This document shows positions 1 to 64,000 of a DNA stretch of 64,000 nucleotides, in pieces. The notes under the pieces were generated by a model. That model had not been told where the DNA came from. It saw nothing but the letters and a program-made list of their open reading frames with translations, and did not search any database. Both the position numbers and the translations under genes were made by a program. Where the stretch lies: NCBI GenBank assembly GCA_964349485.1, contig CAYGGE010000001.1, forward strand, positions 69,204 to 133,203. Reading direction: 5' to 3'. The stretch is from an uncultured Candidatus Saccharibacteria bacterium (GTDB lineage Bacteria; Patescibacteriota; UBA1384; CAYGGE01). Position 1 is the stretch's first letter; the number at the start of each line of letters is the position of its first letter.

Positions 1-176
1 GGGAGAGATCCAGGAATTCATCCGCTTGACTCGCGGGTACTACTCGATCTCTTTCTGGGACGCTCAACACGCGACCCCGGGGATGGTCCGAGACGTAACT
101 GCCGGCACTCGACGCTGGCGCCGGTAGAATTCGCCGCAAGGCATGATCGTCCGTGAACAACGGACAGAGGGTAATC

Positions 177-803
177 ATGAGAACGAATGTGATAATTGGT
201 GGCTGTGTCATAGCTTTGGCTGGCGGCATAGGCCTGGCCTTAATGATGACCCGATCGATGGTAGAAAAGGCCGGCGGGCGCGAGATCGTGGTGCCGGCAG
301 AGTTGCCAACACATCCCCCTACCAACGCACCCATCGTCGCCAACACAGAAGGCGGCGAGAACCTGACGGCGTCTCTGAGCGAGAATGGCAAGACCATCCT
401 GCTCATGGATAGCAAGCATGAACTGCGGACCAAATGGGAGCAAGATAAGGTGTCTGACAACCACGAGAAGGTTGTCTCTCTCGCCTTCTCCCCGAACGGC
501 TCCCGTCTGGCGGCGATCTACGAGGACGGCTACGTCCACCTCTGGAACGTCGGCATGCGGGAAGATGCCGACTGGCGGTTCGGTTGGGAGGTTCTGCCCA
601 CTCGTAAGCGAGCCGGCCGGCGTCACATTGTCGAATACGCGGACTACGCCGAGGTGGTAAAGGGCGCTGAAGTCAAATACAGCGTCGTGAAGATCGACGA
701 GGCAGAGCGAGTCGGCAGCTACCGGCTCGAGGAGCGGTACACCGAGGGAGTCGGTTACTCCCTCATCGTCAAGGATGTCACCGTCGATGATGGCATCCCG
801 TAG
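177..803 (+). CDS. Membrane-anchored protein, first member of a tandem paralog family. It has an N-terminal TM helix and a single WD40-like motif (FSPNGSRLAAIYEDGYVHLWN). Alternative GTG start at 153.
   Basis: ORF track 153..803. GAGGGT RBS 6 nt before ATG at 177. The SPNGSRL..DG.V.LWN and C-terminal TEGVGYSL motifs are shared with the ORFs at 1101 and 1963. Confidence 0.55.
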   Translation: MRTNVIIGGCVIALAGGIGLALMMTRSMVEKAGGREIVVPAELPTHPPTNAPIVANTEGGENLTASLSENGKTILLMDSKHELRTKWEQDKVSDNHEKVVSLAFSPNGSRLAAIYEDGYVHLWNVGMREDADWRFGWEVLPTRKRAGRRHIVEYADYAEVVKGAEVKYSVVKIDEAERVGSYRLEERYTEGVGYSLIVKDVTVDDGIP

Positions 804-827
804 GGCCAGCTTGGCCCGAAGCATCAG

Positions 828-856
828 AAGCCCTGTCCCCTGTGGACAGGGCTTCT
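828..856 (+). terminator. Stem-loop terminator after paralog 1 (GAAGCCCTGTCC-cctgt-GGACAGGGCTTC)
   Basis: Perfect 12-bp inverted repeat read directly in the sequence, immediately downstream of the stop at 803. Confidence 0.6.
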
Positions 857-891
857 CGCGTATCATAGAGCTATTTTGAGCCTGTTAGTCC

Positions 892-919
892 TTGACAGAT
901 GGCCATTATCGTGCTACAA
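892..919 (+). promoter_or_regulatory. Sigma-70-like promoter: TTGACA (892-897), 16 nt spacer, TACAAT (914-919)
   Basis: Near-consensus -35 and -10 hexamers read in the sequence, upstream of the paralog-2 leader. Confidence 0.55.
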
Positions 920-966
920 TCTCCGGTTAACGATGGCTATTCTGCCTGCCTTAATAACTAAATAAA

Positions 967-1013
967 CTTACGGTGACTCAATTCTCTAACTTAGCGAGCT
1001 GAGTCACCGTAAG
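967..1013 (+). promoter_or_regulatory. Leader-region stem-loop with 14-bp perfect arms (CTTACGGTGACTCA / TGAGTCACCGTAAG) and a 19-nt loop, in the 5' UTR of paralog 2
   Basis: Inverted repeat read directly. It is not followed by a T-tract. It lies between the promoter at 892-919 and the RBS/ATG at 1101. Confidence 0.5.
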
Positions 1014-1100
1014 CAACTGCTTGCGAATACGGTGTACACTCGCGCCGCAAGGCGCCCCTACCCGTCCGCGCAAGCGGACACACTCTTGAAGGAGAGTGAA

Positions 1101-1841
1101 ATGACACGACAGACCAAGGACTACTTGCTCCTTGCTTTCATCACGCTGACCGCACTCCTCGGTGGGGTGATGATCGGGAGAAACTACCCGAGCCAGGCAA
1201 ACGACGAGCAGGAGATCGCCGCCGGCCCGACCCACGCCCAGGCGACGGCCCCAGATGCGGGCACTGAAGAGGGCTACACCGCCACGTCGGCGGATGAGAC
1301 CCTCAACGCTGACCTATCTGTGGACAAGAAGAGCATCGGGCTATTCGATAAAGAAGGGAAACCGCTGCCAGTCAAGTGGGATCAGGGCTCGCTCGCGAGT
1401 CATGGGACCATCACCGACGCGGAATTCAGCCCCAACGGCTCACGGCTCCTCGTGCTCTACTCTGATGGTTATACGCATCTCTGGAATTCGGCGGCCGACT
1501 ACCGTAACGGCCTGGACTGGGCCAAAGGCTGGTCGGTCTATCTACCGCAAGGTGATGACGCAAGTACCGTAAGTACAATCACCGAATACAAAGACGATAA
1601 GGAGGGTGACACAGTCTACAGCGTCGTCGGGCTTAGTAGCGGTGACCTAGACGTGACCCTGATTCTTTCAGAGACATTCACCGAGGGAGTCGGCTACTCC
1701 CTCACCGCCACCAAGGTGGAGGACACGCCGGCCAGCACCCTGCCCAACGGCGGCGAGGGCGATCCTGGCCCTCCTGTCGACGAGAAGCCCGCGCCGGCTA
1801 CTACCAAGCCGGCACCGATCAAGAAAGGGACCAAGGCCTAG
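1101..1841 (+). CDS. Membrane-anchored paralog 2 (FSPNGSRLLVLYSDGYTHLWN ... TEGVGYSL) with a Pro/Thr-rich C-terminal tail
   Basis: ORF track 1032..1841. Strong RBS GGAGAG before ATG at 1101, and the upstream part of the track ORF covers the leader hairpin. Paralogous to 177..803 and 1963..2655. Confidence 0.6.
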   Translation: MTRQTKDYLLLAFITLTALLGGVMIGRNYPSQANDEQEIAAGPTHAQATAPDAGTEEGYTATSADETLNADLSVDKKSIGLFDKEGKPLPVKWDQGSLASHGTITDAEFSPNGSRLLVLYSDGYTHLWNSAADYRNGLDWAKGWSVYLPQGDDASTVSTITEYKDDKEGDTVYSVVGLSSGDLDVTLILSETFTEGVGYSLTATKVEDTPASTLPNGGEGDPGPPVDEKPAPATTKPAPIKKGTKA

Positions 1842-1873
1842 CTGGCCGCGGTCCCCTACCACACGAGCACAAG

Positions 1874-1900
1874 AGGCCCGACCCAGCTGGGTCGGGCCTC
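1874..1900 (+). terminator. GC-rich palindromic hairpin downstream of paralog 2 (GAGGCCCGACCCAGCTGGGTCGGGCCTC)
   Basis: 13-bp inverted repeat read in the sequence. There is no clear U-tract. Confidence 0.45.
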
Positions 1901-1962
1901 GCTCAAATCTAGGTAAGGCAAGGATGCCTCTATCGCTCATCTCGAAAGAAGGAGAAGTGAAC

Positions 1963-2655
1963 ATGAGCGTTGAATCTGAGGACCAAGAGGAGCAACCGAT
2001 CGCTTACTGGTCAAGCGAGATCGAAGTCTTCGAGCGTCAGGCATTCATCACCGGTTATCGGCAAGCGATGGAAAAAGCTTTCTCGCGAACAATGCTAGCA
2101 GTCTGTGCCGTCGGCTTTCTGGGTAGCTTCTTCGGAGCTGCAGCTAGTCACTGGACAAACCAGCAGCAAGCTGCCGTGCGACCAACAGTCATCGCGCCGC
2201 TCGACATCCCCCCTACCCTACCAATTACCGAAAAACAGGTTGGTTCGGATGATGTTCGGGTAATGATCGAGGACGACACGATCAAACTGACGCAGTCTGA
2301 TGGCATAAGGCTACCGACCAACTGGCGTCAAAACCGGCACGGGAAACCACTGTCGACCAGCCTCTCGCCGAACCGGAGCCGGCTCGCAGTCAGTTATATG
2401 GACGGTCAAGTCTGGCTCTGGAACATCGCCATGCGCAACGCCCCTACTTGGGCCGACGGCTGGCAGGTGCTACCGGCGAAGGAAGGGGTCGTCCGGACAC
2501 TGACCAGCTATGAGGTGGCGGACGACGGCGAAGTCCAGCGACACCGACTGGTCATAAGCGAGAATCTCCAGCCCATCCCTTTCCTCCTCACCGAGCGGTT
2601 CGATAAAACTGCCGGTAAGGGAGGCGGTTATGTCCTCGACGTAGCCGTAGAATGA
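1963..2655 (+). CDS. Membrane-anchored paralog 3 (LSPNRSRLAVSYMDGQVWLWN ... WADGWQVLP)
   Basis: ORF track 1924..2655. RBS GAAGGAGAAG before ATG at 1963. Motif is conserved with paralogs 1 and 2. Confidence 0.6.
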   Translation: MSVESEDQEEQPIAYWSSEIEVFERQAFITGYRQAMEKAFSRTMLAVCAVGFLGSFFGAAASHWTNQQQAAVRPTVIAPLDIPPTLPITEKQVGSDDVRVMIEDDTIKLTQSDGIRLPTNWRQNRHGKPLSTSLSPNRSRLAVSYMDGQVWLWNIAMRNAPTWADGWQVLPAKEGVVRTLTSYEVADDGEVQRHRLVISENLQPIPFLLTERFDKTAGKGGGYVLDVAVE

Positions 2656-2661
2656 AGCAGG

Positions 2662-2692
2662 CCGGCCCCCCGAGTGCGGGGGGCCGGTTTTT
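2662..2692 (+). terminator. Rho-independent terminator (CCGGCCCCCCG-agtg-CGGGGGGCCGG followed by TTTTT)
   Basis: Perfect 11-bp GC stem plus T-run directly after the stop at 2655. Confidence 0.8.
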
Positions 2693-2750
2693 GCTATCCG
2701 AGCGTAGTCACCTATGCTATAATTCAACTACAACATAAGGTGGGGAGACT

Positions 2751-3224
2751 ATGCAGTATAAGGTACCGCAGCATATTGACGAGGAAGATAAGATCCTCGG
2801 TCCGTTGACGTTTATTGACTTTATCTACCTTTTAGTTGGCGGAGCGCTGATTCTGTTTTGCTTTGTCTTGTTCGATTTTGGTCTCTTTCTCTTCCTCGCT
2901 ATCCCGATCGCTCTCCTATCGGCCGCATTGGCGCTAATTAAAGTCCAAGATCAGCCCTTTAGTCGATTTCTGGTAACATTTCTGCTCTACTTACGTCAGC
3001 CAAAAAGACGGGTTTGGGCTGATCTTGAAGCCGAAGAGGATGAAACAGCCAGCCAGCTACTCGATATTGTTGCCGATCGTGAGGTCAAATTTGCGAGGAA
3101 GGCAGGTAATACAGCATCGGCAGCTACAGCCCCACCATCACCGACTGTTATTAAAACCGATGCCTCGCCGATTGTTTATCCTACCAAACCCGCTCGCAGG
3201 GTCCAAGTCACCTTAGCCTCGTAG
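2751..3224 (+). CDS. PrgI/VirB3-like small membrane protein of a type IV secretion system
   Basis: N-terminus (QYKVPQHIDEEDKILGPLTFIDFIYLLVGGALILF) followed by two hydrophobic helices resembles the PrgI/VirB3 family. It sits immediately upstream of the VirB4 ATPase. Confidence 0.55.
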   Translation: MQYKVPQHIDEEDKILGPLTFIDFIYLLVGGALILFCFVLFDFGLFLFLAIPIALLSAALALIKVQDQPFSRFLVTFLLYLRQPKRRVWADLEAEEDETASQLLDIVADREVKFARKAGNTASAATAPPSPTVIKTDASPIVYPTKPARRVQVTLAS

Positions 3225-3232
3225 GAAGTATC

Positions 3233-3862
3233 ATGACCAAGCCTTCCCCTACTCAACACTACCTCAACCTAGCCGATATAAAGGATGGTTGTTTGGTTCT
3301 GCGTAATGGCGAGGTAAGACAAGTACTGATTGTGAGCGCTCTGAACTTTGCTTTAAAGAGCGAACAGGAACAGTCAGCGATTATTTATCAGTATCAAGCC
3401 TTCCTAAACTCACTGCCCTTTTCGATCCAAATCGTCGTTCAATCACGACAGCTTGACCTAACGACCTACCTCGCCAAGCTGAAAACCCAGGCCGAGCAGA
3501 CCACTAACCTGGCTCTCAAGGCTCAGATGCTTGAGTACCTCGACTTCGTTGGCCGGCTGGTGACTTTAGGCAATATCATGGAGAAACGATTTTATGTAGT
3601 AATCCCCTACGCGACGGCGGCTGCCCGCACGAGAAGCCTGTTTGGCCAACTATTGAAACGCCAGACGGTCTTTATCGAAGAAGCAGAGTTTAAGGTCGCT
3701 AAAGCCAAGCTCGACGAACGGGCCGAATCGATTCGCCAAGGCTTGGGCAGCATGGGTCTAGTGGCTAATGTGGCGACTAAAGAAGAAGTGGCAAAGATGT
3801 TGTACCAAACCTATAACCCGATCGAAACAGGAGAGGTAGCGGTCAGTCCGCTCGCATCATGA
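3233..3862 (+). CDS. virB4: VirB4/TrbE-family conjugative ATPase, N-terminal (CagE_TrbE_VirB-like) portion. It is probably the 5' part of a single virB4 gene interrupted by a -1 frame change.
   Basis: Sequence (LADIKDGCLVLRNGEVRQVLIVSALNF ... ) resembles VirB4 N-termini. It ends in a TGA that overlaps the ATG of the next ORF (ATGA at 3859-3862). The downstream frame is already open from 3817. Confidence 0.6.
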   Translation: MTKPSPTQHYLNLADIKDGCLVLRNGEVRQVLIVSALNFALKSEQEQSAIIYQYQAFLNSLPFSIQIVVQSRQLDLTTYLAKLKTQAEQTTNLALKAQMLEYLDFVGRLVTLGNIMEKRFYVVIPYATAAARTRSLFGQLLKRQTVFIEEAEFKVAKAKLDERAESIRQGLGSMGLVANVATKEEVAKMLYQTYNPIETGEVAVSPLAS

Positions 3863-5673
3863 ACAAGACTAAACAGCCCAAACAAGTTGAGACCCCCAAA
3901 ACCAGCCCGATTACCAGTGCCATGAACGCCATCGCGCCGGCAGCTTTTCTGATGACCGCCGACCATATCCAGCTTAACAACCTGTACGCCAAGACATTAT
4001 TCGTCTATACCTATCCCCACTTCCTCGAGACCAACTGGGTCTATCCACTAATTAATTTAGATATTCCGATGGATATTTCTTTCTTTATCTATCCGATCGA
4101 CAGCAACAGTCTACTCCCCCAGCTTCGCCGGAAATCGACCCAGCTCCATGCCAGTTTTAGTATCGAGCAGGATAAGGGCTTGGTACGTAACCCAGAGCTT
4201 GAGGCCGCGATTACCGATATCGAACAGCTTCGCGACACCTTAGTTCGGGGTGAAGCTCGACTGTTTCACTTAGGATTATACTTCACAATCTATGGCAAAA
4301 CACAGGAAGCGCTCTCGTCGGGCATCAAACAGATTGAGTCGTACTTGAACGGCGCCCTTATTTACACGAAGCAGGCCTTCTTACAGATGGAACAAGGTTT
4401 TAACTCGACCCTACCGATTGGCACCGACGAACTAGCCATCACCCGCAACCTCGACACTGGCTCGCTGTCCACCACCTTCCCCTTTACCTCGGCCTCCTTG
4501 ACATCCAACGAAGGTATCCTCTACGGCATCAATCGACACAATAATTCATTGATACTGTTTGACCGATTTAACCTTGAAAATGCCAATTCGCTGATCCTCG
4601 GTAAGGCTGGAAGCGGTAAAAGTTACTTAGTCAAACTAGAGATCTTACGGACCCTCATGATGGGTACCGACGTGATCGTTATTGACCCTGAGAATGAATA
4701 TCGGGCCTTGGCTGAGACCCTAGGTGGGACATACTTGAATTTTTCGATCAATTCCCAAACCCGCATTAACCCACTCGACTTGCCACCGCCTTACGAGGGT
4801 GAAAGCGGTGAGGATATTGTTCGTACAGCGATCGTGACCGCCCGCAGTCTCATATCGCTCATGGTCAACGGCCTCTCGCCAGAAGAAGACGCGGTGCTCG
4901 ATAAAGTGTTGTTGGAAGTTTATAAACGAAAAGGGATCACCACCGATATCGCCACTCACGGCAATCCACCACCACTACTAGCAGATGTCGTCGCCCTACT
5001 CGGTCAGTCGACGGGCATGCAACAGTTGGCGGTTCGTCTTGAACGCTATACTGAAGGGACGCTGTCTGGTCTCTTTAATCAGCCGACCAATATCAATTTG
5101 AATAACGGCTTTCTGGTCTTCTCAATTCGCGACCTTGAAGAACAGCTTAGACCAATTGGTAGTTACATTATCCTGTCGTTCATCTGGAACACCATCCGCC
5201 ACGAACTACGTAAACGAATGCTGGTCATCGATGAGGCTTGGATCTTGCTTCAGCACGAGGACTCAGCCGCCTACCTTTATTCCTTCGCCAAGAGGGCTAG
5301 AAAATATTACCTTGGCATGACCACGATAAGCCAGGACGTGGAAGACTTCTTAGACTCGAAATATGGCCGATCGATCATCAATAACACATCATTACAGATA
5401 CTACTTAAACAGTCGACCTCGGCGATCGATAAGGTAGCTAACGCCTTCAACTTAACCGAAGGCGAGAAACTGTTACTCCTTGAATCAGATATCGGCGACG
5501 GGCTATTCTTCGCTGGGCAAAACCACGTGGCCATTAAAGTCATCGCTTCAGGAATTGAGGATCAGATGATTACCACCAACCCGCAAGAAATTCTGGCCGA
5601 ACGAGCGATCGCCGAGCAAGCCGCAACGCAAGAAGGTACTCAGCCAGCGCGGCCAACTGCGCCGGCCGCTTAG
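3859..5673 (+). CDS. virB4: VirB4/TrbE/PrgJ-family T4SS ATPase (C-terminal ATPase portion)
   Basis: Walker A LILGKAGSGKSY, VIDPENEY and a Walker B-like MLVIDEAWILL. Size plus the upstream N-terminal fragment totals about 810 aa, typical of VirB4. Confidence 0.8.
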   Translation: MNKTKQPKQVETPKTSPITSAMNAIAPAAFLMTADHIQLNNLYAKTLFVYTYPHFLETNWVYPLINLDIPMDISFFIYPIDSNSLLPQLRRKSTQLHASFSIEQDKGLVRNPELEAAITDIEQLRDTLVRGEARLFHLGLYFTIYGKTQEALSSGIKQIESYLNGALIYTKQAFLQMEQGFNSTLPIGTDELAITRNLDTGSLSTTFPFTSASLTSNEGILYGINRHNNSLILFDRFNLENANSLILGKAGSGKSYLVKLEILRTLMMGTDVIVIDPENEYRALAETLGGTYLNFSINSQTRINPLDLPPPYEGESGEDIVRTAIVTARSLISLMVNGLSPEEDAVLDKVLLEVYKRKGITTDIATHGNPPPLLADVVALLGQSTGMQQLAVRLERYTEGTLSGLFNQPTNINLNNGFLVFSIRDLEEQLRPIGSYIILSFIWNTIRHELRKRMLVIDEAWILLQHEDSAAYLYSFAKRARKYYLGMTTISQDVEDFLDSKYGRSIINNTSLQILLKQSTSAIDKVANAFNLTEGEKLLLLESDIGDGLFFAGQNHVAIKVIASGIEDQMITTNPQEILAERAIAEQAATQEGTQPARPTAPAA

Positions 5674-5682
5674 GGACATCTC

Positions 5683-6477
5683 GTGAAGCTTGCGATTGTT
5701 CTATTTATCGGCATCATCTTCTTTGTCGGCCTCCCGCTTCTTATGAGTCCATTCTTCGCCGGCACTGGCGGTCAAGGTGAGGGTGTAAGTAGCGGTGAAA
5801 GCATCGCCGTTAGTCCACAAACTGGGCCACGCACCGACGGCGGCACCACCAGTGATGAAGTTCCTGCCCCACTTAAAAAGCTCTTTGAAGAGGCAGATGA
5901 CGCTACGGATACCTCGACCCCGGCCTCACTCTTAGCGGCCATCTCACACCAGGAATGCGGCCGCCTCTGGACATATACTGAAAAGAATTTACAGATAGTT
6001 CAGACGATTATCGATAACAATGATGACGTAGCTCATGTTCCAGTTGGTCTGGGCGATGCAAAAAGTCGAGTCCATCCTAACTCATGGGGCTGTGGATTTA
6101 AAAATGATTCAAATGTATGGGGGCCGATGCAGTTTCTGGACACAACGTGGGGTATTGCGAGTGGCGCCGACGCAACAACTCACCCAATCCCCCGAGCAGT
6201 CGGCTACGGCGCTAAGGCAAGTCAGTTCACTAACCGCGCTCCAGCCTTTGCCAACCAACCGGTTGTTTCTATGTTGAGCATCAAGGATTCGGTTTACGGG
6301 GCGAGTATCATGCTCTACGAAAACGCCAGTCAGCCAACGGTTTGGACTGAGGCGACAGTTAAGAAAACAGCGGCCAGGTACTACGGCAGTTGTGAGGGTG
6401 AACATGCGTCTTATTGCCAAAACATAGTAAGTAAGTGGCGTCGCTATGCTCCCCAATTTGAAGGAGATACACCATGA
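5683..6477 (+). CDS. Membrane-anchored lytic transglycosylase (SLT domain, VirB1-like) associated with the T4SS
   Basis: N-terminal TM helix. SLT motifs LLAAISHQECG (catalytic Glu context) and GPMQF...TW. GTG start with 9-nt spacing after the VirB4 stop. Confidence 0.6.
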   Translation: MKLAIVLFIGIIFFVGLPLLMSPFFAGTGGQGEGVSSGESIAVSPQTGPRTDGGTTSDEVPAPLKKLFEEADDATDTSTPASLLAAISHQECGRLWTYTEKNLQIVQTIIDNNDDVAHVPVGLGDAKSRVHPNSWGCGFKNDSNVWGPMQFLDTTWGIASGADATTHPIPRAVGYGAKASQFTNRAPAFANQPVVSMLSIKDSVYGASIMLYENASQPTVWTEATVKKTAARYYGSCEGEHASYCQNIVSKWRRYAPQFEGDTP

Positions 6478-7466
6478 GGAAGCTTTGGGAACAGGTCCGT
6501 CACTACCAGTATTGGATTATCCTTGGTGTCGTCTTAATCGCCGTATTGTTTAGCCTATTCAACCGTCGCTCAAATCCGTCTGCGCCAACTGGCACACCCG
6601 CCAAGACGCCTTCAGCCGTCACACCGCTGTCACGCTCCCCGGCAGCAATCAAACAACCAGTAAGCGATAGCCTGGATACCCTTTCGAACCATCCATTTCC
6701 TGCAGCCGCACTCGATGTAAACACAAAAACGATCGTCTACCACGACTTCGATAACGATGCATTTAAGCGATATACACTAAGTAGTGGGGCTGAACAGACC
6801 ATCGCTAAGGCCTCCGTCTACCTCACTAAAGCTCTGTGGTCACCCGACTTTACAACCCTCATCATTCAAGCCCTCAATGAAGTTGGTCGAGTAGGCACCA
6901 ACCCGTTTTATAGTGAAGCTCGACCTTTTGGGAGTACAGTTGTCGGCTCATACAAGTTACAAACCAAGCGATTCACTCCGCTCAACCCTAACATAAAAGA
7001 GATTGCCTATATCAGTCCCCAAGAAATTATCTATCAGTTTAACGACGGCCGACACAATAACATTTCAGTCGCCCAGGTTGATGGCAGTGCTTGGAAAAAT
7101 ATCAGCCGTCCGAAGGGTGAGGTGGCACTTCGTAACGCTGGCTACACGGCACTGCTTCAGGAGGTCGGGCAACCAAAGATCACTCGACATGGAGCTAATG
7201 GGAAAGTGATGGAAACAATCGACGTACCGACCGACCTCAAGCTCGCTCAAAGTAGTTGGACTGGGTCTGGTCGACAGGCACTGTACTGGATCGAGGAAGA
7301 TGGGCAGATCGCTATCAAACAGCTACGCGCCAATAAAAGCGAACTAGTGGCCACTGTTACGCTAAACACTGAAGATTTAGTCATTTTGTGGGATAATGAA
7401 ACAGGTGAGGTCTATCTGGCCAATTTTGACGGCCTGTTCAAACTCAATAGTATTGCCAAACCATAG
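6474..7466 (+). CDS. Membrane-anchored extracytoplasmic protein with TolB/PD40-like beta-propeller features (WSPDF motif)
   Basis: ORF track. N-terminal TM helix. WSPDF motif shared with the next ORF. 4-nt overlap with the upstream gene. Confidence 0.45.
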   Translation: MRKLWEQVRHYQYWIILGVVLIAVLFSLFNRRSNPSAPTGTPAKTPSAVTPLSRSPAAIKQPVSDSLDTLSNHPFPAAALDVNTKTIVYHDFDNDAFKRYTLSSGAEQTIAKASVYLTKALWSPDFTTLIIQALNEVGRVGTNPFYSEARPFGSTVVGSYKLQTKRFTPLNPNIKEIAYISPQEIIYQFNDGRHNNISVAQVDGSAWKNISRPKGEVALRNAGYTALLQEVGQPKITRHGANGKVMETIDVPTDLKLAQSSWTGSGRQALYWIEEDGQIAIKQLRANKSELVATVTLNTEDLVILWDNETGEVYLANFDGLFKLNSIAKP

Positions 7467-7473
7467 GACACCC

Positions 7474-8640
7474 ATGAGTCGACTTTACCTGTCATTAATC
7501 TTAGCTTTCATTGCCCTGGGTCTAGCTGGCTTTGTTTTTTGGCGCTATTTCTACCTTGGAACTCTAGTTTTAGATCTTGTTCCCACTCAGGCGACCGTCA
7601 CTCTGAATGGAGTGGCCGTGCCCGATCGGACGTTGCATTTGCGTCGGGGAACGTACGAGGTAACGGTCAGCGCACCTGGCTATCGCAATGAGTCATTCAC
7701 TCACACATCTAGCCTCGGCAGACAGGCCAATAAACGACTAGAGCTCGTCTCGCTCCCTCGGCCAAAGCTGATACTGGATGGGGCTATTAGTTCAGTGGCC
7801 ACCAATGCTGAACGGACTCACCTATTTTTCGTCAAAGATCATACTCTCTATCGCCTTAACTTAGCTGTCGCTGGACAACCCGCCCAAGCGATCACTCCGA
7901 AGCTAGCTGGTATCGTTCGAGTCGATTGGTCGCCTGACTTTGCGTTAGCGATTCTCTACAAAACGAATGGCGAAGTAGGACTATACGACTTTAATCGCTA
8001 CGATCTACTCAATCAAAGTTACAAAGTGCTCGGCCAGACAATCACGGCAACGACCTGGGAGGCTGACGGTAGCGCCTACTACTACCTCAATCAATTACCC
8101 GATGGCACGAACCTCTTAGTCAAGGCCGATCGGTCAGGGACTGACATTGCTCGTTACGATCACATTGGCGTGCCAGCTGGCACAAAAGTTACCTTAGTCA
8201 GCGGACCAGCCAATCAAGTCTTAATCACCGGAACAGACCGTCAGAGGCCGAACGATATTATCGTTAGCGATAACTACACCCGAACGATCACCCCGCTAAC
8301 CACTAGTCAAAATGCTTTTGCCCCTGTCCTCTCCCCCTCCAAGAAATATCTTGCCTATCTTGAGAATGGTGAGTTAGTCGTTGCCACAGCTGCCGGCAAA
8401 GATCGACGGAATACGAACCTGAGGCCGAGAGCCAATAGCTACGCTTTTGTTTCCGAAACCAGCCTCGCTGTACTCACTGCCAACATGATCAGCTTAATTA
8501 ACCCCCAAACGGGAGAGACCACGAGTCACGAGGTTTACGCCCCCGATGATACGATTACGGCACTTATTGCGAGTGCTGATGGCAAGGTAGTATCCTATGT
8601 CTACAAAGGCAATCTATTTGCCCTACCTCTTGGCCGGTAA
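7474..8640 (+). CDS. Membrane-anchored TolB-like beta-propeller protein
   Basis: ORF track 7396..8640. More likely start at ATG 7474 (MSRLYLSLILAFIALGLAGFVFW), just after the upstream stop at 7466. WSPDF motif. Confidence 0.45.
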   Translation: MSRLYLSLILAFIALGLAGFVFWRYFYLGTLVLDLVPTQATVTLNGVAVPDRTLHLRRGTYEVTVSAPGYRNESFTHTSSLGRQANKRLELVSLPRPKLILDGAISSVATNAERTHLFFVKDHTLYRLNLAVAGQPAQAITPKLAGIVRVDWSPDFALAILYKTNGEVGLYDFNRYDLLNQSYKVLGQTITATTWEADGSAYYYLNQLPDGTNLLVKADRSGTDIARYDHIGVPAGTKVTLVSGPANQVLITGTDRQRPNDIIVSDNYTRTITPLTTSQNAFAPVLSPSKKYLAYLENGELVVATAAGKDRRNTNLRPRANSYAFVSETSLAVLTANMISLINPQTGETTSHEVYAPDDTITALIASADGKVVSYVYKGNLFALPLGR

Positions 8641-8648
8641 GGAGCAGT

Positions 8649-9866
8649 ATGGCCAAGCGAAAAACGAGTCAATTCCCCGTTCTGACTAAATTCCAACAAC
8701 AAGCCGAGACGACAGCAGCTCGTTTGGCTCGTCTTGAGGCCGAAAATTTGGCCCGTTCCTCGGGAGCAAGTCGGTTTGCTGGGCGTAAGTTGGTAGCCAC
8801 CGCCACCCGCGTCGGTCAACAACTTGCCGATACAGAGAAAGAGACGGACCAAGAGCGACGACCTGAGGAGATATCTCCCCAGGAAGTTCGTGAGGTCTTT
8901 GCCGAGAAACAAGCCAAGGGTCAGCAAGTCCAGGCAACTAAAGTTCAAGAAGTAGCCCGCAACGCCGCTAGGCAAGAGATCCGCCAAGTTGGCAAAGCGA
9001 TTGCCAAGCAATTTACCCGTCAGGCCTTAGCCACCGCCACTAAAGCATTGTTGACCAATCCATATGTATTAGCCGTCCTAGCGGTCATCGGCCTTGCCGT
9101 TATGATCATTGTATTGATCTTCGCGATTGGACTAGGCGCTGCTGGGTCTGATCCGGCCATTAGCGGGACCAGTGTCCAACAGCCAATCGACCCCGTAAGC
9201 CATGGCGGGACGCTGAAAAGCGTTTTGGCCGGCTCAGTCCGTTCGGCTACCGCCGCAAAGACTTTACTCGCTGAACTTCAGAAACTACGTAAGCGCTTCG
9301 ACACTAACCCTGCCGCCACTAGCACGATTAATACCCTCCAAAAAGCGGCTGAAGCGATGATTGCCAGTCCAAACGACCAGACTGTTTTAGCCGAAAAGAG
9401 CGCCGTCATCAGTGCCGAAATGGCCGAATTACTGGCGTTATTGACCATGCCGGAGCGAATTGCGATTACTGCTCTCTCTAAGGTTACCGATCCGACCGAA
9501 AATTATTACGCACCTAACCCCACTCGGGCCTGTGCCGCTTTTGTCGGCAAGATCCTTCGCGAAGTAAAGGCCGTTCCCACGGTCTGTTCCTTCCGTGCAG
9601 TTACCTTAGCTAGCGAGGTCGAAAAGTTTGGGGCCACCCGAATCATCGCCGACAATACTCCGCTCAATCACGGTTCAGTTAGTCAGCTAGCGGCTGGCGA
9701 TATCATCTTCTTCAATAAAAAGCCTGGTTACTATGGCCATACGGGCATCGCCATCGGTGGTGGCGAGATGGTCGACACTAGCTCATCGGAGCGAAAGGTT
9801 AAGAAGCGACCGGTTATGGATCTTAGTAACGATTATCAAGCGATCAGTTCATTTCGGTTTAATTAA
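8649..9866 (+). CDS. Bitopic cell-wall hydrolase with a C-terminal NlpC/P60- or CHAP-like domain (a PrgK/TcpG-like T4SS hydrolase)
   Basis: Coiled-coil N-terminal region, TM helix (PYVLAVLAVIGLAVMIIVLIF), then a Cys...His pair in NPTRACAAFVGK ... YYGHTGIAIGGGEMVD, typical of NlpC/P60 or CHAP. Confidence 0.5.
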   Translation: MAKRKTSQFPVLTKFQQQAETTAARLARLEAENLARSSGASRFAGRKLVATATRVGQQLADTEKETDQERRPEEISPQEVREVFAEKQAKGQQVQATKVQEVARNAARQEIRQVGKAIAKQFTRQALATATKALLTNPYVLAVLAVIGLAVMIIVLIFAIGLGAAGSDPAISGTSVQQPIDPVSHGGTLKSVLAGSVRSATAAKTLLAELQKLRKRFDTNPAATSTINTLQKAAEAMIASPNDQTVLAEKSAVISAEMAELLALLTMPERIAITALSKVTDPTENYYAPNPTRACAAFVGKILREVKAVPTVCSFRAVTLASEVEKFGATRIIADNTPLNHGSVSQLAAGDIIFFNKKPGYYGHTGIAIGGGEMVDTSSSERKVKKRPVMDLSNDYQAISSFRFN

Positions 9867-9867
9867 T

Positions 9868-12576
9868 ATGCAACAATTATCCCAAGCACAGTCGCGCCTC
9901 AGTCAGCTAGCCAGGACAACCGGTCTACTAGGTTTGTTATTGGCCTTAGTATTGACATCACCACTGGATACACTTGGACAGCAAATCGATGAGACTATCG
10001 ATGATCCGGTAATCGTCTCTAACCCAGTGCCCATCGATGCCGACCGCTTGACCAGCCTCTCGACCCTCCTCTCGACGAAGACAACGCTCGACGATGCCGT
10101 AGCTAATCCAGCTATCGTCTTAAACGAGCAGGATTGGCGGGATTGGCAGAACCTCGAGGGCAAGGATCTCTCGATTTATGATAAACGAATCATGACTGGC
10201 CTCTTGCCGGGCTTAGTTAACGAAGTCGGACCGGGTTTTGAACAAGTCGTGGTTGATCGAGTAAGACGTGGCTATACCGACGAGACGACGGCAATCAGCC
10301 GGAAACTGCCCGACTCAACCAATATCAGTCAGCACTACTATGGCAAAGCCGTATCGCTTACGTCCTTAGGAACAACCCGATGTCAAAATGGATCAGCCTT
10401 CTTTCCACAGTTGATCGATGCGAAATTACCGGTTTGGGTTCACTGGCAGACCGGCGAGGCGGACAAGCAAACTGTCCGATGGCCCTTGGCCCGTAGTTTT
10501 GACGGCCTTATCAAGCATATCTTCTGGCTAGAGGGTCGAGCCCTGACCGAGACGCCGATCGCCGCTGAGACTTGGTCAGATTTCCTGATTGCCATCGCCA
10601 AGAGTGAATTGGAGCAACGGTTCGGGTTAAGAAAAGGTAGTCTAAACAATGTGCCTATTGATGACCTCGATGTGGCATTAGCCAGTGGCCGTCTAGCTAC
10701 TGCCCTCGGCTTAACTGATTTGCCAATCGGAACAACCAAAGCCGAGCTTTTCGAATCAATTGGCCGTCGAAAAGCCGAGGTTGAGCTTAATCTACCGATT
10801 TACGCCTTCGAGGGAACAACTTGGACCGCCATTTATCGAACAATTGGTCAGCGAGTCCTAGAACATGAACTTGGCTTGCCCGATGTCCCGATCAGTAGTC
10901 TAGTCACCGCCGATAATAGTACTGATCCGAAGCTCGCCTTTGGGGGTGAGGCCCGTTTTGGAGCGCTGGCAGACGCAATTGGAGAACGTCAAAACTACTA
11001 TAGTGACTTACGAGTCGCCCTTAATCTGCCAGTCGGTGAGTATTTAGCTTCCAGTAGTGGGTTAGCTTTCCCGGATCGACTGCTCCTGGGTGATGCTGGA
11101 GCGTTCACGACGCTTGGTGCCTACTTTCTGGCTGATAGTCTCGATCTTTCGCCTGGCGACACCAAAACCTTGGTCGAGAATCTAGATAATGACCAGACGA
11201 CCAGTGATCGAGTCATCAACCTTAAAACCGCCCGCCCGATTGACCCAGCCATCAGACCCGAGACACTGTTTAATCTTGAAGTTTCAGACCAACCAAAACT
11301 CTTCGAATCGATTGGCCAACAGGCCGAGTCGACAATCAGTAGTCACCTGCCGCGACTTAACGAGGACGTCTTACAGGCGATGAAGGGTAATAATAAGATT
11401 CCAGAGTTAGGACAGATTATTTCGACCCTAAGTAACGCTAAAGGACGCCAGGCCATCTTAACCAAGATTGCCAGCGCCAGTATCGCCGATGCCAATTATC
11501 AAGGGAACCTGACCAAAGCCGCCCTACAGAACCGAGGAAGGGCGCTGTTCGCCGGAACGATCGGTCTTTCACCCGATGCAATTAGTAGGGTGGAACAGAG
11601 TAAAGCTACGCCGATCGAACTCGAACAGACCGTCAGTACAGTCGCCGACGCGATGGGTTGGCCATCACCCTATGATTCGCGGGTGGCTACGACCGACAAG
11701 ACCTTAATCGAAGATCTGCTGGGGAGCGTCGGTAGCTCTCTCGCCCCAAACGCTACGATAGCCTTAAAGCGCCGCTTACTGACCGCTGGCGCCCATCAGC
11801 TGTGGAACCAGTTAGATATCCCAAAAAGTCTCGTCGATAGTTTGGATCGTTACTTCTTTCTCGGCCAAGCCCTAGCCACACCGGCAAGACTGCCCAGTAC
11901 CAGCCAAGGGACGTCAGACAGCGACGAAGGAGAGACTATTCCTGACGACTTCTTTTCCTCAATAGAGACACAGGCTCCGGTCATCCACCAAATCAGTCAA
12001 GCGACTAGCCTGCCCGAAGCCGATATCACCTACTTCTTCACGGGCCAGATGAGGCCAGCCCTAATTCGAGCGACGGCCGCTTTGGTAGGTCGCGAGCTAA
12101 ACGATGCAGGGACCATGACACCGGCTGAGGTTATCAAACTTCTCGACACCAGTGCGACCGACCTTGGCAATCAACTGGTCAGTCAACCGACAGCCCCTGA
12201 TGTGCTTGGCCCGACATTTCTCGACTTAGCAAAGAAGGCCATCGCGGCCGATGATCCATATAAATTATGGGATGCCTTTCAGGGCGAGATGGTTTACCAG
12301 TGGAATATGGCCTGCCAAGACAAGCAGACCTTAGCCGAAACAGCCATCAGTCGTCTAATCAGTTACCTCATCTCCTTACCTGACAGCAGTCAAAATCAAG
12401 AAGATGTTCCCACTACCCGGCCGGTTCAGATCATGACCCTAAAGGGCTCTGCTGGACTGGCGGGAGGAATTAGCTCGAAGATTAAGGAAGCCTATCCGAA
12501 TGCGGATGGCGAGAACTATAAATACGGTTTATATGCCTTTGCCAGAGGTTGGGATAATGTTTATATTGCGTACTAG
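9868..12576 (+). CDS. Large (about 900 aa) signal-anchored surface/secreted protein of unknown function at the end of the T4SS operon
   Basis: ORF track 9733..12576. More likely ATG at 9868, right after the upstream stop at 9866 (MQQLSQAQSRLSQLARTTGLLGLLLALVL). No recognisable catalytic motifs. Confidence 0.5.
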   Translation: MQQLSQAQSRLSQLARTTGLLGLLLALVLTSPLDTLGQQIDETIDDPVIVSNPVPIDADRLTSLSTLLSTKTTLDDAVANPAIVLNEQDWRDWQNLEGKDLSIYDKRIMTGLLPGLVNEVGPGFEQVVVDRVRRGYTDETTAISRKLPDSTNISQHYYGKAVSLTSLGTTRCQNGSAFFPQLIDAKLPVWVHWQTGEADKQTVRWPLARSFDGLIKHIFWLEGRALTETPIAAETWSDFLIAIAKSELEQRFGLRKGSLNNVPIDDLDVALASGRLATALGLTDLPIGTTKAELFESIGRRKAEVELNLPIYAFEGTTWTAIYRTIGQRVLEHELGLPDVPISSLVTADNSTDPKLAFGGEARFGALADAIGERQNYYSDLRVALNLPVGEYLASSSGLAFPDRLLLGDAGAFTTLGAYFLADSLDLSPGDTKTLVENLDNDQTTSDRVINLKTARPIDPAIRPETLFNLEVSDQPKLFESIGQQAESTISSHLPRLNEDVLQAMKGNNKIPELGQIISTLSNAKGRQAILTKIASASIADANYQGNLTKAALQNRGRALFAGTIGLSPDAISRVEQSKATPIELEQTVSTVADAMGWPSPYDSRVATTDKTLIEDLLGSVGSSLAPNATIALKRRLLTAGAHQLWNQLDIPKSLVDSLDRYFFLGQALATPARLPSTSQGTSDSDEGETIPDDFFSSIETQAPVIHQISQATSLPEADITYFFTGQMRPALIRATAALVGRELNDAGTMTPAEVIKLLDTSATDLGNQLVSQPTAPDVLGPTFLDLAKKAIAADDPYKLWDAFQGEMVYQWNMACQDKQTLAETAISRLISYLISLPDSSQNQEDVPTTRPVQIMTLKGSAGLAGGISSKIKEAYPNADGENYKYGLYAFARGWDNVYIAY

Positions 12577-12839
12577 CTTCTCACGTAAAGCTCTTTAACG
12601 ACCGACTCGCCAAAAGCACTATTCAATTGAGCGATGATTGCCTCTTTGCGTAAGACAAGATCTTGGGCCGCTACTGGGCTATGAGCGATAATCGTTAGAC
12701 GACCGTTGCGGTAGCGAATTGGCTCAAACCGACCAGCCGACACTTGTTTCACCTTTGCCAGCACAACGGCAGCATCAATTGACCGGGACAAGCCGTTGCC
12801 GGTTTTCTTTGTGATGATCTGGCTGATTGGTTTAAACAT
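12573..12839 (-). CDS. DUF721-family small protein (DciA-like) downstream of recF
   Basis: 88 aa. Conserved position after recF. Pattern ...RYRNGRLTIIAHSPVAAQDLVLRKEAIIAQLN resembles DUF721. Confidence 0.6.
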   Translation of the reverse strand: MFKPISQIITKKTGNGLSRSIDAAVVLAKVKQVSAGRFEPIRYRNGRLTIIAHSPVAAQDLVLRKEAIIAQLNSAFGESVVKELYVRS

Positions 12840-12855
12840 AGAAAATCTCTTGTAT

Positions 12856-13974
12856 CTACCTTAGTTTCTCAATCTTCGCCTCTTGGCGCAACTTGGTGTC
12901 CAGATAGCTAACTTCAGTCGTAGTAATGACCGCTTGATGGTTACCGATCAACGTCGCCAATTGACCACGACGATCCAGGTCAAGTTCGGAGTAGGCATCG
13001 TCTAACAGAAAGATGAGCGGCACTGGCTCCTTGGCGGCAAGTAGAAAATCGGCCTCGGCCGCCTTGAGGGCGAGGGTCGCCGATCGGAATTCGCCTCGAG
13101 AACCAAAGGTCGAGAGCGGCCGACCATTTAAGACTAAAGTGAAGTCGTCCCGCTGAGGACCATAAAGGCTCGAGCCAGCGCTAATCTCTCGATCTTGAAA
13201 CTGCTCTATTGACCCCCGTAATAGTTCCTGCCACTGGGTAGCTTGTGTGGGACAGTCGGAGGGGTGGCGATATATACCCTTTAATCCACTTCGCTCACTA
13301 ATTGAGGCCGCTTTGTACTCGAGTTGGAGTAATTCTTTTTTACCACTCATCACTTCGTAGTGACGAGTAATGGTCTGATTAATTAGCTGTAGGAAACCTA
13401 CTCTTGAGGCGATAAGATAGCCAGCTTCTTCCACAAAAGAGTCATTCCAAAAATCTAATTGATCGCGGCTCGCCTGACCTTCATCTATTTGACGGAGTAA
13501 GCGGTTTCGTTGACGTAGGATCTTTTGGAGTTGAATCAGATGATAAGCATATCGCCTGTCGCTTTGAACTAGGACCAGATCGAGAAAGTGACGGCGGCTT
13601 TGGGGTGAACCAGCCACCAAATCGATAGATTCGGGTAAAAAGAGTACCACCCGGACATTGCCTAACAGTTCAATCGCCCTCCGCGCCACGCCATTAATTT
13701 TAACCGACTTGCCGCCGCGTAGTTGCTGGGAAAGGGTAACTTCAATCCGAGTCTCACCAATATCCCCCACCAAACGAGCAACATCGCTCTCCCAGGCGAT
13801 TGCCTCCTTGTCCTGTAAGGCCCGAAAACTGCGAGCCAAAGCCAAGAAGCCGATTGCCTCCAAAATATTCGTCTTGCCCACGCCATTCTTCCCAATAATA
13901 GCCGTCACCCGTTCAAAAGTGAAAGTTTGGTCGGAGTAACTTCTGAAATTAGTGAGGTGAAGGGAGGTAAGCAT
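12856..13974 (-). CDS. recF: DNA replication and repair protein RecF
   Basis: N-terminus LHLTNFRSY and Walker A GKNGVGKTNILEAI. Located in dnaA-dnaN-recF synteny. Confidence 0.95.
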   Translation of the reverse strand: MLTSLHLTNFRSYSDQTFTFERVTAIIGKNGVGKTNILEAIGFLALARSFRALQDKEAIAWESDVARLVGDIGETRIEVTLSQQLRGGKSVKINGVARRAIELLGNVRVVLFLPESIDLVAGSPQSRRHFLDLVLVQSDRRYAYHLIQLQKILRQRNRLLRQIDEGQASRDQLDFWNDSFVEEAGYLIASRVGFLQLINQTITRHYEVMSGKKELLQLEYKAASISERSGLKGIYRHPSDCPTQATQWQELLRGSIEQFQDREISAGSSLYGPQRDDFTLVLNGRPLSTFGSRGEFRSATLALKAAEADFLLAAKEPVPLIFLLDDAYSELDLDRRGQLATLIGNHQAVITTTEVSYLDTKLRQEAKIEKLR

Positions 13975-13986
13975 GAGTGTAAAGTT

Positions 13987-14058
13987 CTCTGGTTGTCTAA
14001 TTCGCTTCGCTATCTGGTTGTCTGGTTATGAACTAGAGAACTAGACGACCAGAAAAAC
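13987..14058. repeat. Copy A of a roughly 70-85 bp intergenic repeat element. Core is ..AACCAGAYAGCGAAGCGAA..GACAACYAGAGAAC when read toward the downstream gene. This copy is 13 bp upstream of the recF start.
   Basis: Aligned by eye to the copies at 32761..32832 and 46125..46210. It contains internal CTGGTT/AACCAGA half-site repeats. Confidence 0.7.
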
Positions 14059-14065
14059 CTCGCCT

Positions 14066-15175
14066 CTAGTCGATCTTCAGTGGCATAACCAGCGAAAAGT
14101 ACTCTTTACTATTGGCCGGCCGCAACACCGCTGGTCGATCAGGACCAGAAAATTCGATGAAAACATTGTCTGAGCTGATCACAGAAAGCGCATCTAGAAG
14201 ATATTTTGCATTGAAGGCGATGGTCAGTTCCTCGCCCTCGGCAATCGCCGTCAGACTACTCATCGCCTCGCCTTTTTGGTCGGCAACAGATTGAATAATC
14301 ATGCCATTGCCTGGTGAGATCTGACATTTCACCATGCCGCCCGCATCTTTAGTGAACAGTTGGGTGGTCTTCAAACTCGCGGTCAAGTCGCCGACATGGG
14401 CGGTGACTCTCGTCTGATAACTATCAGGGATGATTGTTTTATAGGGTGGATAATTACCCTCGATTAAGCGCGAGACCAAAAGGGTCGATTTATAGCCAAA
14501 TTGAATCTGATTATCCCCAACAAAGACCGAAATATCCACAGTCTTATCTTCGATTATCCTCATAACCTCTAGCAAGGTTTGTTTGGGAACAATTACCGAA
14601 CATTCAGACTGATCAGTATATTTGACCGATCGTTCAGCTAAGCGATGACTGTCAGTTGCTACGAGCACTAATCTATCGTTCTTACATTGTAATAGGACAC
14701 CGGCTAAGACAGGGCGGGTATCGTCGAGGGCAGTGGCGTAAAGAACCTGTCCAACCGCTTCTTTTAGAGTTTCTGTTTTAAGGCTGAAAGTTGGTAGAGC
14801 TTTAAAGAACGGTAGGTTGGGGAACTCGGAGGCATCGAGACCACGAATCTTGACCCCTGTGTGCTCACTGGTCAGGTGGAGAGTTGCATCATCGGACACC
14901 TTTCCATTGAAGTAGAGGTCATTACTACTTTGAATGAATTCGTGAAATAAACGAGCTGGTACGGTGAACTTTCCTGGTTTTTTTACTTCGGCCGGAATTG
15001 TTGTTTGAATTCCTATTTCCAGATCAGTTACCGATAGAATTATCTGATCATCTTCTGTGACTAGGAGAATGTTATTTAAAATAGGTAGGGGCATGCGGTT
15101 AGTAGCTAATCGGCTAACTATCCCTAGTCCAGCTATGAGATCTTGTTTTGCTACTTTAAAGTTGAGTTCGCTCAT
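14066..15175 (-). CDS. dnaN: DNA polymerase III beta subunit (sliding clamp)
   Basis: 369 aa. Position directly after dnaA. N-terminus MSELNFKVAKQDL is typical of DnaN. Confidence 0.9.
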   Translation of the reverse strand: MSELNFKVAKQDLIAGLGIVSRLATNRMPLPILNNILLVTEDDQIILSVTDLEIGIQTTIPAEVKKPGKFTVPARLFHEFIQSSNDLYFNGKVSDDATLHLTSEHTGVKIRGLDASEFPNLPFFKALPTFSLKTETLKEAVGQVLYATALDDTRPVLAGVLLQCKNDRLVLVATDSHRLAERSVKYTDQSECSVIVPKQTLLEVMRIIEDKTVDISVFVGDNQIQFGYKSTLLVSRLIEGNYPPYKTIIPDSYQTRVTAHVGDLTASLKTTQLFTKDAGGMVKCQISPGNGMIIQSVADQKGEAMSSLTAIAEGEELTIAFNAKYLLDALSVISSDNVFIEFSGPDRPAVLRPANSKEYFSLVMPLKID

Positions 15176-15405
15176 ATATACACCGTTCTATTTACTAATA
15201 ATATATTTACATAAGTAGTCGTAATAGTCTTAGGGCCTGTGGATCTGGGGATATTAACCTGTCGGGCATGGGGGTAAACGATCATTTTTCTTGGGATAGT
15301 TTGGGGACGAGGTGAGGATGAATCGGGGACAAGGTTTGGCTTTGGCGTGAACGCTGGGGATACTGCCGACTTATCCCTCCCCTATCAACAGCTAACGCCT
15401 CGTAG
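15176..15405. promoter_or_regulatory. dnaA-dnaN intergenic region with an AT-rich tract and several degenerate DnaA-box-like motifs. It may be a second origin module.
   Basis: TGTGGATCT (15238-15246), TGGGGATAT (15246-15254), TGGGGATAC (15355-15363) and TTATCCCTC (15372-15380), plus an AT-rich stretch at 15189-15230. Confidence 0.4.
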
Positions 15406-16854
15406 CTACATAGACTGGTAGAGTTTTTCTTTTAGCCTGGAGAGATCGTCTTGAATGGTTGCGTTGCGGGCAATCTCTTTCTCGATTTTATCTACGCCGT
15501 GCATAACGGTGGTGTGATCCTTGCCACCGATTTCTTTGCCGATCTTGGGGTAAGAATATGATAGTTCGTGGCGCAAGAGATACATAATGATCTGCCTGGG
15601 GTAGACGAGCTCTTTGTAGCGTCTTGTTCCCACCACTTCAGATGACTCGAGAGAAAAGAAATCACTAACAATCTGGATGATCTTGTGGGTACTGACTTGT
15701 CGGCTTCGACTAGTCGCAATGGCTACGTGCGAGAAGACTTGGGCGACATACTCTGGAGTTAGGGGGATCTTTTCTATAGCGCTTTGAGTGATGACTCGCT
15801 GGAGTGCCCCTTCGAGCTCGCGGATATTAGACTGAATGACCTTGGCAATTGCCTCGATCGATTCGTCTGGGATGATATAGTTTCCTTCGGCACACTTGGC
15901 TCGTAAGATTGCCACTCGGGTTTCAAAATCCGGAGGCTGAATATCGGCGACCATTCCCCAGGCGAATCGACTAGTTAATCGACTCTCTAATTCAGGGATG
16001 TTCTGCGGTTCGCGGTCGGCAGTTAAGACAATCTGTTTTTTGGCCTGGTGAAGGGCATTAAAAGTGTGGAAAAATTCCTCTTGGGTCTGCTCTTTGCCAG
16101 ACATGAACTGAACATCATCGATCAAAAAGACGTCAGTCTTTCGGTATCGATCCTTAAAACTATCCATCTGATTCTTACGGATAGACTCGATGAAATCATT
16201 GGTAAATGTCTCGCACGATATGTAGGTGATTCGGAATTTAGGATTATTTTTACGAACTTCGTTGCCGATCGCTTGGGCGAGGTGGGTTTTACCTAGGCCG
16301 ACTCCCCCGTACAGAAAGAGTGGGTTATATTTTTTACCTGGTTCCTCGGCGGCGGCCAAACTGACAGCGTGGGCCAAACGGTTTGAGCTACCGACCACAA
16401 AATTAGTAAACAGCCGAGTTTCGTCGAGCGGTGCATGCCCTTCTGGCACAGCTACCGGAGTATCGGCAAAGACGGCTTGTTGTCGGCCAGAATTGGAGAG
16501 GCTTTCTGCTCCCCCACTCTCCGGGAGGACGATTGGCTCACTGTAATTGGGCGGGGTTTGGGCGATTTGCGTCGAGACCGGCGAGAGAGCTACTGGCGGA
16601 GCTGGAGCCTTGCTGGCCACGGTATAAGAGATGTCTCGAATGGCTGGCCGAAATTTCCGTAGAGCCTCGGCGATATTTTTATGGTATTTGTTGCGAATCC
16701 AGTCAAGGTAGAAGGTGTTAGGAACGCCAATAGTAATGGTCTCCCCGGTGTCGTCGATAATAAAAGTATCGCGAAGCCAAGTCCCAAAGTTAGCCTTTGA
16801 GAGCGAAACTTCGAGTTCGCTCATGACCGATGACCAAAGCCCTTGGTTCTCCAA
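15406..16854 (-). CDS. dnaA: Chromosomal replication initiator DnaA
   Basis: AAA+ motifs LFLYGGVGLGKTHLAQAIGNE and C-terminal DNA-binding domain. The ORF track extends to 16932, where a GTG overlaps a DnaA box. A TTG at 16852-16854 is preceded by GGGAGG and gives the conventional N-terminus (..LWSSVMSELEV..). Confidence 0.93.
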   Translation of the reverse strand: MENQGLWSSVMSELEVSLSKANFGTWLRDTFIIDDTGETITIGVPNTFYLDWIRNKYHKNIAEALRKFRPAIRDISYTVASKAPAPPVALSPVSTQIAQTPPNYSEPIVLPESGGAESLSNSGRQQAVFADTPVAVPEGHAPLDETRLFTNFVVGSSNRLAHAVSLAAAEEPGKKYNPLFLYGGVGLGKTHLAQAIGNEVRKNNPKFRITYISCETFTNDFIESIRKNQMDSFKDRYRKTDVFLIDDVQFMSGKEQTQEEFFHTFNALHQAKKQIVLTADREPQNIPELESRLTSRFAWGMVADIQPPDFETRVAILRAKCAEGNYIIPDESIEAIAKVIQSNIRELEGALQRVITQSAIEKIPLTPEYVAQVFSHVAIATSRSRQVSTHKIIQIVSDFFSLESSEVVGTRRYKELVYPRQIIMYLLRHELSYSYPKIGKEIGGKDHTTVMHGVDKIEKEIARNATIQDDLSRLKEKLYQSM

Positions 16855-16924
16855 GACAACCTCCCGGAACCTATTGTTATTACCGACCAACCTTCGTAAA
16901 GTCGTAGCTCCAATAGTCACACAA

Positions 16925-17200
16925 TTATCCACAGTTTGTCAAATCGCTGTCTAAAGCGTCCCCTACCGCAATGAAAAGCACTTTTACAGGTTAAAAGGAG
17001 TTTATCCACGGTCTTACCCCCAGCTTATCCTCCATATACTTATTCTTTTCCACAATAATGTATGGGTTTTCAACAATAGTTATGACATTATCCACAGCAA
17101 CTTCGAAGTTGTCCTCCGTCATACTTAACTTTGCCCAAAGGCCTTGAACTATCGGGAGCTATAAGGTATACTAAGAGCCACTACAAAGTCTTTGAGGAAG
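16925..17200. promoter_or_regulatory. oriC: oriC between dnaA and rpmH, with DnaA boxes and an AT-rich unwinding region
   Basis: Perfect TTATCCACA at 16925-16933 and 17088-17096. TTATCCACG at 17002-17010, TTTTCCACA at 17046-17054 and TTATCCTCC at 17025-17033. AT-rich tract at 17031-17090. Confidence 0.8.
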
Positions 17201-17207
17201 GATCGTT

Positions 17208-17342
17208 ATGAAGCGGACATTTCAGCCCAATTCTCGTCATCGCAATAAAACCCACGGTTTTCGTTCTCGCATGACGACCACTACCGGCCGCAATGTGTTA
17301 GCCCGTCGCCGTTTACGGGGACGTAAGAAACTCGTGGTCTAG
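17208..17342 (+). CDS. rpmH: 50S ribosomal protein L34
   Basis: Translated by eye as [44 protein letters not shown] (44 aa). It is not in the ORF track because of its length. Confidence 0.95.
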
Positions 17343-17349
17343 GACTATC

Positions 17350-17700
17350 ATGCTTGCTCGTTCTTTTCGGCTCTATAAAAAACGAGATATTCAAAAAGTC
17401 TATAAATCGACCCTAACTAACGGCACTCGATTTTTTTATGTCCGTGCCTTAGTAAACCGAACCAATCAACCACGCCTCGCGGTGGTGATTGGGAAGAAAG
17501 TTGCCAAGAAGGCTGTCGTCCGTAATCGATTACGTCGCTTAGTTCACCAAGCCTTTCAAGAGCTGATGACCGATCCAAACTTTCTTTCAAAAGTGAGCAA
17601 ATACGATCTCCTTCTAACCATCCATCACGATCCCGATCCGCCATATAGCCTGGAGAGAATTAAGTCGGAGACGGTGACATGTTTCGCCAAGTTGCCTTAG
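17350..17700 (+). CDS. rnpA: Ribonuclease P protein component
   Basis: 116 aa basic protein following rpmH. Its N-terminal region ([15 protein letters not shown] ...) and [11 protein letters not shown] basic tract are typical of RnpA. Confidence 0.9.
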
Positions 17701-17903
17701 GCCTCATCCGTTTTTATCAGGCGACCATCTCCCCTGACCATGGCCTCTGGCGCCGGGCAGGCTGTATCTACATGCCGACTTGTTCCCAGTACACCTATGA
17801 AGCAATCGAGAAATATGGGGTAGTAAAGGGGTCGCTGTTGGGCATCAAGCGAATCGGTCGTTGTCATCCGTTTGCGAAGGGTGGCTATGACCCAGTTAAG
17901 TAA
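17679..17903 (+). CDS. yidD: Membrane protein insertion efficiency factor YidD
   Basis: [11 protein letters not shown] ... [10 protein letters not shown] ... [11 protein letters not shown] matches the YidD family. It sits in rnpA-yidD-yidC synteny. Confidence 0.92.
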
Positions 17904-17971
17904 CTTTTTCGCTCTAAAGATTTAGCGTATACTAACTAAGATCCAGCTTTAACTAATGTGGCAATATTAAC

Positions 17972-18763
17972 ATGAAAGACTTTTTTAATAGCATCTTCGT
18001 TCCCCTACTCTATCAGCCAATCTTCAATGCCTTGATCTTTTTGGCTTGGCTAATTCCAGGTCATTCGATTGGTTGGGCGATTATTGGCCTCACTGTCTTG
18101 ATCCGACTCTTACTCTTGCCGACAGCGAACCAGACCTTCGTTCAGCAAGCTCGGATGAAGGCGCTACAGCCAAAAGTCGATGCTCTTAAGGACATTCATG
18201 GCCACGATAAAGCAGCGCACTCTAAGGCGACCATGGAGCTCTACGCGGCCGAAAAATTCAACCCCCTTGGCGGCTGTTTACCCAGTCTCATCCAACTGCC
18301 AATTCTGATCGTGATGTATCGGGTTTTTGTGGATGGTTTGACGACCGAGCACTTTAGCCTACTTTATTCATTTACGCCCCATATGTCTGATATCAATACC
18401 TCGTGGCTTGGCTTTAACCTGACCAAACCCGATCTCTGGATCTTGCCGATCTTGGCTGGTCTCGGACAGTATTTCCAAGCGAAACAGATGGCTGATATGA
18501 ATAAACCAGTTGATGGTAAAGTTGATCCTAACGATATGACTGCCGCGATGAGCAAACAGTTCATGTACCTCTTCCCGATAATGACTATTTTTATCGCTCG
18601 CAGTCTGCCGGCCGCGATGTCAGTCTACTGGATCATTTTCTCACTGTTTAGTGTAGTTCATCACGCCTGGTATTTCCGTACCGAACGCGCCTTACCTGCG
18701 CCGAAAGTCAATAATACCAAAGATGGTGTAACGGTTTCAGTCCGCAAGAAAAGTGAGGACTAA
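17972..18763 (+). CDS. yidC: Membrane protein insertase YidC (short form)
   Basis: Conserved region LIRLLLLPTANQTFVQQARMKALQPKVDALK and GCLPSLIQLPILIVMY, with multiple TM segments. Confidence 0.9.
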   Translation: MKDFFNSIFVPLLYQPIFNALIFLAWLIPGHSIGWAIIGLTVLIRLLLLPTANQTFVQQARMKALQPKVDALKDIHGHDKAAHSKATMELYAAEKFNPLGGCLPSLIQLPILIVMYRVFVDGLTTEHFSLLYSFTPHMSDINTSWLGFNLTKPDLWILPILAGLGQYFQAKQMADMNKPVDGKVDPNDMTAAMSKQFMYLFPIMTIFIARSLPAAMSVYWIIFSLFSVVHHAWYFRTERALPAPKVNNTKDGVTVSVRKKSED

Positions 18764-18853
18764 GTAGTTCGTAATTTGTTCGGTATAACTTTGAATATAC
18801 TCGATAAGATGCCTGGCATTTATGCCGTGTATTCTGTATAACTGACCGATGTT

Positions 18854-18943
18854 GGAGAGGTCGCATAGTGGCCTAGTGCGATAGTTTCGAAAACTATTGT
18901 ACCCGTAAGGGTACCGTGGGTTCAAATCCCACCCTCTCCGCCA
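18854..18943 (+). tRNA. tRNA-Ser (anticodon CGA) with a long variable arm, including 3' CCA
   Basis: Folded by eye: acceptor GGAGAGG/CCTCTCC, anticodon stem-loop ATAGT-TTCGAAA-ACTAT, long variable arm TGTACCCGTAAGGGTACCG, T-arm GTGGG-TTCAAAT-CCCAC, then GCCA. Confidence 0.85.
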
Positions 18944-19040
18944 AAGTATTACTACTCACTCGGAAGTGAGTGGAAATACTTTGAGTATAGGTGTGAGATT
19001 TGAAGGGCGCGAGCGAGCGTAGTGCCCCGGGGGCTATGCC

Positions 19041-19058
19041 CAAATCCCACCCTCTCCG
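19041..19058 (+). repeat. 18-bp direct repeat of the tRNA-Ser 3' end (CAAATCCCACCCTCTCCG), about 100 bp downstream of the tRNA
   Basis: Identical to 18923..18940. It lacks the 5' half of a tRNA, so it is a fragment rather than a gene. Confidence 0.7.
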
Positions 19059-19101
19059 AAGAAAAGCGAACCTAGATCAATAATAATTACAGATTAAACC
19101 G

Positions 19102-19467
19102 ATGAAACAATCCCAAACTATCGACCAATATATACATGATTTCCCCGAAGATATACAAGCCATTCTCCAAAAGATACGTAAAGTGATTCAGTCGGCGGCT
19201 CCTCAGGCAATTGAAGCGATTAATTATGGCATCCCGACTTTCAAGCTCCATGGCAATCTGGTCCATTTAGCCGCCTTCAAACAGCATATTGGCTTTTATC
19301 CGGCGCCGTCTGGAATTGATGTATTCAAACAAGAGCTGGCGCCATATATCGCCGGCAAAGGGACCATACAGTTCCCACTTAACCAACCTATTCCCTACGA
19401 GCTCATCAAAAAAGTGACCGAATATCGAGCCAAGGAGAACCTAATGAAAGATGGTTATGCCCGATAG
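19102..19467 (+). CDS. DUF1801 (YdhG-like) domain protein
   Basis: 121 aa with the pattern IDQYIHDFPEDIQAILQKIRKVI...GIPTFKLHGNLVHLAAFKQHIGFYP, typical of DUF1801. Confidence 0.55.
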   Translation: MKQSQTIDQYIHDFPEDIQAILQKIRKVIQSAAPQAIEAINYGIPTFKLHGNLVHLAAFKQHIGFYPAPSGIDVFKQELAPYIAGKGTIQFPLNQPIPYELIKKVTEYRAKENLMKDGYAR

Positions 19468-19690
19468 ACCGACTGAATCGACTGGTGAATGGATCCGATA
19501 CCATAAGGATGGGAGTATTTGGGCTAAGGGCCGCGTATTAAATGGTCAACCTGAAGGTTATTGGGAGTGGTGGCGCAAAGATGGCACCAAGCTTCGTTCG
19601 GGTTATTTCACGGCCGGCAAACAGTCCGGTAGCTGGACGACCTACGATCGGTCCGGCAATGTCTATAAAGTTACAACTATACAAAAGTGA
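19451..19690 (+). CDS. Small MORN-variant/YwqK-like repeat protein
   Basis: Repeats of the G.W..Y..G....G form (GEWIRYHKDGSIWAKG, GYWEWWRKDGTKLRSGYF, GSWTTYDRSGN). Confidence 0.45.
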   Translation: MVMPDRPTESTGEWIRYHKDGSIWAKGRVLNGQPEGYWEWWRKDGTKLRSGYFTAGKQSGSWTTYDRSGNVYKVTTIQK

Positions 19691-19717
19691 AACAGTGTCT
19701 AATTAATCGTTTTCCAA

Positions 19718-20314
19718 CTAATCCGACGAATCAATCACTCCGAGTGCTCGCCTTAGTCTGATAATCGCCCTAAATCTTCGAGATTTGACTGTACCGGGAG
19801 CAACCCCATCGCGAATTGCGATTTCTTCGACCTTCAGCTCCTCAAGTAGATCAAAAATTGCTTGTTTATGTTCAGGTGTAAGCACGTGTAGCATAGCTTC
19901 GACTTTGTCGAGTACTCGATCGAGCCAGACCTGTGAGACGATAGTCCCCTCTAAATCAACTTGTAAAGCGGCGTTATTACTTGTTTCTTCAGGATCTATA
20001 TCCGTCGTATTGATATCAAGTCTACCTTTCTCTATTAATCTTGACCTTATGAGATTGAGGTAACAATTAATGATCGCTTGGGACAGGAATCGTCTGGGAA
20101 ATTCAATATCTCTGTTTGTGGCAATTTTTCTAGCTACCAAAACCAATTTAACCAACCCTTCGGAGGTAAGCTCTTCAATATCTAGCCCAATGTCAGGATT
20201 TTGGTATTTTCTGGCCAATATGCCTGGTAGATCAAGATTGTCTTGGATAATTCTTTCGGCTTTATCACTCTCGTGATGCTCAGCTTCTGGGTAATGACTA
20301 ATTTGTTCGCTCAT
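19718..20314 (-). CDS. Sigma-70 family (ECF-like) RNA polymerase sigma factor
   Basis: 198 aa. Region-4-like [31 protein letters not shown] and region-2-like segment. Transcribed divergently from msrA. Confidence 0.55.
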
Positions 20315-20376
20315 ATACTACTCCCATCATATGGACTATGAATAATATATTCCAAATCATATTGTATAATAATTAC

Positions 20377-20865
20377 ATGATTAAGGATATCAAGCATGAA
20401 TTAGCAACTTTCGCCGCTGGCTGCTTCTGGGGAGTGGAAGATGCCTTTCGTCGTATCCCTGGAGTGAGTAATGCTATCTCTGGCTATACTGGTGGCCACC
20501 AAGAGAACCCGACCTATGAACAGGTTTGCACGGGCGATACGGGTCACGCCGAAGCGGTCGAAGTGACCTTCGATCCAGAAAAAGTTACCTATGAAGAACT
20601 ACTGGCTAAGTTTTGGTATTTACATAACCCAACGACTCGAGATCGTCAAGGGCCAGATGTCGGGTCACAGTATCGCTCAGCAATTTTTTATCATAGCGAA
20701 GACCAGAGAAAAGCTGCAGAGGTTTCAAAAAAAACTTTGGAAGTCTCGGGAAAATATCCAAATCCAGTAGTCACCGAAATTACCCCGGCTTCAACCTTCT
20801 ACCCGGCCGAAGACTACCACCAACGTTGGACGGAAAAACATGTCGGTTACGCCTGTCACATATAG
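20377..20865 (+). CDS. msrA: Peptide methionine sulfoxide reductase MsrA
   Basis: [47 protein letters not shown] and QYRSAIFYH. The ORF track starts at 20338. ATG at 20377 sits 7 nt after a TATAAT, so the transcript may be leaderless. Confidence 0.9.
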
Positions 20866-21021
20866 GTATAGGAACCCGCATCGTCAGGAGCAGACATGTT
20901 ACAGGTTGGGAGACAGTTTCCTAACCTGTAGTGTTTTAATTGACGCGAATTAGAATATGGAGCGTCAAAATCGTCTCTTGATCAGAAGCCGTTATTGGAG
21001 TGACTTAGAGAACATCTTTTT

Positions 21022-21041
21022 AGTTTAGTATATGCTAAACT
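21022..21041. promoter_or_regulatory. 20-bp palindrome AGTTTAGTATATGCTAAACT about 60 bp upstream of xylA, a candidate operator
   Basis: Perfect 7-bp arms with a 6-bp TATATG spacer, read in the sequence. Confidence 0.4.
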
Positions 21042-21100
21042 TTGCGCAGCCCAAGCCACGGGGCGTTCGTGGTAGTTCTGAAACTGTCAGGAGGACAGAA

Positions 21101-22276
21101 ATGATTCCTTATCAGCCGACACCAGCCGACCGGTTTACGTTCGGCCTCTGGACGTTTGGCAATCCTGGCCGTGATCCCTTTGGGGACGCGGTTCGACCGA
21201 CGCCTAGCATCGACACGATCGAGCGTGCTCTTCCTAAACTGGCTGAGCTTGGGGCCTATGGAGTGAACTTGCACGACAACGATCTGGTGCCGATGGACGC
21301 CACCGCGTATTATCGTGACCAGCTAGTGGGGCGCTTCATGGCCGCACTTGCAATGACTGGACTCAAGGTGCCGATGGCCACTACCAACCTGTTCACGAAC
21401 CCAGTGTTCAAGGACGGGGCTTTCACTAGCAATGATAGGAGAGTGCGGGCATATGCCCTACAAAAGACGATGCAGGCGATTGACCTCGGCGTCGAGCTGG
21501 GGGCAACGATCTACGTCTTCTGGGGCTGTAGAGAAGGAACGGAGGTCGATGTGTCCAAGAACCCGGTCGAAGCACTCGAGTGGTTCCGGGAGTGTCTGGA
21601 CTTCCTGTGTCACTATGTCGATGACCAGGGATATGACCTTCGCTTTGCTCTCGAAGCCAAGCCAAATGAGCCGCGGGGCGACATCTTCTTGCCGACGACG
21701 GGGTCGATGCTCGCCTTCATCCAGACGCTTTCAATACCGAACATGGTTGGGGTCAACCCGGAGGTCGCCCACGAGACGATGGCCGGGTTGAACTTCACTC
21801 ATGCGGTCGCCCAGGCGCTGGAGGCCGAGAAGCTGTTCCACATAGACCTGAACAGCCAGAAGCCGGGTCGTTACGACCAGGACTTTCGGTTCGGCCAGGA
21901 GGACATCAAAGGCGCTTTCTTCCTGGTCAAGTTGCTAGAGGAAAACGGATACGCCGGTATGCGTCACTTCGACTCTCACGCCATGCGGACCGAGGACATG
22001 GATGGAGTCTGGGCGTTTTGTCGTGGCTGCATGCGGACGTATAAGATCCTCCAGGAGAAGGTTCGGCAGTTCGCTGTCAACCCCGAGATCCAGGGTCTGC
22101 TGGCTACGATCCGCGTCGACGACAGCGAGCTCAAGGACATAATGGCGAGCACCTCGCCAAGCTGCGCTGAGAAGCTCCAAAATTGGAGGTTCGATCCGCG
22201 GGCACTCGCCGCTCGAGGGCTCGGCTACGAACAGCTCGACCAACTCGTTACCGAACTCCTCCTCGGCGTTCGTTAA
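21101..22276 (+). CDS. xylA: Xylose isomerase, class I (actinobacterial type, about 391 aa)
   Basis: [66 protein letters not shown] and LFHIDLNSQ are close to Streptomyces/Arthrobacter XylA. Strong RBS AGGAGG before ATG at 21101 (the ORF track starts at 21032). GC is visibly higher than in the flanking genes. Confidence 0.9.
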
Positions 22277-22302
22277 CAGGTAGGTGCCGACCTTAGGCAC
22301 AC

Positions 22303-22334
22303 CAAGAAAAGAACCCCCGCTAACTGATGTAAGC
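22303..22334 (+). terminator. Hairpin terminator after xylA (GAACCCCCGCT-aactgatgta-AGCGGGGGTTC). A second 9-bp hairpin follows at about 22351-22380.
   Basis: Perfect 11-bp stem read in the sequence. It lies in the convergent intergenic region. Confidence 0.6.
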
Positions 22335-22588
22335 GGGGGTTCTACATTTAAGATAGGGGGGGGTCAGTCCCTATCTTAAAATGATCTTGGCCTGAGCGTT
22401 CTTAAAGATCTTACTGAACGGTCATATAAATGTAAGAGGCAATAAGTCACAATTTAATACCTATAAGTTTAAGAGGTTAGACATTTTACAGTTGTTAGCA
22501 CACTAGCCACTCAAAACAATAAAACAGTATACTAGGGAAGGTACCTAATGATTAGCTTTTGTTGATAAATCATTCCCTAAACTAATGC

Positions 22589-23122
22589 TCATTGAATTTC
22601 AGGGTACTGAGTGCGATAGTGATCTTGAATTTCACCTTTTGGATGTTCTATCTCCCAAGACGCTCCGCCTTCACTGGTCTCGATACGTAATGAAACACTT
22701 GCGTCTGGATCGTTAGGGTCAGTCGCATATCGACTGTCGGGTGTGTAGATTGCTAATACGACCCGTTGGATATGTGCACTGTCGAATGGTACCCCAAGCG
22801 AACCGGGACTTGAGCCCTCTGGATCTGACTGAAGCATTCGGATGATAGCCTCTGCCTCTTTTATGGCGGCATCTTTTATCGTATCTGTGATGCGTGGGTC
22901 CACGATCATTGAAGGTGTAAAAGGCTTTACTTCGACACTAGCCACAGTTGCTTTCCGTTCGTGCATCGTATCAACTCTGGCCTGTTGCTCGAGTGCTGCT
23001 CGTACCTTATCTATCCCAAAGCGTATAACGAGTTCGTCAACAGCTTTTCGAAGCTCACTATTTTCTAACTCAGGACGACTTCCTGACATTTCTCCACTTT
23101 GGTTATATGACTGTTCATACAT
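22589..23122 (-). CDS. Hypothetical protein (acidic, no recognisable domain)
   Basis: ORF track 22589..23137. ATG at 23122 is preceded by GGAAGGTGG. Confidence 0.45.
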   Translation of the reverse strand: MYEQSYNQSGEMSGSRPELENSELRKAVDELVIRFGIDKVRAALEQQARVDTMHERKATVASVEVKPFTPSMIVDPRITDTIKDAAIKEAEAIIRMLQSDPEGSSPGSLGVPFDSAHIQRVVLAIYTPDSRYATDPNDPDASVSLRIETSEGGASWEIEHPKGEIQDHYRTQYPEIQ

Positions 23123-23164
23123 AATACCACCTTCCAAAACTCTTATTTGATAAGCGTAATGTGA

Positions 23165-23818
23165 TTAAGAAGACGGAGGGCTAGTCTTTTTGATTGGAGT
23201 TGGTTTAGTAGTTGGACTTTTGGTATTAGTGGGCGAGGGCGTTGGTTTATTGCGGCAGCTTTGGCTCAGCAGCAACATCTGCTGTCTCAACGCCGCCAGG
23301 CTGTCGATGAGCCTGCGCAGTATCAGTTGGTCGTTAGGGTTTTGGACGTTGCCGATACTGGCATTGATACGATTGATTTCGTCATTGATCTGCTGAATCT
23401 GCTTGGTTAGAGCGTCGATCAAGGCTTGGCATTGCTTGTTCGGATCCTTTTTTTGGTCGGTACAACTAGCTAGCGCCGTCTCTAACGAACTTCGTTGATC
23501 GATGAGGTCCTGATAATGCGCGCGAAGCAGAGTCATGTATGTCGGATCGGTGTCTGGCAAATTATCGATGAGATCTTGCTCAGAAGCGATCTCATCGGCT
23601 AGGTTATTGATAGTTACTGAAAGCGAAGCAATCTGATCACGGAGACCTTGGCAGAGATCGGTTGCACCGGCTGGTGTCTTTGTGTTGGCCTGTGGGGAAT
23701 AGCGTGTGATCAGAAAGGCAGCGGTCCCAACAACGAGAGCTAACACGATCAGCCCAATCCAAGTTTTGACGATGAATTGCTTACTCATTTGACATAACCA
23801 TAGCTTTAATCTTATCAA
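23165..23818 (-). CDS. Signal-anchored coiled-coil protein with a Pro/Thr/Lys-rich C-terminus
   Basis: ORF track. N-terminal TM helix (WIGLIVLALVVGTAAFLI), Q/L-rich heptad-like region and a PTPSPTNTKSPTTKPTPIKK tail. Confidence 0.45.
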   Translation of the reverse strand: MIRLKLWLCQMSKQFIVKTWIGLIVLALVVGTAAFLITRYSPQANTKTPAGATDLCQGLRDQIASLSVTINNLADEIASEQDLIDNLPDTDPTYMTLLRAHYQDLIDQRSSLETALASCTDQKKDPNKQCQALIDALTKQIQQINDEINRINASIGNVQNPNDQLILRRLIDSLAALRQQMLLLSQSCRNKPTPSPTNTKSPTTKPTPIKKTSPPSS

Positions 23819-23936
23819 CGGTCAGCTTGATGGTCAATTAAAGTACGTACTTGTTTGAGGGGTGGTTGGGCCGTATGATGAGTTTATAACTATACACATT
23901 ACGGAACTTAGTTCCATCACACTCTGCGGAGGAATT

Positions 23937-24365
23937 GTGACAAAAATTAAGAAAACCGATGCCCAGTGGCGAAGCCAATTGACTGAAGAACAATATCGAA
24001 TTCTACGAAAGAAAGGGACGGAGCCGCCGTTTACCGGAGAGTATTTGTATAACGATGAAAGTGGTGTCTATACCTGCGGGGCATGTGGCTACGAACTTTT
24101 TTCTTCAGACACTAAGTTTGAGTCACACTGCGGTTGGCCGAGTTTTTATGATCCCATGTACCAAGACCATATTGTCTTCACGCCTGACGATGCGCTCGGC
24201 ATGAGCCGGATTGAGGTGACCTGTGCTCGATGTGGCGGACACTTGGGGCATGTGTTTGACGACGCCCCACAGACGCCGACAGGGAAAAGGTTCTGTATCA
24301 ATTCAGCATCATTAGGCTTCAATAAGAAGGATATGAAGGAGGGGAATGTTGAATCTGTTAACTAA
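23937..24365 (+). CDS. msrB: Peptide methionine sulfoxide reductase MsrB
   Basis: CGACGYELF ... HCGWPSF ... RIEVTCARCGGHLGHVFDD (two CxxC pairs). GTG start at 23937 after GGAGGAA. The ORF track starts at 23862. Confidence 0.9.
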   Translation: MTKIKKTDAQWRSQLTEEQYRILRKKGTEPPFTGEYLYNDESGVYTCGACGYELFSSDTKFESHCGWPSFYDPMYQDHIVFTPDDALGMSRIEVTCARCGGHLGHVFDDAPQTPTGKRFCINSASLGFNKKDMKEGNVESVN

Positions 24366-25275
24366 CCTTGGAGTCAGTAAATTATTGCTTATCGCCAGCG
24401 GTGTAGTTGTCGTCACTGGTGTTTCAGCCTTTGGTGTAGCGCGATCGCCTAAGCCGGCCGCGGATTCAATCGTAAGGGTACAGACAACCGCTGTTTCTGT
24501 GGTGCCAAGTAGCAGTACGATTGCGACTGCGTCATCTACCAGTACGGTGAAGCCCTTACCGTCTGTTACCAATTCAGCTATCACAAGTAAAATAGTAGTG
24601 GCAACCAGCCCACCGAGCGTGGCCAAAGAAAATGATCACACACCGCCGTTATTACTCAAAGGAGTGGGCATCAACTTTGATTATTACGATCCGGCGACGG
24701 GTAGAGCGGGCGATGTGGTATTTACCAAAGATAAACTTCAGTTCAATGTTCTCTTGACTGAGTACGGCTTTACGATTCCGGCTGATCAAACCTCGAGCGG
24801 TCAGAGCAAGCGCAATCCGCAACCGACCTGGCAGGTGCCGATGGGCACTAAGGTTCGTTCCATAGTTGATGGTGTTGTGACGAATGTTTCGACCCTATAT
24901 AGCAATGACTATAGTATCATGGTGGCGACAGACCCTAAGAGTAATTGGCAATATGAAACTGAACATGTCATCAATCCGTTAGTTAAGGTTGGAGACAGAG
25001 TGACTGCCGGTCAAGTTATCGCTGAAGTTAGTCCACACAATAAAGATGGTAACGCCGGCTACGGTCTGGTCGAGATTGGTATATTGAAAGGTGGTACCCC
25101 ACCACAACACGTCTGTCCGTTTGCCTATCTTGACCCATCGATCAAAGATGACTTCCAAAACAAACTGCGGGCATTTTACAAATCCTGGGAAGAGTATCGC
25201 GGTGATACTAACTTGTACGACGAGGCATCACAAGCAATTCCTGGTTGTTTGACCCAAGAGGCGATCGATGGTTGA
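24346..25275 (+). CDS. Secreted/anchored protein with a degenerate LytM/M23-like beta-rich domain
   Basis: Strong RBS GAAGGAGGGG. Segment GTKVRSIVDGVVTNV...VGDRVTAGQVIAEV resembles the M23 fold, but the HxxxD and HxH motifs are missing. Confidence 0.4.
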   Translation: MLNLLTNLGVSKLLLIASGVVVVTGVSAFGVARSPKPAADSIVRVQTTAVSVVPSSSTIATASSTSTVKPLPSVTNSAITSKIVVATSPPSVAKENDHTPPLLLKGVGINFDYYDPATGRAGDVVFTKDKLQFNVLLTEYGFTIPADQTSSGQSKRNPQPTWQVPMGTKVRSIVDGVVTNVSTLYSNDYSIMVATDPKSNWQYETEHVINPLVKVGDRVTAGQVIAEVSPHNKDGNAGYGLVEIGILKGGTPPQHVCPFAYLDPSIKDDFQNKLRAFYKSWEEYRGDTNLYDEASQAIPGCLTQEAIDG

Positions 25276-25372
25276 GGATTGAACTGTGAGTGAGGTATAA
25301 ATCGGCTTACTATTCGAGATAGATGCCATTTGTTCGGTTGTGTCAATTGTCCAGTAAGAGTATCATGAACGC

Positions 25373-26032
25373 ATGAAATGGTACAAATGGCTTAGCTTAG
25401 CCAGCATAGTCTTAGTTCTTCTTGCTCTCGGATTGTCTGTTTGGGCCCGTGTTGCCTATGGCAAAAGGCAGTTGGTAAACCACAAACGGGTCACGATTAC
25501 TCTCCCCTTTTCGGTAGACAATGAAGCTAATCGCTTAATTCCGATGGGCGAGACGATCGAACACCCGAACAGTCCGGGAGGTCATCCGGGGCTCGATTTT
25601 GGCTGGGAGCGCTCCGTGCCGCTGATTGCGGTTGGCGACGGCACGATCACCGCTATTACCGACGCTCTGGACTTAGGTGATCCGGTAAAGTATGTTACCC
25701 TTCGAATGGGTGAATACGCCGCGACCTATAAGGAGCTGAGTAGCGTTAATGTAATAAAAGGTCAAAAGGTCAAGCAAGGTGAGTTGATCGGGACCCCTCA
25801 TTGCCTAGATTATGGCGATCACACGGGATGTCAGCTTCATTGGGAATTTAGCTACGCTTCATTTCTGGCTCATTTTTCGGGCGCTCCAGATCGTTTGTGT
25901 CCACTTACTTACTTCGATTCATCGGCTTTAGTGCGGATTACGGCCGTGTGGGATATAGTGCCCGCCAACGATAAGTTCAAAAAGGAATTTCCTCACATTT
26001 GTAGCAACGTATTTTATGAACATAACGAATAG
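25373..26032 (+). CDS. M23-family (LytM-like) peptidase, membrane-anchored
   Basis: HPGLDFG (HxxxD), GDGTITAI, GELIGTPH and QLHWEF (HxH position, first His replaced) in the correct order. Confidence 0.55.
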   Translation: MKWYKWLSLASIVLVLLALGLSVWARVAYGKRQLVNHKRVTITLPFSVDNEANRLIPMGETIEHPNSPGGHPGLDFGWERSVPLIAVGDGTITAITDALDLGDPVKYVTLRMGEYAATYKELSSVNVIKGQKVKQGELIGTPHCLDYGDHTGCQLHWEFSYASFLAHFSGAPDRLCPLTYFDSSALVRITAVWDIVPANDKFKKEFPHICSNVFYEHNE

Positions 26033-26072
26033 GGCTGATTTTGATATTATTTGAACTATAATTAATCGACAG

Positions 26073-27206
26073 TTATTGTTGGTGATTAATTATTCTTTCG
26101 GCATTCTGGTAGGCGTATTTGGCTTGAACCGTCGGGTCTAGTCGACCAATAAACGAACGCATATACTGATTTAAGACGACTGCCACATCGGAATCGACTG
26201 ACCAGGCCGAACTCCAACCACGGTCGGTACCCCACAAAACTTGATCAGGATGACGGGTGATAAAGTCCTTAAATGTTGCCAAGTCAATCTCTAATAGGGG
26301 CTCGGGGTTATTGAAGTGGGCTAAGAACTGCGACTTCGATACTTCTGGCCGTAATAGCCACTCCCCACCGTACAGTTCGTCGACGCCATAGTAAACGTTA
26401 GGGTGACGATTTAATATGGCCTCAATGTCGTCGAGGCCGATTTTATTATCGGGTAAATGATGCACTAATTGATCACCATGCCAAATAAAAGTGATATCGC
26501 GATTAGCGGCGGCCATCGCTTCGAAGGCGGACTGTTGACCTTCGCCCAGATGAAAATAGATAACCATATTATGTTTGCGAACGACCGGGTATATATCAGT
26601 TAGTCGCGGTGAGTTTGGCGATAAAGCTTTGGCGCCATGCACTCGAGCATACAGACCGATCTCGCCATATCCAGCGAATGAGTTAGAAGATTGGTTAAGC
26701 ATGTTGGTTAAGGCGGTCGCGTCAACCGTTGGGAAGCCACCAGGCTTATCGTCGTGTTCTGGTGGCATAATAAAAGGCACAAATTTGTCGGGGAAAGCAG
26801 TGAGAACTCTTTTCACAACGGATATGGATGGGTCAATAATTGGCTCCCAGACTGGAAAGAAAGCAAACACTTGGCGGATATTTCCGGTCGTCATCATACA
26901 GACATAATCATTAATTGTAATGTTTGAACCTAAAACCGGTCGACTATTTTTTGACGTGTTTAAGACTGGCCCATCTGGAAGGGGGGCGATGTGAATGTGA
27001 GTATCAATCATCGGACCAGTGTAGGCGAGGGGATCCAGGTTCGGCACGGTTTTGGTTGTACAGGTTCGTGAGTCAAAACTGTCGTCAATTAATGAGTTTA
27101 TAACAGGCGTTGTGTTGAACAGAGTAGCACTTAGTCCAAACCAAACTAACCCACTTGCGATCAATAACCCGATCAATATTTGGATTAACAGACGATAGCT
27201 GGTCAT
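26073..27206 (-). CDS. Amidohydrolase-family metal-dependent hydrolase (TIM barrel), membrane-anchored
   Basis: MIDTHIHIAP metal-binding motif near the start of the catalytic domain. N-terminal TM helix. Confidence 0.5.
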   Translation of the reverse strand: MTSYRLLIQILIGLLIASGLVWFGLSATLFNTTPVINSLIDDSFDSRTCTTKTVPNLDPLAYTGPMIDTHIHIAPLPDGPVLNTSKNSRPVLGSNITINDYVCMMTTGNIRQVFAFFPVWEPIIDPSISVVKRVLTAFPDKFVPFIMPPEHDDKPGGFPTVDATALTNMLNQSSNSFAGYGEIGLYARVHGAKALSPNSPRLTDIYPVVRKHNMVIYFHLGEGQQSAFEAMAAANRDITFIWHGDQLVHHLPDNKIGLDDIEAILNRHPNVYYGVDELYGGEWLLRPEVSKSQFLAHFNNPEPLLEIDLATFKDFITRHPDQVLWGTDRGWSSAWSVDSDVAVVLNQYMRSFIGRLDPTVQAKYAYQNAERIINHQQ

Positions 27207-27274
27207 AAAAAATTTCTCTTTAAAACAAATAACGATTCTGGTAACGACTGTATATTACTCACTTTTCGGCATAT

Positions 27275-28948
27275 CTAATCTTTAATAAGATGCTGGAGGC
27301 TGTACTGTAGGGAAACGGCAACTTTTTTGCCTGGGTTGAAGATATTATTCGGATCAAATATCGCTTTAGTAGTCGCGAACAGACTGACCATCTCTGGGCC
27401 AAACATGGCGGTTAAGTAAGGAGTACGGATTAAGCCATCATTATGCTCGCCGCTCATGGAACCGCCATACTGAAAGACTAGATCGAAGACTTTTTTTGAT
27501 ACTTCAGGGATAATTGCCGTGATCTTTGTGTCGTGCATATTGAGCAGTGGAATAATATGAAAATTGCCGTCACCGATATGCCCCGCTAATGTGTACTCGA
27601 TGGCGTAGTGGCTCATTATCTCTTTAAGTTTAGGCAAAAATTTTGGTAGCTTTGCTGGCGCGACCGTAATATCGTCAATAAACGGAGCGGCGTGCTTATC
27701 GGGGCTGTGATGTCGCAAGAGATTGAAACTTTCTCGTCTGACCACCCAGTACTTCTTCTCCTCGATCTTCGTCTTGGTAACCAAGGTTTTTTCTGAGTAC
27801 GCCTTAATTGCCGTTTCCGCGACTAAAGCCTGCTTGGTTGCGTCACTAGCTTTATCTGAGGTGAATGAGGCGAGGAGGACTAATTTTGGCATGCCGTGAC
27901 GGAGAAAGAAAAAGGCTTCAGGCAAGAAATTAAGTGCTGTTTTTAAAGGACTCTGCCTGGCAATATGTTTTGACAGCTCTGGTAGATATTTTATAGCCAT
28001 AGTAAGAGTATGGTCATCAAAGCACTCGAAACTCTCTGGTCGATGCTCAAGTACTTTATTGATGATTGTTGCGAGCTTGTCGGTGTCGGAAAGAAATATC
28101 ACTAGTAATCGGCTATGTTTTTTAGGCCTGACGAGCTTTAGTTTCATCTTGGTGATGATGCCTAGAGTGCCTTGTGAGCCGACTAAGAGTTTGGTGAGAT
28201 CGAAGTGTGTTCCGTCCCAGACATTCCACAGATAATAGCCGGCTGAATTTTTTGAGACGGTTGGCTTGGCCTGGCAGATCGGTACGTAGTTTTCGCGAAT
28301 TAGGGCGTACATCTTACGGTAGATGTCGCCTTCGAGTCCAGGGAGTTGAAATTTGGCTGGTAGCTCCGCAACAGTCAGGGGACGAAAAGTGGCTAACGTA
28401 CCATCGGCCAAGACAACCTCCAACTCCTCGACATAGCGCTCTGCCTTGCCGTAGGACAACGATTTTTCCCCTCCCGCATTGTCCGCGATCATGCCACCGA
28501 TCGTGCAGATATCCTTCGAAGAGGTGTAGGCGGGATAGAGGGCATCCTTCTTCTTCGCTGCCCTCTCGAGAGTTTTATACATTACGCCCGGTTGGCAGAC
28601 AACGTGACTGCTGGTAACCGATTCAATCTTGGTAAAATGCTTTTTCATGTCGAGAACGATCGACTCTGTCAACGGTCCACCGCTCATGTCGGTACCGGCA
28701 AGGCGTGGGGTTAGAGAGAGTTTTTCATCTGGATGTTCATTGATGTACTGGATCAATTTTTGAATATCAGTCGTATCTTTTGGGGCGATCACCAAAGAGG
28801 GTCGAACGGTAAAGATGCTGGCATCTCGGCTAGCTTGATCGAGGATCTTAGGAGTATCGTAAACCTCGCCGCGAATCAACTGCTGAAGCGTTTCTTTTTG
28901 CATCGTAAAACCAAGCTCAATGAGCCTGTCCCCTCTCCTTCGCTCCAT
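27275..28948 (-). CDS. FAD-linked oxidase (GlcD/D-lactate dehydrogenase-like; FAD_binding_4 plus FAD-oxidase C-terminal domain)
   Basis: RPSLVIAPKDTTDIQKLIQYINEHP...LSLTPRLAGTDMSGGPL and C-terminal GGSMSGEHNDGLIRTPYL. The track ORF extends to 29038, which would overlap the HD gene by 58 nt. Internal ATGs at 28948 and 28903 are alternative starts. Confidence 0.8.
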   Translation of the reverse strand: MERRRGDRLIELGFTMQKETLQQLIRGEVYDTPKILDQASRDASIFTVRPSLVIAPKDTTDIQKLIQYINEHPDEKLSLTPRLAGTDMSGGPLTESIVLDMKKHFTKIESVTSSHVVCQPGVMYKTLERAAKKKDALYPAYTSSKDICTIGGMIADNAGGEKSLSYGKAERYVEELEVVLADGTLATFRPLTVAELPAKFQLPGLEGDIYRKMYALIRENYVPICQAKPTVSKNSAGYYLWNVWDGTHFDLTKLLVGSQGTLGIITKMKLKLVRPKKHSRLLVIFLSDTDKLATIINKVLEHRPESFECFDDHTLTMAIKYLPELSKHIARQSPLKTALNFLPEAFFFLRHGMPKLVLLASFTSDKASDATKQALVAETAIKAYSEKTLVTKTKIEEKKYWVVRRESFNLLRHHSPDKHAAPFIDDITVAPAKLPKFLPKLKEIMSHYAIEYTLAGHIGDGNFHIIPLLNMHDTKITAIIPEVSKKVFDLVFQYGGSMSGEHNDGLIRTPYLTAMFGPEMVSLFATTKAIFDPNNIFNPGKKVAVSLQYSLQHLIKD

Positions 28949-28980
28949 TGTCTCAAATCGCCCTAGAGCAAGCAAGTCAC

Positions 28981-29574
28981 TTACTTTGACTTCTGGCGAC
29001 TCACCCACCACTCGTCCTCTTTGTCGGCGAACCACCACTCGTCGGAGTTGGTTTCCATGATTTGCTTAGCCAGCTTTTTGGCGGACTCAGTTTTGAGACG
29101 TTTGATCGCTGGTGGGAGCCAAGTTTCGGCTCGGGCATTGCCCGTGTCGACCTGCTCTTTGAGCGAGAGAATCCATTCAAGATTGTCAGCCTCTTTGGCG
29201 ATGATCGATTCTTTAGTTTTACGCTCCTCGTACTCCGCTATGATCGACTTAATTTCCTCGCCATAAGGGAATGAAGCCGCAATATCGTCAACCGCTTTTG
29301 CCTCATGGCTCTCGATATATTTTTGATGAATATAGTTGAGGTCACTGGTTCGGCCTTCAGCTAGATCGTGAAACAGGCACATTTTGATGACTTTTTCAGT
29401 GTTGACATCGCCTTCCATCCAAGCCAAAACTAAGCCACAATAGACAGTTCGATTAATATGTTCAGCCACTGACTGTTCGCCACTACCCAAGAAAAAGAAC
29501 CCGCTACGTGGGGTTTGTGACAGAATGCCAACTTCAAACAGGAAATTGACGAGCGATTTGGAATCATTTTCCAT
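28981..29574 (-). CDS. HD-domain phosphohydrolase (YfbR-like 5'-deoxynucleotidase family)
   Basis: HINRTVYCGLVLAW ... LFHDLAEGRTSDL matches the HD motif. Confidence 0.7.
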   Translation of the reverse strand: MENDSKSLVNFLFEVGILSQTPRSGFFFLGSGEQSVAEHINRTVYCGLVLAWMEGDVNTEKVIKMCLFHDLAEGRTSDLNYIHQKYIESHEAKAVDDIAASFPYGEEIKSIIAEYEERKTKESIIAKEADNLEWILSLKEQVDTGNARAETWLPPAIKRLKTESAKKLAKQIMETNSDEWWFADKEDEWWVSRQKSK

Positions 29575-29771
29575 GATTACTCCAAGGTTCTCACTATACC
29601 AACACAGGCAATTGAGAGCAACTAGACGTTGCTCCTCGGTAGTATATATGGTTTAATGATTACCTCCGGCTTTGGTCGGCGTTCTTTAGTCTTTCTGTTT
29701 GGCATTTCCAGGTTTTTCTCGATGTTCGTTACAAGGCCTGGAGTTGTCCAGGCAGAAAGGGTAGTAAGCCC

Positions 29772-31079
29772 ATGTGGCTTGAACGGGTAAAGCTTTGGTG
29801 GCGTCAAAAGTGTCGACAGGGGACATACGTCCTCGTCGTAGGGTCGTTGTTCGGCGACGAAGCCAAGGGGAAGCTCACTGATCTCCTGGCTAAATACGCC
29901 GACGTGGTGGTCCGGTGGGCCGGTGGTAACAACGCCGGCCACACGATCATTCACGGTGGATTGACCCATAAACTCCACCTCCTTCCGAGTGGTGTGTTGC
30001 ACGAGCACATCACGAACGTGATCGGCTGTGGCACGGTCATTGATCCGGTGGTACTGTGCGATGAGCTCGACGAGCTAGCTAAGCACGGCATCACCCTCGA
30101 TAGCCGTCGCTTGCTCATCAGCCGTCATGCTCACTTGATCCTGCCAACACATCGGCTTGCTGATGCGTTGGGCGATCAACAGCGAATCGGCACGACCGGT
30201 CGAGGGATTGGCAAGGCTTATGAGACCAAGGCCGGTCGCTATGGGATTCGGATGGAGGATTTGCAAAGACCCGACTGGAAGATCGAAGAAATGCTTGGTG
30301 CAGAAGTCCAACGTTTCCATGTGCTCTACCAAGAGCGTCCATCGGACGATCTCGAAGGCGATTTGGTTAAGTGGATGGAAGCAGCTAGGCGGCTAAGACC
30401 GTTCATCGCAGACACCGCAACCTTCCTAAACGACGCTCTGGCGGCCGGGAAGGTAGTCGTCGGTGAAGGCGCCCAGGGTTGGGGGATCGACCTCGATCAT
30501 GGGACGTACCCGTTCGTGACCAGCTCCTCGCCGACCGCCGGCGGGGCCTGCACTGGGACGGGCATCTCGCCTCGGAAAGTCGACCGAGTGATCGCCGTGG
30601 TCAAGGCCTACTCGACGCGAGTCGGGAAGGGGCCATTTCCCACGAAAGTTACCGATGAAGCTGGTAAGTGGATGCTCGAAAAGGGCAAAGAGCGCGGCAC
30701 GACGACCGGTCGGCCGCGGGACTGTGGTTGGGTGGACTTGGTTCTGCTCAAGTACTCGTTGATGATCAGCGGCTGGGACTGGATGTTTCTGACCAAGCTC
30801 GACGTCCTGTCGGGCCTCAAAGAACTCCGGGTCTGCGTCGCCTACCAGCTACCAGATGGCAGCCAAGTGGACCGGCTGGCCGACGTGCCGGATCTCGATG
30901 CGGTAACGCCGGTCTGGGAGACTCTCCCCGGTTGGACTGAGGACATTGGTCATATCCGCTCATTCTCGGACTTGCCGGAGGCAGCTCAGAACTATGTTGA
31001 GTATCTGGAGTGCGCGCTCGGGGTAGACGCCAAGATGATCTCGGTCGGGCCGGACCGAGATCAGACAATCTACCGCTAA
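29772..31079 (+). CDS. purA: Adenylosuccinate synthetase
   Basis: GDEAKGKLTDLLA (P-loop), VVRWAGGNNAGHTI, GTTGRGIG and TKLDVL. GC is visibly elevated. Confidence 0.9.
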   Translation: MWLERVKLWWRQKCRQGTYVLVVGSLFGDEAKGKLTDLLAKYADVVVRWAGGNNAGHTIIHGGLTHKLHLLPSGVLHEHITNVIGCGTVIDPVVLCDELDELAKHGITLDSRRLLISRHAHLILPTHRLADALGDQQRIGTTGRGIGKAYETKAGRYGIRMEDLQRPDWKIEEMLGAEVQRFHVLYQERPSDDLEGDLVKWMEAARRLRPFIADTATFLNDALAAGKVVVGEGAQGWGIDLDHGTYPFVTSSSPTAGGACTGTGISPRKVDRVIAVVKAYSTRVGKGPFPTKVTDEAGKWMLEKGKERGTTTGRPRDCGWVDLVLLKYSLMISGWDWMFLTKLDVLSGLKELRVCVAYQLPDGSQVDRLADVPDLDAVTPVWETLPGWTEDIGHIRSFSDLPEAAQNYVEYLECALGVDAKMISVGPDRDQTIYR

Positions 31080-31176
31080 GGCGGGCGGAACAGCTCAATG
31101 CAAATGTAACAGGAGGTTAAAACGGGCCGGGGCGCAGTGTGCGCTCCGGCTTTCCGTTTTCTGGTATACTGAAACT

Positions 31177-31869
31177 ATGGATATTTTTCGCGCTTTTGTT
31201 TTAGCTTTGTTTCTCCTTTTCCCGGCTCGTCTTTTGGCGCAAACAGTTGATTACTGCGTACGATTAACCAACGTTGCCGACTATCCGGATTCGGTATTTG
31301 TTTCTAGCTTACCAACCGACGTGGGAAGTGGTTTTGGAATCTTTACTGGCAATAACTGCTTGCCAGCTGCTCCTGAATTTAACCAGACAATCTATGCTAT
31401 CCCCCAGTCTGATTTCGACGAGTCACAACTTTCTGGTGATACCACAAGCTACTTGGTTGAAAACCCGGCAGTGGCCAGAGGTATACTTTCAATTAGTGCA
31501 CCGACAGATCCTGCCATTAGTCGAGTAGTCGCCAATTATTCGATCGATACCCTAACGCCAACAGCTCTCACCACAAAACTTATTGACCAAAAGTCATTTG
31601 ACGCAAATGGATCGATTATTATATCGAGCCCAATCCCATCGCCGCGACCCGCTGGCTCAAATGGATCCCAAACTGCCTCAACTAAGGGGCTCAAGTGGTT
31701 TCAGGAAAATTGGACTGTCGCCTTGCCGTTGGCGGGGAGTATTATCATCGGCCTGATCATTGTCTTAAACATCGCCAAAAAGCGGCCGACAGAAGCAGTC
31801 GTTCAGGAACCGACCGATGAAGTAGAAGTCCAGTCACCGCCACCTACTGAGCAACCACCGAGCGTATAG
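31177..31869 (+). CDS. Secreted protein with a C-terminal TM anchor, unknown function
   Basis: Signal peptide MDIFRAFVLALFLLFPARLLAQ and C-terminal hydrophobic segment AGSIIIGLIIVLNIAKKR. Confidence 0.45.
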   Translation: MDIFRAFVLALFLLFPARLLAQTVDYCVRLTNVADYPDSVFVSSLPTDVGSGFGIFTGNNCLPAAPEFNQTIYAIPQSDFDESQLSGDTTSYLVENPAVARGILSISAPTDPAISRVVANYSIDTLTPTALTTKLIDQKSFDANGSIIISSPIPSPRPAGSNGSQTASTKGLKWFQENWTVALPLAGSIIIGLIIVLNIAKKRPTEAVVQEPTDEVEVQSPPPTEQPPSV

Positions 31870-31895
31870 TCATAAGAGAGATAAGGGAGCCTCAA

Positions 31896-32177
31896 ATGAG
31901 TGAAGAACGGATCCTTGCTTTGGAAAATGAGATTAAATCCATCAAGGAGCGCAACCTAAAGGTTGAGGCCGATAAAGCATGGGAGACTAGTCTGGCCCGA
32001 ATCGCGATGATTTGTATCATTACTTACTTCATCGCGGTTTGGGTGATGGCAGTAATCGGGGTTACGAACTACTGGCTCTCAGCCTTAATCCCGACGATTG
32101 GCTTTTACCTCTCAGTTCAGTCGTTGCCCGTGGTCAAACGGTGGTGGGTGAAGCATTACGTGACGAGTAAGGAATGA
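31896..32177 (+). CDS. Small two-TM membrane protein
   Basis: 93 aa ORF with RBS AAGGGAG and two hydrophobic helices. Confidence 0.4.
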   Translation: MSEERILALENEIKSIKERNLKVEADKAWETSLARIAMICIITYFIAVWVMAVIGVTNYWLSALIPTIGFYLSVQSLPVVKRWWVKHYVTSKE

Positions 32178-32212
32178 ATAATTCTCGATGAAATAATATT
32201 AATCAAATAGTC

Positions 32213-32737
32213 GTGGCCTCTAACAACCCGGTAAAAATTGAAGCGGCACGGCAAGCTTTTTCTAGGGTGTGGCCTGAGACAGAGTGGCAATTGGAGGGTT
32301 TGACGGTATGGTCGGGCGTGCCTGACCAGCCCATGTCAGATGAGGAAACTCTGATCGGTGCCACCAATCGTGCCAATGCTGTAAAACTAGCCAGACCACT
32401 CGCCGCCTATTGGGTTGGAATTGAGGGCGGGCTTCAGGATCGGGGCGATGAACTGGAGGCCTTTGCTTGGGCAGTTGTCATCGGAGCTGATCGAGTGGGT
32501 AAGGGAAAGACAGGCAGTATATTTCTGCCACCCGAGGCCGCCAAACTTATTCGAGATGGCAACGAGCTAGCGACGGCAACCGACATTATCTTTAAAACAA
32601 CCAACGCCCGTCACTCCATCGGAGCCGTGGGGGCGTTGACCCGAGGACACATCGATCGCACTACTTTCAACGCGCAAGCAGTCTTGCTGGCCTTATTGCC
32701 ATTTATGAATCCAGAACTCTACAAAGAAGAGACTTAA
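32213..32737 (+). CDS. Inosine/xanthosine triphosphatase (YjjX/NTPase_I-T family)
   Basis: N-terminus ASNNPVKIEAARQAF resembles YjjX (TTNPAKI..). Size is 174 aa. Confidence 0.6.
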   Translation: MASNNPVKIEAARQAFSRVWPETEWQLEGLTVWSGVPDQPMSDEETLIGATNRANAVKLARPLAAYWVGIEGGLQDRGDELEAFAWAVVIGADRVGKGKTGSIFLPPEAAKLIRDGNELATATDIIFKTTNARHSIGAVGALTRGHIDRTTFNAQAVLLALLPFMNPELYKEET

Positions 32738-32760
32738 GTTCCAAGTACTGAACTCGGAGC

Positions 32761-32832
32761 AGTCTCTGGTTCTCTAATTAACGACCAGACGAACCAGACA
32801 GCGAAGCGAACGAGACAACTAGAGAACCATTT
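32761..32832. repeat. Copy B of the intergenic repeat element, about 80 bp upstream of the gene at 32916
   Basis: CGACCAGACGAACCAGACAGCGAAGCGAACGAGACAACTAGAGAACC aligns with the reverse complements of copies A and C. Confidence 0.7.
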
Positions 32833-32915
32833 TTTGCATTTCTTTTTCAGGTGTCGTATAGTTAATTTAACGGTGTATTTTTATTTACAGTGAGTTTGTT
32901 CTATAAGGAGGTTAT

Positions 32916-33401
32916 ATGGCTTGGTCTGATGTTCCTCGGAGTAAGAAAGTGCTCATTTTAGGCACCAGTGTCCTGGTTCTCTCGGTTGGGTTAGCAATAA
33001 TCGGAACCGGTGGTAGCAAGACGCCAAGTGCTGATAACTCGGCCAGCAATCCACTACTTGATAGCGGACTCGATCCTGATGCGATCAATGTTCTTATCGA
33101 AACGATAACTGACGATGACAAGGTAGCGTCGGCTTTTCTCGATGCCATTGCCGATAAGAACCTTAATTGTAAAATTGACCCAACGGAGAGCGATGGATAT
33201 GCTAGTCAGACCGAAGCAGATGGCACCGCAACTATGAGTCTACCAGCTGGTTCGTATGTCTTGCGTGGGACGGACATCAGCTCAAATGCCGAAGGAACTA
33301 CAGCGATCGCCGTAGGAGCAGTTTCCGGTGCAAGCTGTACGAAGCAAATCTCAGTCGCCAATACCGATCCGGTGATTATCCGACTGATATCGAGCCAGTA
33401 G
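32916..33401 (+). CDS. Signal-anchored secreted protein, unknown function
   Basis: ORF track. RBS AAGGAGG. N-terminal hydrophobic segment. Confidence 0.45.
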   Translation: MAWSDVPRSKKVLILGTSVLVLSVGLAIIGTGGSKTPSADNSASNPLLDSGLDPDAINVLIETITDDDKVASAFLDAIADKNLNCKIDPTESDGYASQTEADGTATMSLPAGSYVLRGTDISSNAEGTTAIAVGAVSGASCTKQISVANTDPVIIRLISSQ

Positions 33402-33416
33402 GTCAAAATAGGAGGA

Positions 33417-34394
33417 GTGTTTTTGCCTGTACTTAAGCGATGGGTATTGCTACTGGTCACGGCTATTTTGGCACTTAGCCAACCTGTATTTGTCGTTGCC
33501 CAAACGATCGATACTTATCAAGGCGATGCAACTATCGCGATAGGCAGAATTAACCAAGTTGAAGCTCAAGCGATAGAACGGATTCGTTTTTCGGTCCTGC
33601 ATCAACCGACGGTTGGTGGTGCATCTAGCTCTGTTACGACTATTCGTTCCGATGCGATTCGCCTAATTACTGAAATTGTCAATGAATATAAGGCGCAATA
33701 CGAACTAAACTCAGTGAGTCGCTCCACGATCGATCCGCGAAGGGAAGGCATCCGTATTGCTTCGAGCCAAGTTGAGTATGCAGGCCAACAGTCAGTCATA
33801 AAAATAGAGTCGTCGATTCGTACGGTTTCAATGCAGGCCAGACAAACCAACCATGCCCTGCCACAACCCAGTGTCCTCCCGTTTTATCGTTCAATTCTGC
33901 CAGCGGGCGCGGCGACCTCGGTATTTAGCCGATATCCAGAAAAAGCTCCAGCCCTGACTGAGTCCCTGGCCAAAACTGGTCATCGACCCTTTTTACCGCT
34001 TTCGCCCAACATTGGTGGGGTGCTCTATCGACTGCAGAACCCGCAGATTAAACAGTCCCAACCCGATTTTTGGACCGCCGCTGGCGTGGCAATTGGTGGT
34101 TATCTCGGTTTACGTACGCTATTTAATCAACCAGCCAAGATTCGAGTTTCTGCCTACTCGCCGTACGATAGCCTATCGTACACCATCGGCATCACTGGCG
34201 ATCGTGAGGCGCTAAAAGAGGTAGTCGTACCAACTAAAGGTCAGGCGCCCATTGTTCAAGAACTTCGAGCCGGTCAGTATCGGGTGGTCTATCGAGCGAG
34301 TGGCAGTAACCAACAGCTGATCCATCCGTTATTAGTTGGACCGGGCGAGATTTGGTGCTTACAAGTGCCTCAACCGCCAATTCGTTGTTATTGA
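33417..34394 (+). CDS. Secreted protein, unknown function
   Basis: ORF track. Signal peptide LLLVTAILALSQPVFVVAQ. RBS AGGAGGA. Confidence 0.45.
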   Translation: MFLPVLKRWVLLLVTAILALSQPVFVVAQTIDTYQGDATIAIGRINQVEAQAIERIRFSVLHQPTVGGASSSVTTIRSDAIRLITEIVNEYKAQYELNSVSRSTIDPRREGIRIASSQVEYAGQQSVIKIESSIRTVSMQARQTNHALPQPSVLPFYRSILPAGAATSVFSRYPEKAPALTESLAKTGHRPFLPLSPNIGGVLYRLQNPQIKQSQPDFWTAAGVAIGGYLGLRTLFNQPAKIRVSAYSPYDSLSYTIGITGDREALKEVVVPTKGQAPIVQELRAGQYRVVYRASGSNQQLIHPLLVGPGEIWCLQVPQPPIRCY

Positions 34395-34405
34395 GAGAGG
34401 GAATT

Positions 34406-36982
34406 ATGAATTTCATTCCAAAACTGCTGACTAGAATTGCCACCCTACTCATAGCCGTGACTTTGGCTTTCCCCGCTGCGGCCACTGCTCAGTTCGTGGC
34501 GAAAGGCGAAGTAGCCTCTTTGGGCAATACGGCGCAACAACAGGATCTGCAACGGGTGCTCGATACTCTAGCGAAGAAAAATGATACGGCCCGAAAGAAA
34601 GTTCTGGTAGTATTGAGCCAGCTCGACAGTAAAAGTATCGGCGCAAGTAACACTAAGCGCCAAGTCGAAGGAACGGTTGGCCTCTTAAAGTCTGAGTTCA
34701 ACAAGGTGTTGGCTGACTACGCCAGACAGACACCACCAACTACGTCTCTGCGGGAAGCATACCGGGTTGCTCAGACCTATCTTAACGATATCCGTAGCTT
34801 AACGGACGTTGCAGTAACGACAAGCGAGATCGATAAAAAGCTCGACCCCTCGGCGCCGACTGGTAAGTACCTGGAGCATCAGAAGAACATACAGGTTCTA
34901 GTCACAAAAGCCCTCACCAAAGCCGATGCCCGACTGGCTGATCGGGGCAAGAAAGAGACGGTTCGACGTGACCTTGAGCAGATTGTAGCGGACACCCAGC
35001 GTCACATTAATTCTAGCACGGCAAGCTACATGTTAGAGAATGCTGAACTATTGGAATCGGCGCTCAAGAGAGTTAACACTAAAGTGCTCGAGGGATTTTC
35101 GACCGAGATGGAAGCTCGGTTCAAAACCGCCAACAGCCGTAGCGCTGACAAAGAGAACGATTTGAATGCCGAAGAAGAGGAGATATTTCAAATAGTTAAA
35201 AAAGAGATGAGCGATGTGATTGATCGTTCAATCAGCACGATCGATTCATTGGTCAAACAAGTACTTACTGCCAACTTACCAACGTCCAGCCAGGAGCCTG
35301 GTGTTAATCCGCTCCTTGAAGCGAAGTTTAAAACCCAGAAACAATTGGCCGATATCCTCAAGACCTCGCTAGACCGAGTCAGAAAAATTAATGCCAGGGC
35401 TAATCAGAACAATGAATACTCATCCTTGCTGAAGGAGGTGATCGACCGGGAGGCGACTCGCCAAAAACAAAGACTGCAGGATACCTACGCCGAATATGAG
35501 GGAAATTTTATAGCCGGTGATCCGACTCGACAACAGTATACCAAGCGCAAAAATGCGGCCCAAGACAAGGCAGAAGGTTGTACTAGTTTCTTGTGCGACA
35601 TTGGCCGTGTAATTTCAGGCGCTGGTTCAGCGTTTATTAGCGGCGCCACTGGTGGCCTAGTCAATATCCCCCCGCAAACGTTTAGTAGCGGACTGTTCGG
35701 TATTCAAAATCCGACCTATGCCGCTTCGCCGTACTCGTCGAGTTATTTCAACGGTGTCCCAAGTCTGCCAAATGTTAACGGACGTTATCTTGCTCCTGGT
35801 GCATACGGCAACCAGTCGATCATTTCTGATCCACGCTGTTTTGTGCTTGGTGAGCCTCATCGGCAATTTGTACTTATCGACTCGGTTAAAGCACAACAAA
35901 TTGGCGATCATGATTTTATCGAGGCAACATCCATACCTTCACGGGTTATCCCTGCTCCAAATCCAACAGCAGTGGTTACTGCTGTCCCCCGCTCCGACAC
36001 CAGGAACCAGAGCTTTGTCGATCAGATTCGTCAGACCATCCAGCGTGGTGCAGGCTTCCAACTCGGTGGATTCGGGATCGGCACACCGCCGTTTAACCCA
36101 AATACTAGTCTGCTTGCCTGTCCACCCGGGACACCGGGCTACTATCGCGCCGCCGGTGGAGTTCTATCGACCGGTCTAGGCAATGTCTTTGGTGGCCTAC
36201 CAGTCGGTCAATCGATCTTCGGTAGCGGTACAACCAATGACCAATTACGTCTGACTTTGAATCAAGCAAATATGACCAGTCAACTGTCTTCCGGATTTCG
36301 TATCTTGGCCGGTATTACCAAGCAAGACGGATATCGGGAAGTAGCCGATAGCTTTGGTAGCGGTGACATGACAACCGAAAAGCTGATCAGCATTACCACT
36401 AAACTTCGCGAACTGAGTTTCTACAAATTAGCCAACAATGGCGGAGATTCAATCATCAACCTCTTCTTAAACCTATGTTCGTATACGATTAGCGGCGATC
36501 AGAATATGAGAACCTTTTGTCAAGGGATTATTACGGTTAATAATATAACGGAGCCTCAATCACAGTCCGCTGTGCTTGCCCCAATCTGGTCGAGTCAGGT
36601 AGCCCATAGCTTACCACTTAGCGTTAGTCCTGAATCTCCACAACTGGTTGAAACGTCAAGGGCATTGATCCCGAGCCGTATCAATGTCGGCACGATTGTT
36701 GTGGGGGTTGATACGGTTGCTGGGGCTCAAGCCTATATCGTATCTGTCTTGAGGCAAGGTAGTAGTAATGCTTCGCCAGATATCAATAGTGTTGCAATCA
36801 GCAAGGGTGAAAAACGAACAGCAACGGTACAACCAGGAACATATAAGCTCTATTACCGTGATATCTTAGAGCCTGATTTAAGAAAGACGACTTTAGTCGC
36901 GAATATTGTAATTAAATCTGGTACGTGTCAGCTTGTTATGATCAATGGGAACAAGAACGAACAAGCCTCATCCTGCAAATAA
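34406..36982 (+). CDS. Giant secreted paralog 1 (about 858 aa). Conserved N-terminal helical half ending in the EGCTSFLCDIGRV...ISGATGGLVNIPPQTF motif, then a divergent C-terminal region.
   Basis: ORF track 34352..36982. RBS GAGAGAGGG before ATG at 34406. Signal peptide. Near-identity to the next ORF over about 420 aa. Confidence 0.55.
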   Translation: MNFIPKLLTRIATLLIAVTLAFPAAATAQFVAKGEVASLGNTAQQQDLQRVLDTLAKKNDTARKKVLVVLSQLDSKSIGASNTKRQVEGTVGLLKSEFNKVLADYARQTPPTTSLREAYRVAQTYLNDIRSLTDVAVTTSEIDKKLDPSAPTGKYLEHQKNIQVLVTKALTKADARLADRGKKETVRRDLEQIVADTQRHINSSTASYMLENAELLESALKRVNTKVLEGFSTEMEARFKTANSRSADKENDLNAEEEEIFQIVKKEMSDVIDRSISTIDSLVKQVLTANLPTSSQEPGVNPLLEAKFKTQKQLADILKTSLDRVRKINARANQNNEYSSLLKEVIDREATRQKQRLQDTYAEYEGNFIAGDPTRQQYTKRKNAAQDKAEGCTSFLCDIGRVISGAGSAFISGATGGLVNIPPQTFSSGLFGIQNPTYAASPYSSSYFNGVPSLPNVNGRYLAPGAYGNQSIISDPRCFVLGEPHRQFVLIDSVKAQQIGDHDFIEATSIPSRVIPAPNPTAVVTAVPRSDTRNQSFVDQIRQTIQRGAGFQLGGFGIGTPPFNPNTSLLACPPGTPGYYRAAGGVLSTGLGNVFGGLPVGQSIFGSGTTNDQLRLTLNQANMTSQLSSGFRILAGITKQDGYREVADSFGSGDMTTEKLISITTKLRELSFYKLANNGGDSIINLFLNLCSYTISGDQNMRTFCQGIITVNNITEPQSQSAVLAPIWSSQVAHSLPLSVSPESPQLVETSRALIPSRINVGTIVVGVDTVAGAQAYIVSVLRQGSSNASPDINSVAISKGEKRTATVQPGTYKLYYRDILEPDLRKTTLVANIVIKSGTCQLVMINGNKNEQASSCK

Positions 36983-36992
36983 ACTGAGCCAT

Positions 36993-39368
36993 ATGAATAA
37001 AAACACCATAGCATTTACGATATTTGTTCTAGTTTTATGGTTACTACCGACGACAGCTGCAGCCCAATTTGTACCTATAGGGGAAGTGGCTTCTTTGGGG
37101 ACGGTGGCGCAGCAGGGGGAATTGCAGCAGGTGCTCGATGCTTTGGCAAGGAAGAGTGATACGACTCGAAAAAAAGCAATCATTACCCTTGGCCAACTTG
37201 AAGATAAGAGTATTGGAGCCTCTAACGCTCGTCGGCAGATTGAGGGCGAAGTTGGCAGTCTTAAGGTAGCATTTAACAAAATTCTGGCTGACTACTCAAG
37301 GCAAACCCCGCAGACTGCCTCCCTTCGTGAAGCCTATCAGGTAGCTCAGACCTACCTAAACGATATACGAGCCATGACTGACGATGCGGCTAGTCAAGCT
37401 ACCCTCGAAAAGAAACTTGATCCTTCGGCACCGACGGGCAAATATTTAGCTCATCAGAAGAAAGTACAATCCCATACTACAGCGGCTGTCGCTAAGGCTG
37501 ATGCCCGATTAACGGAGCGGGGTAAAAAGGTTACTGTTTTGCGTGATTTAGAACAAATAGTTCAGGATACTCAACGTCAAATAAATCTAGCGACAGCGAG
37601 CTATTTACTCGAAAATGCCGATGTCTTAGAGTCTGTTTTGCAACGGATCAATACCAAGGCTCTTGAAGACCTTTCGGCCGCTATGGAGAGCCGTTTCAAG
37701 GAAGCAAGTACGCGCAGTTCTGATCAAGAAAACGATCTCAATACTGAGGAAGATGGCATCTTCCAGGGAGTCAAGCAAGAGCTGAGTGACACTGTCGATC
37801 GCGCAATTAGCACTTTCGACTTGCTAGTCAAGCAAGTCCTCTCTGCAAATCTACCCAGTGCGAGTCAAGAACCGGGTGTAAACCCGCTCCTTGAAGCGAA
37901 GTTCAAAACACAGAAGCAGATGGCAGATATTCTCCAAACTTCGCTTGATCGGATCAATAAAATTAACGGCCGCACTGGCCAAAATGCTGATTATTCCGCT
38001 CTACTTAAGGAAGTCATCGCCAAGGAAACTACCAGACAGAAGCAACGCCTGACTGATACCCATAAAGAGTATGAAGGTAATTTTATAGCCGGTGACCCAA
38101 CTAGACAGCAATACACCAAGCGAAAAAGAGCTGCCCAAGAGAAGGCAGAAGGTTGTACTAGTTTCTTGTGCGATATCGGTCGCGTAGTCTCAGGAGTCGG
38201 CTCGGCATTCATTAGTGGAGCTACTGGCGGTTTAGTCAATATCCCCCCGCAAACGTTTAGTGGCGGTCTATTCGGTATCCAAGACCCGACCTATGCCGCT
38301 TCGCCCTACTCCTCAAGTTACCTTAATGGTGCTCCCAGTTTACCGTTCGTGAACGGACAGTACACCACCATGGGTGCATATGGTGGGCAAAATATCTCAA
38401 TTAATCCCCAGTGCATCATGTTTCGCGGCCAAGATAGTCAACTGTCTTTTCTGGGCGTAGCACAGGCGCAGGGCGGAGCAGAGGAATCACAGTCTAGCGG
38501 TGATCAAGGTCAGGCTCGTGGTACCGGAAGTAGCTCAGTTGATACTGAGAGGAGCACCACCAGGACTAACCAAAACCGAGGCTTCTTCGGTGAGCTATTT
38601 GGTGGTAATCTCGGCAGGGCCTTCGGCGGCTTTAGCCAAACACTCCGTAACGGCGCCTGCGGTACCTATCAAAACCAATATAGTATGGGGACAAATTCAT
38701 ACTATGGTGGTCTCCCTGTCATGCAAGCCATGGGCTTACCAGCCAATGCACAACTCAATTTGCCTCAAAACTATGTACCGGTCTTGAGCCAGCTCTTTCA
38801 GTCGCTTGGCCAACGCGATCCGCGATTGGCGCAACTTCTCCCGATCTTCGACGACGGCCAGCTCACCGGCAACGAAAGTGCCCAGCTCCAACCGTATCTT
38901 CAACAGATTGGCTTTTTCTCGAGTGCTACCAATAGTCCCTTCTGGCAAGATCCAATACGCGGCCTAGTTCTTGGTGCCTGTCACCAAGCATTCCAGCAGT
39001 CTAATCAACTGGCACTACAGATCTGCAAACAACAGTTTACTGGCGACCGATTGCTCAATACGACCGGTCGAACCAACAGTGTACCCTCTACTGTGAGTGG
39101 TGCCAACGACCAAAGCGCATTAACAAAGGTGCAAGCGATCGTGACGAACCGAATCCAAACTTTGTCTGCCGCTGGTCCCTTCCAGTGTCAATCCGCAACC
39201 AATATTGTTCAAGATGTTGATGCAATCCGTTTTGCATATCGAACGGTTCAGAGCGAGACTGTTAAATCGCAGGTAACTAATCTCTGGCATGGCATGCTCA
39301 GGCAATTCGAAGTCACTTGTCCCAATGTCAGCGTCATTCAACTTTATAGTCCCGGCTACTCACAATGA
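36993..39368 (+). CDS. Giant secreted paralog 2 (about 792 aa). It has the same conserved N-terminal half, and its C-terminus carries a Gly/Ser/Gln-rich low-complexity segment.
   Basis: ORF track 36945..39368. ATG at 36993 comes after the paralog-1 stop at 36982. Signal peptide MNKNTIAFTIFVLVLWLLPTTAAA. Confidence 0.55.
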   Translation: MNKNTIAFTIFVLVLWLLPTTAAAQFVPIGEVASLGTVAQQGELQQVLDALARKSDTTRKKAIITLGQLEDKSIGASNARRQIEGEVGSLKVAFNKILADYSRQTPQTASLREAYQVAQTYLNDIRAMTDDAASQATLEKKLDPSAPTGKYLAHQKKVQSHTTAAVAKADARLTERGKKVTVLRDLEQIVQDTQRQINLATASYLLENADVLESVLQRINTKALEDLSAAMESRFKEASTRSSDQENDLNTEEDGIFQGVKQELSDTVDRAISTFDLLVKQVLSANLPSASQEPGVNPLLEAKFKTQKQMADILQTSLDRINKINGRTGQNADYSALLKEVIAKETTRQKQRLTDTHKEYEGNFIAGDPTRQQYTKRKRAAQEKAEGCTSFLCDIGRVVSGVGSAFISGATGGLVNIPPQTFSGGLFGIQDPTYAASPYSSSYLNGAPSLPFVNGQYTTMGAYGGQNISINPQCIMFRGQDSQLSFLGVAQAQGGAEESQSSGDQGQARGTGSSSVDTERSTTRTNQNRGFFGELFGGNLGRAFGGFSQTLRNGACGTYQNQYSMGTNSYYGGLPVMQAMGLPANAQLNLPQNYVPVLSQLFQSLGQRDPRLAQLLPIFDDGQLTGNESAQLQPYLQQIGFFSSATNSPFWQDPIRGLVLGACHQAFQQSNQLALQICKQQFTGDRLLNTTGRTNSVPSTVSGANDQSALTKVQAIVTNRIQTLSAAGPFQCQSATNIVQDVDAIRFAYRTVQSETVKSQVTNLWHGMLRQFEVTCPNVSVIQLYSPGYSQ

Positions 39369-39384
39369 ATCTATAGTTGCCAAT

Positions 39385-39420
39385 CAAACAAAAAGAGGTC
39401 GATCGACCTCTTTTTGTTTG
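39385..39420. terminator. Perfect 36-bp palindrome CAAACAAAAAGAGGTCGATCGACCTCTTTTTGTTTG, a bidirectional terminator between convergent genes
   Basis: Read directly. It is flanked on both sides by A/T runs. Confidence 0.8.
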
Positions 39421-39433
39421 ATAATACAGACTG

Positions 39434-39871
39434 TTAGAAACCGTTCGAGTTAAACCCGGCGCCGAAGCCGTTACCACCTACTTGTTGGGCTTGCTCCTGA
39501 ACGAAGCCGCCAACCCAGATAATGATTGAGTAGGAAAGGATTATAACCACAATCCCGATAATCGCGTTGTAAATGGCTGTTCGGGCTTTTTTCGCCTTTT
39601 CTTCATCGGTGCTGGCTGTGATGTACTGAATACCGGCCCAGACTAGGTAAAGGATGGCGATAATTGCAGCCAGGAGAATCACTAAGTTAAAGAGGTTCAA
39701 GAAAAAGCTCACAATGTTGAAATTGCCACTAGGTTGAACCGGGAATAAAATTTGCTTCAGTCGATCAAGGTTAATGGCCTGGGGAGCGCCGCCGAATTGA
39801 GCGAAGGTCACGGTAGGGAGCGTGAGGGTAGTCAGAGCGACTCCGGCACGCAACAGGAACTTATTCATCAT
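39434..39871 (-). CDS. VirB2/TrbC-like T4SS pilin-domain protein (signal peptide, then hydrophobic helix, charged loop DEEKAKKAR, second hydrophobic helix)
   Basis: Topology read from the sequence. The charged loop flanked by two long hydrophobic segments is shared with the next three genes. Confidence 0.55.
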   Translation of the reverse strand: MMNKFLLRAGVALTTLTLPTVTFAQFGGAPQAINLDRLKQILFPVQPSGNFNIVSFFLNLFNLVILLAAIIAILYLVWAGIQYITASTDEEKAKKARTAIYNAIIGIVVIILSYSIIIWVGGFVQEQAQQVGGNGFGAGFNSNGF

Positions 39872-39940
39872 TCCTCCTTAAAGGATGTAGGACATAGGTT
39901 TTCTTAAGTATACAATACCTACACAATACTACAAGTAGGG

Positions 39941-40459
39941 CTATTTTTGGATGTCACGAACCGCTGGCAGTTGTTGAAGTGGGGCGTTCAAGTCCGTGTT
40001 GACTGGTTCATTATCCGCTTGGGGAGGAACGACCTTGAACATGTCCAGTCGCTCTTGGCAACGGTCGATGTTCTGACCTTGTGCATTACGAATCACGAAC
40101 AAACCATTAAACTTTCCAGTATTATCGAAGATTTGATACTGAACCCCGAGGAAACCTCGCACAAACATGACGAAGAAGAACAAAGAGATAAGAACCATGA
40201 GCAAGCCGATAACTCCATTACGTAAACCTTCGCGTGACTTCTTGATCGACTCTTCGTCGCCAAAGCTCCGCAGTAATCCGAAACTGTTGGCGCGTATAAC
40301 CGTCATTAGCGCCATGATACCAAACCATAACAAGCCAATGAATAGCAAGTTAAAGAGGATCGGTAAACCCTGTTGAATTGGACAGGCCCAGAGGGCAGGC
40401 TCGCCGAAGTTGGCGAGGTAGCGAGAAATGTTATCGTAAATAATCGTGCTATCAGTCAT
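39941..40459 (-). CDS. VirB2/TrbC-like pilin-domain paralog (loop GDEESIKKSRE)
   Basis: Same helix-loop-helix pilin-like arrangement. Confidence 0.5.
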   Translation of the reverse strand: MTDSTIIYDNISRYLANFGEPALWACPIQQGLPILFNLLFIGLLWFGIMALMTVIRANSFGLLRSFGDEESIKKSREGLRNGVIGLLMVLISLFFFVMFVRGFLGVQYQIFDNTGKFNGLFVIRNAQGQNIDRCQERLDMFKVVPPQADNEPVNTDLNAPLQQLPAVRDIQK

Positions 40460-41208
40460 TAGCCACCACCAGCAATGAGATAACGAATGAGCAGCGAAAA
40501 CTGATCGGAGACAAAGTAACCTAAGATCAAAATAATGATTACACTGACGGTGGCAATCAAGTAGTTCCTGGCTCGCTTGACCTTCTCTTCATCGTCCCGA
40601 GCCATGATGTACATTATCCCACTAAAAACGATGGCGAAGAGGATGAACATCGGCCAGAAGACTTGATCGAGAAAATTTAACATTACACGAACGAAGTTTT
40701 GGCGTAAGGTCGGTAGCTCTGCTCGGACGGCATTGTAACCCAGATCGGGGTCAAAGAGTTCTTTGGTTGGTTCGATTGCCACATTGATGTCTGTCTGACT
40801 GGCGATGATTTGTTCAACTTGGCCCTTACTAAAGTTTTTTACGATGGTTGCCGCATTGATTACTACCTTTTTTGGTGACTCGTCGGTTGGTACGGTAGCC
40901 AGGGCAATCGTTATGCTCTTGATCTGTGGGCCAGGGGCGGGAGTGATAGGGATGGCATTGGTTTTCACGACGCGGTTATCGGCAATCACCGCAAACGCGA
41001 CGCCGTACTTGTTGGTATCGCCAGGGATCGGTAGTAGGGTGACGGTGTAGGTTAGGGTGAGATCGTCGCCGTTAACTACTGCTTTGTTAATTTCGATTGA
41101 AGGGGAAGCGGCGGCTTCGACCGATGTGACGACGAAAAAGCTAGCGACAATTATGAGCCCAATCGCTTGATAAATTAGTCGAAAATATTTTTGTATTAAA
41201 GTAATCAT
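40459..41208 (-). CDS. Pilin-domain paralog with an N-terminal extracellular domain (C-terminus MYIMARDDEEKVKRARNYLIATVSVIIILILGYFV)
   Basis: C-terminal helix-loop-helix pilin-like domain. 1-nt and 4-nt overlaps with neighbours suggest translational coupling. Confidence 0.5.
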   Translation of the reverse strand: MITLIQKYFRLIYQAIGLIIVASFFVVTSVEAAASPSIEINKAVVNGDDLTLTYTVTLLPIPGDTNKYGVAFAVIADNRVVKTNAIPITPAPGPQIKSITIALATVPTDESPKKVVINAATIVKNFSKGQVEQIIASQTDINVAIEPTKELFDPDLGYNAVRAELPTLRQNFVRVMLNFLDQVFWPMFILFAIVFSGIMYIMARDDEEKVKRARNYLIATVSVIIILILGYFVSDQFSLLIRYLIAGGG

Positions 41209-42452
41209 CTGTTCACTCGTTGAAAGAGGTTTTCTAAGAAAGTATTGGGAACTTCTTGACTGCCGACCGTATTGGTAACATTGGTCGCGTAGTCAGTATA
41301 CTTATCTTCGCTCGTAAAGCCGATCGGTTCAAGAGCTAGGAAGTTAGCCAGGACTCTAGCGAACATGAGGAGCATGATCCCGATTATCGCTCCACCCATA
41401 ATCTCGCGCGATTTCTTCAGCTCTTCTGGGTCTGCGGAGTCCCACATAAGCTTACTGCCCGCGTAGATAGTCATGAGTACAGCCAAGATGATGCCGATCG
41501 GCAGGGCAAAGCTGACAATATTGGATGCATATTCGCCGATGTTGCTGACTAAGCCAAATTCAGTTGGTGCGACCACGGTGTCAATGTGGCGGGTGGTGCC
41601 ACTCGTCACTGTTCCATCAGTGAGGGTAGCCGAGACGGTATACTCTGTAGCCAGATCACCTTTCGATTTGACATCAGCAAGGTGATAGATGTGGTATTTG
41701 GCCTCGGTGAGGGACAAACTGGTGCGATCGTTTGGATCATTGATTTCTAGAGGTATAGCGTCGGGAGTAGAGGGCTGAATTGTGTATTTGGTTACGTTAT
41801 CGACTGCCTTCCAGACAAGGTCGGCTTTGTAAGTGTCATTTACTTTGGTGATACGGAGCGTTGGATTGATCTCCGGCTTTATTAGACCTTGGCTTGTCCG
41901 ACCGATGGCTGTCGCTGTCTTCGCCCCTTCTTTGAGGGCAGCTGTGTCGGCCGGTTTTGCTGTAGGGATGGCAGTCGATGCGGGCGGTGCTTTTATGCCT
42001 GCGCCAAGAATCTGTTCGCCTGTTCCGTTTAATGAGGTGGTAGAGACAATTTCATTCCCGCCCTTTACCAATTCAAGTGTTCCCTTTGCCGACTTAGCTT
42101 TCTTGATCGTCAAGTCATTGGCCAGGGCGAGAGTATAAAATCCATTAGTCACGGTCTGGGTCAACTGTTCTTCTTTACTACCTAGAGTAGTGTAGACCAG
42201 GTTATTACTATCTGTTGTCGCCATACTAAAACGGAGCTGATAACTATCGGCATAGGATTTGGCTTGAGCAGAATATTGAAAGCGAATCGTCTTTAGACCG
42301 TCATAGGTTACACTATGGAGCGTTACTTTGTCCGAAGTGGTCGGTGCTGCCATGGCCGCTTCACTACTCAATAAGACGAGCCGGCTAGTAAACAAAAAGG
42401 CTATGACAATGAGCCATCGATATTTAAAAAGTTGGTTCAAAACATAGCTCAT
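41205..42452 (-). CDS. Pilin-domain paralog with a large N-terminal extracellular domain (C-terminus AGSKLMWDSADPEELKKSREIMGGAIIGIMLLMF)
   Basis: Same C-terminal module. The 415 aa protein has a signal-anchor at its N-terminus. Confidence 0.5.
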   Translation of the reverse strand: MSYVLNQLFKYRWLIVIAFLFTSRLVLLSSEAAMAAPTTSDKVTLHSVTYDGLKTIRFQYSAQAKSYADSYQLRFSMATTDSNNLVYTTLGSKEEQLTQTVTNGFYTLALANDLTIKKAKSAKGTLELVKGGNEIVSTTSLNGTGEQILGAGIKAPPASTAIPTAKPADTAALKEGAKTATAIGRTSQGLIKPEINPTLRITKVNDTYKADLVWKAVDNVTKYTIQPSTPDAIPLEINDPNDRTSLSLTEAKYHIYHLADVKSKGDLATEYTVSATLTDGTVTSGTTRHIDTVVAPTEFGLVSNIGEYASNIVSFALPIGIILAVLMTIYAGSKLMWDSADPEELKKSREIMGGAIIGIMLLMFARVLANFLALEPIGFTSEDKYTDYATNVTNTVGSQEVPNTFLENLFQRVNR

Positions 42453-43819
42453 CGCAAAATCCCAGTTATGGCTGTCGCCGCTTGGGTTAAGATAGTCGCG
42501 ACTGGTTGACCATCTTCAGTTGCCCCCTTAATGAGTTGACTGAATATCTGATCGACAATTCGAGGCGATGGCCCCTTGTACCAATTTGTCGTGTTGGGGT
42601 TGATGATGGCGGTTATGGTTTCGTCCTGCGATTCTTCGGCAACACTGGCATTGGCGTAAATCTGGGGCGGAATCTGTGAAGTCTGCTTCGCATAGACACT
42701 AGTGATATCGATATTGCTGGTTGAGTATTGGATAAACTGCCAGGCGATCTGTTCTCGCTTGGCTCGCTGTTCTTTGGTGAGCCTCGAAGCTGACTTACTA
42801 ACCACGAGGCTTCGGTATTTGGCTAACTGGACCTCTTTACTTACTTCCGCTGGTGTATCGCCTACCGGGATTTTCTTCAGACCACGCTGAGGCACGCCGG
42901 AAACAGAGTAGTTGAGCTTGCTATTCAAGAGCTTCATCTGCGGGTAAAGCGACAGATAGTTAATCATCATCGACAAATTACCGCTAGCAAAAGCCTGGGT
43001 CGAATAAGGTTGGTTCGCGTCCCAACTTTGGTAAGCTGATGCGGGGTCGGCAAAGCTATCAAAGAAGGTGACGGCTTCTTGACCGAGGTAACGATATTCG
43101 CCACTGTCCGGATCTTGGATGAATAGATCAAAAGTGGCTTGTTTGTGGGCGGGATCAACCATCTGAACACCGAGTTGCATCATGACGAGCTGTAATATAT
43201 GGCTAGCCCGATCGAGATTGCTTGCCGTACCCATGGCGAAACCTGGTCGAACAATCGTTTGGTCGACTCGGAGTGTCGTTAGCTTAGCGATAGCGGCTAA
43301 TTCCTCCCAAGTTTTGGGGGGTTTCTCGATCCCTGCCTGTTTCATGTGATCAACATTCATAAATAGCACGAGCGGGTCGATAGTGATCGGCATGCCATAG
43401 AGGGTGTCGTCGATAATCATCTGATTGGCGATTGCTCTTGCGTAAGTCTTTTTGAAGATCTCCTGCTCGCCTTTACTTGGAAAGACAAAACCGGCCAGTT
43501 TATCTTTATGACGAGCTAGCTCATCGTCTCGAATTTCCCAGATGTCTGGTCCCTTACCGGCCGCTAAGGCGTTAATTACTGCGGTTTCATAGTCATCGGT
43601 CGGCTCAAAGAGACGCGTCTCGATGTTAATAGTCGGTACATCTTTTTCGTAAGTTGCAATGAGCTTATCGAAAACCTTATCGTCGCCTGACTGCTTGACG
43701 TGCCAATAAGTTAAGGTTTGTTTGGCCTGATTAACAGCCTGTTGATCATTACGTAAACCACAGCCAGTCAAAAAGAGTGGTGTAATGGCGAGGAGAGCGA
43801 GGGATGTGAACTTATTCAT
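42449..43819 (-). CDS. Extracellular solute-binding lipoprotein (ABC-transporter SBP family 1-like), orphan
   Basis: Lipobox LTGCG. SBP_bac_1-like features (TLTYWHV..., GPDIWEIRDDELARHKDKLAGFVFP). There is no permease or ATPase nearby. Confidence 0.55.
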   Translation of the reverse strand: MNKFTSLALLAITPLFLTGCGLRNDQQAVNQAKQTLTYWHVKQSGDDKVFDKLIATYEKDVPTINIETRLFEPTDDYETAVINALAAGKGPDIWEIRDDELARHKDKLAGFVFPSKGEQEIFKKTYARAIANQMIIDDTLYGMPITIDPLVLFMNVDHMKQAGIEKPPKTWEELAAIAKLTTLRVDQTIVRPGFAMGTASNLDRASHILQLVMMQLGVQMVDPAHKQATFDLFIQDPDSGEYRYLGQEAVTFFDSFADPASAYQSWDANQPYSTQAFASGNLSMMINYLSLYPQMKLLNSKLNYSVSGVPQRGLKKIPVGDTPAEVSKEVQLAKYRSLVVSKSASRLTKEQRAKREQIAWQFIQYSTSNIDITSVYAKQTSQIPPQIYANASVAEESQDETITAIINPNTTNWYKGPSPRIVDQIFSQLIKGATEDGQPVATILTQAATAITGILR

Positions 43820-45182
43820 AGGCCTCCCCTCGTAGGATGTGGGTACTTTGCTTAGTTAGGCGGTCGATCACAACTGATAATGGCTCGCCAGAAAGTGTCG
43901 CATCGATAGCTTGGTGGAAGACGGTTTTACTGGCCTTGATGTCGTTACGATACCAGAGGCTAGCCACCGCGGGCGTTCCTTTGGGGGTGTCAATCTGGGC
44001 CAAAAATGGAGCGAGGAAGGGACTAAAACTCGAGCTTTGCAGGAGATCACGACGAGCCGGTGGTCGACCAGAGGCTAGGGCATAGCGCAGGTTATTGTCT
44101 TTATTGGTTAAGAACTGGATGAAATTCCAAGCCTCGACCGGGTGTTTACTGACTGATGGCACGCCGACAACTAAGGGCGAAGCAAGGGTGATGGGGTCAC
44201 TCGTGTCGCGAATTTGCGGCATGATACCAGTCGCCAGCGGGAAAGTCGGATTAGTTTCGGTGATATCGCGAATTCGGTAACTGTAGTCAATGAGGAGCGG
44301 CAGCTTTCCAGCCATAAACAATTCAAAATCTTGTGATTGATCCTTTGTCCAAGCATAGTTTTCCTTACTTGGAGAGGCAAAGCTGGTATAGAAATCGAGA
44401 GCGGCTAATCCTGGCTGAAAGGCCTCGCCCGTCGCTTTCGAAATGGTTTCATTGTAACGTGCTTCTGTTTTCTGGCTGTCGGTCATGGGGGTATGGTTTT
44501 GCAGAAGTAAGGTCGCCAAAATCTCATCGGCACGACTGACGTTGGTGCTCGAACCAATGGCTAGGCCAGGCTTGGTGAGATTCACCCCATTGCGCTCGCG
44601 TAGTTTATTGGAAGCGGCGATCGTATCGTCCCATGTTTGGGGCAAGCGGGGAATCGACTTTTGTTGTAGTAGGCTAGTGTTGGCAAACAAGCCCAAAGTA
44701 TCAGCGGCGATCGGAAGAGTATATACTGCACCTTTTACGATATTTTCTGTTTGGGTGACCGTAGTATAGCGTTCGTTGAAGAGCGTCACATTGGGTGAGG
44801 GCTTAATTTTTTTGGCGAATAACCGTTTTTTTGTGGGCACAGCGTCTTGGCTAGCCAACAGTCCCTCGGGGACTATAGCGAGTTTATCGTGATGCTTGGG
44901 TAACCAATCTTGAGGAATGAGCCAAATGTCGGGTCCGTCTTGGCTAGCTAAGAGGTTTAGTGAGGCGAACTCGTAAAGTGAGGCCTCTTTTTGGGTGTAA
45001 TTGACGGTGACTCCCGGGTGAGTGGCTTCATAGCTATCGATAATCGGCTGGAAGAGTGAGACATCATCGTAAACGCCCCAAAAATTTAAGGCTACTGGTC
45101 TAGCATCGTCAGTTGTTAGTGGCGTTGACTGCTTCGGGACGTCAATAAATTGCCAAACCAAATAAATACCTGAAAGGACCAT
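43812..45182 (-). CDS. Extracellular solute-binding protein paralog (SBP family 1-like), orphan
   Basis: LNFWGVYDD, GPDIWLIPQDWLPKHHDKL. Overlaps the next gene by 8 nt. Confidence 0.5.
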   Translation of the reverse strand: MVLSGIYLVWQFIDVPKQSTPLTTDDARPVALNFWGVYDDVSLFQPIIDSYEATHPGVTVNYTQKEASLYEFASLNLLASQDGPDIWLIPQDWLPKHHDKLAIVPEGLLASQDAVPTKKRLFAKKIKPSPNVTLFNERYTTVTQTENIVKGAVYTLPIAADTLGLFANTSLLQQKSIPRLPQTWDDTIAASNKLRERNGVNLTKPGLAIGSSTNVSRADEILATLLLQNHTPMTDSQKTEARYNETISKATGEAFQPGLAALDFYTSFASPSKENYAWTKDQSQDFELFMAGKLPLLIDYSYRIRDITETNPTFPLATGIMPQIRDTSDPITLASPLVVGVPSVSKHPVEAWNFIQFLTNKDNNLRYALASGRPPARRDLLQSSSFSPFLAPFLAQIDTPKGTPAVASLWYRNDIKASKTVFHQAIDATLSGEPLSVVIDRLTKQSTHILRGEAYE

Positions 45183-45240
45183 CAGGAAGATAAGGATCCC
45201 TAAGGCAATACGTAGACCGATGCTCCCCTCCTCGTTCCCC

Positions 45241-46113
45241 TTAACTGACTGTTTTCAAAAATTCAAGCATTTCGCCTCTCGTGTCGTCACGCTGTAAGGC
45301 GAAATAGACGTTAGCCTTCAAGAAACCAATTTTACTGCCGATGTCCCAGTAGTGACCGGTCACTATCTTGCCGTAGACCGTTTCCTCTTGAAGTAACTTG
45401 GCGATTGCATCGGCTAACCAAATTTCATTCGATTTACCTGGCTTGGTTTCGACCAGGAGCTCCATGATACGTGGAGTGAATAAGTAACCGCCAACCGAGA
45501 ACAGATTGCTCGGCGCTTCTTCCGGGGCCGGCTTCTCGATCATGGTATCGATGGCATAGACAGAATCGCTGACGGCTCGGCCGCCGACGCAACCGTAACG
45601 TTTGCAATGGGCTTCGAAAGTTTCCTCGCTACTCTGGATACAGGCTAAGACTGAGCCACCGTAAGTATTGTAGGTATCGATCATCTGTTTAACTCGAGGT
45701 TCATTGCCCTCAAAGATATCATCACCCCAGGCGACGACGAACGGTTCATTGCCAACCAGATCCTTAGCCATCAAAATAGCATGACCATTACCGAGTGGCT
45801 CATGCTGGTAGACGACAGAAATCTTCACTCGCTTCTCAATCGCCCGAATTTCGTCTAGCAAATCTTGCTTACCGCTCTCAATCAGTCGCTTTTCGAGGTC
45901 GTGATTGGGCTTAAAGTAGTCTTCAATCGCCTGTTTACTGGGATGATTGACCAAGATGACTTCTTCGATACCTGAATCGGCCGCTTCCTCAATGAGGTAG
46001 TGGATAACTGGTCGATCGACAATTGGCACCATCTCTTTAGGGATGGTTTTAGTGGCCGGGAGCATACGGGTGCCGAAGCCGGCGACCGGGATGACCATTT
46101 TGGTGATAGGCAT
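45241..46113 (-). CDS. galU: UTP--glucose-1-phosphate uridylyltransferase
   Basis: KMVIPVAGFGTRMLPATKTIPKEMVPIVDRPVIHYLIEEA matches the GalU N-terminal motif. Confidence 0.85.
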   Translation of the reverse strand: MPITKMVIPVAGFGTRMLPATKTIPKEMVPIVDRPVIHYLIEEAADSGIEEVILVNHPSKQAIEDYFKPNHDLEKRLIESGKQDLLDEIRAIEKRVKISVVYQHEPLGNGHAILMAKDLVGNEPFVVAWGDDIFEGNEPRVKQMIDTYNTYGGSVLACIQSSEETFEAHCKRYGCVGGRAVSDSVYAIDTMIEKPAPEEAPSNLFSVGGYLFTPRIMELLVETKPGKSNEIWLADAIAKLLQEETVYGKIVTGHYWDIGSKIGFLKANVYFALQRDDTRGEMLEFLKTVS

Positions 46114-46124
46114 GTGGTCCTTTT

Positions 46125-46210
46125 GGTTGTCTAGTTATCTCGTTGTCTGGTTCGCTTCGCTTATCTGGTTGTGAACTAGAAAACTAGACAACCAGAAAAC
46201 GAGATAACTA
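46125..46210. repeat. Copy C of the intergenic repeat element. It has 21-bp imperfect terminal inverted repeats (TAGTTATCTCGTTgTCTGGTT / AACCAGAaAACGAGATAACTA), starts 12 bp upstream of the galU start and overlaps the hsp20 stop.
   Basis: Aligned by eye with copies A and B. The core is TTCGCTTCGCT. Confidence 0.7.
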
Positions 46211-46591
46211 ATCCTGGCTGACGACGGTGATCGTCCTAGCTCGGCTTTTTTCGAGTTTGGGGATACGAACTGTTAAAACACCGTTTTTGAGGCTGGCCTC
46301 AGTCTTATCGGCATCGACGGCGACAGGCAGAATATAGCTTCGAGAAAAACTGCCCCAATAACATTCTTGACAGAAATAATTATCTCGACTCTGGGCTTGA
46401 TCATCTTGGCGCTGGCCTTTCACTGTGACCGTATCGTCGGTGACCGCTACCTCAAGATCTTCCGGCTGAACACCAGCAATTGGCGCCTTCAAGATGATAT
46501 CGTCATCGGTTTGATAAACGTCAATGGCCAGCTGACCTTCATAGTCATCAGCCAGCCAATCGGAATCTTGAGGGGTTAGGTTGTCAGCCAT
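46208..46591 (-). CDS. Hsp20/alpha-crystallin family small heat shock protein
   Basis: 127 aa ORF whose alpha-crystallin-like segment LAIDVYQTDDDIILKAPIAGVQPEDLEVAVTDDTVTVKG...GVLTVRIPK fits the Hsp20 family. Confidence 0.85.
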   Translation of the reverse strand: MADNLTPQDSDWLADDYEGQLAIDVYQTDDDIILKAPIAGVQPEDLEVAVTDDTVTVKGQRQDDQAQSRDNYFCQECYWGSFSRSYILPVAVDADKTEASLKNGVLTVRIPKLEKSRARTITVVSQD

Positions 46592-46757
46592 CGTTTACTC
46601 CTCCAGAGTAGATTGCTAATTTCTCATTAATGACGAAAATCCAAAGTAAAACAACATCCTTAAGCCATTAGAAATTAGTGATTAATCATTCTCATTGTAC
46701 CTTCTGGTTTGATCTCCTGTCAATTCTGGAGTAGGCTCTTAGTGAGGAGCGCACAAG

Positions 46758-47417
46758 TTGTTACTCGAGTGGTTATTGCCAAAACGGTGTGTCGGTTGTG
46801 GTGGGGAGGGCAACTGGCTCTGCCTGGCCTGTTTTGAAACGATTGAGCTGAAGTCTACGCCAGCTTGTGCCGACTGTCAGCGTTTAACCATAGATGGCCG
46901 TTTCTGTCGCTTTCATCGTAAAGACCATGCCTTGACTGGCCTACTTTCGGTCGATGATTTTTCGCCCGGAGTGTTACGTGAGGCAATCCACGTGCTGAAA
47001 TATAACGGCGTTCGGGAATTGGCTCATCCACTAGCTTATCTACTTTGGCAACGGTTATCGGCCTCGTCGCTGACCGGAGCCCTAATCTTACCGGTACCTC
47101 TCCACCCGAAACGAGAGTCTCTGCGTGGCTTCAACCAAGCGGCATTACTCGCTAGAGGTCTGCCAGCAGTCGATATGACGATCTTGGTTAAGTACCGGGC
47201 AACTACACCTCAAGCCGATCTTGACCACATTAAACGAAAAACAAATCTGACGGGTGCGTTTGGTATCAGACAGGAGTCAGCCGGCAAAATTATTGGTAAA
47301 AAGATTATTTTAGTCGACGACGTCTCGACAACCGGTGCCACACTCGACATGATCGCCGATCTACTGAGGCATCATGGTGCAAGACAGGTTTGGGGTTTAG
47401 TGCTGGCTAAAGGCTGA
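46758..47417 (+). CDS. comFC: ComF family phosphoribosyltransferase-domain protein (ComFC)
   Basis: N-terminal CxxC...CxxC zinc finger and PRTase motif IILVDDVSTTGATL. TTG start after GAGGAG. Confidence 0.8.
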   Translation: MLLEWLLPKRCVGCGGEGNWLCLACFETIELKSTPACADCQRLTIDGRFCRFHRKDHALTGLLSVDDFSPGVLREAIHVLKYNGVRELAHPLAYLLWQRLSASSLTGALILPVPLHPKRESLRGFNQAALLARGLPAVDMTILVKYRATTPQADLDHIKRKTNLTGAFGIRQESAGKIIGKKIILVDDVSTTGATLDMIADLLRHHGARQVWGLVLAKG

Positions 47418-47430
47418 ATTCGTGTATGAG

Positions 47431-48189
47431 TTAGTTGCCATGGGCAAATCGGATCAGAGCGCCGATTAGGACGACACTACTGATTAAGATGGCGAGCACA
47501 CGATAAAGGTGTTTATGACCGGCTAAGTGATGAATTTCGGGGATAATGTCCGAAGCGCCAATATATATAAAAATACCGGCGGCGGAAGCCAAGAAATATG
47601 GCAGTGACGATTCAAGCTGTTGGCCAAGGCTATAGGCAAACAAGGCGCCGATGACGGTGAGCAGTGACTGTAAGATGTTGATAACAATGACCTTACTTTT
47701 TGTCCAACCTTGATTCAACAAGATGCTGAAATCGCCAATCTCTTGAGGGATCTCGTGGGCGGCCACGGCAATGGCAGTGATTAGGCCAAGTGAAGGACTG
47801 GCGAGGTAAGCTAGACCTATGACAATACCGTCAAGAAAGTTATGGATGCTATCGCCGACGATGATCAAGACCGGCAAACTCTCGGTATGGTCGGCATGTT
47901 GGTGGTTCGTTGATTCGTGTGTATGAAAGTAACGCATCAGGACTCGTTCAAGGGTAAAGAAGAAGAGAAATCCAGCGACTAAAGCATACATAAGACTCTG
48001 AGGTTCGTCAGTCAGCTCAAGGGCTTCAGGTAATAGATCGAGAAAACTGGCTGCCAAGAAAGCGCCGGCAGCGAAGGTCATGAGTGGTAAGGTATACCGT
48101 TTGACGATGTCGGCTCGCCAAATCAGCACTAAACCGCCAAGTAGCGAGAATAGTCCACCGACTAAACTATAGAGAATGAGCTGACTCAT
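47431..48189 (-). CDS. zupT: ZIP family zinc transporter
   Basis: HEIPQEIGDFSILL signature and multiple TM helices. Confidence 0.85.
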   Translation of the reverse strand: MSQLILYSLVGGLFSLLGGLVLIWRADIVKRYTLPLMTFAAGAFLAASFLDLLPEALELTDEPQSLMYALVAGFLFFFTLERVLMRYFHTHESTNHQHADHTESLPVLIIVGDSIHNFLDGIVIGLAYLASPSLGLITAIAVAAHEIPQEIGDFSILLNQGWTKSKVIVINILQSLLTVIGALFAYSLGQQLESSLPYFLASAAGIFIYIGASDIIPEIHHLAGHKHLYRVLAILISSVVLIGALIRFAHGN

Positions 48190-48590
48190 ACGGCCTCTTT
48201 CTGTTGGCAGGGCGAACAGGTGCCCTGTAATTCTATTGAATGACGATTGATTCGAAACCCAGTCTGTTTGCTAACGCGCGACTGATTAAAGTCGATAACT
48301 TTGTCGTCGATATCAGTCACTCCGCCGCAATCATCACAGACGATATGGTGGTGGTGGGGCAGGTCAGCCCATTCGTAACGGCTACCCCGCTCTCGCCAAT
48401 CAACACGGATTACTTTCCCCTCCTCCTCAAGTTTCTGAAGGATACGATAGACTGTCGAAAAAGCCGTCTTTGGTAATGACATCTTAATAAACAGATGGAG
48501 CTCACCCAAAGCGATCGGTGCGGCAAAAGACTGCAAAATCTGGCTAACCGCTTGTTTGGTCTGGGTGCTACGTTCTAGTTTAGTATTCAT
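48186..48590 (-). CDS. zur: Fur-family metalloregulator (Zur-like)
   Basis: HHHIVCDDCGGV ... CSPC metal-binding motifs. 4-nt overlap with zupT (operon). Confidence 0.8.
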   Translation of the reverse strand: MNTKLERSTQTKQAVSQILQSFAAPIALGELHLFIKMSLPKTAFSTVYRILQKLEEEGKVIRVDWRERGSRYEWADLPHHHHIVCDDCGGVTDIDDKVIDFNQSRVSKQTGFRINRHSIELQGTCSPCQQKEAV

Positions 48591-48752
48591 ACTCTGACTA
48601 TACCAGAGGAAACATAATGATGCAACTAATTTGCAATAGACCGAGTTAAAGCTTATCAGGGTTACGCCCTGATAATGGGCTGAAAAACAAGGAGACTCCC
48701 TGCACAGGGAGTCTCCTTGTTATAAATTAAGGCCTCAAATACCGGGAGACGA

Positions 48753-50954
48753 TCACTGCTGGTCGAACCCATCCATCGATTGACCGGGCAGGGCTTGTTT
48801 GATCGATAAGGAGATGCGGCCGCGTTCGGGGTCGACGGCCGTTACTTTCACGGTCACTGCTTGGCCGACTTTGACGACTGAGCTGACATCGGGGACTCGG
48901 TCGGTTGATAACTCTGAGATGTGGACCATGCCGTCTTTGCCCGGTAGAAACTCGACAATCGCGCCGATCTCTTTACCGGAGTTGCGGTCTTTGATAATGT
49001 CGGCCACTTTACCGGCATAAATCTCGCCGACTTTAACTTCTTTCGTCATGCCTTCAATGGCGGCTTTAGCTTTTGCAGCAGCAACCGGATCGGTTGAAGC
49101 GATGGAGACCGTACCATCGTCGTCGATGTCGACGCTGACCAGTTCTTTACCACCGGCATCGTCAACGATCTTCTTGATGTTCTTCCCGCCAGGACCGATC
49201 AGAGAACCGATTTTATCGATCGGAATCTGAACGGTAATGATTCGTGGGGCATACTTAGACAGCTCGGCTCGAGGAGCCGCAATGACCGCTTCGATCTTAT
49301 CGAGGATGCTTTCGCGAGCGGTTTTGGCTTTGGCGAATGTCTCGTCGATGATCGCTTCGGACAGACCGGCAAGTTTGGTATCCATCTGAATTGCCGTGAT
49401 CCCTTTGCGGGTCCCAGCAATCTTGAAGTCCATGTCGCCGGCAAAGTCTTCGATGCCTTGGATGTCGGTTAAGACTTGGTACTTGCCAATGTCGCCATGT
49501 TTGTCACGTTTGCCATCTTCACTCTCGGTAATTAAACCGATTGCAATACCGGCAACGGGGGCGGTGATTGGGACGCCAGCATCCATAAGGGCCAAAGTTG
49601 AACCACAAGTGGCGGCCATACTTGAAGAACCGTTACTGGCTAAGATTTCGGAAACGAGGCGGATGGTGTAGGGGAAGGTGTCTTTGGTGGGGATCACGGG
49701 AAGTAGAGCCCGTTCGGCTAAAGCGCCGTGGCCGATATCGCGACGACTGGCGCCACGCATCGGTTTAACTTCACCGACCGAGAACGGTGGGAAGTTGTAG
49801 TGGTGCATGTAGCGCTTCTCGCCTTCAAGCTCCATGGTGTCGATCAGCTGCTCTTCACCTGGCCCGCCGAGGGTGGCGATGGTCAGGGCTTGGGTTTGGC
49901 CGCGGTTAAAGAGGGCCGAACCGTGGGTTCGTGGGAGTAAACCAACTTCCATGCTAATGGGGCGAATTTCGTCGATCGCTCGGCCATCTGGTCGTTCGCT
50001 ACGTTCAATAATCGCTTTTCGGACATGGGCTTCGACAAGGGCGGCAAAAGCGGTCGCTAATTCGCTCTGTTTGAACTTACCTTCATGCGTCTTCAGGACT
50101 TCAGCTTCGACGATCGCGATATTGGCTTCGCGGATGGTCTTGTCCTTCTCGCTAATTAGTTCTGCTAGTCGGCTACCAGCAGTATCTTTGATGGCGTCGA
50201 GGATAGGATCATCAGCATGTTCGTCGACAATGATTTTTGTGTCATTGAGTAACGGCATTTGCAATTCGATCATGGGTTGCATCCCGACATGGGCAAATTT
50301 AAGGGCAGCGATCATGATGTTTTCGGCAACTTCTGTGGCCCCGGCTTCAATCATGATAATCCGTTCTCGGGTTCCAGCGACGGTTAGATCAAGGGCTGAC
50401 ACTTCACGTTCGGCAGCAGTTGGGTTCAAAACGAGGCGATGTTTCAGGTCATTATGAGAAAATTCACCCATTTCATCGGGTACTAAACCTACACGAGCAC
50501 CAGCAACCGGGCCAGAGAACGGTGCGGTAGTCATCATCAGCGCAGCAGACGCTCCGGTAATGGCAGCGACATCGGGATCGTTGTCGCCGTCGATCGAGAG
50601 GATGGTGCAGATAACTTGAACGTCACATTTAAACTTTTTAGGAAATAACGGCCGAAGTGGTCGGTCAATGAGGCGGGCATTTAAAATGGCCGCTTCAGAC
50701 GGTCGGCCTTCCCGTTTGATAAATCGGCTACCGGAAATTTTGCCGGCCGCGTAAAGACGCTCTTCATAGTCGACCATGAGGGGGAAATAATCAATTCCCT
50801 CGCGTGGTTCGGCACCGGAAACGGCGGTGGCCAAGACGACAGTATCCCCGTACCGAACGGTGACGGCCCCGTGGGCCAGACCGGCTAAACGCCCGGTCTC
50901 AAGCGTAAAAGGACGTCCAGCGACGTCAACCGAATAGTTTTTGATTTCTGCCAT
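48753..50954 (-). CDS. pnp: Polyribonucleotide nucleotidyltransferase (PNPase)
   Basis: 733 aa. N-terminus [35 protein letters not shown]1 C-terminal region. Confidence 0.95.
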
Positions 50955-51100
50955 TATGCAGTCCTTTATCTCCCGTTTGTGTCAGAGTACGAGGAGAAAG
51001 ATTGAGGGTCTGAAACACGTACGGGTTACTTACTTCAATACGCTCATTCTTTCCTAACGATAGTATATCAAATAACAGGTGAAAGTAAAGTGCTACTTAG

Positions 51101-52834
51101 CTACCAGCTTCCGCCGCCGCCGCCGCCGAAACCGCCGCCTGAGAAACCGCCACCGCCTGATCCACTGCCGCCGGGGGTGGCGGCCATGGCTTGGGAAAGA
51201 CTGGAGGAGAAATTGCTGACTGTGCTGGCGAAAGCGACGGTATGGAATGGATGAGGACTGACGTACCAGACTGGTTGAGGTGGGGTTAGCTCGAGCTTTT
51301 CCATGGCTTTGGCTAGTTTCTTGGTCGATCTAAAAACGATAGCGTAGGGTAGGATCTCGGTATATCGATTCTCCTGCTCAGCAAACTGGGCCCGGTATTT
51401 TTCGGCAGTGTTGATAAACAGTTCAAAGCCCTTCGCTTGGCGATACAGTTCGCTGCCTTTTTGCGTTCTGGCTGGCATCGACCAGGCGGTTGTTATCAGG
51501 GTTAGCCCCAAAGGAACAAGACCAAGACCACTACCCAGTAGCAGTTGTAAGATAGTTACTGGAAAGACTTGGCTTTGGCTGCCGACAAGCCACATCGCCA
51601 CAATTCCGATTACGAAAAACATAATACCGAAGAGAATCTGTTTATTACGTATGTGATCTGGATTGCTAACGAACAAGCCTTTTTCAGTCACTTCGATGTA
51701 AAGCAGCTTCTTTACTTCATAGAGGTCGAAAACAAAATCCTTACTCAGGGCTGAAAGACGTACCTCAGTTTTTTTCTTGAAGATCTTCTCGAGAAGTTTT
51801 TGCTCATAACGAAGTAGGTTGCTTAATTCTTTATCTGTACGATTGAAGATATAATCAGTTTCGCCGAACAGCCATTTTTTCGGTTCTTCAGTAATTGTGA
51901 GGTAGCCCCTTACCGCAAGATCAACAATGGTGGCGCTCACATCGAGTGTATCGGCTCGTTCGTCAACTAGCAGGCCGATCTCAGCGGGTCGAAGGCTTGC
52001 CGGGGCGTCGTACTCAGCGACGATTGTCGTCTTCCCTGAACTTCGATCTCGTCCCCCAGCTAACCATCGTCGGATGACCCAGATGACTCCCAGGATGAAA
52101 ATTACAATGCTACTGGCTAAGGCCACCGGGGAGACTAGGGCATCAATCGGATCTGGTGGTGTGGCAACCAAGAGGATCGGTACTAAGCCTTTTGTATAGC
52201 CCACGGCGATAGTCAGGCCTTCACCAATCATTAGTTCGCGAGAGCTCTTGAAAGTGACTTGACTCTCGGTTGTTAGGTCGGTGGTACATCTCTCACTACT
52301 CCCAGTACTGCCTTCATAGCAAGCAATCTGCAAGATGCCGTCTGCCGGGAGGCGAACAGTCGCTCTAGCCTGTTTGATCGGAACCTCCCACTGGTCGCCG
52401 GTCACGTTCCAATACAGCTCGTCATAATCTGTAAAACTGCTCAGGATACCTGCCGCTGTGTAGTGGATCGTATATTGACGAGGTCCCGTAATCGTCAAAC
52501 CTGGATCGCCGATCTGCACGCGAATATCATTTTCATTTTGTGAAGTCTCATAGGTTGCCTCCGTCCCGTCTTGACTCACTGAATTCACCGACAACTCTGT
52601 CGAAGTGACCTTTGTACCATCGGAGTAACGATAGGGAATATCGCGGTAGATGCCGTGCTTTGACGTGTTGCCGAAGTCGACGTCGATTGTTTCGATTATA
52701 CTCACGGTGCCGTCGGCGTTAACCGTGATATCACTTTGAAAGTTTTCGATAGTCCAGTCGGCTGCCTGTGCTTGTCCTGGCCAGACGAGACAGACCGACA
52801 AGCAGATAGCACTGGCAATCAGTAAGTTTTTCAT
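51101..52834 (-). CDS. DUF2207-like membrane protein with an extracellular N-terminal domain, several TM helices and a C-terminal poly-Gly tail
   Basis: ORF track 51101..52939. ATG at 52834 (AAGGAAAG RBS, signal peptide MKNLLIASAICLSVCLV) sits 11 nt after the upstream stop. C-terminus GGSGSGGGGFSGGGFGGGGGGSW. Confidence 0.5.
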   Translation of the reverse strand: MKNLLIASAICLSVCLVWPGQAQAADWTIENFQSDITVNADGTVSIIETIDVDFGNTSKHGIYRDIPYRYSDGTKVTSTELSVNSVSQDGTEATYETSQNENDIRVQIGDPGLTITGPRQYTIHYTAAGILSSFTDYDELYWNVTGDQWEVPIKQARATVRLPADGILQIACYEGSTGSSERCTTDLTTESQVTFKSSRELMIGEGLTIAVGYTKGLVPILLVATPPDPIDALVSPVALASSIVIFILGVIWVIRRWLAGGRDRSSGKTTIVAEYDAPASLRPAEIGLLVDERADTLDVSATIVDLAVRGYLTITEEPKKWLFGETDYIFNRTDKELSNLLRYEQKLLEKIFKKKTEVRLSALSKDFVFDLYEVKKLLYIEVTEKGLFVSNPDHIRNKQILFGIMFFVIGIVAMWLVGSQSQVFPVTILQLLLGSGLGLVPLGLTLITTAWSMPARTQKGSELYRQAKGFELFINTAEKYRAQFAEQENRYTEILPYAIVFRSTKKLAKAMEKLELTPPQPVWYVSPHPFHTVAFASTVSNFSSSLSQAMAATPGGSGSGGGGFSGGGFGGGGGGSW

Positions 52835-52844
52835 CGTACTTTCC

Positions 52845-54593
52845 TTATTCACTAGCGAAACTGCCAGCTTGGATATTCCATAATTTTTGATAAGTCCCTT
52901 GATTGACCTTGAGGAGTTCATGATGTGTCCCTTCCTCAATGACCTTGCCTTTTTGGATCACGACAATTCGATCCATCTGCATAATTGTTGACAGGCGATG
53001 GGCGATCACAATCGTTGTTCGGCCCGCCATCAAGTCGTGCAGTGCACCTTGAATAAAGCGCTCACTTTCGGAATCTAGACTGCTGGTCGCCTCGTCTAAC
53101 AGGATGATTGGAGCGTCTTTTAGCATTGCTCTGGCGATCGCAACTCTCTGGCGTTCACCACCGGAAAGTTTAACTCCTCGTTCACCGACTAATGTCTCAT
53201 ACTTTTCGGGGAAAGAGCTGATAAACTCATGACAATGGGCCAACTTTGCCGCTTTGATGACCTCATCGTCAGTTGCGTCTGGCTTAGCGTAACGGATGTT
53301 CTCTAATAAGCTACGGTGAAAAAGAATCGGCTCTTGGGGCACTAAGGCGATCTGACTGCGTAGGCTATCTTGAGTAACCATCGCAATATTCTGGTTATCG
53401 ATGAAGATTTCACCGGACTTGATGTCTAGAAAACGCAGTAGTAATTTGATAATCGTCGACTTGCCGCCACCTGATGGGCCGATCAAGGCAACTCGTTCGC
53501 CTGGCTTTACAGTTAAATTGAAATTTCGTAAAACAGGTCTTTTCTGATTGTAAGCGAACTGGGTATTGCTAAAAACGATCGAACCGGCAGTGACCTGCAA
53601 CTCAGGTGCCGCTTCGATATCGGCTACCTCGTGAGGGGTAACCAGAATCTCAGTCATCTCGTTAGCATCGGCCAAACTTTCAAAAATCTTCTGAATATTA
53701 CGGCCAATGTCCCAGGTTGAACGGAAAATTTTTATCACGTAGGCTTGGATCAGCGCAAAGTCGCCGATGGTTAACATCCCTCTTTGCCAAAGACTAATGG
53801 CAATCCAGATAATAGAGAACTCTAAGATGATCATGAGTCCGCTTTGAACTGCTTCACCGACTGACTCAATTCGCCAAACTAACCAACGGCTCCGAAAAAG
53901 TCGCTCGGTTAGCTGGGAGAAGCTCTTGAATTCAAAATCGAAATTGCTAAACAGTTTAATATTGATATTGTTGGTTAAGGTATCGGCCAGGTAGCCACTG
54001 ACTTGGGTGTCAACTTGGGCACGCTTTACATCAAATTTCAACTTATACTTCATAAAGAACCATAAGAAGAGGAGGTAACCGATCATCCAGGCTAGCAGGA
54101 CCGCGGCAAGTATCCAGTGTCTAGAGATCAGTACGGTTAAAATAAATAGGACCGACAGGGTTGTGGGCCAGAGATTCCAAATAATCTTATCACTGACGTT
54201 CTCAAATGACTTACTATAACGATTGACTCGGCGAACTAGGCTGCCAGTGAAATTGCTATTGAAATAATTATAAGAATGGCCATGGATGTAGCGAAAACAG
54301 CTGTTATAGAGATCAGCGGTCAGTCGAGAGACAAAGAAACTGTCGGCAAAGGTCGCCGTTCGCCAGCCGGTCCACTGAATAATTAGGGCAAGCAAGATCA
54401 TTGTCACGGTGTTATAGGGAGTTACCGTGTCGCCGCCGACTAATTGGTTAAGCAAGTCCTTGTAGAGTATTGGCTGGTAAACATCGCTGATTATACCTAA
54501 AGCGCTACCCGCCAAGACAGCAACAATTGCAAGTTGTTGCTTACTTGCATGTTGCCAATATATTCGCAATGTTTCTTTAGTATAGTTTTTCAC
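52845..54593 (-). CDS. ABC transporter, fused permease/ATP-binding exporter (MsbA-like)
   Basis: Walker A GPSGGGKST, ABC signature LSGGERQRVAIARA, Walker B ILLDEATS. N-terminal 6-TM domain. Confidence 0.9.
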   Translation of the reverse strand: MKNYTKETLRIYWQHASKQQLAIVAVLAGSALGIISDVYQPILYKDLLNQLVGGDTVTPYNTVTMILLALIIQWTGWRTATFADSFFVSRLTADLYNSCFRYIHGHSYNYFNSNFTGSLVRRVNRYSKSFENVSDKIIWNLWPTTLSVLFILTVLISRHWILAAVLLAWMIGYLLFLWFFMKYKLKFDVKRAQVDTQVSGYLADTLTNNINIKLFSNFDFEFKSFSQLTERLFRSRWLVWRIESVGEAVQSGLMIILEFSIIWIAISLWQRGMLTIGDFALIQAYVIKIFRSTWDIGRNIQKIFESLADANEMTEILVTPHEVADIEAAPELQVTAGSIVFSNTQFAYNQKRPVLRNFNLTVKPGERVALIGPSGGGKSTIIKLLLRFLDIKSGEIFIDNQNIAMVTQDSLRSQIALVPQEPILFHRSLLENIRYAKPDATDDEVIKAAKLAHCHEFISSFPEKYETLVGERGVKLSGGERQRVAIARAMLKDAPIILLDEATSSLDSESERFIQGALHDLMAGRTTIVIAHRLSTIMQMDRIVVIQKGKVIEEGTHHELLKVNQGTYQKLWNIQAGSFASE

Positions 54594-54638
54594 GACTACA
54601 TTTTAGTATACGTGATTGTTATTAATTTGTCTGTTGCA

Positions 54639-54682
54639 TAAAAAAACAGTGTCTTCGTTAACGAAGACACTGTTTTTTTATC
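54639..54682. terminator. Palindromic terminator AAAAAAACAGTGTCTTCGTTAACGAAGACACTGTTTTTTT downstream of rpsO
   Basis: Perfect long inverted repeat flanked by A and T runs. Confidence 0.8.
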
Positions 54683-54684
54683 GG

Positions 54685-54951
54685 CTACTTGCGTAAGCCC
54701 AGATCGGCAATCAGTTTGTCGTAGGCTTTTTGGTCGTGTTTTTTGACGTAGTTGAGCAAGCGACGGCGCTTACCAACCATCATGAGCAGGCCGCGACGGG
54801 AATCATGATCTTTCTTATGGAGCTGGAGGTGGGCTGATAGGTCAGCAATTTTTTGGGTTAGAAGGGCGATCTGGACTCCGGTACTGCCGGTATCTTTCTT
54901 ATTGGTTTGATACTTGGTGATCAAATCTTTTCTATCGGTCGTTTCCGCCAT
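54685..54951 (-). CDS. rpsO: 30S ribosomal protein S15
   Basis: 88 aa. LTQKIADLSAHLQLHKKDHDSRRGLLMMVGKRRRLLNYV matches S15. Confidence 0.95.
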   Translation of the reverse strand: MAETTDRKDLITKYQTNKKDTGSTGVQIALLTQKIADLSAHLQLHKKDHDSRRGLLMMVGKRRRLLNYVKKHDQKAYDKLIADLGLRK

Positions 54952-55092
54952 TGTGTGTCCTTTTGTGATGCATCACAGTAAGCCTTGAAAGGGCAACCGT
55001 TGCATCAAATATCTTATTGGATATTGGGTCAGAGTCGACTCTCAGTAAGTATCGATTATACCTTATGAGACATAAATATGCAAGAGTTGAAT

Positions 55093-57081
55093 CTACTGTG
55101 GTGTTGGTTCAGGAGTCGGTGTGGCTTCAGGAGTCGGTGTTGGCTCAGGCGTTGGTTCCGGAGTCGGCGCTGGACCGGTACCACGATAAAATTTAGCCTG
55201 CCAGCTGGTATAACTACTTGTATAAGTCTGACTGTGGAGCGTCTTACCGTCTTTGGTGACCTTATATTTGAAGTTCGTTTTAGCCCCACCGACCGCCTTC
55301 TCTTTTTGCTTTGTTGTACCAGTTGGCAGGTTGGGTTCGTCAATATACTGAATTTCAGTTGGGGCGGCCGTAGTTGAGGTGATGAACGGTCCTTCGATTG
55401 ACGTCTTTCGTCCGTCTTTCGTCCCGAATAACTCAAAAGTTAGCCGAGTGCCTTCGACTTTGCTTTGGATCAGCATGTAGTGATCGGTGTCGTTTGTGAA
55501 CATAAAGTCAGGTGACGGGTCGTAGATGGTCGCATCGAGACCGACCAGCGTCTTGGCGTTGAGGCTAACGTAGTCTTCAGGGTCAGGACTGGGCACACGC
55601 GTCTCATAGTAGCTAACCCGAAATCGGTGATTGCGTCGCTCGTCAACTTTGAGTCCAGCATTGATGACAGCCCGAAAGAGCGTCGTGGAAACCTGACAGA
55701 GGCCACCACCCACTTCCGGAGTGAGTTGATCTTGCTTGATGACCAATTCTAGTTTGAAACCCGAAGCTTCGTCAATATTACCGAGGGACTTGACGGCCGA
55801 AAATTGTTGGCCTGGCTTCAAGATAATGCCGTTGAATAGCTTCGTACCGAGGCGGATGTTCTCTTGCCGATTGTTTGGACTCCCCTTGAAGTCAGTTTCA
55901 GAGATAGCGATCCGTTCCTTGATGCCGAGACTGGTGATATTGTCGTCACTGACGTCTGGTTTTTTGACAGTTGATTTTATGGTGACGGTGGTGAGATTGA
56001 CAGCCGCCGACGGGCTGGCCGGCGCGATACTCCCAGTCGGCGACGGCGAAATGGTTTGCGTAGCCGGCGTGGGAACTTCTTTGCGCAGGGCTAGTAACTG
56101 CAATAAGTTGTTCTTGGCATCTTCCCGATCGATTGACTTACCGTCTCGGCTCGACTCAATGATCTGGACTTGACCACCCGTAAAGGCTAGTCGAGCATTT
56201 CTGGGTTCAATCTCAAATGTTTTGATGATCGTGGCATGTAAATATTTGGTTATCTGTTCATCGTTAAAGTCGACCTCGAGCGAATATTTTAACAGTCCCT
56301 TGGTTGGTTTGGTCGTGAGCCAGCCGCCAATCGTCGAAGCTTCAGCGGTCAAGTTCTGTCCCCTGTCGGTAAAAGTGATGGGGGAGGCCATGATGGCTTC
56401 GGCAACCTGCTTGGCTACCTGGGCAGCGGCATCGTCGACTTTTGGTTTTACCGACAACAGCTTCAAATTGACTGTCTCAATCTTCTCGTTTCCGAGGGCC
56501 GCCCGGACGTCGCGGTCGAGGCGGGTCTTGTCGACGATGTTCCCGATGACTGCGGCCGATGTTTTAACGACGCCATTCTTAATCACCAGATCGGCATCTT
56601 TTTCAGTCACCGTAACTGCCTCGACGACTGTCGCGAGCGCTTCAGAGAACTTTGCCTCATCGGTCCGAATTGAAGCTGGTAGCTCGAGGCCAAAGAACGG
56701 GACCGTTAGTTTTTGAGTCAGGTTAGTCAGGAAGTCCTTATCGCGACCTACCGTATAGGCGCGCTTGACCGACTCGTCGATGTCGTAACTCGCCGTTACG
56801 TCCTCTGGTTTTATCGTGAATGACCGATTGTCATTGGTCACAATGATCGTCGTACCGATGCTCCGCTTGGCTAGTCCTTCAGCTAGGCGTTGCTTGGCTT
56901 CGGCCTCGCCAAGACTACCAAGCGCAATCCCAGCGACGTTGACTCGAGGGTAGATCTGTTTGGCGTAGCTGACTGAATACACGCCAAAGAGGATGGCCAC
57001 GACACCAACAAGACTAGCTAGGTAGATAGCAAGGATTCGCGGCCACGATTTATGGGCTGGTTTTGTCTGTTTGTCTTTCAT
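55093..57081 (-). CDS. VanW-family protein with a C-terminal PT/PE repeat tail
   Basis: VanW signature GGGLCQVSTTLFRAVINAGL. N-terminal TM. C-terminus PTPEPTPEPTPTPEATPTPEPTPQ. Confidence 0.8.
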   Translation of the reverse strand: MKDKQTKPAHKSWPRILAIYLASLVGVVAILFGVYSVSYAKQIYPRVNVAGIALGSLGEAEAKQRLAEGLAKRSIGTTIIVTNDNRSFTIKPEDVTASYDIDESVKRAYTVGRDKDFLTNLTQKLTVPFFGLELPASIRTDEAKFSEALATVVEAVTVTEKDADLVIKNGVVKTSAAVIGNIVDKTRLDRDVRAALGNEKIETVNLKLLSVKPKVDDAAAQVAKQVAEAIMASPITFTDRGQNLTAEASTIGGWLTTKPTKGLLKYSLEVDFNDEQITKYLHATIIKTFEIEPRNARLAFTGGQVQIIESSRDGKSIDREDAKNNLLQLLALRKEVPTPATQTISPSPTGSIAPASPSAAVNLTTVTIKSTVKKPDVSDDNITSLGIKERIAISETDFKGSPNNRQENIRLGTKLFNGIILKPGQQFSAVKSLGNIDEASGFKLELVIKQDQLTPEVGGGLCQVSTTLFRAVINAGLKVDERRNHRFRVSYYETRVPSPDPEDYVSLNAKTLVGLDATIYDPSPDFMFTNDTDHYMLIQSKVEGTRLTFELFGTKDGRKTSIEGPFITSTTAAPTEIQYIDEPNLPTGTTKQKEKAVGGAKTNFKYKVTKDGKTLHSQTYTSSYTSWQAKFYRGTGPAPTPEPTPEPTPTPEATPTPEPTPQ

Positions 57082-57134
57082 TGCTCGCTTCTATTATATG
57101 GGTCGGCACATACCCTGTAAACCCCAAGGTTTAA

Positions 57135-57368
57135 TCATTTCTCATTGACGCCGTTCAACAGTTCTTCCAAAATATGCTGGGCGAGCTCTAGTTTTGAGGC
57201 TTCGTGTTCGCTTTTGGACAGTAATTGGAGGTATATCGTCTCACCAAGTCCCTGCTCTTTAGGCAGAAGATAGGTGGGAACAGTCAGCTCTTGGTTGTCC
57301 GCCAACTTGAGCGTCACGGTCCGTCCAGAGCGGGCTTCGATGGTTGCGGTCAGGGCTGGTCGTTGCAT
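57135..57368 (-). CDS. Small hypothetical protein (77 aa)
   Basis: ORF track only. No recognisable motif. Confidence 0.3.
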   Translation of the reverse strand: MQRPALTATIEARSGRTVTLKLADNQELTVPTYLLPKEQGLGETIYLQLLSKSEHEASKLELAQHILEELLNGVNEK

Positions 57369-57482
57369 GATAGTTTCCGTTTATTTCGATAAGGGGTTAG
57401 TATAGCACTCGATACACATTTTGTCACCCCCATATTTATAGTATAGTTATCATATCTATAGAATATTTTGGCAAGGAGATGC

Positions 57483-59912
57483 ATGAATTGGCGCAATACC
57501 TCACGTTCCACCGCGCGACTGATCGGTGCCCTCGCTGTAGTATTGGTAATCGGCGCTACTTTAGGCATTACCACCTACCTCAAACCCAAAGCTGAAGTGA
57601 TTGTTAATCAGCCATGTCTGATTACGCGAACCGTTTCAGTAGTCGCCGATCGACGCGAAGCCACCGTCACCCCGAGTCAAACCGGTCGGTTTAAGTTCAC
57701 AATTACTCCTAGCACTGATGCCATCACCCCGATCGAATTTGATATCTCGGGTACCGCTAGTCGAGCAGATTACACGGTAACCCCAGAGAATGCCCAAGAC
57801 CTTAACTTCGACGTATCCCCAGCTACGGGAACTTTCAAAACCCGAAGCGGTACGTTCTATGCCGTCATCGCTATCGCTAACCCGCAGCAGTATATTGATC
57901 GGACAGTCATCGTCACGCTCCGCAATAAACCTGGCATTGTCGTCGGTTCGGCCAGCACCGCTACCGTTCGACTTTACAATCCGGATCCAGGCAAGCCATC
58001 TATCACCATAGATAACCCATTAGATAACGCACATTTCACCAGTAGCCCCAATCTTCAAGTCAATCTTACTGCTCACTTCTTTGTCCCAACCAACACGACT
58101 GGTAGCCAGAGTGTGACCTTCTATGTCGATGGTACCGCCTATCCTGCCACAGTCAGTGGCCAAAACGCTACCTATACCTTAAACAATCCTGCGCTCGGTC
58201 CTCACACCGTTAGTGCCCAATTGAAAGCTGGTCCCAAGATAGTCAATAACGATGATCCACCCATTCCTCCTGGTCAACAGAGAGTAGACTTCGTTGTTGA
58301 CGCAGCCACACCCTCACCGAGCCCAAGCGTTACGCCGAACCCCGGTGGTACCCCAACTTCAGTTCCAGTGGGACCAGGTGCTTTCTTGCCGACACGGTTC
58401 ACGAACTTTATGATGCCTAAGGCTCAAGCTCAAGCACCAGCACCAGTCAATGACGGTATGATCTGCGGAATAGTCACTGATGTATCGACTGGGAGGCCGC
58501 TTGCCGATATCAAAGTTGAGTTCGATGAGGGTAATAGAAAGAGAACAACAAGAACCGACGTAGAGGGATATTATTCTTTCGCAGGACTATACTTGGGGGT
58601 TACGCAAAATTATAGTTTCGAAGTAGGGCGAGGTTCTTCGGAATATGTATCAACCGTGAGAGCAAGTGATGGCAAGAAGCAACATAATATAGAGAGCGCT
58701 CCAGTAGGTACTAGAATAAATTTTGCACTTGTAAAGGGTGGTTTTATCTCAGGTATTATCTCGTCACCAGATGGACATGCATTACCTGCCATCAGTGTTG
58801 AAATTGTTATTGATGACGAAATTGATGTTGATGATGGCCGCGAGACAGTAGATTATGTAGAAACTAATCCACTCGGAGAGTACAGATCTGCCCCACTTCC
58901 ATTAACTAGAATTTATAAGGTAAGTACTTACGATACATTAAATAGGTACGCAAATAGCAGCGCAGGTAATAAACGCTTAAGCCGTCCTGCACCCGGTACA
59001 AGATTTGACATTACACTCTATCCGCCAGGAAAGATTTTTGGAACACTGTCAGCCGAACCAAACATAATTGGTTCTTTATACGTTGTTCTGGTAAGCTTAT
59101 CTACCCAAATGGAGACGTTGGTAGGGCCTTACGGACTTGAATGGACTTCTTCTGGTGATACATATCGAAACTTTGTCTTTCCAGACTTACCGTTAGATGA
59201 TAAAACTAAATACCGCTTAGAGGTAAGAAACGGCAGATCGAAAAACAGTCAAATACTTGCCTCGAAGTCAGATATTGTTCCGTCTCAAGATCCTGGGACT
59301 CAAGTAGATTTTTACTTAATACGAGACAAAATTGAGTCTATTGTGGAATACGAAACAACCCCCTATACGATGCGTGGTTGTGGTAACGTAATCACAATCA
59401 ATAGTAATCAATGCGCTCCTGTAGGGTTACGTAAATTGCTTGTTGAAAAATTATCTTCTAATGTTGCTACCTGGCGAACAAAATTAAAAGCCCCCAGGGG
59501 TGCTTCCCTGACAATCGGCAAGGTTGTCTTTTATCCACCTAATTCTCGAGACGGAAAAGATGTATCTATCTTTCTTGGCACGACGAAAGCCGATAGCGGC
59601 GTTACCCGTAATGGCAGCTATCTTTCCAAGACGCTCGCCAATAATACGTATCGAGTCGTGATCGATCCAAAAGCTACGCTTAATTATTGTGCTCATGTCT
59701 TGTATCGCACAGGCGCAGGTGCGTTAGTTAATAAATACATCAAGTTCTCTGGTCCCGCCATAGCGTTTTCCAAAAATGCTACACCTGGCGACACCGTCAA
59801 CTGGTCAAGTTGGGGCGATTCAGCTGCTATCGATCAAGTTATGGATATTGGTAAAACAATCTACGTTATCTCTGATACCGACTGTACGGTTCCGCCTTGG
59901 CAGCCAATTTAA
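57483..59912 (+). CDS. Large signal-anchored surface protein with a CarboxypepD_reg-like beta-sandwich domain
   Basis: ORF track 57468..59912. AAGGAGAT RBS before ATG at 57483. Motif GIVTDVSTGRPLADIKVEF...TDVEGYYSF. The C-terminal half is conspicuously AT-rich. Confidence 0.55.
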   Translation: MNWRNTSRSTARLIGALAVVLVIGATLGITTYLKPKAEVIVNQPCLITRTVSVVADRREATVTPSQTGRFKFTITPSTDAITPIEFDISGTASRADYTVTPENAQDLNFDVSPATGTFKTRSGTFYAVIAIANPQQYIDRTVIVTLRNKPGIVVGSASTATVRLYNPDPGKPSITIDNPLDNAHFTSSPNLQVNLTAHFFVPTNTTGSQSVTFYVDGTAYPATVSGQNATYTLNNPALGPHTVSAQLKAGPKIVNNDDPPIPPGQQRVDFVVDAATPSPSPSVTPNPGGTPTSVPVGPGAFLPTRFTNFMMPKAQAQAPAPVNDGMICGIVTDVSTGRPLADIKVEFDEGNRKRTTRTDVEGYYSFAGLYLGVTQNYSFEVGRGSSEYVSTVRASDGKKQHNIESAPVGTRINFALVKGGFISGIISSPDGHALPAISVEIVIDDEIDVDDGRETVDYVETNPLGEYRSAPLPLTRIYKVSTYDTLNRYANSSAGNKRLSRPAPGTRFDITLYPPGKIFGTLSAEPNIIGSLYVVLVSLSTQMETLVGPYGLEWTSSGDTYRNFVFPDLPLDDKTKYRLEVRNGRSKNSQILASKSDIVPSQDPGTQVDFYLIRDKIESIVEYETTPYTMRGCGNVITINSNQCAPVGLRKLLVEKLSSNVATWRTKLKAPRGASLTIGKVVFYPPNSRDGKDVSIFLGTTKADSGVTRNGSYLSKTLANNTYRVVIDPKATLNYCAHVLYRTGAGALVNKYIKFSGPAIAFSKNATPGDTVNWSSWGDSAAIDQVMDIGKTIYVISDTDCTVPPWQPI

Positions 59913-59985
59913 CGATATTCATCTGCCCCGTTATGAGTGCTGAAATACTCGGATTACTGTTGTACCTATCTTTAGAAGGTAATTT

Positions 59986-60543
59986 ATGACTGCCAGTATG
60001 CACAACCCTGTTTTACCCAGACTGATTATCCTTCACTGTTTTGGCAAAACCAGCCGTGATCGATGGTATCGGTCAGTCGGTAATGCCGTTACCGATATTT
60101 TTGATATCGTCCTCCCTGATCTGCCGAATCCAGACACTGGTCGTATGAGCGAATGGCTGCCGGTACTTCAGGCGCTTAAACCGGATCAGCAGACGGTATT
60201 GGTTGGCCATTCTCTGGGTGGCCTGTTGATTCTCCGCTACCTCGAAACCGCGACCGAACCAGTGGCGGGGTTTTATACGGTGGCGGCGCCAATTGGTACG
60301 CTTGATCGTGACGATTTACTTGAGACCGGCTTCTTCGATCGAGAGCTTGGTTGGGAAGCGATTAAACACAATGCGAATCGGCGGTTCATTATTGCTTCAA
60401 CTGACGATGCGACAGTTCCATTTGAACAGGCCCAAGAAATTGCTAAGCGTGTCGATGGTGAGCTGATCCAATTTTCCGATAAGGGTCATTTTAAACAAGA
60501 TGACTTTCCTGAATTAATTACTAGGTTGCGAACAGACTGGTAA
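59986..60543 (+). CDS. Alpha/beta-fold serine hydrolase (YdeN/RBBP9-like)
   Basis: Nucleophile elbow VLVGHSLGG. Size is 185 aa. Confidence 0.6.
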   Translation: MTASMHNPVLPRLIILHCFGKTSRDRWYRSVGNAVTDIFDIVLPDLPNPDTGRMSEWLPVLQALKPDQQTVLVGHSLGGLLILRYLETATEPVAGFYTVAAPIGTLDRDDLLETGFFDRELGWEAIKHNANRRFIIASTDDATVPFEQAQEIAKRVDGELIQFSDKGHFKQDDFPELITRLRTDW

Positions 60544-60557
60544 CATAAAGGAGCATC

Positions 60558-61115
60558 ATGACCGCAGAGCCAAAAAACCGACTGGGTATCGCCGGCCCGT
60601 TCATCCGCGATATCGTCTTTGGAGTCCATGACGCTTTACTGACCAATATAGGTATCGTCACCGGTTTCGTGGCGGCTCTCCAAGACACGCGGTTGATCAT
60701 CTTAACCGTGATTATTGACGTGATTGTCAGCGCCTTTGCCATGTCGTTCGGGACCTATCTTTCACGCACTAGCGAGTCGGACTATCTCAAAGGACAGCTT
60801 GATCGCGAAGAACACGAGACAATGCAAGATATCTTAGCCAACCCAATCATTGCCGCAGTGGTGATGTGGGTGACTTACGTTGTAACGGGCATGATCCCAT
60901 TGTTGCCCTTCTTCTTCAATCTTCCGTCAGTGGAGGCGTTACGGATTGCGATTGTCCTCTCCCTCGTTGTCTTCTTAGCCGTCGGCGCCTTCAAGGGTGT
61001 CGTCACCGGCACCAGTCCTTGGCGCGGCGGCCTCCAATTTTTCGCCTTCGGCAGCGTAGCGGCGGTTATCGGCTACGTGATCGGCCAATACGGTCAGCAG
61101 TTGCTTGGTGGTTGA
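60558..61115 (+). CDS. VIT1/CCC1-family membrane protein (putative Fe/Mn transporter)
   Basis: GPFIRDIVFGVHDALLTNIGIVTGF... pattern and multiple TM helices. Confidence 0.55.
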   Translation: MTAEPKNRLGIAGPFIRDIVFGVHDALLTNIGIVTGFVAALQDTRLIILTVIIDVIVSAFAMSFGTYLSRTSESDYLKGQLDREEHETMQDILANPIIAAVVMWVTYVVTGMIPLLPFFFNLPSVEALRIAIVLSLVVFLAVGAFKGVVTGTSPWRGGLQFFAFGSVAAVIGYVIGQYGQQLLGG

Positions 61116-61165
61116 TCGTTCATGGTCTCGTTGACTTTACAAGCCGACCAGCGTATCGTCGAACC

Positions 61166-61981
61166 ATGAGAAAACTGAATTTTCCACTTGTTAGCCTACT
61201 GATTATTATCGGGGTCACTACCTTTGTGTTAATTCGAACACAAATTCAATGGTCACGGACTGTAGCACTTGTCCCACCGAGCGTAGCCGTGCCCTCTGTT
61301 TCAGCCACTCCACTACCAACTACTTCGATCAGCCCTCAACCGACAGTTGTAGCTGCCTCGCCGACTGGACTGTCAACACCCAAGTTCACCCAAACTAAGA
61401 CTGTCGCGGCTTCGGCCATCTACCTCTCGGTACCTTTTACTGTCCAAGCCCCTGACGCCGACTGGTCAGAACCCTGGAAAGAAGGTTGTGAAGAGGCGGC
61501 TTTACTGATGGTTGAGGCCTATCTTAAAGGTGATCGGGCGGCGACGCTTCCGGTCGGCGAGACAAAAGCGAAAATCAACGCCATGGTGGATTGGCAACAC
61601 GAGAAGTTCGGTGGACATCATGACCTGGGCTTGGCGGACATCGTTACGATTGCGAAGGACTACATGGGTAGCAAGACCGCCAGGATTAAAGAGAACGCAA
61701 CTTTCGACGATATCCGTAATGAGCTACGGGCCGGACATCCAGTCATCTTACCTTTAGCCGGTCAAAAATTGAAAAACCCTTACTTCAAGCAGCCCGGTCC
61801 TCCGTACCATGTATTTGTGATCACAGGGTTTGAGGGCAAGGACTTCATTAGCAATGAAAATGGCACCAAGCGTGGCCATGACTACAAATACAGTCAAACG
61901 ATCCTAGAAAACGCCTGGCATGATTATGTAAAAGGCCAGCCGATCGAATCTGGACCACGCTCTTACCTCGTTCTCGAATAG
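61166..61981 (+). CDS. Membrane-anchored C39-like (papain-fold) peptidase-domain protein
   Basis: ORF track 60866..61981. More likely start at ATG 61166 (MRKLNFPLVSLLIIIGVTTFVLI), after the upstream stop. Cys in WKEGCEEAALLMV and His in PYHVFVITGF. Confidence 0.45.
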   Translation: MRKLNFPLVSLLIIIGVTTFVLIRTQIQWSRTVALVPPSVAVPSVSATPLPTTSISPQPTVVAASPTGLSTPKFTQTKTVAASAIYLSVPFTVQAPDADWSEPWKEGCEEAALLMVEAYLKGDRAATLPVGETKAKINAMVDWQHEKFGGHHDLGLADIVTIAKDYMGSKTARIKENATFDDIRNELRAGHPVILPLAGQKLKNPYFKQPGPPYHVFVITGFEGKDFISNENGTKRGHDYKYSQTILENAWHDYVKGQPIESGPRSYLVLE

Positions 61982-62031
61982 ACATTTGTATTTATTTGTT
62001 CAGAGGGCCTGATCCACTACAGGGACAGTTT

Positions 62032-62628
62032 CTAATAGAGACTGAGAGTTTGTGTGTTATGAGGTGATGCTCGAAGCTCAAGCTGTCGTCGGGCGAGATC
62101 GTACTGGGTAGTTATTTTGTATTGTTCAAGCGCCAAGATTCGTTGTTGGCTGGCGGCGGCTGCGCTCTGGCTGTTATGTTGCAGCTCTTTTTGTAGCGTC
62201 AAGCGTGTCTTTTCGAGATCGGCCTCTATTTTGGCTAAAGTAATCCGAGTATCTGCTTGGAGCATTTCCAGATCTAATTGCGATTTGGCAGCTAGCTCTT
62301 CGCGCTTCAGCACGATTAAATTAGGATCGGTTACATCCGCTTTCACGGCGGGTGCCGAGGCGATAAAGCTTCGGGAGGCTTTTCGGCTGTTGGCCACACC
62401 TGTCGGGAGATAGGTCGTTGCCCATTGACTAGGTGGCGGTGGCAAGACTACTCGTTGATCGATGGTTGCTGGGGCCTGGCTGACTACTGATGGCGTAGGA
62501 CTTGGAGTGGTTAGTGCTGTATCATCTGCCCGATTCGAAAAACGGTAGGCGATGTAGGCGATACCGACAAAGAAGAGGACAAAGGCCAGACCGGCAAAAA
62601 CGTAGCGAGAGATTGATTGGTTGGGCAT
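62032..62628 (-). CDS. Signal-anchored coiled-coil protein
   Basis: ORF track 62032..62667. ATG at 62628 is preceded by GAAGGAATAA. TM helix FAGLAFVLFFVGIAYIAY. Confidence 0.4.
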   Translation of the reverse strand: MPNQSISRYVFAGLAFVLFFVGIAYIAYRFSNRADDTALTTPSPTPSVVSQAPATIDQRVVLPPPPSQWATTYLPTGVANSRKASRSFIASAPAVKADVTDPNLIVLKREELAAKSQLDLEMLQADTRITLAKIEADLEKTRLTLQKELQHNSQSAAAASQQRILALEQYKITTQYDLARRQLELRASPHNTQTLSLY

Positions 62629-62800
62629 GATTATTCCTTCTGCTGACGAGTTTTGATAGTATCGCAAGTCGTCTTGTACCTGTCAATATCTGGACAAGGC
62701 GCGATGTGCTTTGCCATCGATAAACTGTGGTATAATTTTATCACAACCAGTAGTGATAATTGTTCTCGGGCGAAGCCGCCACAGTCTAAGGAGGGCTAAG

Positions 62801-63931
62801 ATGGCTGATAACCAAGATCCTTTAACGAATCAATCTACAGGTACAACTTTCTCGTCTGACCCATCAGCTTCCGCCCCCATTGCGCCGGCGGCATCGAGCC
62901 ATGAGCCATTTCCCTGGGAAGTTGCACCACCGGCCGATTCACCGCCGGCAGCCAGTCCAATCCCACAAACGACCGAGACTGACCTTTCGATGCCTGTCAG
63001 TCAACCACCAGTGAGTGATGTTAGTCCGGTTACTCCTCCTCCAGTACCCGACCTTGATCTGCCAGTGCCACCACCTACCCCAACTCTGCCCGAAACACCG
63101 CCGACTGGTCAACCAATGCTCGACTTACCGATGCCACAAGTATCCCCTGATCTCCAAGCTGCCCCCTCGTTACCTAGCGCTGAAAGCCCAGCTCCTGATC
63201 CATGGCAATCGGCGGGTGCAGCTGCTCCAGTGGCCGCTACAGCAACACCGACAACTCCCTGGCCGGCTCCGATTAGCCCAGAGCCAACTCCCCAATCGAC
63301 CGTGCCCGATCTTTCGTCTGGTCTAGTGCCGCCTCCGCCTCCGGCCTTAAATGAACAACTATCAACTCCACCGATCGCCCAACCTTCTGAGTGGACTGCC
63401 CCTACCCCATCAGCTCCAGCGATCGAGCAGACGACTCAACCTCCAGCTGCCCCATTACCACCGGCCTTTCCCGAGACGATGGCCCCAACAAGTTCACAAC
63501 CGATTGAATTGCCGCTGGGTGGTGATGTAGTTACGCCGGCTGTCACCCCGGAGGTTAATGCGCCTGCCCCAGATGCGCAACCTGTGCCAGTACCAACTCA
63601 TCAATCACTCTCTGGAACGATTCCACCGCCACCACCAATGGGTGTACCGGAAGCAACAACCAAGAGATCCGGGACCATGAAGTGGATGTTACTCATTGTG
63701 GGGATTGTGGTTGTAATCGGGCTCGTTCTTTTCTTTGTTGGACGCAATTATTTGGCTAATCAGTCGGCCCAAACTGCCAATGATGCGATCTCCGAAGATG
63801 CCAGTGTACCCTCAACTGAGTTTCAAGATACAACAAGTACTAGCCAATTTAACCTGCCGCCTGACGGTAGTAGTGGTGGGCTAGGGTCGGATACGATAGA
63901 TCCCGGTGTTGGTGCCCTACCTAATCAGTAG
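62801..63931 (+). CDS. Proline-rich protein with a C-terminal TM anchor
   Basis: ORF track 62711..63931. Strong RBS TAAGGAGGG before ATG at 62801. About one third Pro, with a C-terminal hydrophobic helix WMLLIVGIVVVIGLVLFFV. Confidence 0.5.
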   Translation: MADNQDPLTNQSTGTTFSSDPSASAPIAPAASSHEPFPWEVAPPADSPPAASPIPQTTETDLSMPVSQPPVSDVSPVTPPPVPDLDLPVPPPTPTLPETPPTGQPMLDLPMPQVSPDLQAAPSLPSAESPAPDPWQSAGAAAPVAATATPTTPWPAPISPEPTPQSTVPDLSSGLVPPPPPALNEQLSTPPIAQPSEWTAPTPSAPAIEQTTQPPAAPLPPAFPETMAPTSSQPIELPLGGDVVTPAVTPEVNAPAPDAQPVPVPTHQSLSGTIPPPPPMGVPEATTKRSGTMKWMLLIVGIVVVIGLVLFFVGRNYLANQSAQTANDAISEDASVPSTEFQDTTSTSQFNLPPDGSSGGLGSDTIDPGVGALPNQ

Positions 63932-63941
63932 ATCGTGAATA

Positions 63942-63978
63942 CAAAAAAACAGCTACGCTAGCTGTTTTTTTTGTAACC
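63942..63978 (+). terminator. Terminator hairpin AAAAAAACAGCTA-cgc-TAGCTGTTTTTTTT
   Basis: 7-bp stem flanked by A and T runs, 10 nt after the stop at 63931. Confidence 0.7.
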
Positions 63979-64000
63979 AGGTTTTATCGTTTCAGTTGCT

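What the first reader, a model, noticed from the sequence alone, without database searches (positions are those of the whole stretch)
34406..39368. Tandem giant secreted paralogs with a conserved N-terminal half and divergent C-terminal domains, convergent on the pilin locus
The two proteins (about 858 and about 792 aa) have near-identical signal peptides. Their first roughly 420 residues are highly similar (AQFV..GEVASLG..QQ..LQ.VLD.LA.K.DT.RKK ... EGCTSFLCDIGRV.SG.GSAFISGATGGLVNIPPQTFS.GLFGIQ.PTYAASPYSSSY). After that point they diverge completely, and paralog 2 carries a Gly/Ser/Gln-rich low-complexity stretch. A constant N-terminal module joined to variable C-termini is the architecture of polymorphic surface or effector proteins, such as adhesins, toxins or host-recognition factors. 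They end 50 bp from the pilin operon terminator.
Basis: seen in the sequence. Interest (0 to 1): 0.7.

Follow-up and report, generated by a model that had tools for sequence, protein, structure and literature searches.

The report
Mosaic tandem secreted rod proteins, Berkelbacteria
Two neighbouring genes of an uncultured, ultra-small (Berkelbacteria-like) bacterium encode exported rod-shaped proteins of an unannotated, very rare family; their front halves have been kept alike by gene-to-gene copying, while their back halves belong to two old, distinct but related types, which suggests a shared docking part with two alternative "heads" rather than a toxin system.

Summary
Genes A (34406-36982, 858 aa) and B (36993-39368, 791 aa) are 73% identical over residues ~25-470 and ~22% identical after that, with a sharp switch.

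Three details need correction:
- The signal peptides share only the cleavage motif.
- The C-halves are divergent homologues, not unrelated cassettes.
- The neighbouring "pilins" are VirB2-like T4SS_pilin genes.

The family is tiny: 23 representatives among 1.84 billion proteins. It has no Pfam, NCBIfam, PHROG, PADLOC or PDB sequence match. Most relatives carry one copy, always in the order small membrane-anchored ORF, then the big gene, then a convergent array of VirB2-like genes (four where the contig covers it).

C-cores fall into two ancient types. A is type I and B is type II, and each has an ortholog in a Berkelbacteria MAG. The N-halves instead cluster by genome and are 100% identical over 1.3 kb in that MAG. 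The conserved-then-variable pattern is therefore a gene-conversion mosaic combined with stronger constraint on the N-half.

AlphaFold models show a Sec signal, a rod of three three-helix bundles, a hairpin with a CxxxxC motif and a glycine zipper, a disordered linker, a small disulfide-bonded helical domain and a variable tail. I found no toxin domain, no immunity gene and no extra cassettes.

The most likely reading is a surface, host-contact fibril with a common dock and two heads. That function is inferred, not shown. Interest is moderate.

The parts
32916..33401 (+). Small ORF (161 aa) with an N-terminal membrane anchor and a ~110-aa extracytoplasmic domain. It is the first gene of the four-gene unit and the candidate anchor or partner.
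   Evidence: A homologous 143-166-aa ORF lies directly upstream of the big gene in 6 aligned loci (alignment). ORFs of 157-162 aa occupy the same position in L008, L009 and L011 but were not aligned. It has a strong AAGGAGG ribosome-binding site, and a promoter-like site lies at 32833-32862.
33417..34394 (+). 325-aa exported protein, present only in this lineage. Its C-terminal tail weakly resembles the terminal beta tail of the big proteins.
   Evidence: An ortholog with 61% identity sits at the same position in the Berkelbacteria MAG. It is absent from the single-copy loci. hhalign matches tail to tail at E = 7e-4 but probability only 26%. No Pfam hit.
34406..36982 (+). Paralog A, 858 aa (= P0001), carrying a type I C-core and a terminal tail.
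34502..35515 (+). A residues 33-370: nine long helices forming three consecutive three-helix bundles (a rod). This is the conserved, homogenised module.
35528..35701 (+). A residues 375-432: the most conserved segment of the family. It holds a CxxxxC pair followed by a small-xxx-small (glycine-zipper-like) moderately hydrophobic helix hairpin.
   Evidence: A and B are 87-93% identical here. Family-wide near-invariant residues cluster at 363-400. Kyte-Doolittle 19-residue hydrophobicity is ~1.0. pLDDT is only 55-64.
35780..35830 (+). Mosaic junction in A (residues ~459-475), where high identity to B ends.
   Evidence: The 100%-identical tract in the related MAG ends at the equivalent residue (~463 of P0002).
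35738..36181 (+). A residues 445-592: predicted disordered G/P/S/Y-rich linker. It contains the conserved Cys478 and the ...KAxAQ motif.
   Evidence: pLDDT below 50. Composition; motif.
36188..36541 (+). A residues 595-712: small helical C-core domain with a conserved Cys691/Cys705 pair, type I.
   Evidence: pLDDT 64-90. Type I HMM scores 76.9 bits against 61.0 for type II. It clusters with P0002 at 100% bootstrap.
36542..36979 (+). A residues 713-858: variable distal tail. It is probably a beta-rich terminal domain with a PGxYK motif and a C...C pair.
   Evidence: It matches the C-terminal end of the profile built from distant relatives (positions 429-483). AlphaFold confidence is low.
36993..39368 (+). 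Paralog B, 791 aa (= P0004), carrying a type II C-core. It lacks the terminal beta tail.
37077..38084 (+). B residues 29-364: the same three-bundle rod.
   Evidence: AlphaFold pLDDT is mostly 85-97. Foldseek's best hit is beta2-spectrin repeats 14-16, E = 0.025.
38358..38408 (+). Mosaic junction in B (residues ~456-472).
38718..39035 (+). B residues 576-681: helical C-core domain (Cys663/Cys678), type II, with the PFWQDP motif.
   Evidence: Type II HMM scores 91.9 bits against 37.6 for type I. It clusters with P0003 at 100% bootstrap. pLDDT 61-89.
39102..39317 (+). B residues 704-775: a C-terminal bundle of three helices (Cys732/Cys776) in place of A's beta tail.
   Evidence: AlphaFold, pLDDT 50-69. 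Similar short helical tails occur in P0003, P0012 and P0013.
39383..39422 (.). Perfect 40-nt palindrome flanked by A and T runs. It is a bidirectional intrinsic terminator shared by the A/B unit and the convergent VirB2-like operon.
39434..42452 (-). Convergent array of four VirB2-like (PF18895 T4SS_pilin) genes of 145, 172, 249 and 415 aa. They are co-oriented with, and their ends overlap, two solute-binding-protein genes (42449-45182).
   Evidence: Pfam hits (E = 3e-11 and 3e-8 above threshold; 0.019 and 0.0026 below). The same convergent array lies directly downstream in every locus whose contig extends past the big gene: four genes in L002, L003, L004 and L006, and partly recovered before the contig ends in L001 and L008.

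Best explanation
**Shown**
- A and B are tandem members of a very small, unannotated protein family. The only named source is a Candidatus Berkelbacteria MAG (candidate phyla radiation).
- Each has a Sec signal peptide with a conserved AxA|QF cleavage motif, and paired cysteines in every module. Neither has a membrane anchor, lipobox or sortase signal.
- The predicted build, in order:
  - a rod of three three-helix bundles (about 340 residues);
  - a highly conserved hairpin with a CxxxxC motif and a glycine zipper;
  - a disordered linker of about 150 residues;
  - a small disulfide-bonded helical C-core;
  - a variable tail.
- The conserved-N, divergent-C pattern is a recombination mosaic. 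The C-cores belong to two ancient types (A is type I, B is type II) that have orthologs in the related MAG. The N-halves cluster by genome. In that MAG they are identical over a 1.3-kb tract whose ends coincide with the similarity boundaries seen here.
- In the window itself the exchange is old. Synonymous sites are saturated. N-half dN between A and B is 0.19, equal to the between-genome value. C-core dN is ~1.0, against 0.32-0.38 for orthologs.

**Inferred**
- After Sec export the proteins stay at the cell surface as extended fibrils.
- The homogenised rod and hairpin are the common dock or assembly module. This module must fit one shared partner: either the conserved small membrane-anchored protein encoded immediately upstream, or the convergently encoded VirB2-like proteins.
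- The linker gives reach. The two C-terminal heads contact different ligands, most likely on the host cell on which such bacteria are thought to live.
- Gene conversion keeps both isoforms compatible with the shared partner. Sequence divergence beyond the junction stops the conversion tract and so preserves two head types.
For: - **Sharp boundary:**
- **C-halves are homologous:** the profile from distant C-halves scores A at 142 bits and B at 126 bits.
- **Discordant trees:** in the N-half tree the four proteins are monophyletic at 100%, A2+B2 at 100% and A+B at 66%. In the C-core tree A+A2 and B+B2 are each at 100% and are not sisters.
- **Two types:** type I versus type II HMM scores are 76.9/61.0 for A and 37.6/91.9 for B, and leave-one-out scoring of 11 single-copy members is clean.
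- **Conversion tract:** a 1315-nt tract with 0 mismatches in L001 runs from the end of the signal peptide to residue ~463.
- **Substitution rates:** dN/dS table.
- **Rarity and lack of annotation:** 8 hits among 5.8 billion proteins; 23 among 1.84 billion representatives, all of the same architecture or fragments of it.
- **Structure:**. Both models give the same rod at pLDDT ~90, and the best fold matches are three tandem spectrin repeats or generic three-helix bundles.
- **Extracellular features:** four cysteine pairs per protein, and no strongly hydrophobic segment apart from the signal peptide.
- **Conserved gene order:** small ORF, big gene, then the convergent VirB2-like array in every locus whose contig extends that far. 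L009 and L011 show only the small ORF and the big gene before the contig ends.
- **Operon signals:** gaps of 10-15 nt between the four genes, a promoter-like site with a strong ribosome-binding site before the small ORF, and a terminator after B.
- **Context from a cultivated CPR bacterium:** epibiotic growth needs a T4SS, its VirB2-like pilin array and several adhesins (PMC10633639; PMC12857230).
Against: - No experiment or homology ties the family to adhesion. Every fold match is generic and not significant (Foldseek E >= 0.025).
- No anchoring motif was found, so surface retention is assumed.
- The conserved gene order also covers housekeeping genes (solute-binding proteins, NTP_transferase, HSP20, phosphoribosyltransferase). 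Adjacency to the VirB2-like array may therefore reflect general synteny in a narrow lineage, and the orientation is convergent rather than co-transcribed.
- The 100% identity in L001 comes from a 6x-coverage short-read contig, where near-identical repeats can be collapsed to one consensus.
- The A+B grouping in the N-half tree has only 66% support.
- AlphaFold confidence is low for the hairpin, the linker and A's tail.
Confidence: 0.45

Rival explanations
1. Envelope or S-layer-like structural protein. A and B would be abundant self-assembling coat or scaffold components. The conserved N-half would be the anchoring or lattice-forming module and the C-half the outward-facing variable surface. 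This resembles Campylobacter fetus Sap or Clostridioides difficile SlpA-type families (comparison from general knowledge).
For: - The proteins are Sec-exported, large, lineage-restricted and unannotated.
- A strong bidirectional terminator follows directly after B.
- The conserved N-half with a recombination mosaic is like S-layer paralog families.
- A conserved internal ...KAxAQ motif just after the junction could be a processing site that splits the two halves.
Against: - There is no SLH, CWB2 or other known anchoring domain.
- Eight cysteines and a ~150-residue disordered linker are unusual for lattice-forming S-layer proteins.
- Expression level is unknown.
Confidence: 0.2
2. Accessory or tip component of the VirB2-like (T4SS_pilin) filament. 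This would be a functional analogue of VirB5-type minor pilins, assembling physically on the structure built by the convergent four-gene array and the T4SS encoded 22-30 kb upstream.
For: - The convergent array is invariably adjacent wherever the contig reaches it.
- A PrgI/VirB3-like gene (2751-3221) and a VirB4-like ATPase (3859-5670) lie in the same window next to dnaA.
- A signal peptide followed by three-helix bundles is also the general build of VirB5/TraC (from general knowledge).
Against: - There is no VirB5 Pfam match.
- The proteins are four times larger than VirB5.
- They are convergent with the array, not co-transcribed.
- VirB2-like arrays occur across the candidate phyla radiation (1,948 assemblies), whereas this family has only 23 representatives. 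It cannot be a general component.
- Synteny also covers unrelated housekeeping genes.
Confidence: 0.15
3. Membrane-active protein. The conserved glycine-zipper hairpin at the end of the helical rod would oligomerise and insert into a target (host) membrane, forming a pore or conduit. A and B would be alternative or cooperating components, as in tandemly encoded alpha-pore-forming toxins.
For: - The small-xxx-small hydrophobic helix is the most conserved element of the family.
- The genes are tandem paralogs with signal peptides.
- ClyA, NheA and SmhA appear far down the fold-match lists.
Against: - The rod is made of consecutive three-helix bundles, not the long five-helix ClyA-type bundle.
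- Hairpin hydrophobicity is modest (Kyte-Doolittle ~1.0) and its pLDDT is low.
- Most genomes carry a single copy.
Confidence: 0.1
4. One reading: a polymorphic toxin or effector locus, with a constant delivery module and exchangeable C-terminal toxin cassettes.
For: There is a sharp junction between conserved N and divergent C, and recombination occurs at that junction.
Against: - No toxin or known trafficking domain was found.
- There is no immunity-like ORF after either gene.
- There are no orphan cassettes in the window.
- The C-halves are mutually homologous.
- Only two types exist, each conserved as an ortholog and as a single-copy gene in other lineages.
Confidence: 0.05

Closest known systems
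Surface-protein paralog families with a recombining conserved module and variable exposed module (for example Campylobacter fetus sapA homologs, or phage and tailocin receptor-binding fibres with a conserved N-terminal dock); comparison from general knowledge
   Same: - A conserved N-terminal part and a divergent C-terminal part meet at a sharp junction.
- The conserved part is homogenised among paralogs by recombination.
- The variable part falls into discrete types.
   Different: - There is no sequence or fold relationship to any of these families.
- Only two head types are seen, and they are homologous to each other.
- There is no silent-cassette arsenal or invertible promoter in the window.
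- In the window the last exchange is ancient.
Essential adhesins and the VirB2-like pilin array with a monoderm-type T4SS of cultivated Saccharibacteria (Wang et al. 2023, PMC10633639; Quinonero-Coronel et al. 2025, 10.1101/2025.01.22.634366)
   Same: - The setting is the same: an array of divergent PF18895 proteins, a PrgI/VirB4 T4SS next to dnaA, and large Sec-exported proteins of unknown fold in a host-dependent bacterium with a reduced genome.
   Different: - The A/B family was not detected outside a narrow group of relatives; the only named source is a Berkelbacteria MAG.
- Here the array is about 22-30 kb from the T4SS genes rather than inside the cluster.
- No functional data exist for this organism.
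Spectrin-repeat rods (PF00435) and other tandem three-helix-bundle stalks
   Same: The predicted topology of residues 33-370 is three consecutive antiparallel three-helix bundles. The best Foldseek matches for both models are beta2-spectrin repeats 14-16, aligned over ~360 columns.
   Different: - Matches are not significant (E = 0.025-0.04; TM-score 0.22-0.24 relative to the target).
- There is no Pfam spectrin hit.
- The three bundles show no detectable sequence repeat.
- The protein is extracellular and bacterial.
Polymorphic toxin systems (CdiA-CT, Rhs, LXG and similar)
   Same: A constant N-terminal region with a sharp switch to a different C-terminal region, arranged in tandem.
   Different: There is no toxin domain, no immunity gene and no orphan cassettes. 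The C-termini are homologous and conserved across genomes.

Membership tests
Polymorphic toxin systems | C-terminal domain belongs to a recognisable toxin fold or family (nuclease, deaminase, pore-former, etc.) | tested here: not met
   No Pfam, NCBIfam, PADLOC, PHROG or PDB-sequence match for either protein or for the 22-member alignment. The predicted C-cores are small helical domains.
Polymorphic toxin systems | Cognate immunity gene immediately downstream of each toxin gene | tested here: not met
   The gap between A and B is 10 nt. B is followed after 14 nt by the terminator palindrome and then by the convergent gene.
Polymorphic toxin systems | C-termini are unrelated to each other and vary between close strains; orphan cassettes lie nearby | tested here: not met
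   The C-halves are homologous and orthologous types recur. tblastn finds no further copies in the window. Strain-level variation could not be tested, because the only other contig is 100% identical.
VirB5/TraC-type minor pilins of T4SS | Sequence membership in the VirB5 family, size of about 220 aa, and location inside the T4SS operon | tested here: not met
   No such Pfam hit at E <= 0.1. The proteins are 858 and 791 aa. They lie ~29 kb from the VirB4-like gene and are convergent with the VirB2-like array.
T4SS_pilin (PF18895) / TrbC-VirB2 | Match to PF18895 or PF04956, with two C-terminal hydrophobic helices | tested here: not met
   A and B have no hit and no hydrophobic helix pair. Of the four neighbouring genes, two match above threshold and two below.
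Spectrin repeat (PF00435) | Profile match, or a significant structural match to the ~106-residue three-helix repeat | tested here: inconclusive
ClyA / Hbl-Nhe-Smh alpha-pore-forming toxins | Elongated five-helix bundle with a hydrophobic head, and a significant fold or profile match | tested here: not met
S-layer proteins with known anchors | SLH, CWB2 or another known cell-wall-binding domain | tested here: not met
   No such Pfam hit in any of the 22 family members.
S-layer proteins with known anchors | Forms a two-dimensional lattice and is among the most abundant proteins | not testable with these tools
   This needs microscopy or proteomics of the organism.
Sortase-anchored Gram-positive fibrillar adhesins | C-terminal LPXTG-type sorting signal followed by a hydrophobic tail, plus known stalk or adhesive Pfam domains | tested here: not met
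   A ends ...NEQASSCK and B ends ...SPGYSQ. Neither has a hydrophobic C-terminal segment, and no stalk or adhesin domains were found.

The most novel reading that the evidence does not exclude
The family is a new kind of contact device of candidate-phyla-radiation bacteria. In this reading a Sec-exported rod has a disulfide-clamped glycine-zipper hairpin that oligomerises and inserts into the host envelope. It would work together with the adjacent VirB2-like proteins, which are encoded in one co-oriented gene run with two solute-binding proteins, to form a nutrient-uptake conduit. The two recombining head types (I and II) would set host range.
Probability: 0.1. Interest if true: 0.8.

Novelty: new variant of a known kind. 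Interest (0 to 1): 0.4.

Why it matters
How ultra-small candidate-phyla-radiation bacteria attach to and feed on their hosts is largely unknown. In the one genetically tractable species, adhesins and a T4SS with VirB2-like pilins are essential.

This locus offers three things:
- It defines an unannotated, lineage-restricted family of exported rod proteins that is always encoded next to such a pilin array.
- It shows that the family comes in two ancient head types.
- It gives a clear case of segmental concerted evolution, with the N-half homogenised and the C-half kept distinct. That pattern predicts a shared binding partner for the N-half.

These are concrete, testable targets: the N-half with the upstream small protein or the VirB2-like proteins, and the heads with host ligands. 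The work by itself does not establish any function.

Tried and rejected
- **Known domains.** Pfam, NCBIfam, PHROGs and PADLOC on A, B and the two upstream ORFs, and Pfam on all 22 family members, gave nothing meaningful. The sub-threshold Sigma70_r4, Nsp1_C and OCRE hits are noise.
- **PDB by sequence.** A profile search found nothing.
- **Fold searches.** Only generic helical bundles came up. The afdb50 library was not available.
- **Internal repeats.** The three bundles are not detectable sequence repeats of each other (hhalign probability <= 1%).
- **Upstream ORFs as paralog fragments.** BLASTP of the 325-aa and 161-aa ORFs against A shows no similarity. Only a weak tail-to-tail hhalign signal exists for the 325-aa ORF.
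- **Extra cassettes.** tblastn finds none in the window.
- **A stand-alone C-half gene (P0023).** This was rejected. The ORF continues upstream to the edge of a 1.3-kb contig, so it is a fragment.
- **Phage origin.** No relatives in viral contigs and no PHROG hit.
- **More loci or strain variants.** Two scans of JGI metagenome contigs found nothing. One alignment was too diverse to scan with. The only other contig from the same organism is 100% identical.
- **Recent gene conversion inside the window.** Not seen. dS is saturated everywhere except a hint at residues 390-465, where dS is 1.8 and codon sharing among identical residues is 0.56 against ~0.33 between genomes.
- **Non-coding RNA.** Rfam finds none in the region.
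Full report
**1. Checking the observation**

The ORF scan shows two adjacent plus-strand ORFs. With the ATG starts used by public gene calls:
- A is 34406-36982 (858 aa, identical to database protein P0001).
- B is 36993-39368 (791 aa, P0004).

BLASTP of A against B gives 697 bits. A MAFFT alignment scored in 30-column windows shows 60-93% identity from about residue 29 to about 475, then an abrupt fall to 10-37%.

| Region | Protein identity | DNA identity |
|---|---|---|
| N-half | 73% | 67% |
| C-half | 22% | 42% |

Three details are wrong or overstated:
- The signal peptides share only the cleavage region P..A.AQF (30% identity over the first 30 columns).
- The conserved part runs to about residue 470, not 420.
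- The C-halves are not unrelated (section 3).

B residues 476-600 are indeed G/Q/S-rich. B's stop is followed after 14 nt by a perfect 40-nt palindrome (39383-39422) with flanking A and T runs. The convergent gene ends at 39434.

**2. Genomic setting**

*The four-gene unit.* A and B are the last two genes of a tightly packed unit with gaps of 15, 11 and 10 nt:
- a 161-aa ORF with an N-terminal membrane anchor (32916-33401), preceded by a strong AAGGAGG site and a promoter-like match;
- a 325-aa exported ORF (33417-34394);
- A;
- B.

*The convergent operon.* It encodes four PF18895 T4SS_pilin (VirB2-like) proteins of 145-415 aa. Two match above the Pfam threshold and two below. They are preceded, with overlapping stop and start codons, by two solute-binding proteins.

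*The rest of the window.* Near its start the window carries a PrgI/VirB3-like gene (2751-3221) and a VirB4-like ATPase (3859-5670), next to recF, dnaN and dnaA at 12.8-16.9 kb. This is the arrangement described for Patescibacteria T4SSs (10.1101/2025.01.22.634366). The closest relative found in a named genome is an "uncultured Candidatus Berkelbacteria" MAG.

**3. The family and its history**

*Size.* The family is extremely small:
- 8 hits among 5.8 billion proteins;
- 23 hits among 1.84 billion cluster representatives, using a full HMMER profile search.

All hits have the same architecture or are fragments of it. Neither half was found attached to anything else.

*Gene order.*
- In 6 loci aligned here, a homologous 143-166-aa ORF lies directly upstream of the big gene.
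- ORFs of 157-162 aa occupy the same slot in L008, L009 and L011, but I did not align them.
- Wherever the contig extends past the big gene, the convergent VirB2-like array follows. It has four genes in L002, L003, L004 and L006, and is cut off by the contig end in L001 and L008.
- In the loci that reach further (the window, L002, L003, L004, L006), two solute-binding proteins and an NTP-transferase come next.

*Copy number.* Only the window and the Berkelbacteria MAG contig (L001 = L007) have a tandem pair, plus the 325-aa gene. Every other locus that extends past the big gene has a single copy. L009 and L011 end at the gene, so their copy number is unknown.

*The C-halves are homologous.* A profile built only from the C-halves of distant single-copy members recognises both:
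- A's C-half at 142 bits, E = 1e-45;
- B's C-half at 126 bits, E = 1e-40.

*The C-cores fall into two types.* These are the small helical domains around A residues 575-712.
- Type I has the motif ...LFxNLC. Members: A, P0002, P0005, P0007, P0008, P0010, P0011.
- Type II has the motif PFWQxP...C. Members: B, P0003, P0006, P0009, P0012, P0013, P0014, P0017.

| Protein | Type I HMM (bits) | Type II HMM (bits) |
|---|---|---|
| A | 76.9 | 61.0 |
| B | 37.6 | 91.9 |

Leave-one-out scoring of 11 single-copy members separates the two types cleanly.

*The trees disagree (neighbour-joining).*
- In the C-core tree, A pairs with P0002 and B pairs with P0003, each at 100% bootstrap. The two pairs are not sisters.
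- In the N-half tree, all four proteins form one clade at 100%. P0002+P0003 group at 100% and A+B at 66%.

*DNA evidence for conversion.* The two genes of the MAG are identical over about 1315 nt, from the end of the signal-peptide core to residue ~463, and unrelated-looking outside that tract. Both ends coincide with the similarity boundaries in the window pair.

*Substitution rates.*

| Comparison | N-half dN | C-core dN |
|---|---|---|
| A vs B | 0.19 | ~1.0 |
| Orthologs between genomes | 0.19-0.20 | 0.32-0.38 |

Synonymous sites are saturated in the window pair. The one exception is residues 390-465, where dS is 1.8.

*Conclusion for this section.* The conserved-then-divergent pattern has two causes:
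- segmental gene conversion (concerted evolution) of the N-half between paralogs that carry two anciently diverged C-types;
- roughly two-fold stronger purifying selection on the N-half.

*Caveats.* The MAG contig has about 6x short-read coverage, so near-identical repeats may have been collapsed to one consensus. "100%" should be read as "very similar". I could not decide whether the second type arose by ancient duplication with differential loss or by lateral acquisition. All four N-halves score higher on the type II N-half profile and sit next to type II P0014 in the tree, which hints that A's N-half was overwritten by a type II resident.

**4. What the proteins look like**

AlphaFold2 was run with the 22-23-sequence family alignment (mean pLDDT 64 and 69). 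Both paralogs give the same picture:
- **Signal peptide.**
- **Rod.** Nine long helices, predicted with pLDDT ~90, are arranged as three consecutive three-helix bundles (A residues 33-370).
- **Hairpin (375-432).** A helix hairpin holds the CxxxxC pair and a small-xxx-small, moderately hydrophobic helix. This is the most conserved stretch of the family, but its pLDDT is only about 45-64.
- **Linker.** About 150 residues are predicted disordered.
- **C-core.** A confident small helical domain carries a conserved cysteine pair (A 600-712, B 576-681).
- **Tail.** A's tail is beta-rich, with a PGxYK motif and a C...C pair, and is modelled with low confidence. B's is a three-helix bundle with pLDDT 50-69.

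Across the family the distal tail is modular. It has zero to several helical C...C units, with or without the terminal beta domain. From reading the sequence, one member (P0014) ends in a cupredoxin-like motif; no Pfam hit supports this.

Each protein has four cysteine pairs and no strongly hydrophobic segment other than the signal peptide. There is no lipobox and no sorting signal.

Fold searches returned only generic matches:
- Foldseek's best hits for both models are triple spectrin repeats, E = 0.025-0.04, not significant.
- ClyA, NheA and SmhA appear only as noise.

No sequence library gave a hit.

**5. Interpretation**

*Shown:* an exported, disulfide-bonded, elongated modular protein pair with a recombination mosaic.

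*Inferred:*
- The homogenised rod and hairpin are a module that both isoforms must keep compatible with one shared partner or with each other.
- The obvious candidates are the small membrane-anchored protein found directly upstream in every locus examined, and the VirB2-like proteins.
- The linker and C-terminal heads are the distal, ligand-specific part.

This matches the logic of surface fibrils, receptor-binding fibres and S-layer paralog families. It also fits the finding that epibiotic growth of a cultivated CPR bacterium needs a T4SS, its pilin array and several adhesins (PMC10633639; PMC12857230).

I rate this reading at about 0.45. The rivals are:
- an S-layer-like coat protein (0.2);
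- a physical accessory of the VirB2-like filament (0.15);
- a membrane-inserting glycine-zipper protein (0.1);
- a polymorphic toxin (0.05).

The toxin reading fails each of its defining tests that could be run here: toxin domain, immunity gene, unrelated cassettes and orphan copies.

The adjacency argument is weakened in two ways. Synteny in these loci also covers housekeeping genes. And the family is far rarer than VirB2-like arrays, which occur in 1,948 CPR assemblies.

**6. Novelty and score**

The principle, a conserved docking module homogenised by recombination plus discrete variable heads, is well known. The protein family carrying it here is unannotated, has no detectable relatives and occurs in a poorly known lineage. 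I therefore classify it as a new variant of a known kind.

Interest is moderate (0.4). The evolutionary pattern is clean and yields testable predictions, but the function is inferred only from architecture and context.

Noticed in passing
window 2751-5670 and 12856-16932: A monoderm-type T4SS core lies next to recF, dnaN and dnaA. It comprises a PrgI/VirB3-like gene at 2751-3221 and a VirB4-like ATPase at 3859-5670, with several large unannotated ORFs up to 12576, including a 947-aa one. Cumulative GC skew is lowest at ~12-20 kb, so the window probably spans the replication origin. This matches the T4SS-near-dnaA arrangement reported for Patescibacteria.
   Followed up: partly
window 39434-45182 (- strand): The four VirB2-like (PF18895) genes appear to be co-transcribed with two solute-binding-protein genes, since their stop and start codons overlap. 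No permease or ATPase lies beside them. The same order of two solute-binding genes followed by four VirB2-like genes recurs in distant relatives (L002, L003, L004, L006). The pairing is unexplained.
   Followed up: partly
window 35870-35900 (A residues ~489-498); B residues ~485-493: A conserved internal motif (hydrophobic stretch followed by KAxAQ, with a near-invariant Ala) lies 20-30 residues after the mosaic junction. It resembles the family's own signal-peptide cleavage motif AxA|QF. It could be a processing site that separates the two halves, but it has no preceding membrane-spanning stretch.
   Followed up: partly
window 33417-34394: This 325-aa exported ORF is found only in the two genomes that have the tandem pair. 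It contains a GxxxG-like hydrophobic stretch (WTAAGVAIGGYLGL). Its C-terminal tail (GQYRVVYR...IWCLQVPQPPIRC) looks like the terminal beta tail of the big proteins, the domain that paralog B lacks. The hhalign signal is weak (E = 7e-4, probability 26%).
   Followed up: partly
L001 10074-11388 versus 13382-14696 (approximate): A tract of about 1315 nt is 100% identical between the two tandem genes of the Berkelbacteria MAG contig (6x coverage). It reflects either very recent gene conversion or collapse of near-identical repeats during assembly.
   Followed up: yes
L011 8001-10658 (P0014): One family member lacks the CxxxxC pair. From reading the sequence, it ends in a cupredoxin/plastocyanin-like motif (...YYCEVHGAGMSGLIYVL) instead of the usual tail. 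No Pfam hit supports this; the scan of all 22 members found none.
   Followed up: no
window 39383-39422: A perfect 40-nt palindrome (ATCAAACAAAAAGAGGTCGA / TCGACCTCTTTTTGTTTGAT) acts as a bidirectional terminator. The consensus terminator scan missed it because the hairpin has no loop.
   Followed up: yes
window 57468-59909 and 55096-57081: Two further large envelope proteins lie in the window. One is an 814-aa protein with CarboxypepD_reg and Big_7 domains. The other is a 662-aa VanW/PG_binding_4/G5 protein. Neither is related to A or B.
   Followed up: no

What the first reader, a model, noticed from the sequence alone, without database searches (positions are those of the whole stretch)
39434..42452. 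Four tandem VirB2/TrbC-like pilin-domain paralogs with progressively larger N-terminal ectodomains
Four consecutive minus-strand genes (145, 172, 249 and 415 aa) share a C-terminal module. It consists of a long hydrophobic helix, a short charged loop (DEEKAKKAR, DEESIKKSRE, DDEEKVKRARN, DPEELKKSRE) and a second hydrophobic helix. This is the topology of T4SS pilins. The two smaller proteins are essentially bare pilins, while the larger two fuse the pilin module to extracellular domains of about 150 and about 330 aa. The arrangement suggests a major pilin plus minor or tip pilins carrying adhesin-like domains. It lies far from the VirB4 locus.
Basis: partly seen in the sequence, partly recalled or inferred. 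Interest (0 to 1): 0.75.

Follow-up and report, generated by a model that had tools for sequence, protein, structure and literature searches.

The report
Sugar-binder-linked T4SS pilin gene array
Four neighbouring genes of an uncultured ultrasmall (Patescibacteria) bacterium encode diverged copies of a secretion-system pilin, a kind of gene array already described; what looks new is that they sit in one operon with sugar-binding proteins, a pairing that recurs across this bacterial group and may hint at what its essential but unexplained type IV secretion system does.

Summary
Four minus-strand ORFs lie at exactly the stated coordinates and share a helix / charged-loop / helix module. They are the only 4 of 678 window ORFs that carry it.

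- **Family:** Pfam PF18895 (T4SS_pilin, the VirB2-like pilin of Patescibacteria) is the best hit for all four. It scores above threshold for the 145- and 415-aa proteins.
- **Organism:** a Berkelbacteria-like CPR bacterium. Its PrgI/VirB4 locus lies beside dnaA, about 34 kb away.
- **Already known:** tandem arrays of divergent VirB2-like pilins in Patescibacteria are published. One array is essential in Southlakia.
- **Corrections:** the 172-aa protein has no signal peptide, and its extension is C-terminal. The 415-aa ectodomain is about 265 aa, made of two Ig/Fn3-like domains.
- **Four conserved types:** the four genes are positional orthogroups (A, B, C, D) kept in order in relatives. D is the most conserved and has the only strong ribosome-binding site. 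A and B occur fused elsewhere.
- **Sugar-binder link:** the array is translationally coupled to two membrane-tethered sugar-type solute-binding proteins. This coupling is general: 15 of 18 arrays have such a gene upstream, and 57 of 60 homologues of the binding protein have a pilin gene downstream. None has VirB4 nearby.

Filament formation and the major/minor division of labour remain inferred.

The parts
39383..39422 (-). Intrinsic terminator hairpin flanked by an A-run and a U-run. It lies between the converging pilin D gene and the 807-aa ORF and is probably bidirectional.
   Evidence: Sequence read. RNA fold -28.3 kcal/mol, z = -7.7 against shuffles.
39434..39871 (-). Pilin type D (145 aa, probably 144 aa from the ATG at 39868). 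It has a signal peptide ending TFA|Q and a hairpin module at residues ~52-121 (nt 39509-39718). It is the most conserved member and the candidate major subunit.
   Evidence: PF18895 at 43.6 bits, E = 3e-11. 25 homologues, all carrying PF18895. 51-60% identical to orthologues, against 32-42% for A, B and C. AlphaFold2 helices 53-85 and 90-132. Consensus Shine-Dalgarno AAGGAGG at 39873-39879.
39941..40459 (-). Pilin type C (172 aa). It has no signal peptide, a conserved PALWxCPIQQG(L/V)P motif before helix 1, a hairpin at residues ~26-105 (nt 40145-40384), and a 68-aa C-terminal tail carrying the second of exactly two cysteines (C26, C134).
   Evidence: PF18895 is the best hit but below cut-off (15.5 bits). 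BLASTP to p145 gives 7e-8. The orthologue L007 9372-9902 carries PF18895. The motif and cysteine pair are conserved in the six complete orthologues compared (window, L005-L007, L009); L008, cut at the contig end just before the first Cys, keeps PIQQG and the tail Cys.
40459..41208 (-). Pilin type B (249 aa). It has a signal peptide (VEA|A), a beta-rich ectodomain of about 140 aa, a conserved FDPDLGY...LP motif, and a hairpin at residues ~166-234 (nt 40507-40713).
   Evidence: PF18895 is the best hit but below cut-off (18.2 bits). BLASTP to p145 gives 1e-8. The p145-family profile gives 2e-8. Orthologues are aligned. The ectodomain fold was not modelled.
41205..42452 (-). Pilin type A (415 aa). 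Layout: signal peptide 1-~35; beta domain 1 at residues 43-144 (nt 42021-42326); disordered Pro/Ala/Thr linker 145-190; Fn3-like domain 198-288 (nt 41589-41861); conserved APTEFG beta-hairpin; helical hairpin 305-372 (module nt 41328-41576); 40-aa tail.
   Evidence: PF18895 at 34.1 bits. AlphaFold2 pLDDT is 81-93 for the Fn3-like domain and the hairpin, and 35-70 for domain 1. Foldseek matches tandem Fn3/Ig receptors at E = 5e-4 to 1e-3. In the exhaustive HMMER search all 268 relatives match through residues ~171-390 and none matches residues 1-110.
42449..43819 (-). Solute-binding protein 2, a lipoprotein (lipobox LTGC) of the carbohydrate-type family 1. Its stop overlaps the pilin A start by 4 nt (ATGA).
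   Evidence: SBP_bac_8 and SBP_bac_1 at E = 5e-22 and 5e-20. The closest solved structures are sugar-binding proteins. The lipobox is conserved in 4 of 4 orthologues.
43812..45221 (-). Solute-binding protein 1. The annotated ATG is at 45182. The true start is probably a non-ATG codon near 45221 behind GAGGAGG, which would add an N-terminal membrane anchor like that of its orthologues. It overlaps the start of solute-binding protein 2 by 8 nt.
   Evidence: SBP_bac_8 and SBP_bac_1 at E = 4e-24 and 2e-21. The in-frame upstream translation IGLRIALGILIFLMVLSGIYLVW resembles the orthologue anchors.
45241..46591 (-). Conserved upstream neighbours: a GalU-like nucleotidyltransferase (45241-46113) and HSP20 (46208-46591). 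A divergent ComF-like phosphoribosyltransferase follows at 46758-47417 (+). These are context, not shown to belong to the system.
   Evidence: Pfam. GalU and/or HSP20 lie upstream of the solute-binding gene and array in L005-L007, L010, L011, L015, L016, L020, L027, L028 and L034. In Southlakia, Hsp20 and a ComF-like gene flank the essential pilin array.
2751..5673 (+). Core of the presumed partner T4SS: PrgI/VirB3-like (2751-3224), TraC-like (3233-3862) and VirB4-like ATPase (3859-5673). A NlpC/P60-CHAP hydrolase lies at 8649-9866 and dnaA at 15406-16932. No pilin gene is present in this cluster.
   Evidence: Pfam. No pilin-module ORF was found in the window outside 39.4-42.5 kb, nor in the 7.25 kb upstream of the window (L043).

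Best explanation
The region is the pilin array of the chromosomal, monoderm-type type IV secretion system of a Berkelbacteria-like Patescibacteria bacterium. It is one operon: two membrane-tethered carbohydrate-type solute-binding proteins, then four non-redundant PF18895 (VirB2-like) hairpin proteins A, B, C and D.

**Shown**
- Homology of the four proteins to the T4SS_pilin family.
- Conserved A-B-C-D order in relatives.
- Overlapping start and stop codons from the first solute-binding gene through to C.
- A separate strong ribosome-binding site for D, and a terminator after D.
- Ig/Fn3-like ectodomains on A.
- Reciprocal coupling between this solute-binding subfamily and pilin arrays.

**Inferred**
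1. All four proteins insert into the membrane with both termini outside and the Lys/Arg-rich loop inside. A, B and D lose a signal peptide at an AxA site.
2. D, highly translated and most conserved, is the main building block.
3. A, B and C are made at lower, coupled levels. They form a heteromeric cap or base that carries the exposed domains, playing the part VirB5 or minor pilins play elsewhere. A contacts B.
4. The VirB4/VirB6 machine encoded about 34 kb away, beside dnaA, extracts and assembles them into a short pilus or a wall-spanning conduit toward the host cell.
5. The co-made solute-binding proteins bind host glycan or sugar at that interface.
For: **Family**
- PF18895 is the top hit for all four proteins, and two score above the cut-off.
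- All 23 members of the p145 family match PF18895, and 10 of 23 also match TrbC/VirB2.
- A pilin next to a solute-binding gene (L046) passes both the PF18895 cut-off (60.3 bits) and the TrbC cut-off (32.3 against 27.9).

**Paralogy and exclusivity:**

**Organism and array habit**
- The nearest genome is a Candidatus Berkelbacteria MAG, with an 88% identical D.
- The literature reports 441 VirB2 arrays of 2-11 genes in Patescibacteria (PMC12102498).

**Non-redundancy**
- The four orthogroups keep their order in L005-L007. The order is partly kept in L009, L027 and L034.
- All six pilins of the Southlakia array are essential.

**A-B contact:** A and B are fused in L006 and in P0030, P0035, P0049, P0050 and P0074.

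**D as the major subunit**
- D is 51-60% identical to its orthologues, against 32-42% for A, B and C.
- D has AAGGAGG and its own 69-nt spacer, whereas the A, B and C starts overlap the upstream stops.

**Link to the T4SS:** the same Hsp20 and ComF-like neighbours flank the T4SS-embedded Southlakia array. Array and T4SS both lie within about 25 kb of dnaA.

**Ectodomains:**

**Solute-binding coupling:**
Against: - No T4SS pilus has been seen in any Patescibacteria. The reviews say only 'potential to elaborate' (PMC12857230).
- The array is not next to VirB4, either here or in any of the 118 related loci, within 6-8 kb.
- Direct comparison with Agrobacterium VirB2 is not significant (hhalign probability 1.8%).
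- The window proteins score below the TrbC cut-off.
- Fold searches cannot tell a pilin hairpin from any other helical hairpin.
- About a third of the representative relatives concatenate 2-7 hairpins in one polypeptide. That is easier to reconcile with a resident membrane complex than with an extruded filament.
- p249 and p172 are below the Pfam threshold on their own.
Confidence: 0.55

Rival explanations
1. T4SS-independent surface complex. The hairpin modules are resident membrane anchors that oligomerise in the membrane and display Ig/Fn3, enzyme-like and other ectodomains. Together with the tethered solute-binding proteins they would form a host-glycan receptor or a non-canonical uptake device. 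'Pilin' would then be only a family name.
For: - The solute-binding/array coupling is reciprocal and strong: 15 of 18 and 57 of 60.
- No VirB4 or PrgI homologue lies within 6-8 kb in any related locus.
- The T4SS cluster of this genome carries no pilin.
- 48 of 149 representative relatives have 2-7 hairpins in one chain.
- Ectodomains are interchangeable and can be N- or C-terminal: cupredoxin-like in P0023, an HEVAH zincin-like domain in L073.
- The loops are Lys/Arg-rich, as in stable membrane proteins.
Against: - Genuine VirB2 pilins are also integral membrane hairpins before assembly, so the topology does not discriminate.
- In Southlakia the homologous array sits inside the T4SS cluster and is essential, like the T4SS itself.
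- Shared Hsp20 and ComF-like neighbours suggest the two kinds of array are positional homologues.
- No permease or ATPase accompanies the solute-binding proteins.
Confidence: 0.27
2. Interchangeable variant pilins. The four genes would be alternative major subunits used for antigenic or host-range variation, as proposed for VirB2 paralogues in Bartonella and Anaplasma and suggested for Patescibacteria arrays.
For: - Paralogues are only about 25-34% identical.
- The A ectodomain is hypervariable among relatives, at 237-518 aa, and residues 1-110 of p415 have no relative anywhere.
- The idea is raised in PMC12102498.
Against: - Each paralogue has its own conserved orthogroup, diagnostic motif and fixed position across genomes, so these are not recent duplicates.
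- A-B fusions imply the two are used simultaneously.
- All six pilins are individually essential in Southlakia.
- Only D has a strong ribosome-binding site.
Confidence: 0.08
3. No real relationship. The four would be generic two-helix membrane proteins whose similarity reflects hydrophobic composition only.
For: - p249 and p172 are below the Pfam cut-off.
- p249 against p415 is not significant by BLASTP.
- Weak hits to many unrelated membrane families appear.
Against: - Composition-corrected E-values to p145 are 1e-7 to 1e-8.
- Only these four of 678 window ORFs hit the profile.
- Loop motifs are conserved, and orthologues pass Pfam.
Confidence: 0.02

Closest known systems
Essential VirB2-like pilin array of Candidatus Southlakia epibionticum ML1 (SEML1_0014-0019; Wang et al. 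2023, PMC10633639) and the 441 Patescibacteria VirB2 arrays of Quinonero-Coronel et al. 2025 (PMC12102498)
   Same: - Same Pfam family (PF18895).
- Tandem, highly divergent paralogues.
- The most canonical, TrbC-like member comes last in the array.
- Chromosomal position near dnaA.
- Hsp20 and a ComF-like phosphoribosyltransferase as neighbours.
- Monoderm-type T4SS (PrgI, VirB4, VirB6-like) with no relaxase seen.
   Different: - Here the array is about 34 kb from VirB4 rather than inside the T4SS cluster.
- It is preceded by, and translationally coupled to, two sugar-type solute-binding proteins.
- Two members carry ectodomains of about 140 and 265 aa, whereas the Southlakia genes are 312-417 bp (about 100-140 aa) where listed, apart from SEML1_0015, whose pilin module ends near residue 180.
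- No essentiality data exist for this lineage.
VirB2/TrbC pilins and the VirB5 tip protein of Gram-negative T4SS (Agrobacterium T-pilus, PDB 8cue/8exh)
   Same: - Signal peptide cleaved at Ala-x-Ala|Gln.
- Two hydrophobic helices joined by a short basic loop.
- Small size of the D member.
- A proposed split into a major subunit and an exposed minor component.
   Different: - The sequence link is only sub-threshold for the window proteins (PF04956 at 14-16 bits; hhalign not significant).
- The organism is monoderm.
- There is no VirB5 homologue. Instead, extra domains are fused to pilin modules.
- The genes are not adjacent to virB3/virB4.
Minor (pseudo)pilin sets of type II secretion and type IV pili (for example GspH-I-J-K with GspG) - an analogy only
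   Same: One abundant conserved subunit plus several low-level, co-transcribed, non-redundant paralogues. The largest of these carries an extra domain.
   Different: The fold and assembly machinery are unrelated. No class III prepilin signal (G|FTLIE) is present in any of the four proteins.
Mbov_0395 family pilin-like conjugal transfer protein of Mycoplasma ICEs (NCBIfam NF045849)
   Same: It is the best NCBIfam hit for all four proteins: a small two-helix protein of a wall-less or monoderm T4SS.
   Different: All scores are below the curated cut-off (32.9, 20.9, 14.6 and 13.2 bits against 40).
Binding-protein-dependent carbohydrate ABC importers (MalE/family-1 solute-binding proteins)
   Same: The two upstream genes belong to solute-binding family 1. 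Their closest solved relatives bind oligosaccharides.
   Different: No permease or ATPase gene lies in the operon, either here or in relatives. The invariable downstream partners are pilin-module genes instead.

Membership tests
Pfam PF18895 T4SS_pilin (Patescibacteria VirB2-like pilins) | Profile match at or above the gathering score (26.6 bits): the 145-aa and 415-aa proteins | tested here: met
   43.6 bits (E = 3e-11) and 34.1 bits (E = 3e-8). The precomputed PF18895 assignment on the same genes appears.
Pfam PF18895 T4SS_pilin (Patescibacteria VirB2-like pilins) | Profile match at or above the gathering score: the 249-aa and 172-aa proteins | tested here: inconclusive
   PF18895 is the best hit for both, but at 18.2 and 15.5 bits, below 26.6. 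Membership rests on three indirect lines: BLASTP to p145 (1e-8 and 7e-8); the p145-family profile (2e-8 and 1e-4); and orthologues that match the profile, namely L007 type C carrying PF18895 and L007 type B at 4e-15.
Pfam PF18895 T4SS_pilin (Patescibacteria VirB2-like pilins) | Two hydrophobic helices joined by a short charged loop, preceded by a Sec signal peptide | tested here: met
   Hydropathy. AlphaFold2 helices. The loops hold 4-6 Lys/Arg. N-terminal hydrophobic segments with AxA sites are present in A, B and D, judged by inspection because no signal-peptide predictor was available. Type C lacks a signal peptide.
Pfam PF18895 T4SS_pilin (Patescibacteria VirB2-like pilins) | Occurs as tandem arrays of divergent paralogues in Patescibacteria genomes | tested here: met
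   The nearest genome is a Berkelbacteria MAG. Arrays of 3-8 genes occur in 22 related loci. Literature: PMC12102498.
Pfam PF18895 T4SS_pilin (Patescibacteria VirB2-like pilins) | Encoded next to virB4 or within the T4SS cluster. This is frequent but not universal: 1135 of 1948 assemblies. | tested here: not met
   VirB4-like gene at 3859-5673 and array at 39434-42452. No pilin module lies in or upstream of the T4SS cluster.
Pfam PF18895 T4SS_pilin (Patescibacteria VirB2-like pilins) | Polymerises into an extracellular filament in a VirB4-dependent way | not testable with these tools
   Only monomer prediction was available. No filament is reported for any Patescibacteria T4SS in the papers read.
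TrbC/VirB2 pilin (Pfam PF04956) | Profile match at or above the gathering score (27.9 bits) | tested here: not met
   14.0 bits (p145) and 15.7 bits (p415), with no hit for the other two. Bridging evidence only: 10 of 23 p145-family members match at E <= 0.01, the best at 7e-6. One pilin beside a solute-binding gene passes both models.
TrbC/VirB2 pilin (Pfam PF04956) | Detectable profile similarity to Agrobacterium VirB2, or fold similarity to solved T4SS pilins | tested here: inconclusive
Type IV pilin / T2SS pseudopilin | Class III signal peptide with a G|(F/M)xxxE prepilin-peptidase site | tested here: not met
   The motif is absent from the first 40 residues of all four proteins.
Binding-protein-dependent ABC importer | Solute-binding protein encoded together with a permease and an ATPase | tested here: not met
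   Solute-binding proteins are present. No BPD-type permease or importer ATPase is adjacent, either here or in L005-L007.
NCBIfam NF045849 Mbov_0395 pilin-like conjugal transfer protein | Score at or above the curated cut-off (40 bits) | tested here: not met
   32.9, 13.2, 14.6 and 20.9 bits.

The most novel reading that the evidence does not exclude
The cassette of a solute-binding protein followed by a pilin array may be a distinct, widely conserved Patescibacteria organelle. In this reading VirB2-like hairpins, including concatenated 'polypilins' and versions fused to Ig/Fn3, cupredoxin-like or peptidase-like domains, build a surface filament or pore. That structure would work with a dedicated sugar-binding protein to recognise host cell-wall carbohydrate or take it up. 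The enigmatic, essential Patescibacteria T4SS would then act, at least partly, in nutrient acquisition rather than export, or the cassette would work without VirB4 altogether.
Probability: 0.17. Interest if true: 0.85.

Novelty: new variant of a known kind. Interest (0 to 1): 0.55.

Why it matters
- **The open question.** The T4SS of Patescibacteria is essential in the one species tested. Its role is described as 'completely unknown' (PMC11665869), and its pilins are the feature that sets it apart from every other monoderm T4SS.
- **The new clue.** In a broad set of lineages the pilin array is wired to a dedicated carbohydrate-type binding protein rather than to VirB4. The array consists of fixed, non-redundant subunit types, and their exposed domains are swapped freely.
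- **What can now be tested.** Which ligand the binding protein recognises, whether it docks on subunits A or B, and whether D alone forms the shaft.
- **The limit.** The pilin array itself is an instance of something already published.

Tried and rejected
- **Word-indexed homologue search.** Searching with p415, and with an alignment of type-A orthologues, returned only p415 itself plus one orthologue, because low-complexity words filled the candidate list. The exhaustive HMMER search was needed.
- **Sequence searches against solved structures.** The p145-family profile found nothing. A control showed that VirB2 itself finds no other solved pilin.
- **hhalign of the family against Agrobacterium VirB2:** not significant.
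- **PHROGs:** nothing meaningful, so no holin or phage assignment.
- **Second pilin array near VirB4.** None was found in the window or in the 7.25 kb upstream. One look-up with ORF 1924-2655 failed because that exact product is not on record.
- **Metagenome scan.** A 7-sequence alignment worked.
- **SEML1_0023.** I asked whether this Southlakia gene, which lies next to a lone pilin, is a solute-binding protein. It is an STT3-like glycosyltransferase.
- **Rejected readings.** Type IV pilins, because there is no prepilin motif. A complete ABC importer, because there is no permease or ATPase.

Full report
**1. The observation**

The four minus-strand ORFs exist exactly as described: 39434-39871 (145 aa), 39941-40459 (172 aa), 40459-41208 (249 aa) and 41205-42452 (415 aa). 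A four-way alignment puts the quoted charged loops in one column block between two hydrophobic helices. Hydropathy finds the helix pairs at p145 63-81/103-121, p172 34-52/82-100, p249 183-201/216-234 and p415 312-330/356-374.

The similarity is not compositional noise.
- With composition-based statistics, p145 matches p172, p249 and p415 at E = 7e-8, 1e-8 and 1e-7. p172 matches p415 at 3e-5. Only p249 against p415 is not significant.
- A profile built from p145 homologues hits these four and nothing else among 678 window ORFs of at least 40 aa. The next best has E = 0.94. Orthogroup-specific profiles give the same answer.

Four corrections apply.
- p172 has no signal peptide, and its extra sequence is a 68-aa C-terminal tail.
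- The p415 ectodomain is about 265 aa.
- p145 probably starts at the second ATG, giving 144 aa as the gene callers chose.
- The VirB4-like gene is at 3859-5673, so the 34-kb separation is real.

**2. What the proteins are**

Pfam PF18895 (T4SS_pilin) is the best family for all four. It scores above the gathering threshold of 26.6 bits for p145 (43.6 bits) and p415 (34.1 bits), and below it for p249 (18.2) and p172 (15.5). TrbC/VirB2 (PF04956) appears only weakly, at 14-16 bits. NCBIfam's best hit for all four is the Mbov_0395 pilin-like conjugal transfer family, always below its cut-off. PHROGs gives nothing.

The two sub-threshold members are tied in by their match to p145 and by their orthologues. 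The type-C orthologue in L007 carries PF18895, and the type-B orthologue matches the p145 profile at 4e-15.

The link from PF18895 to classical VirB2/TrbC is indirect.
- All 23 members of the p145 family match PF18895, and 10 of 23 also match PF04956, the best at 7e-6.
- One related pilin passes both models: 60.3 bits for PF18895 and 32.3 bits for PF04956.

**3. Structure**

AlphaFold2 on p145 with 23 sequences (mean pLDDT 70.6) gives a signal-peptide helix, a short helix and a long hairpin at 53-85/90-132.

For p415 (mean pLDDT 65.5, 28 sequences) the model shows:
- a signal helix at 2-32;
- a low-confidence beta domain at 43-144;
- a disordered Pro/Ala/Thr linker at 145-190;
- a confident beta-sandwich at 198-288 (pLDDT 81-92);
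- a small beta-hairpin formed by the conserved APTEFG motif;
- the helical hairpin at 305-337/342-372 (pLDDT about 90).

Foldseek against the PDB returns tandem Fn3/Ig receptor ectodomains: interferon-gamma receptor at 5e-4 and the Ihog FNIII domains at 1.3e-3. 'Adhesin-like' is therefore reasonable for p415. The p249 ectodomain was not modelled.

**4. Organism and context**

The nearest genome hit is a Candidatus Berkelbacteria MAG whose D orthologue is 88% identical. More distant relatives are labelled Saccharibacteria, Doudnabacteria, Peribacteria and Gracilibacteria.

The window holds a monoderm-type T4SS beside the replication genes:
- PrgI at 2751-3224, a TraC-like gene at 3233-3862 and VirB4-like at 3859-5673;
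- a NlpC/P60-CHAP hydrolase at 8649-9866;
- recF, dnaN and dnaA at 12856-16932.

That cluster contains no pilin gene, and neither does the 7.25 kb upstream of the window.

**5. Operon anatomy**

Upstream of p415, on the same strand, lie two family-1 solute-binding proteins. Their closest solved relatives bind oligosaccharides. The downstream one (solute-binding protein 2) has a conserved LTGC lipobox. The upstream one (solute-binding protein 1) most likely starts at a non-ATG codon behind GAGGAGG and carries a membrane anchor like its orthologues.

Starts and stops overlap along the chain:

| Junction | Overlap |
|---|---|
| solute-binding protein 1 / 2 | 8 nt |
| solute-binding protein 2 / A | 4 nt (ATGA) |
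| A / B | 4 nt (ATGA) |
| B / C | 1 nt |

D stands apart. It follows a 69-nt spacer with a consensus AAGGAGG and is followed by a strong hairpin terminator (-28.3 kcal/mol, z = -7.7).

**6. Four fixed subunit types**

In three related metagenomic loci the same order recurs: HSP20, GalU-like, two solute-binding proteins, four pilin genes, then converging large ORFs.

Each position has its own signature.
- **A:** V(R/A)APTEFG..N(I/L)GEYA...ALP, preceded by an Fn3-like domain.
- **B:** FDPDLGY...LP.
- **C:** no signal peptide, PALWxCPIQQG(L/V)P, and exactly two cysteines, one before helix 1 and one in the tail. Both are present in the window protein and in the five orthologues read through both positions (L005-L007, L009); L008 is cut just before the first Cys.
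- **D:** a signal peptide ending AxAQ and a near-invariant core.

Identity to orthologues is 51-60% for D, against 38-42% for the A module, 33-35% for B and 32-40% for C. The A-B-C-D order is also seen, partly, in L009 (B-C-D at a contig end), L027 (A-B-C-D) and L034 (A-B-D). In L027 and L034 the large ectodomain sits on B instead of A.

A and B are fused into one four-helix protein in L006 and in representatives P0030, P0035, P0049, P0050 and P0074. This argues that A and B are neighbours in one assembly.

**7. The wider family**

Exhaustive HMMER with p415 against 1.84 billion representative proteins finds 268 relatives at E <= 1e-3 and 28 at E <= 1e-10. Every match runs through the C-terminal module, and some also include the Fn3-like domain. 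Nothing matches residues 1-110.

Of 149 representatives:
- 33 of 101 single-module proteins have N-terminal extensions of at least 100 aa;
- 48 carry 2-7 modules in one chain, for example P0053 and P0069.

Other fusions include a C-terminal cupredoxin-like domain in P0023. There is also a C-terminal domain with an HEVAH motif and a sub-threshold zinc-peptidase hit in L073. Ectodomain-bearing pilin modules are therefore common in this family, not peculiar to this window.

**8. The coupling to solute-binding proteins is general and reciprocal**

- **From pilins to binding proteins.** Among genome loci found with the p145 family, 15 of 18 arrays of at least 3 pilin genes that have upstream sequence available have a homologous solute-binding gene directly upstream. 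Among loci with only 1-2 pilin genes the figure is 0 of 18. GalU and/or HSP20 often precede it.
- **From binding proteins to pilins.** I took 80 metagenomic loci chosen only by similarity to the solute-binding protein (29-35% identity). Of the 60 with at least 1.5 kb of downstream sequence, 57 have a pilin-module ORF directly downstream, and 27 have three or more.
- **Independent check.** Pfam confirms PF18895 in 9 of 10 sampled first-downstream ORFs.
- **No VirB4 nearby.** No locus of either set has a VirB4, PrgI or NlpC homologue within 6-8 kb.
- **Caveats.** Some metagenomic loci are near-duplicates, and both samples are biased toward relatives of this cassette.

I found no mention of this coupling in the searchable literature.

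**9. What is already known**

- McLean et al. 2020 described a 'secreted array' beside the Saccharibacteria T4SS.
- Wang et al. 2023 showed that the six pilins of Southlakia epibionticum (SEML1_0014-0019) lie inside the T4SS cluster and are essential.
- Quinonero-Coronel et al. 2025 catalogued 441 arrays of 2-11 VirB2-like genes with about 25% mean identity. They noted that the pilin gene is near virB4 in only 1135 of 1948 assemblies.
- A 2025 review calls these the only monoderm T4SSs with the 'potential to elaborate conjugative pili'.
- A 2024 perspective states that the role of the Saccharibacteria T4SS is completely unknown and raises nutrient uptake as a possibility.

In Southlakia the array is flanked by Hsp20 and a ComF-like phosphoribosyltransferase. 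The same two genes flank the cassette here, at 46208-46591 and 46758-47417. This suggests that the solute-binding-linked and T4SS-embedded arrays are positional homologues separated by rearrangement.

**10. Mechanism and rivals**

The best-supported reading (confidence about 0.55) is as follows.
- The cassette supplies the extracellular part of the T4SS.
- D is the abundant shaft or conduit subunit.
- A, B and C are stoichiometrically coupled minor subunits that carry exposed domains, a role that VirB5 or minor pilins play elsewhere.
- The two tethered binding proteins act at the same host interface.

The homology, the gene order, the fusions, the coupling signals and the domain folds are shown. 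Topology, signal-peptide cleavage, relative abundance, filament formation, VirB4 dependence and the ligand are inferred.

The main rival (about 0.27) is a T4SS-independent membrane or surface complex that works with the binding proteins. It is favoured by the absence of VirB4 linkage and by the multi-hairpin fusions. It is weakened by the Southlakia data and the shared neighbours.

Interchangeable antigenic variants (about 0.08) are disfavoured by the fixed orthogroups, the A-B fusions and the individual essentiality in Southlakia. Chance similarity is excluded.

**11. Verdict**

The finding is real and its family assignment is right, but the kind of object is already published. What goes beyond the literature I could search is fourfold:
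- the fixed four-type architecture;
- the ectodomain and enzyme-like fusions;
- the concatenated 'polypilins';
- above all, the tight reciprocal coupling to a dedicated sugar-type binding protein, away from VirB4.

I rate it a new variant of a known kind, with moderate interest (0.55).

Noticed in passing
window 39941-40459 (-), residues C26 and C134; orthologues in L005-L009: Type C pilins have exactly two cysteines. One sits just before helix 1, in the CPIQQG motif. The other sits about 30 residues after helix 2. Both are conserved in every orthologue read through both positions (window, L005-L007, L009); L008 is truncated just before the first. A disulfide between them would staple the two extracellular ends together, recalling the head-to-tail cyclisation of TrbC and VirB2 pilins. 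This is speculative.
   Followed up: partly
window 32916-39368 (+): ORFs 32916-33401, 33417-34394, 34352-36982, 36945-39368: Four secreted-looking ORFs converge on the pilin array and have no Pfam or NCBIfam hit. The 876-aa and 807-aa proteins are paralogues of each other. The set is conserved next to the array in L005-L009 but not in more distant loci. Its function and any link to the array are unknown.
   Followed up: partly
P0053 (606 aa), P0069 (552 aa), P0061, P0056: These are 'polypilins': single polypeptides with 4-7 tandem PF18895-like hairpin modules joined by short linkers. About a third of the representative relatives have at least 2 modules.
   Followed up: partly
L006 7605-8681; P0030 (970 aa), P0035, P0050, P0074: Type A and type B pilins are fused into one four-helix protein in several lineages. 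In P0030 a further ectodomain lies between the two modules.
   Followed up: partly
L073 7187-8575; L049 5254-6228; P0023 / L006 9082-9843: Some pilin modules carry C-terminal ectodomains. One has an HEVAH motif and a sub-threshold zinc-metallopeptidase hit. One has a Cys-rich domain of unknown type. One has a cupredoxin-like domain (E = 1.3e-5). Many pilins next to solute-binding genes also have Cys-rich N-terminal segments (GIVPCG...CTVCHF).
   Followed up: partly
window 45183-45233 (-): The upstream solute-binding gene seems to start at a non-ATG codon (ATC near 45221, or ATT) five nt after GAGGAGG. The annotated ATG at 45182 would cut off a membrane anchor that all the orthologues have.
   Followed up: partly
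window 46208-47417; Southlakia SEML1_0020-0021: HSP20 and a ComF-like phosphoribosyltransferase with a double zinc ribbon flank the pilin array both here and in Southlakia, where Hsp20 is essential. This neighbourhood is conserved across CPR classes. Its meaning is unknown.
   Followed up: partly
L043 1-5802 (upstream of window position 1): Two giant ORFs (1372 and 1366 aa) with no Pfam hit lie immediately upstream of the T4SS cluster. A 947-aa ORF with no hit (window 9733-12576) closes the cluster and could be VirB6-like.
   Followed up: no
window 16933-17971: There is an intergenic gap of about 1 kb between dnaA and yidC. The minimum of the cumulative GC skew falls between about 12 and 20 kb, so this is a likely position for the replication origin. 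T4SS and pilin cassette would both then lie within about 25 kb of it.
   Followed up: no
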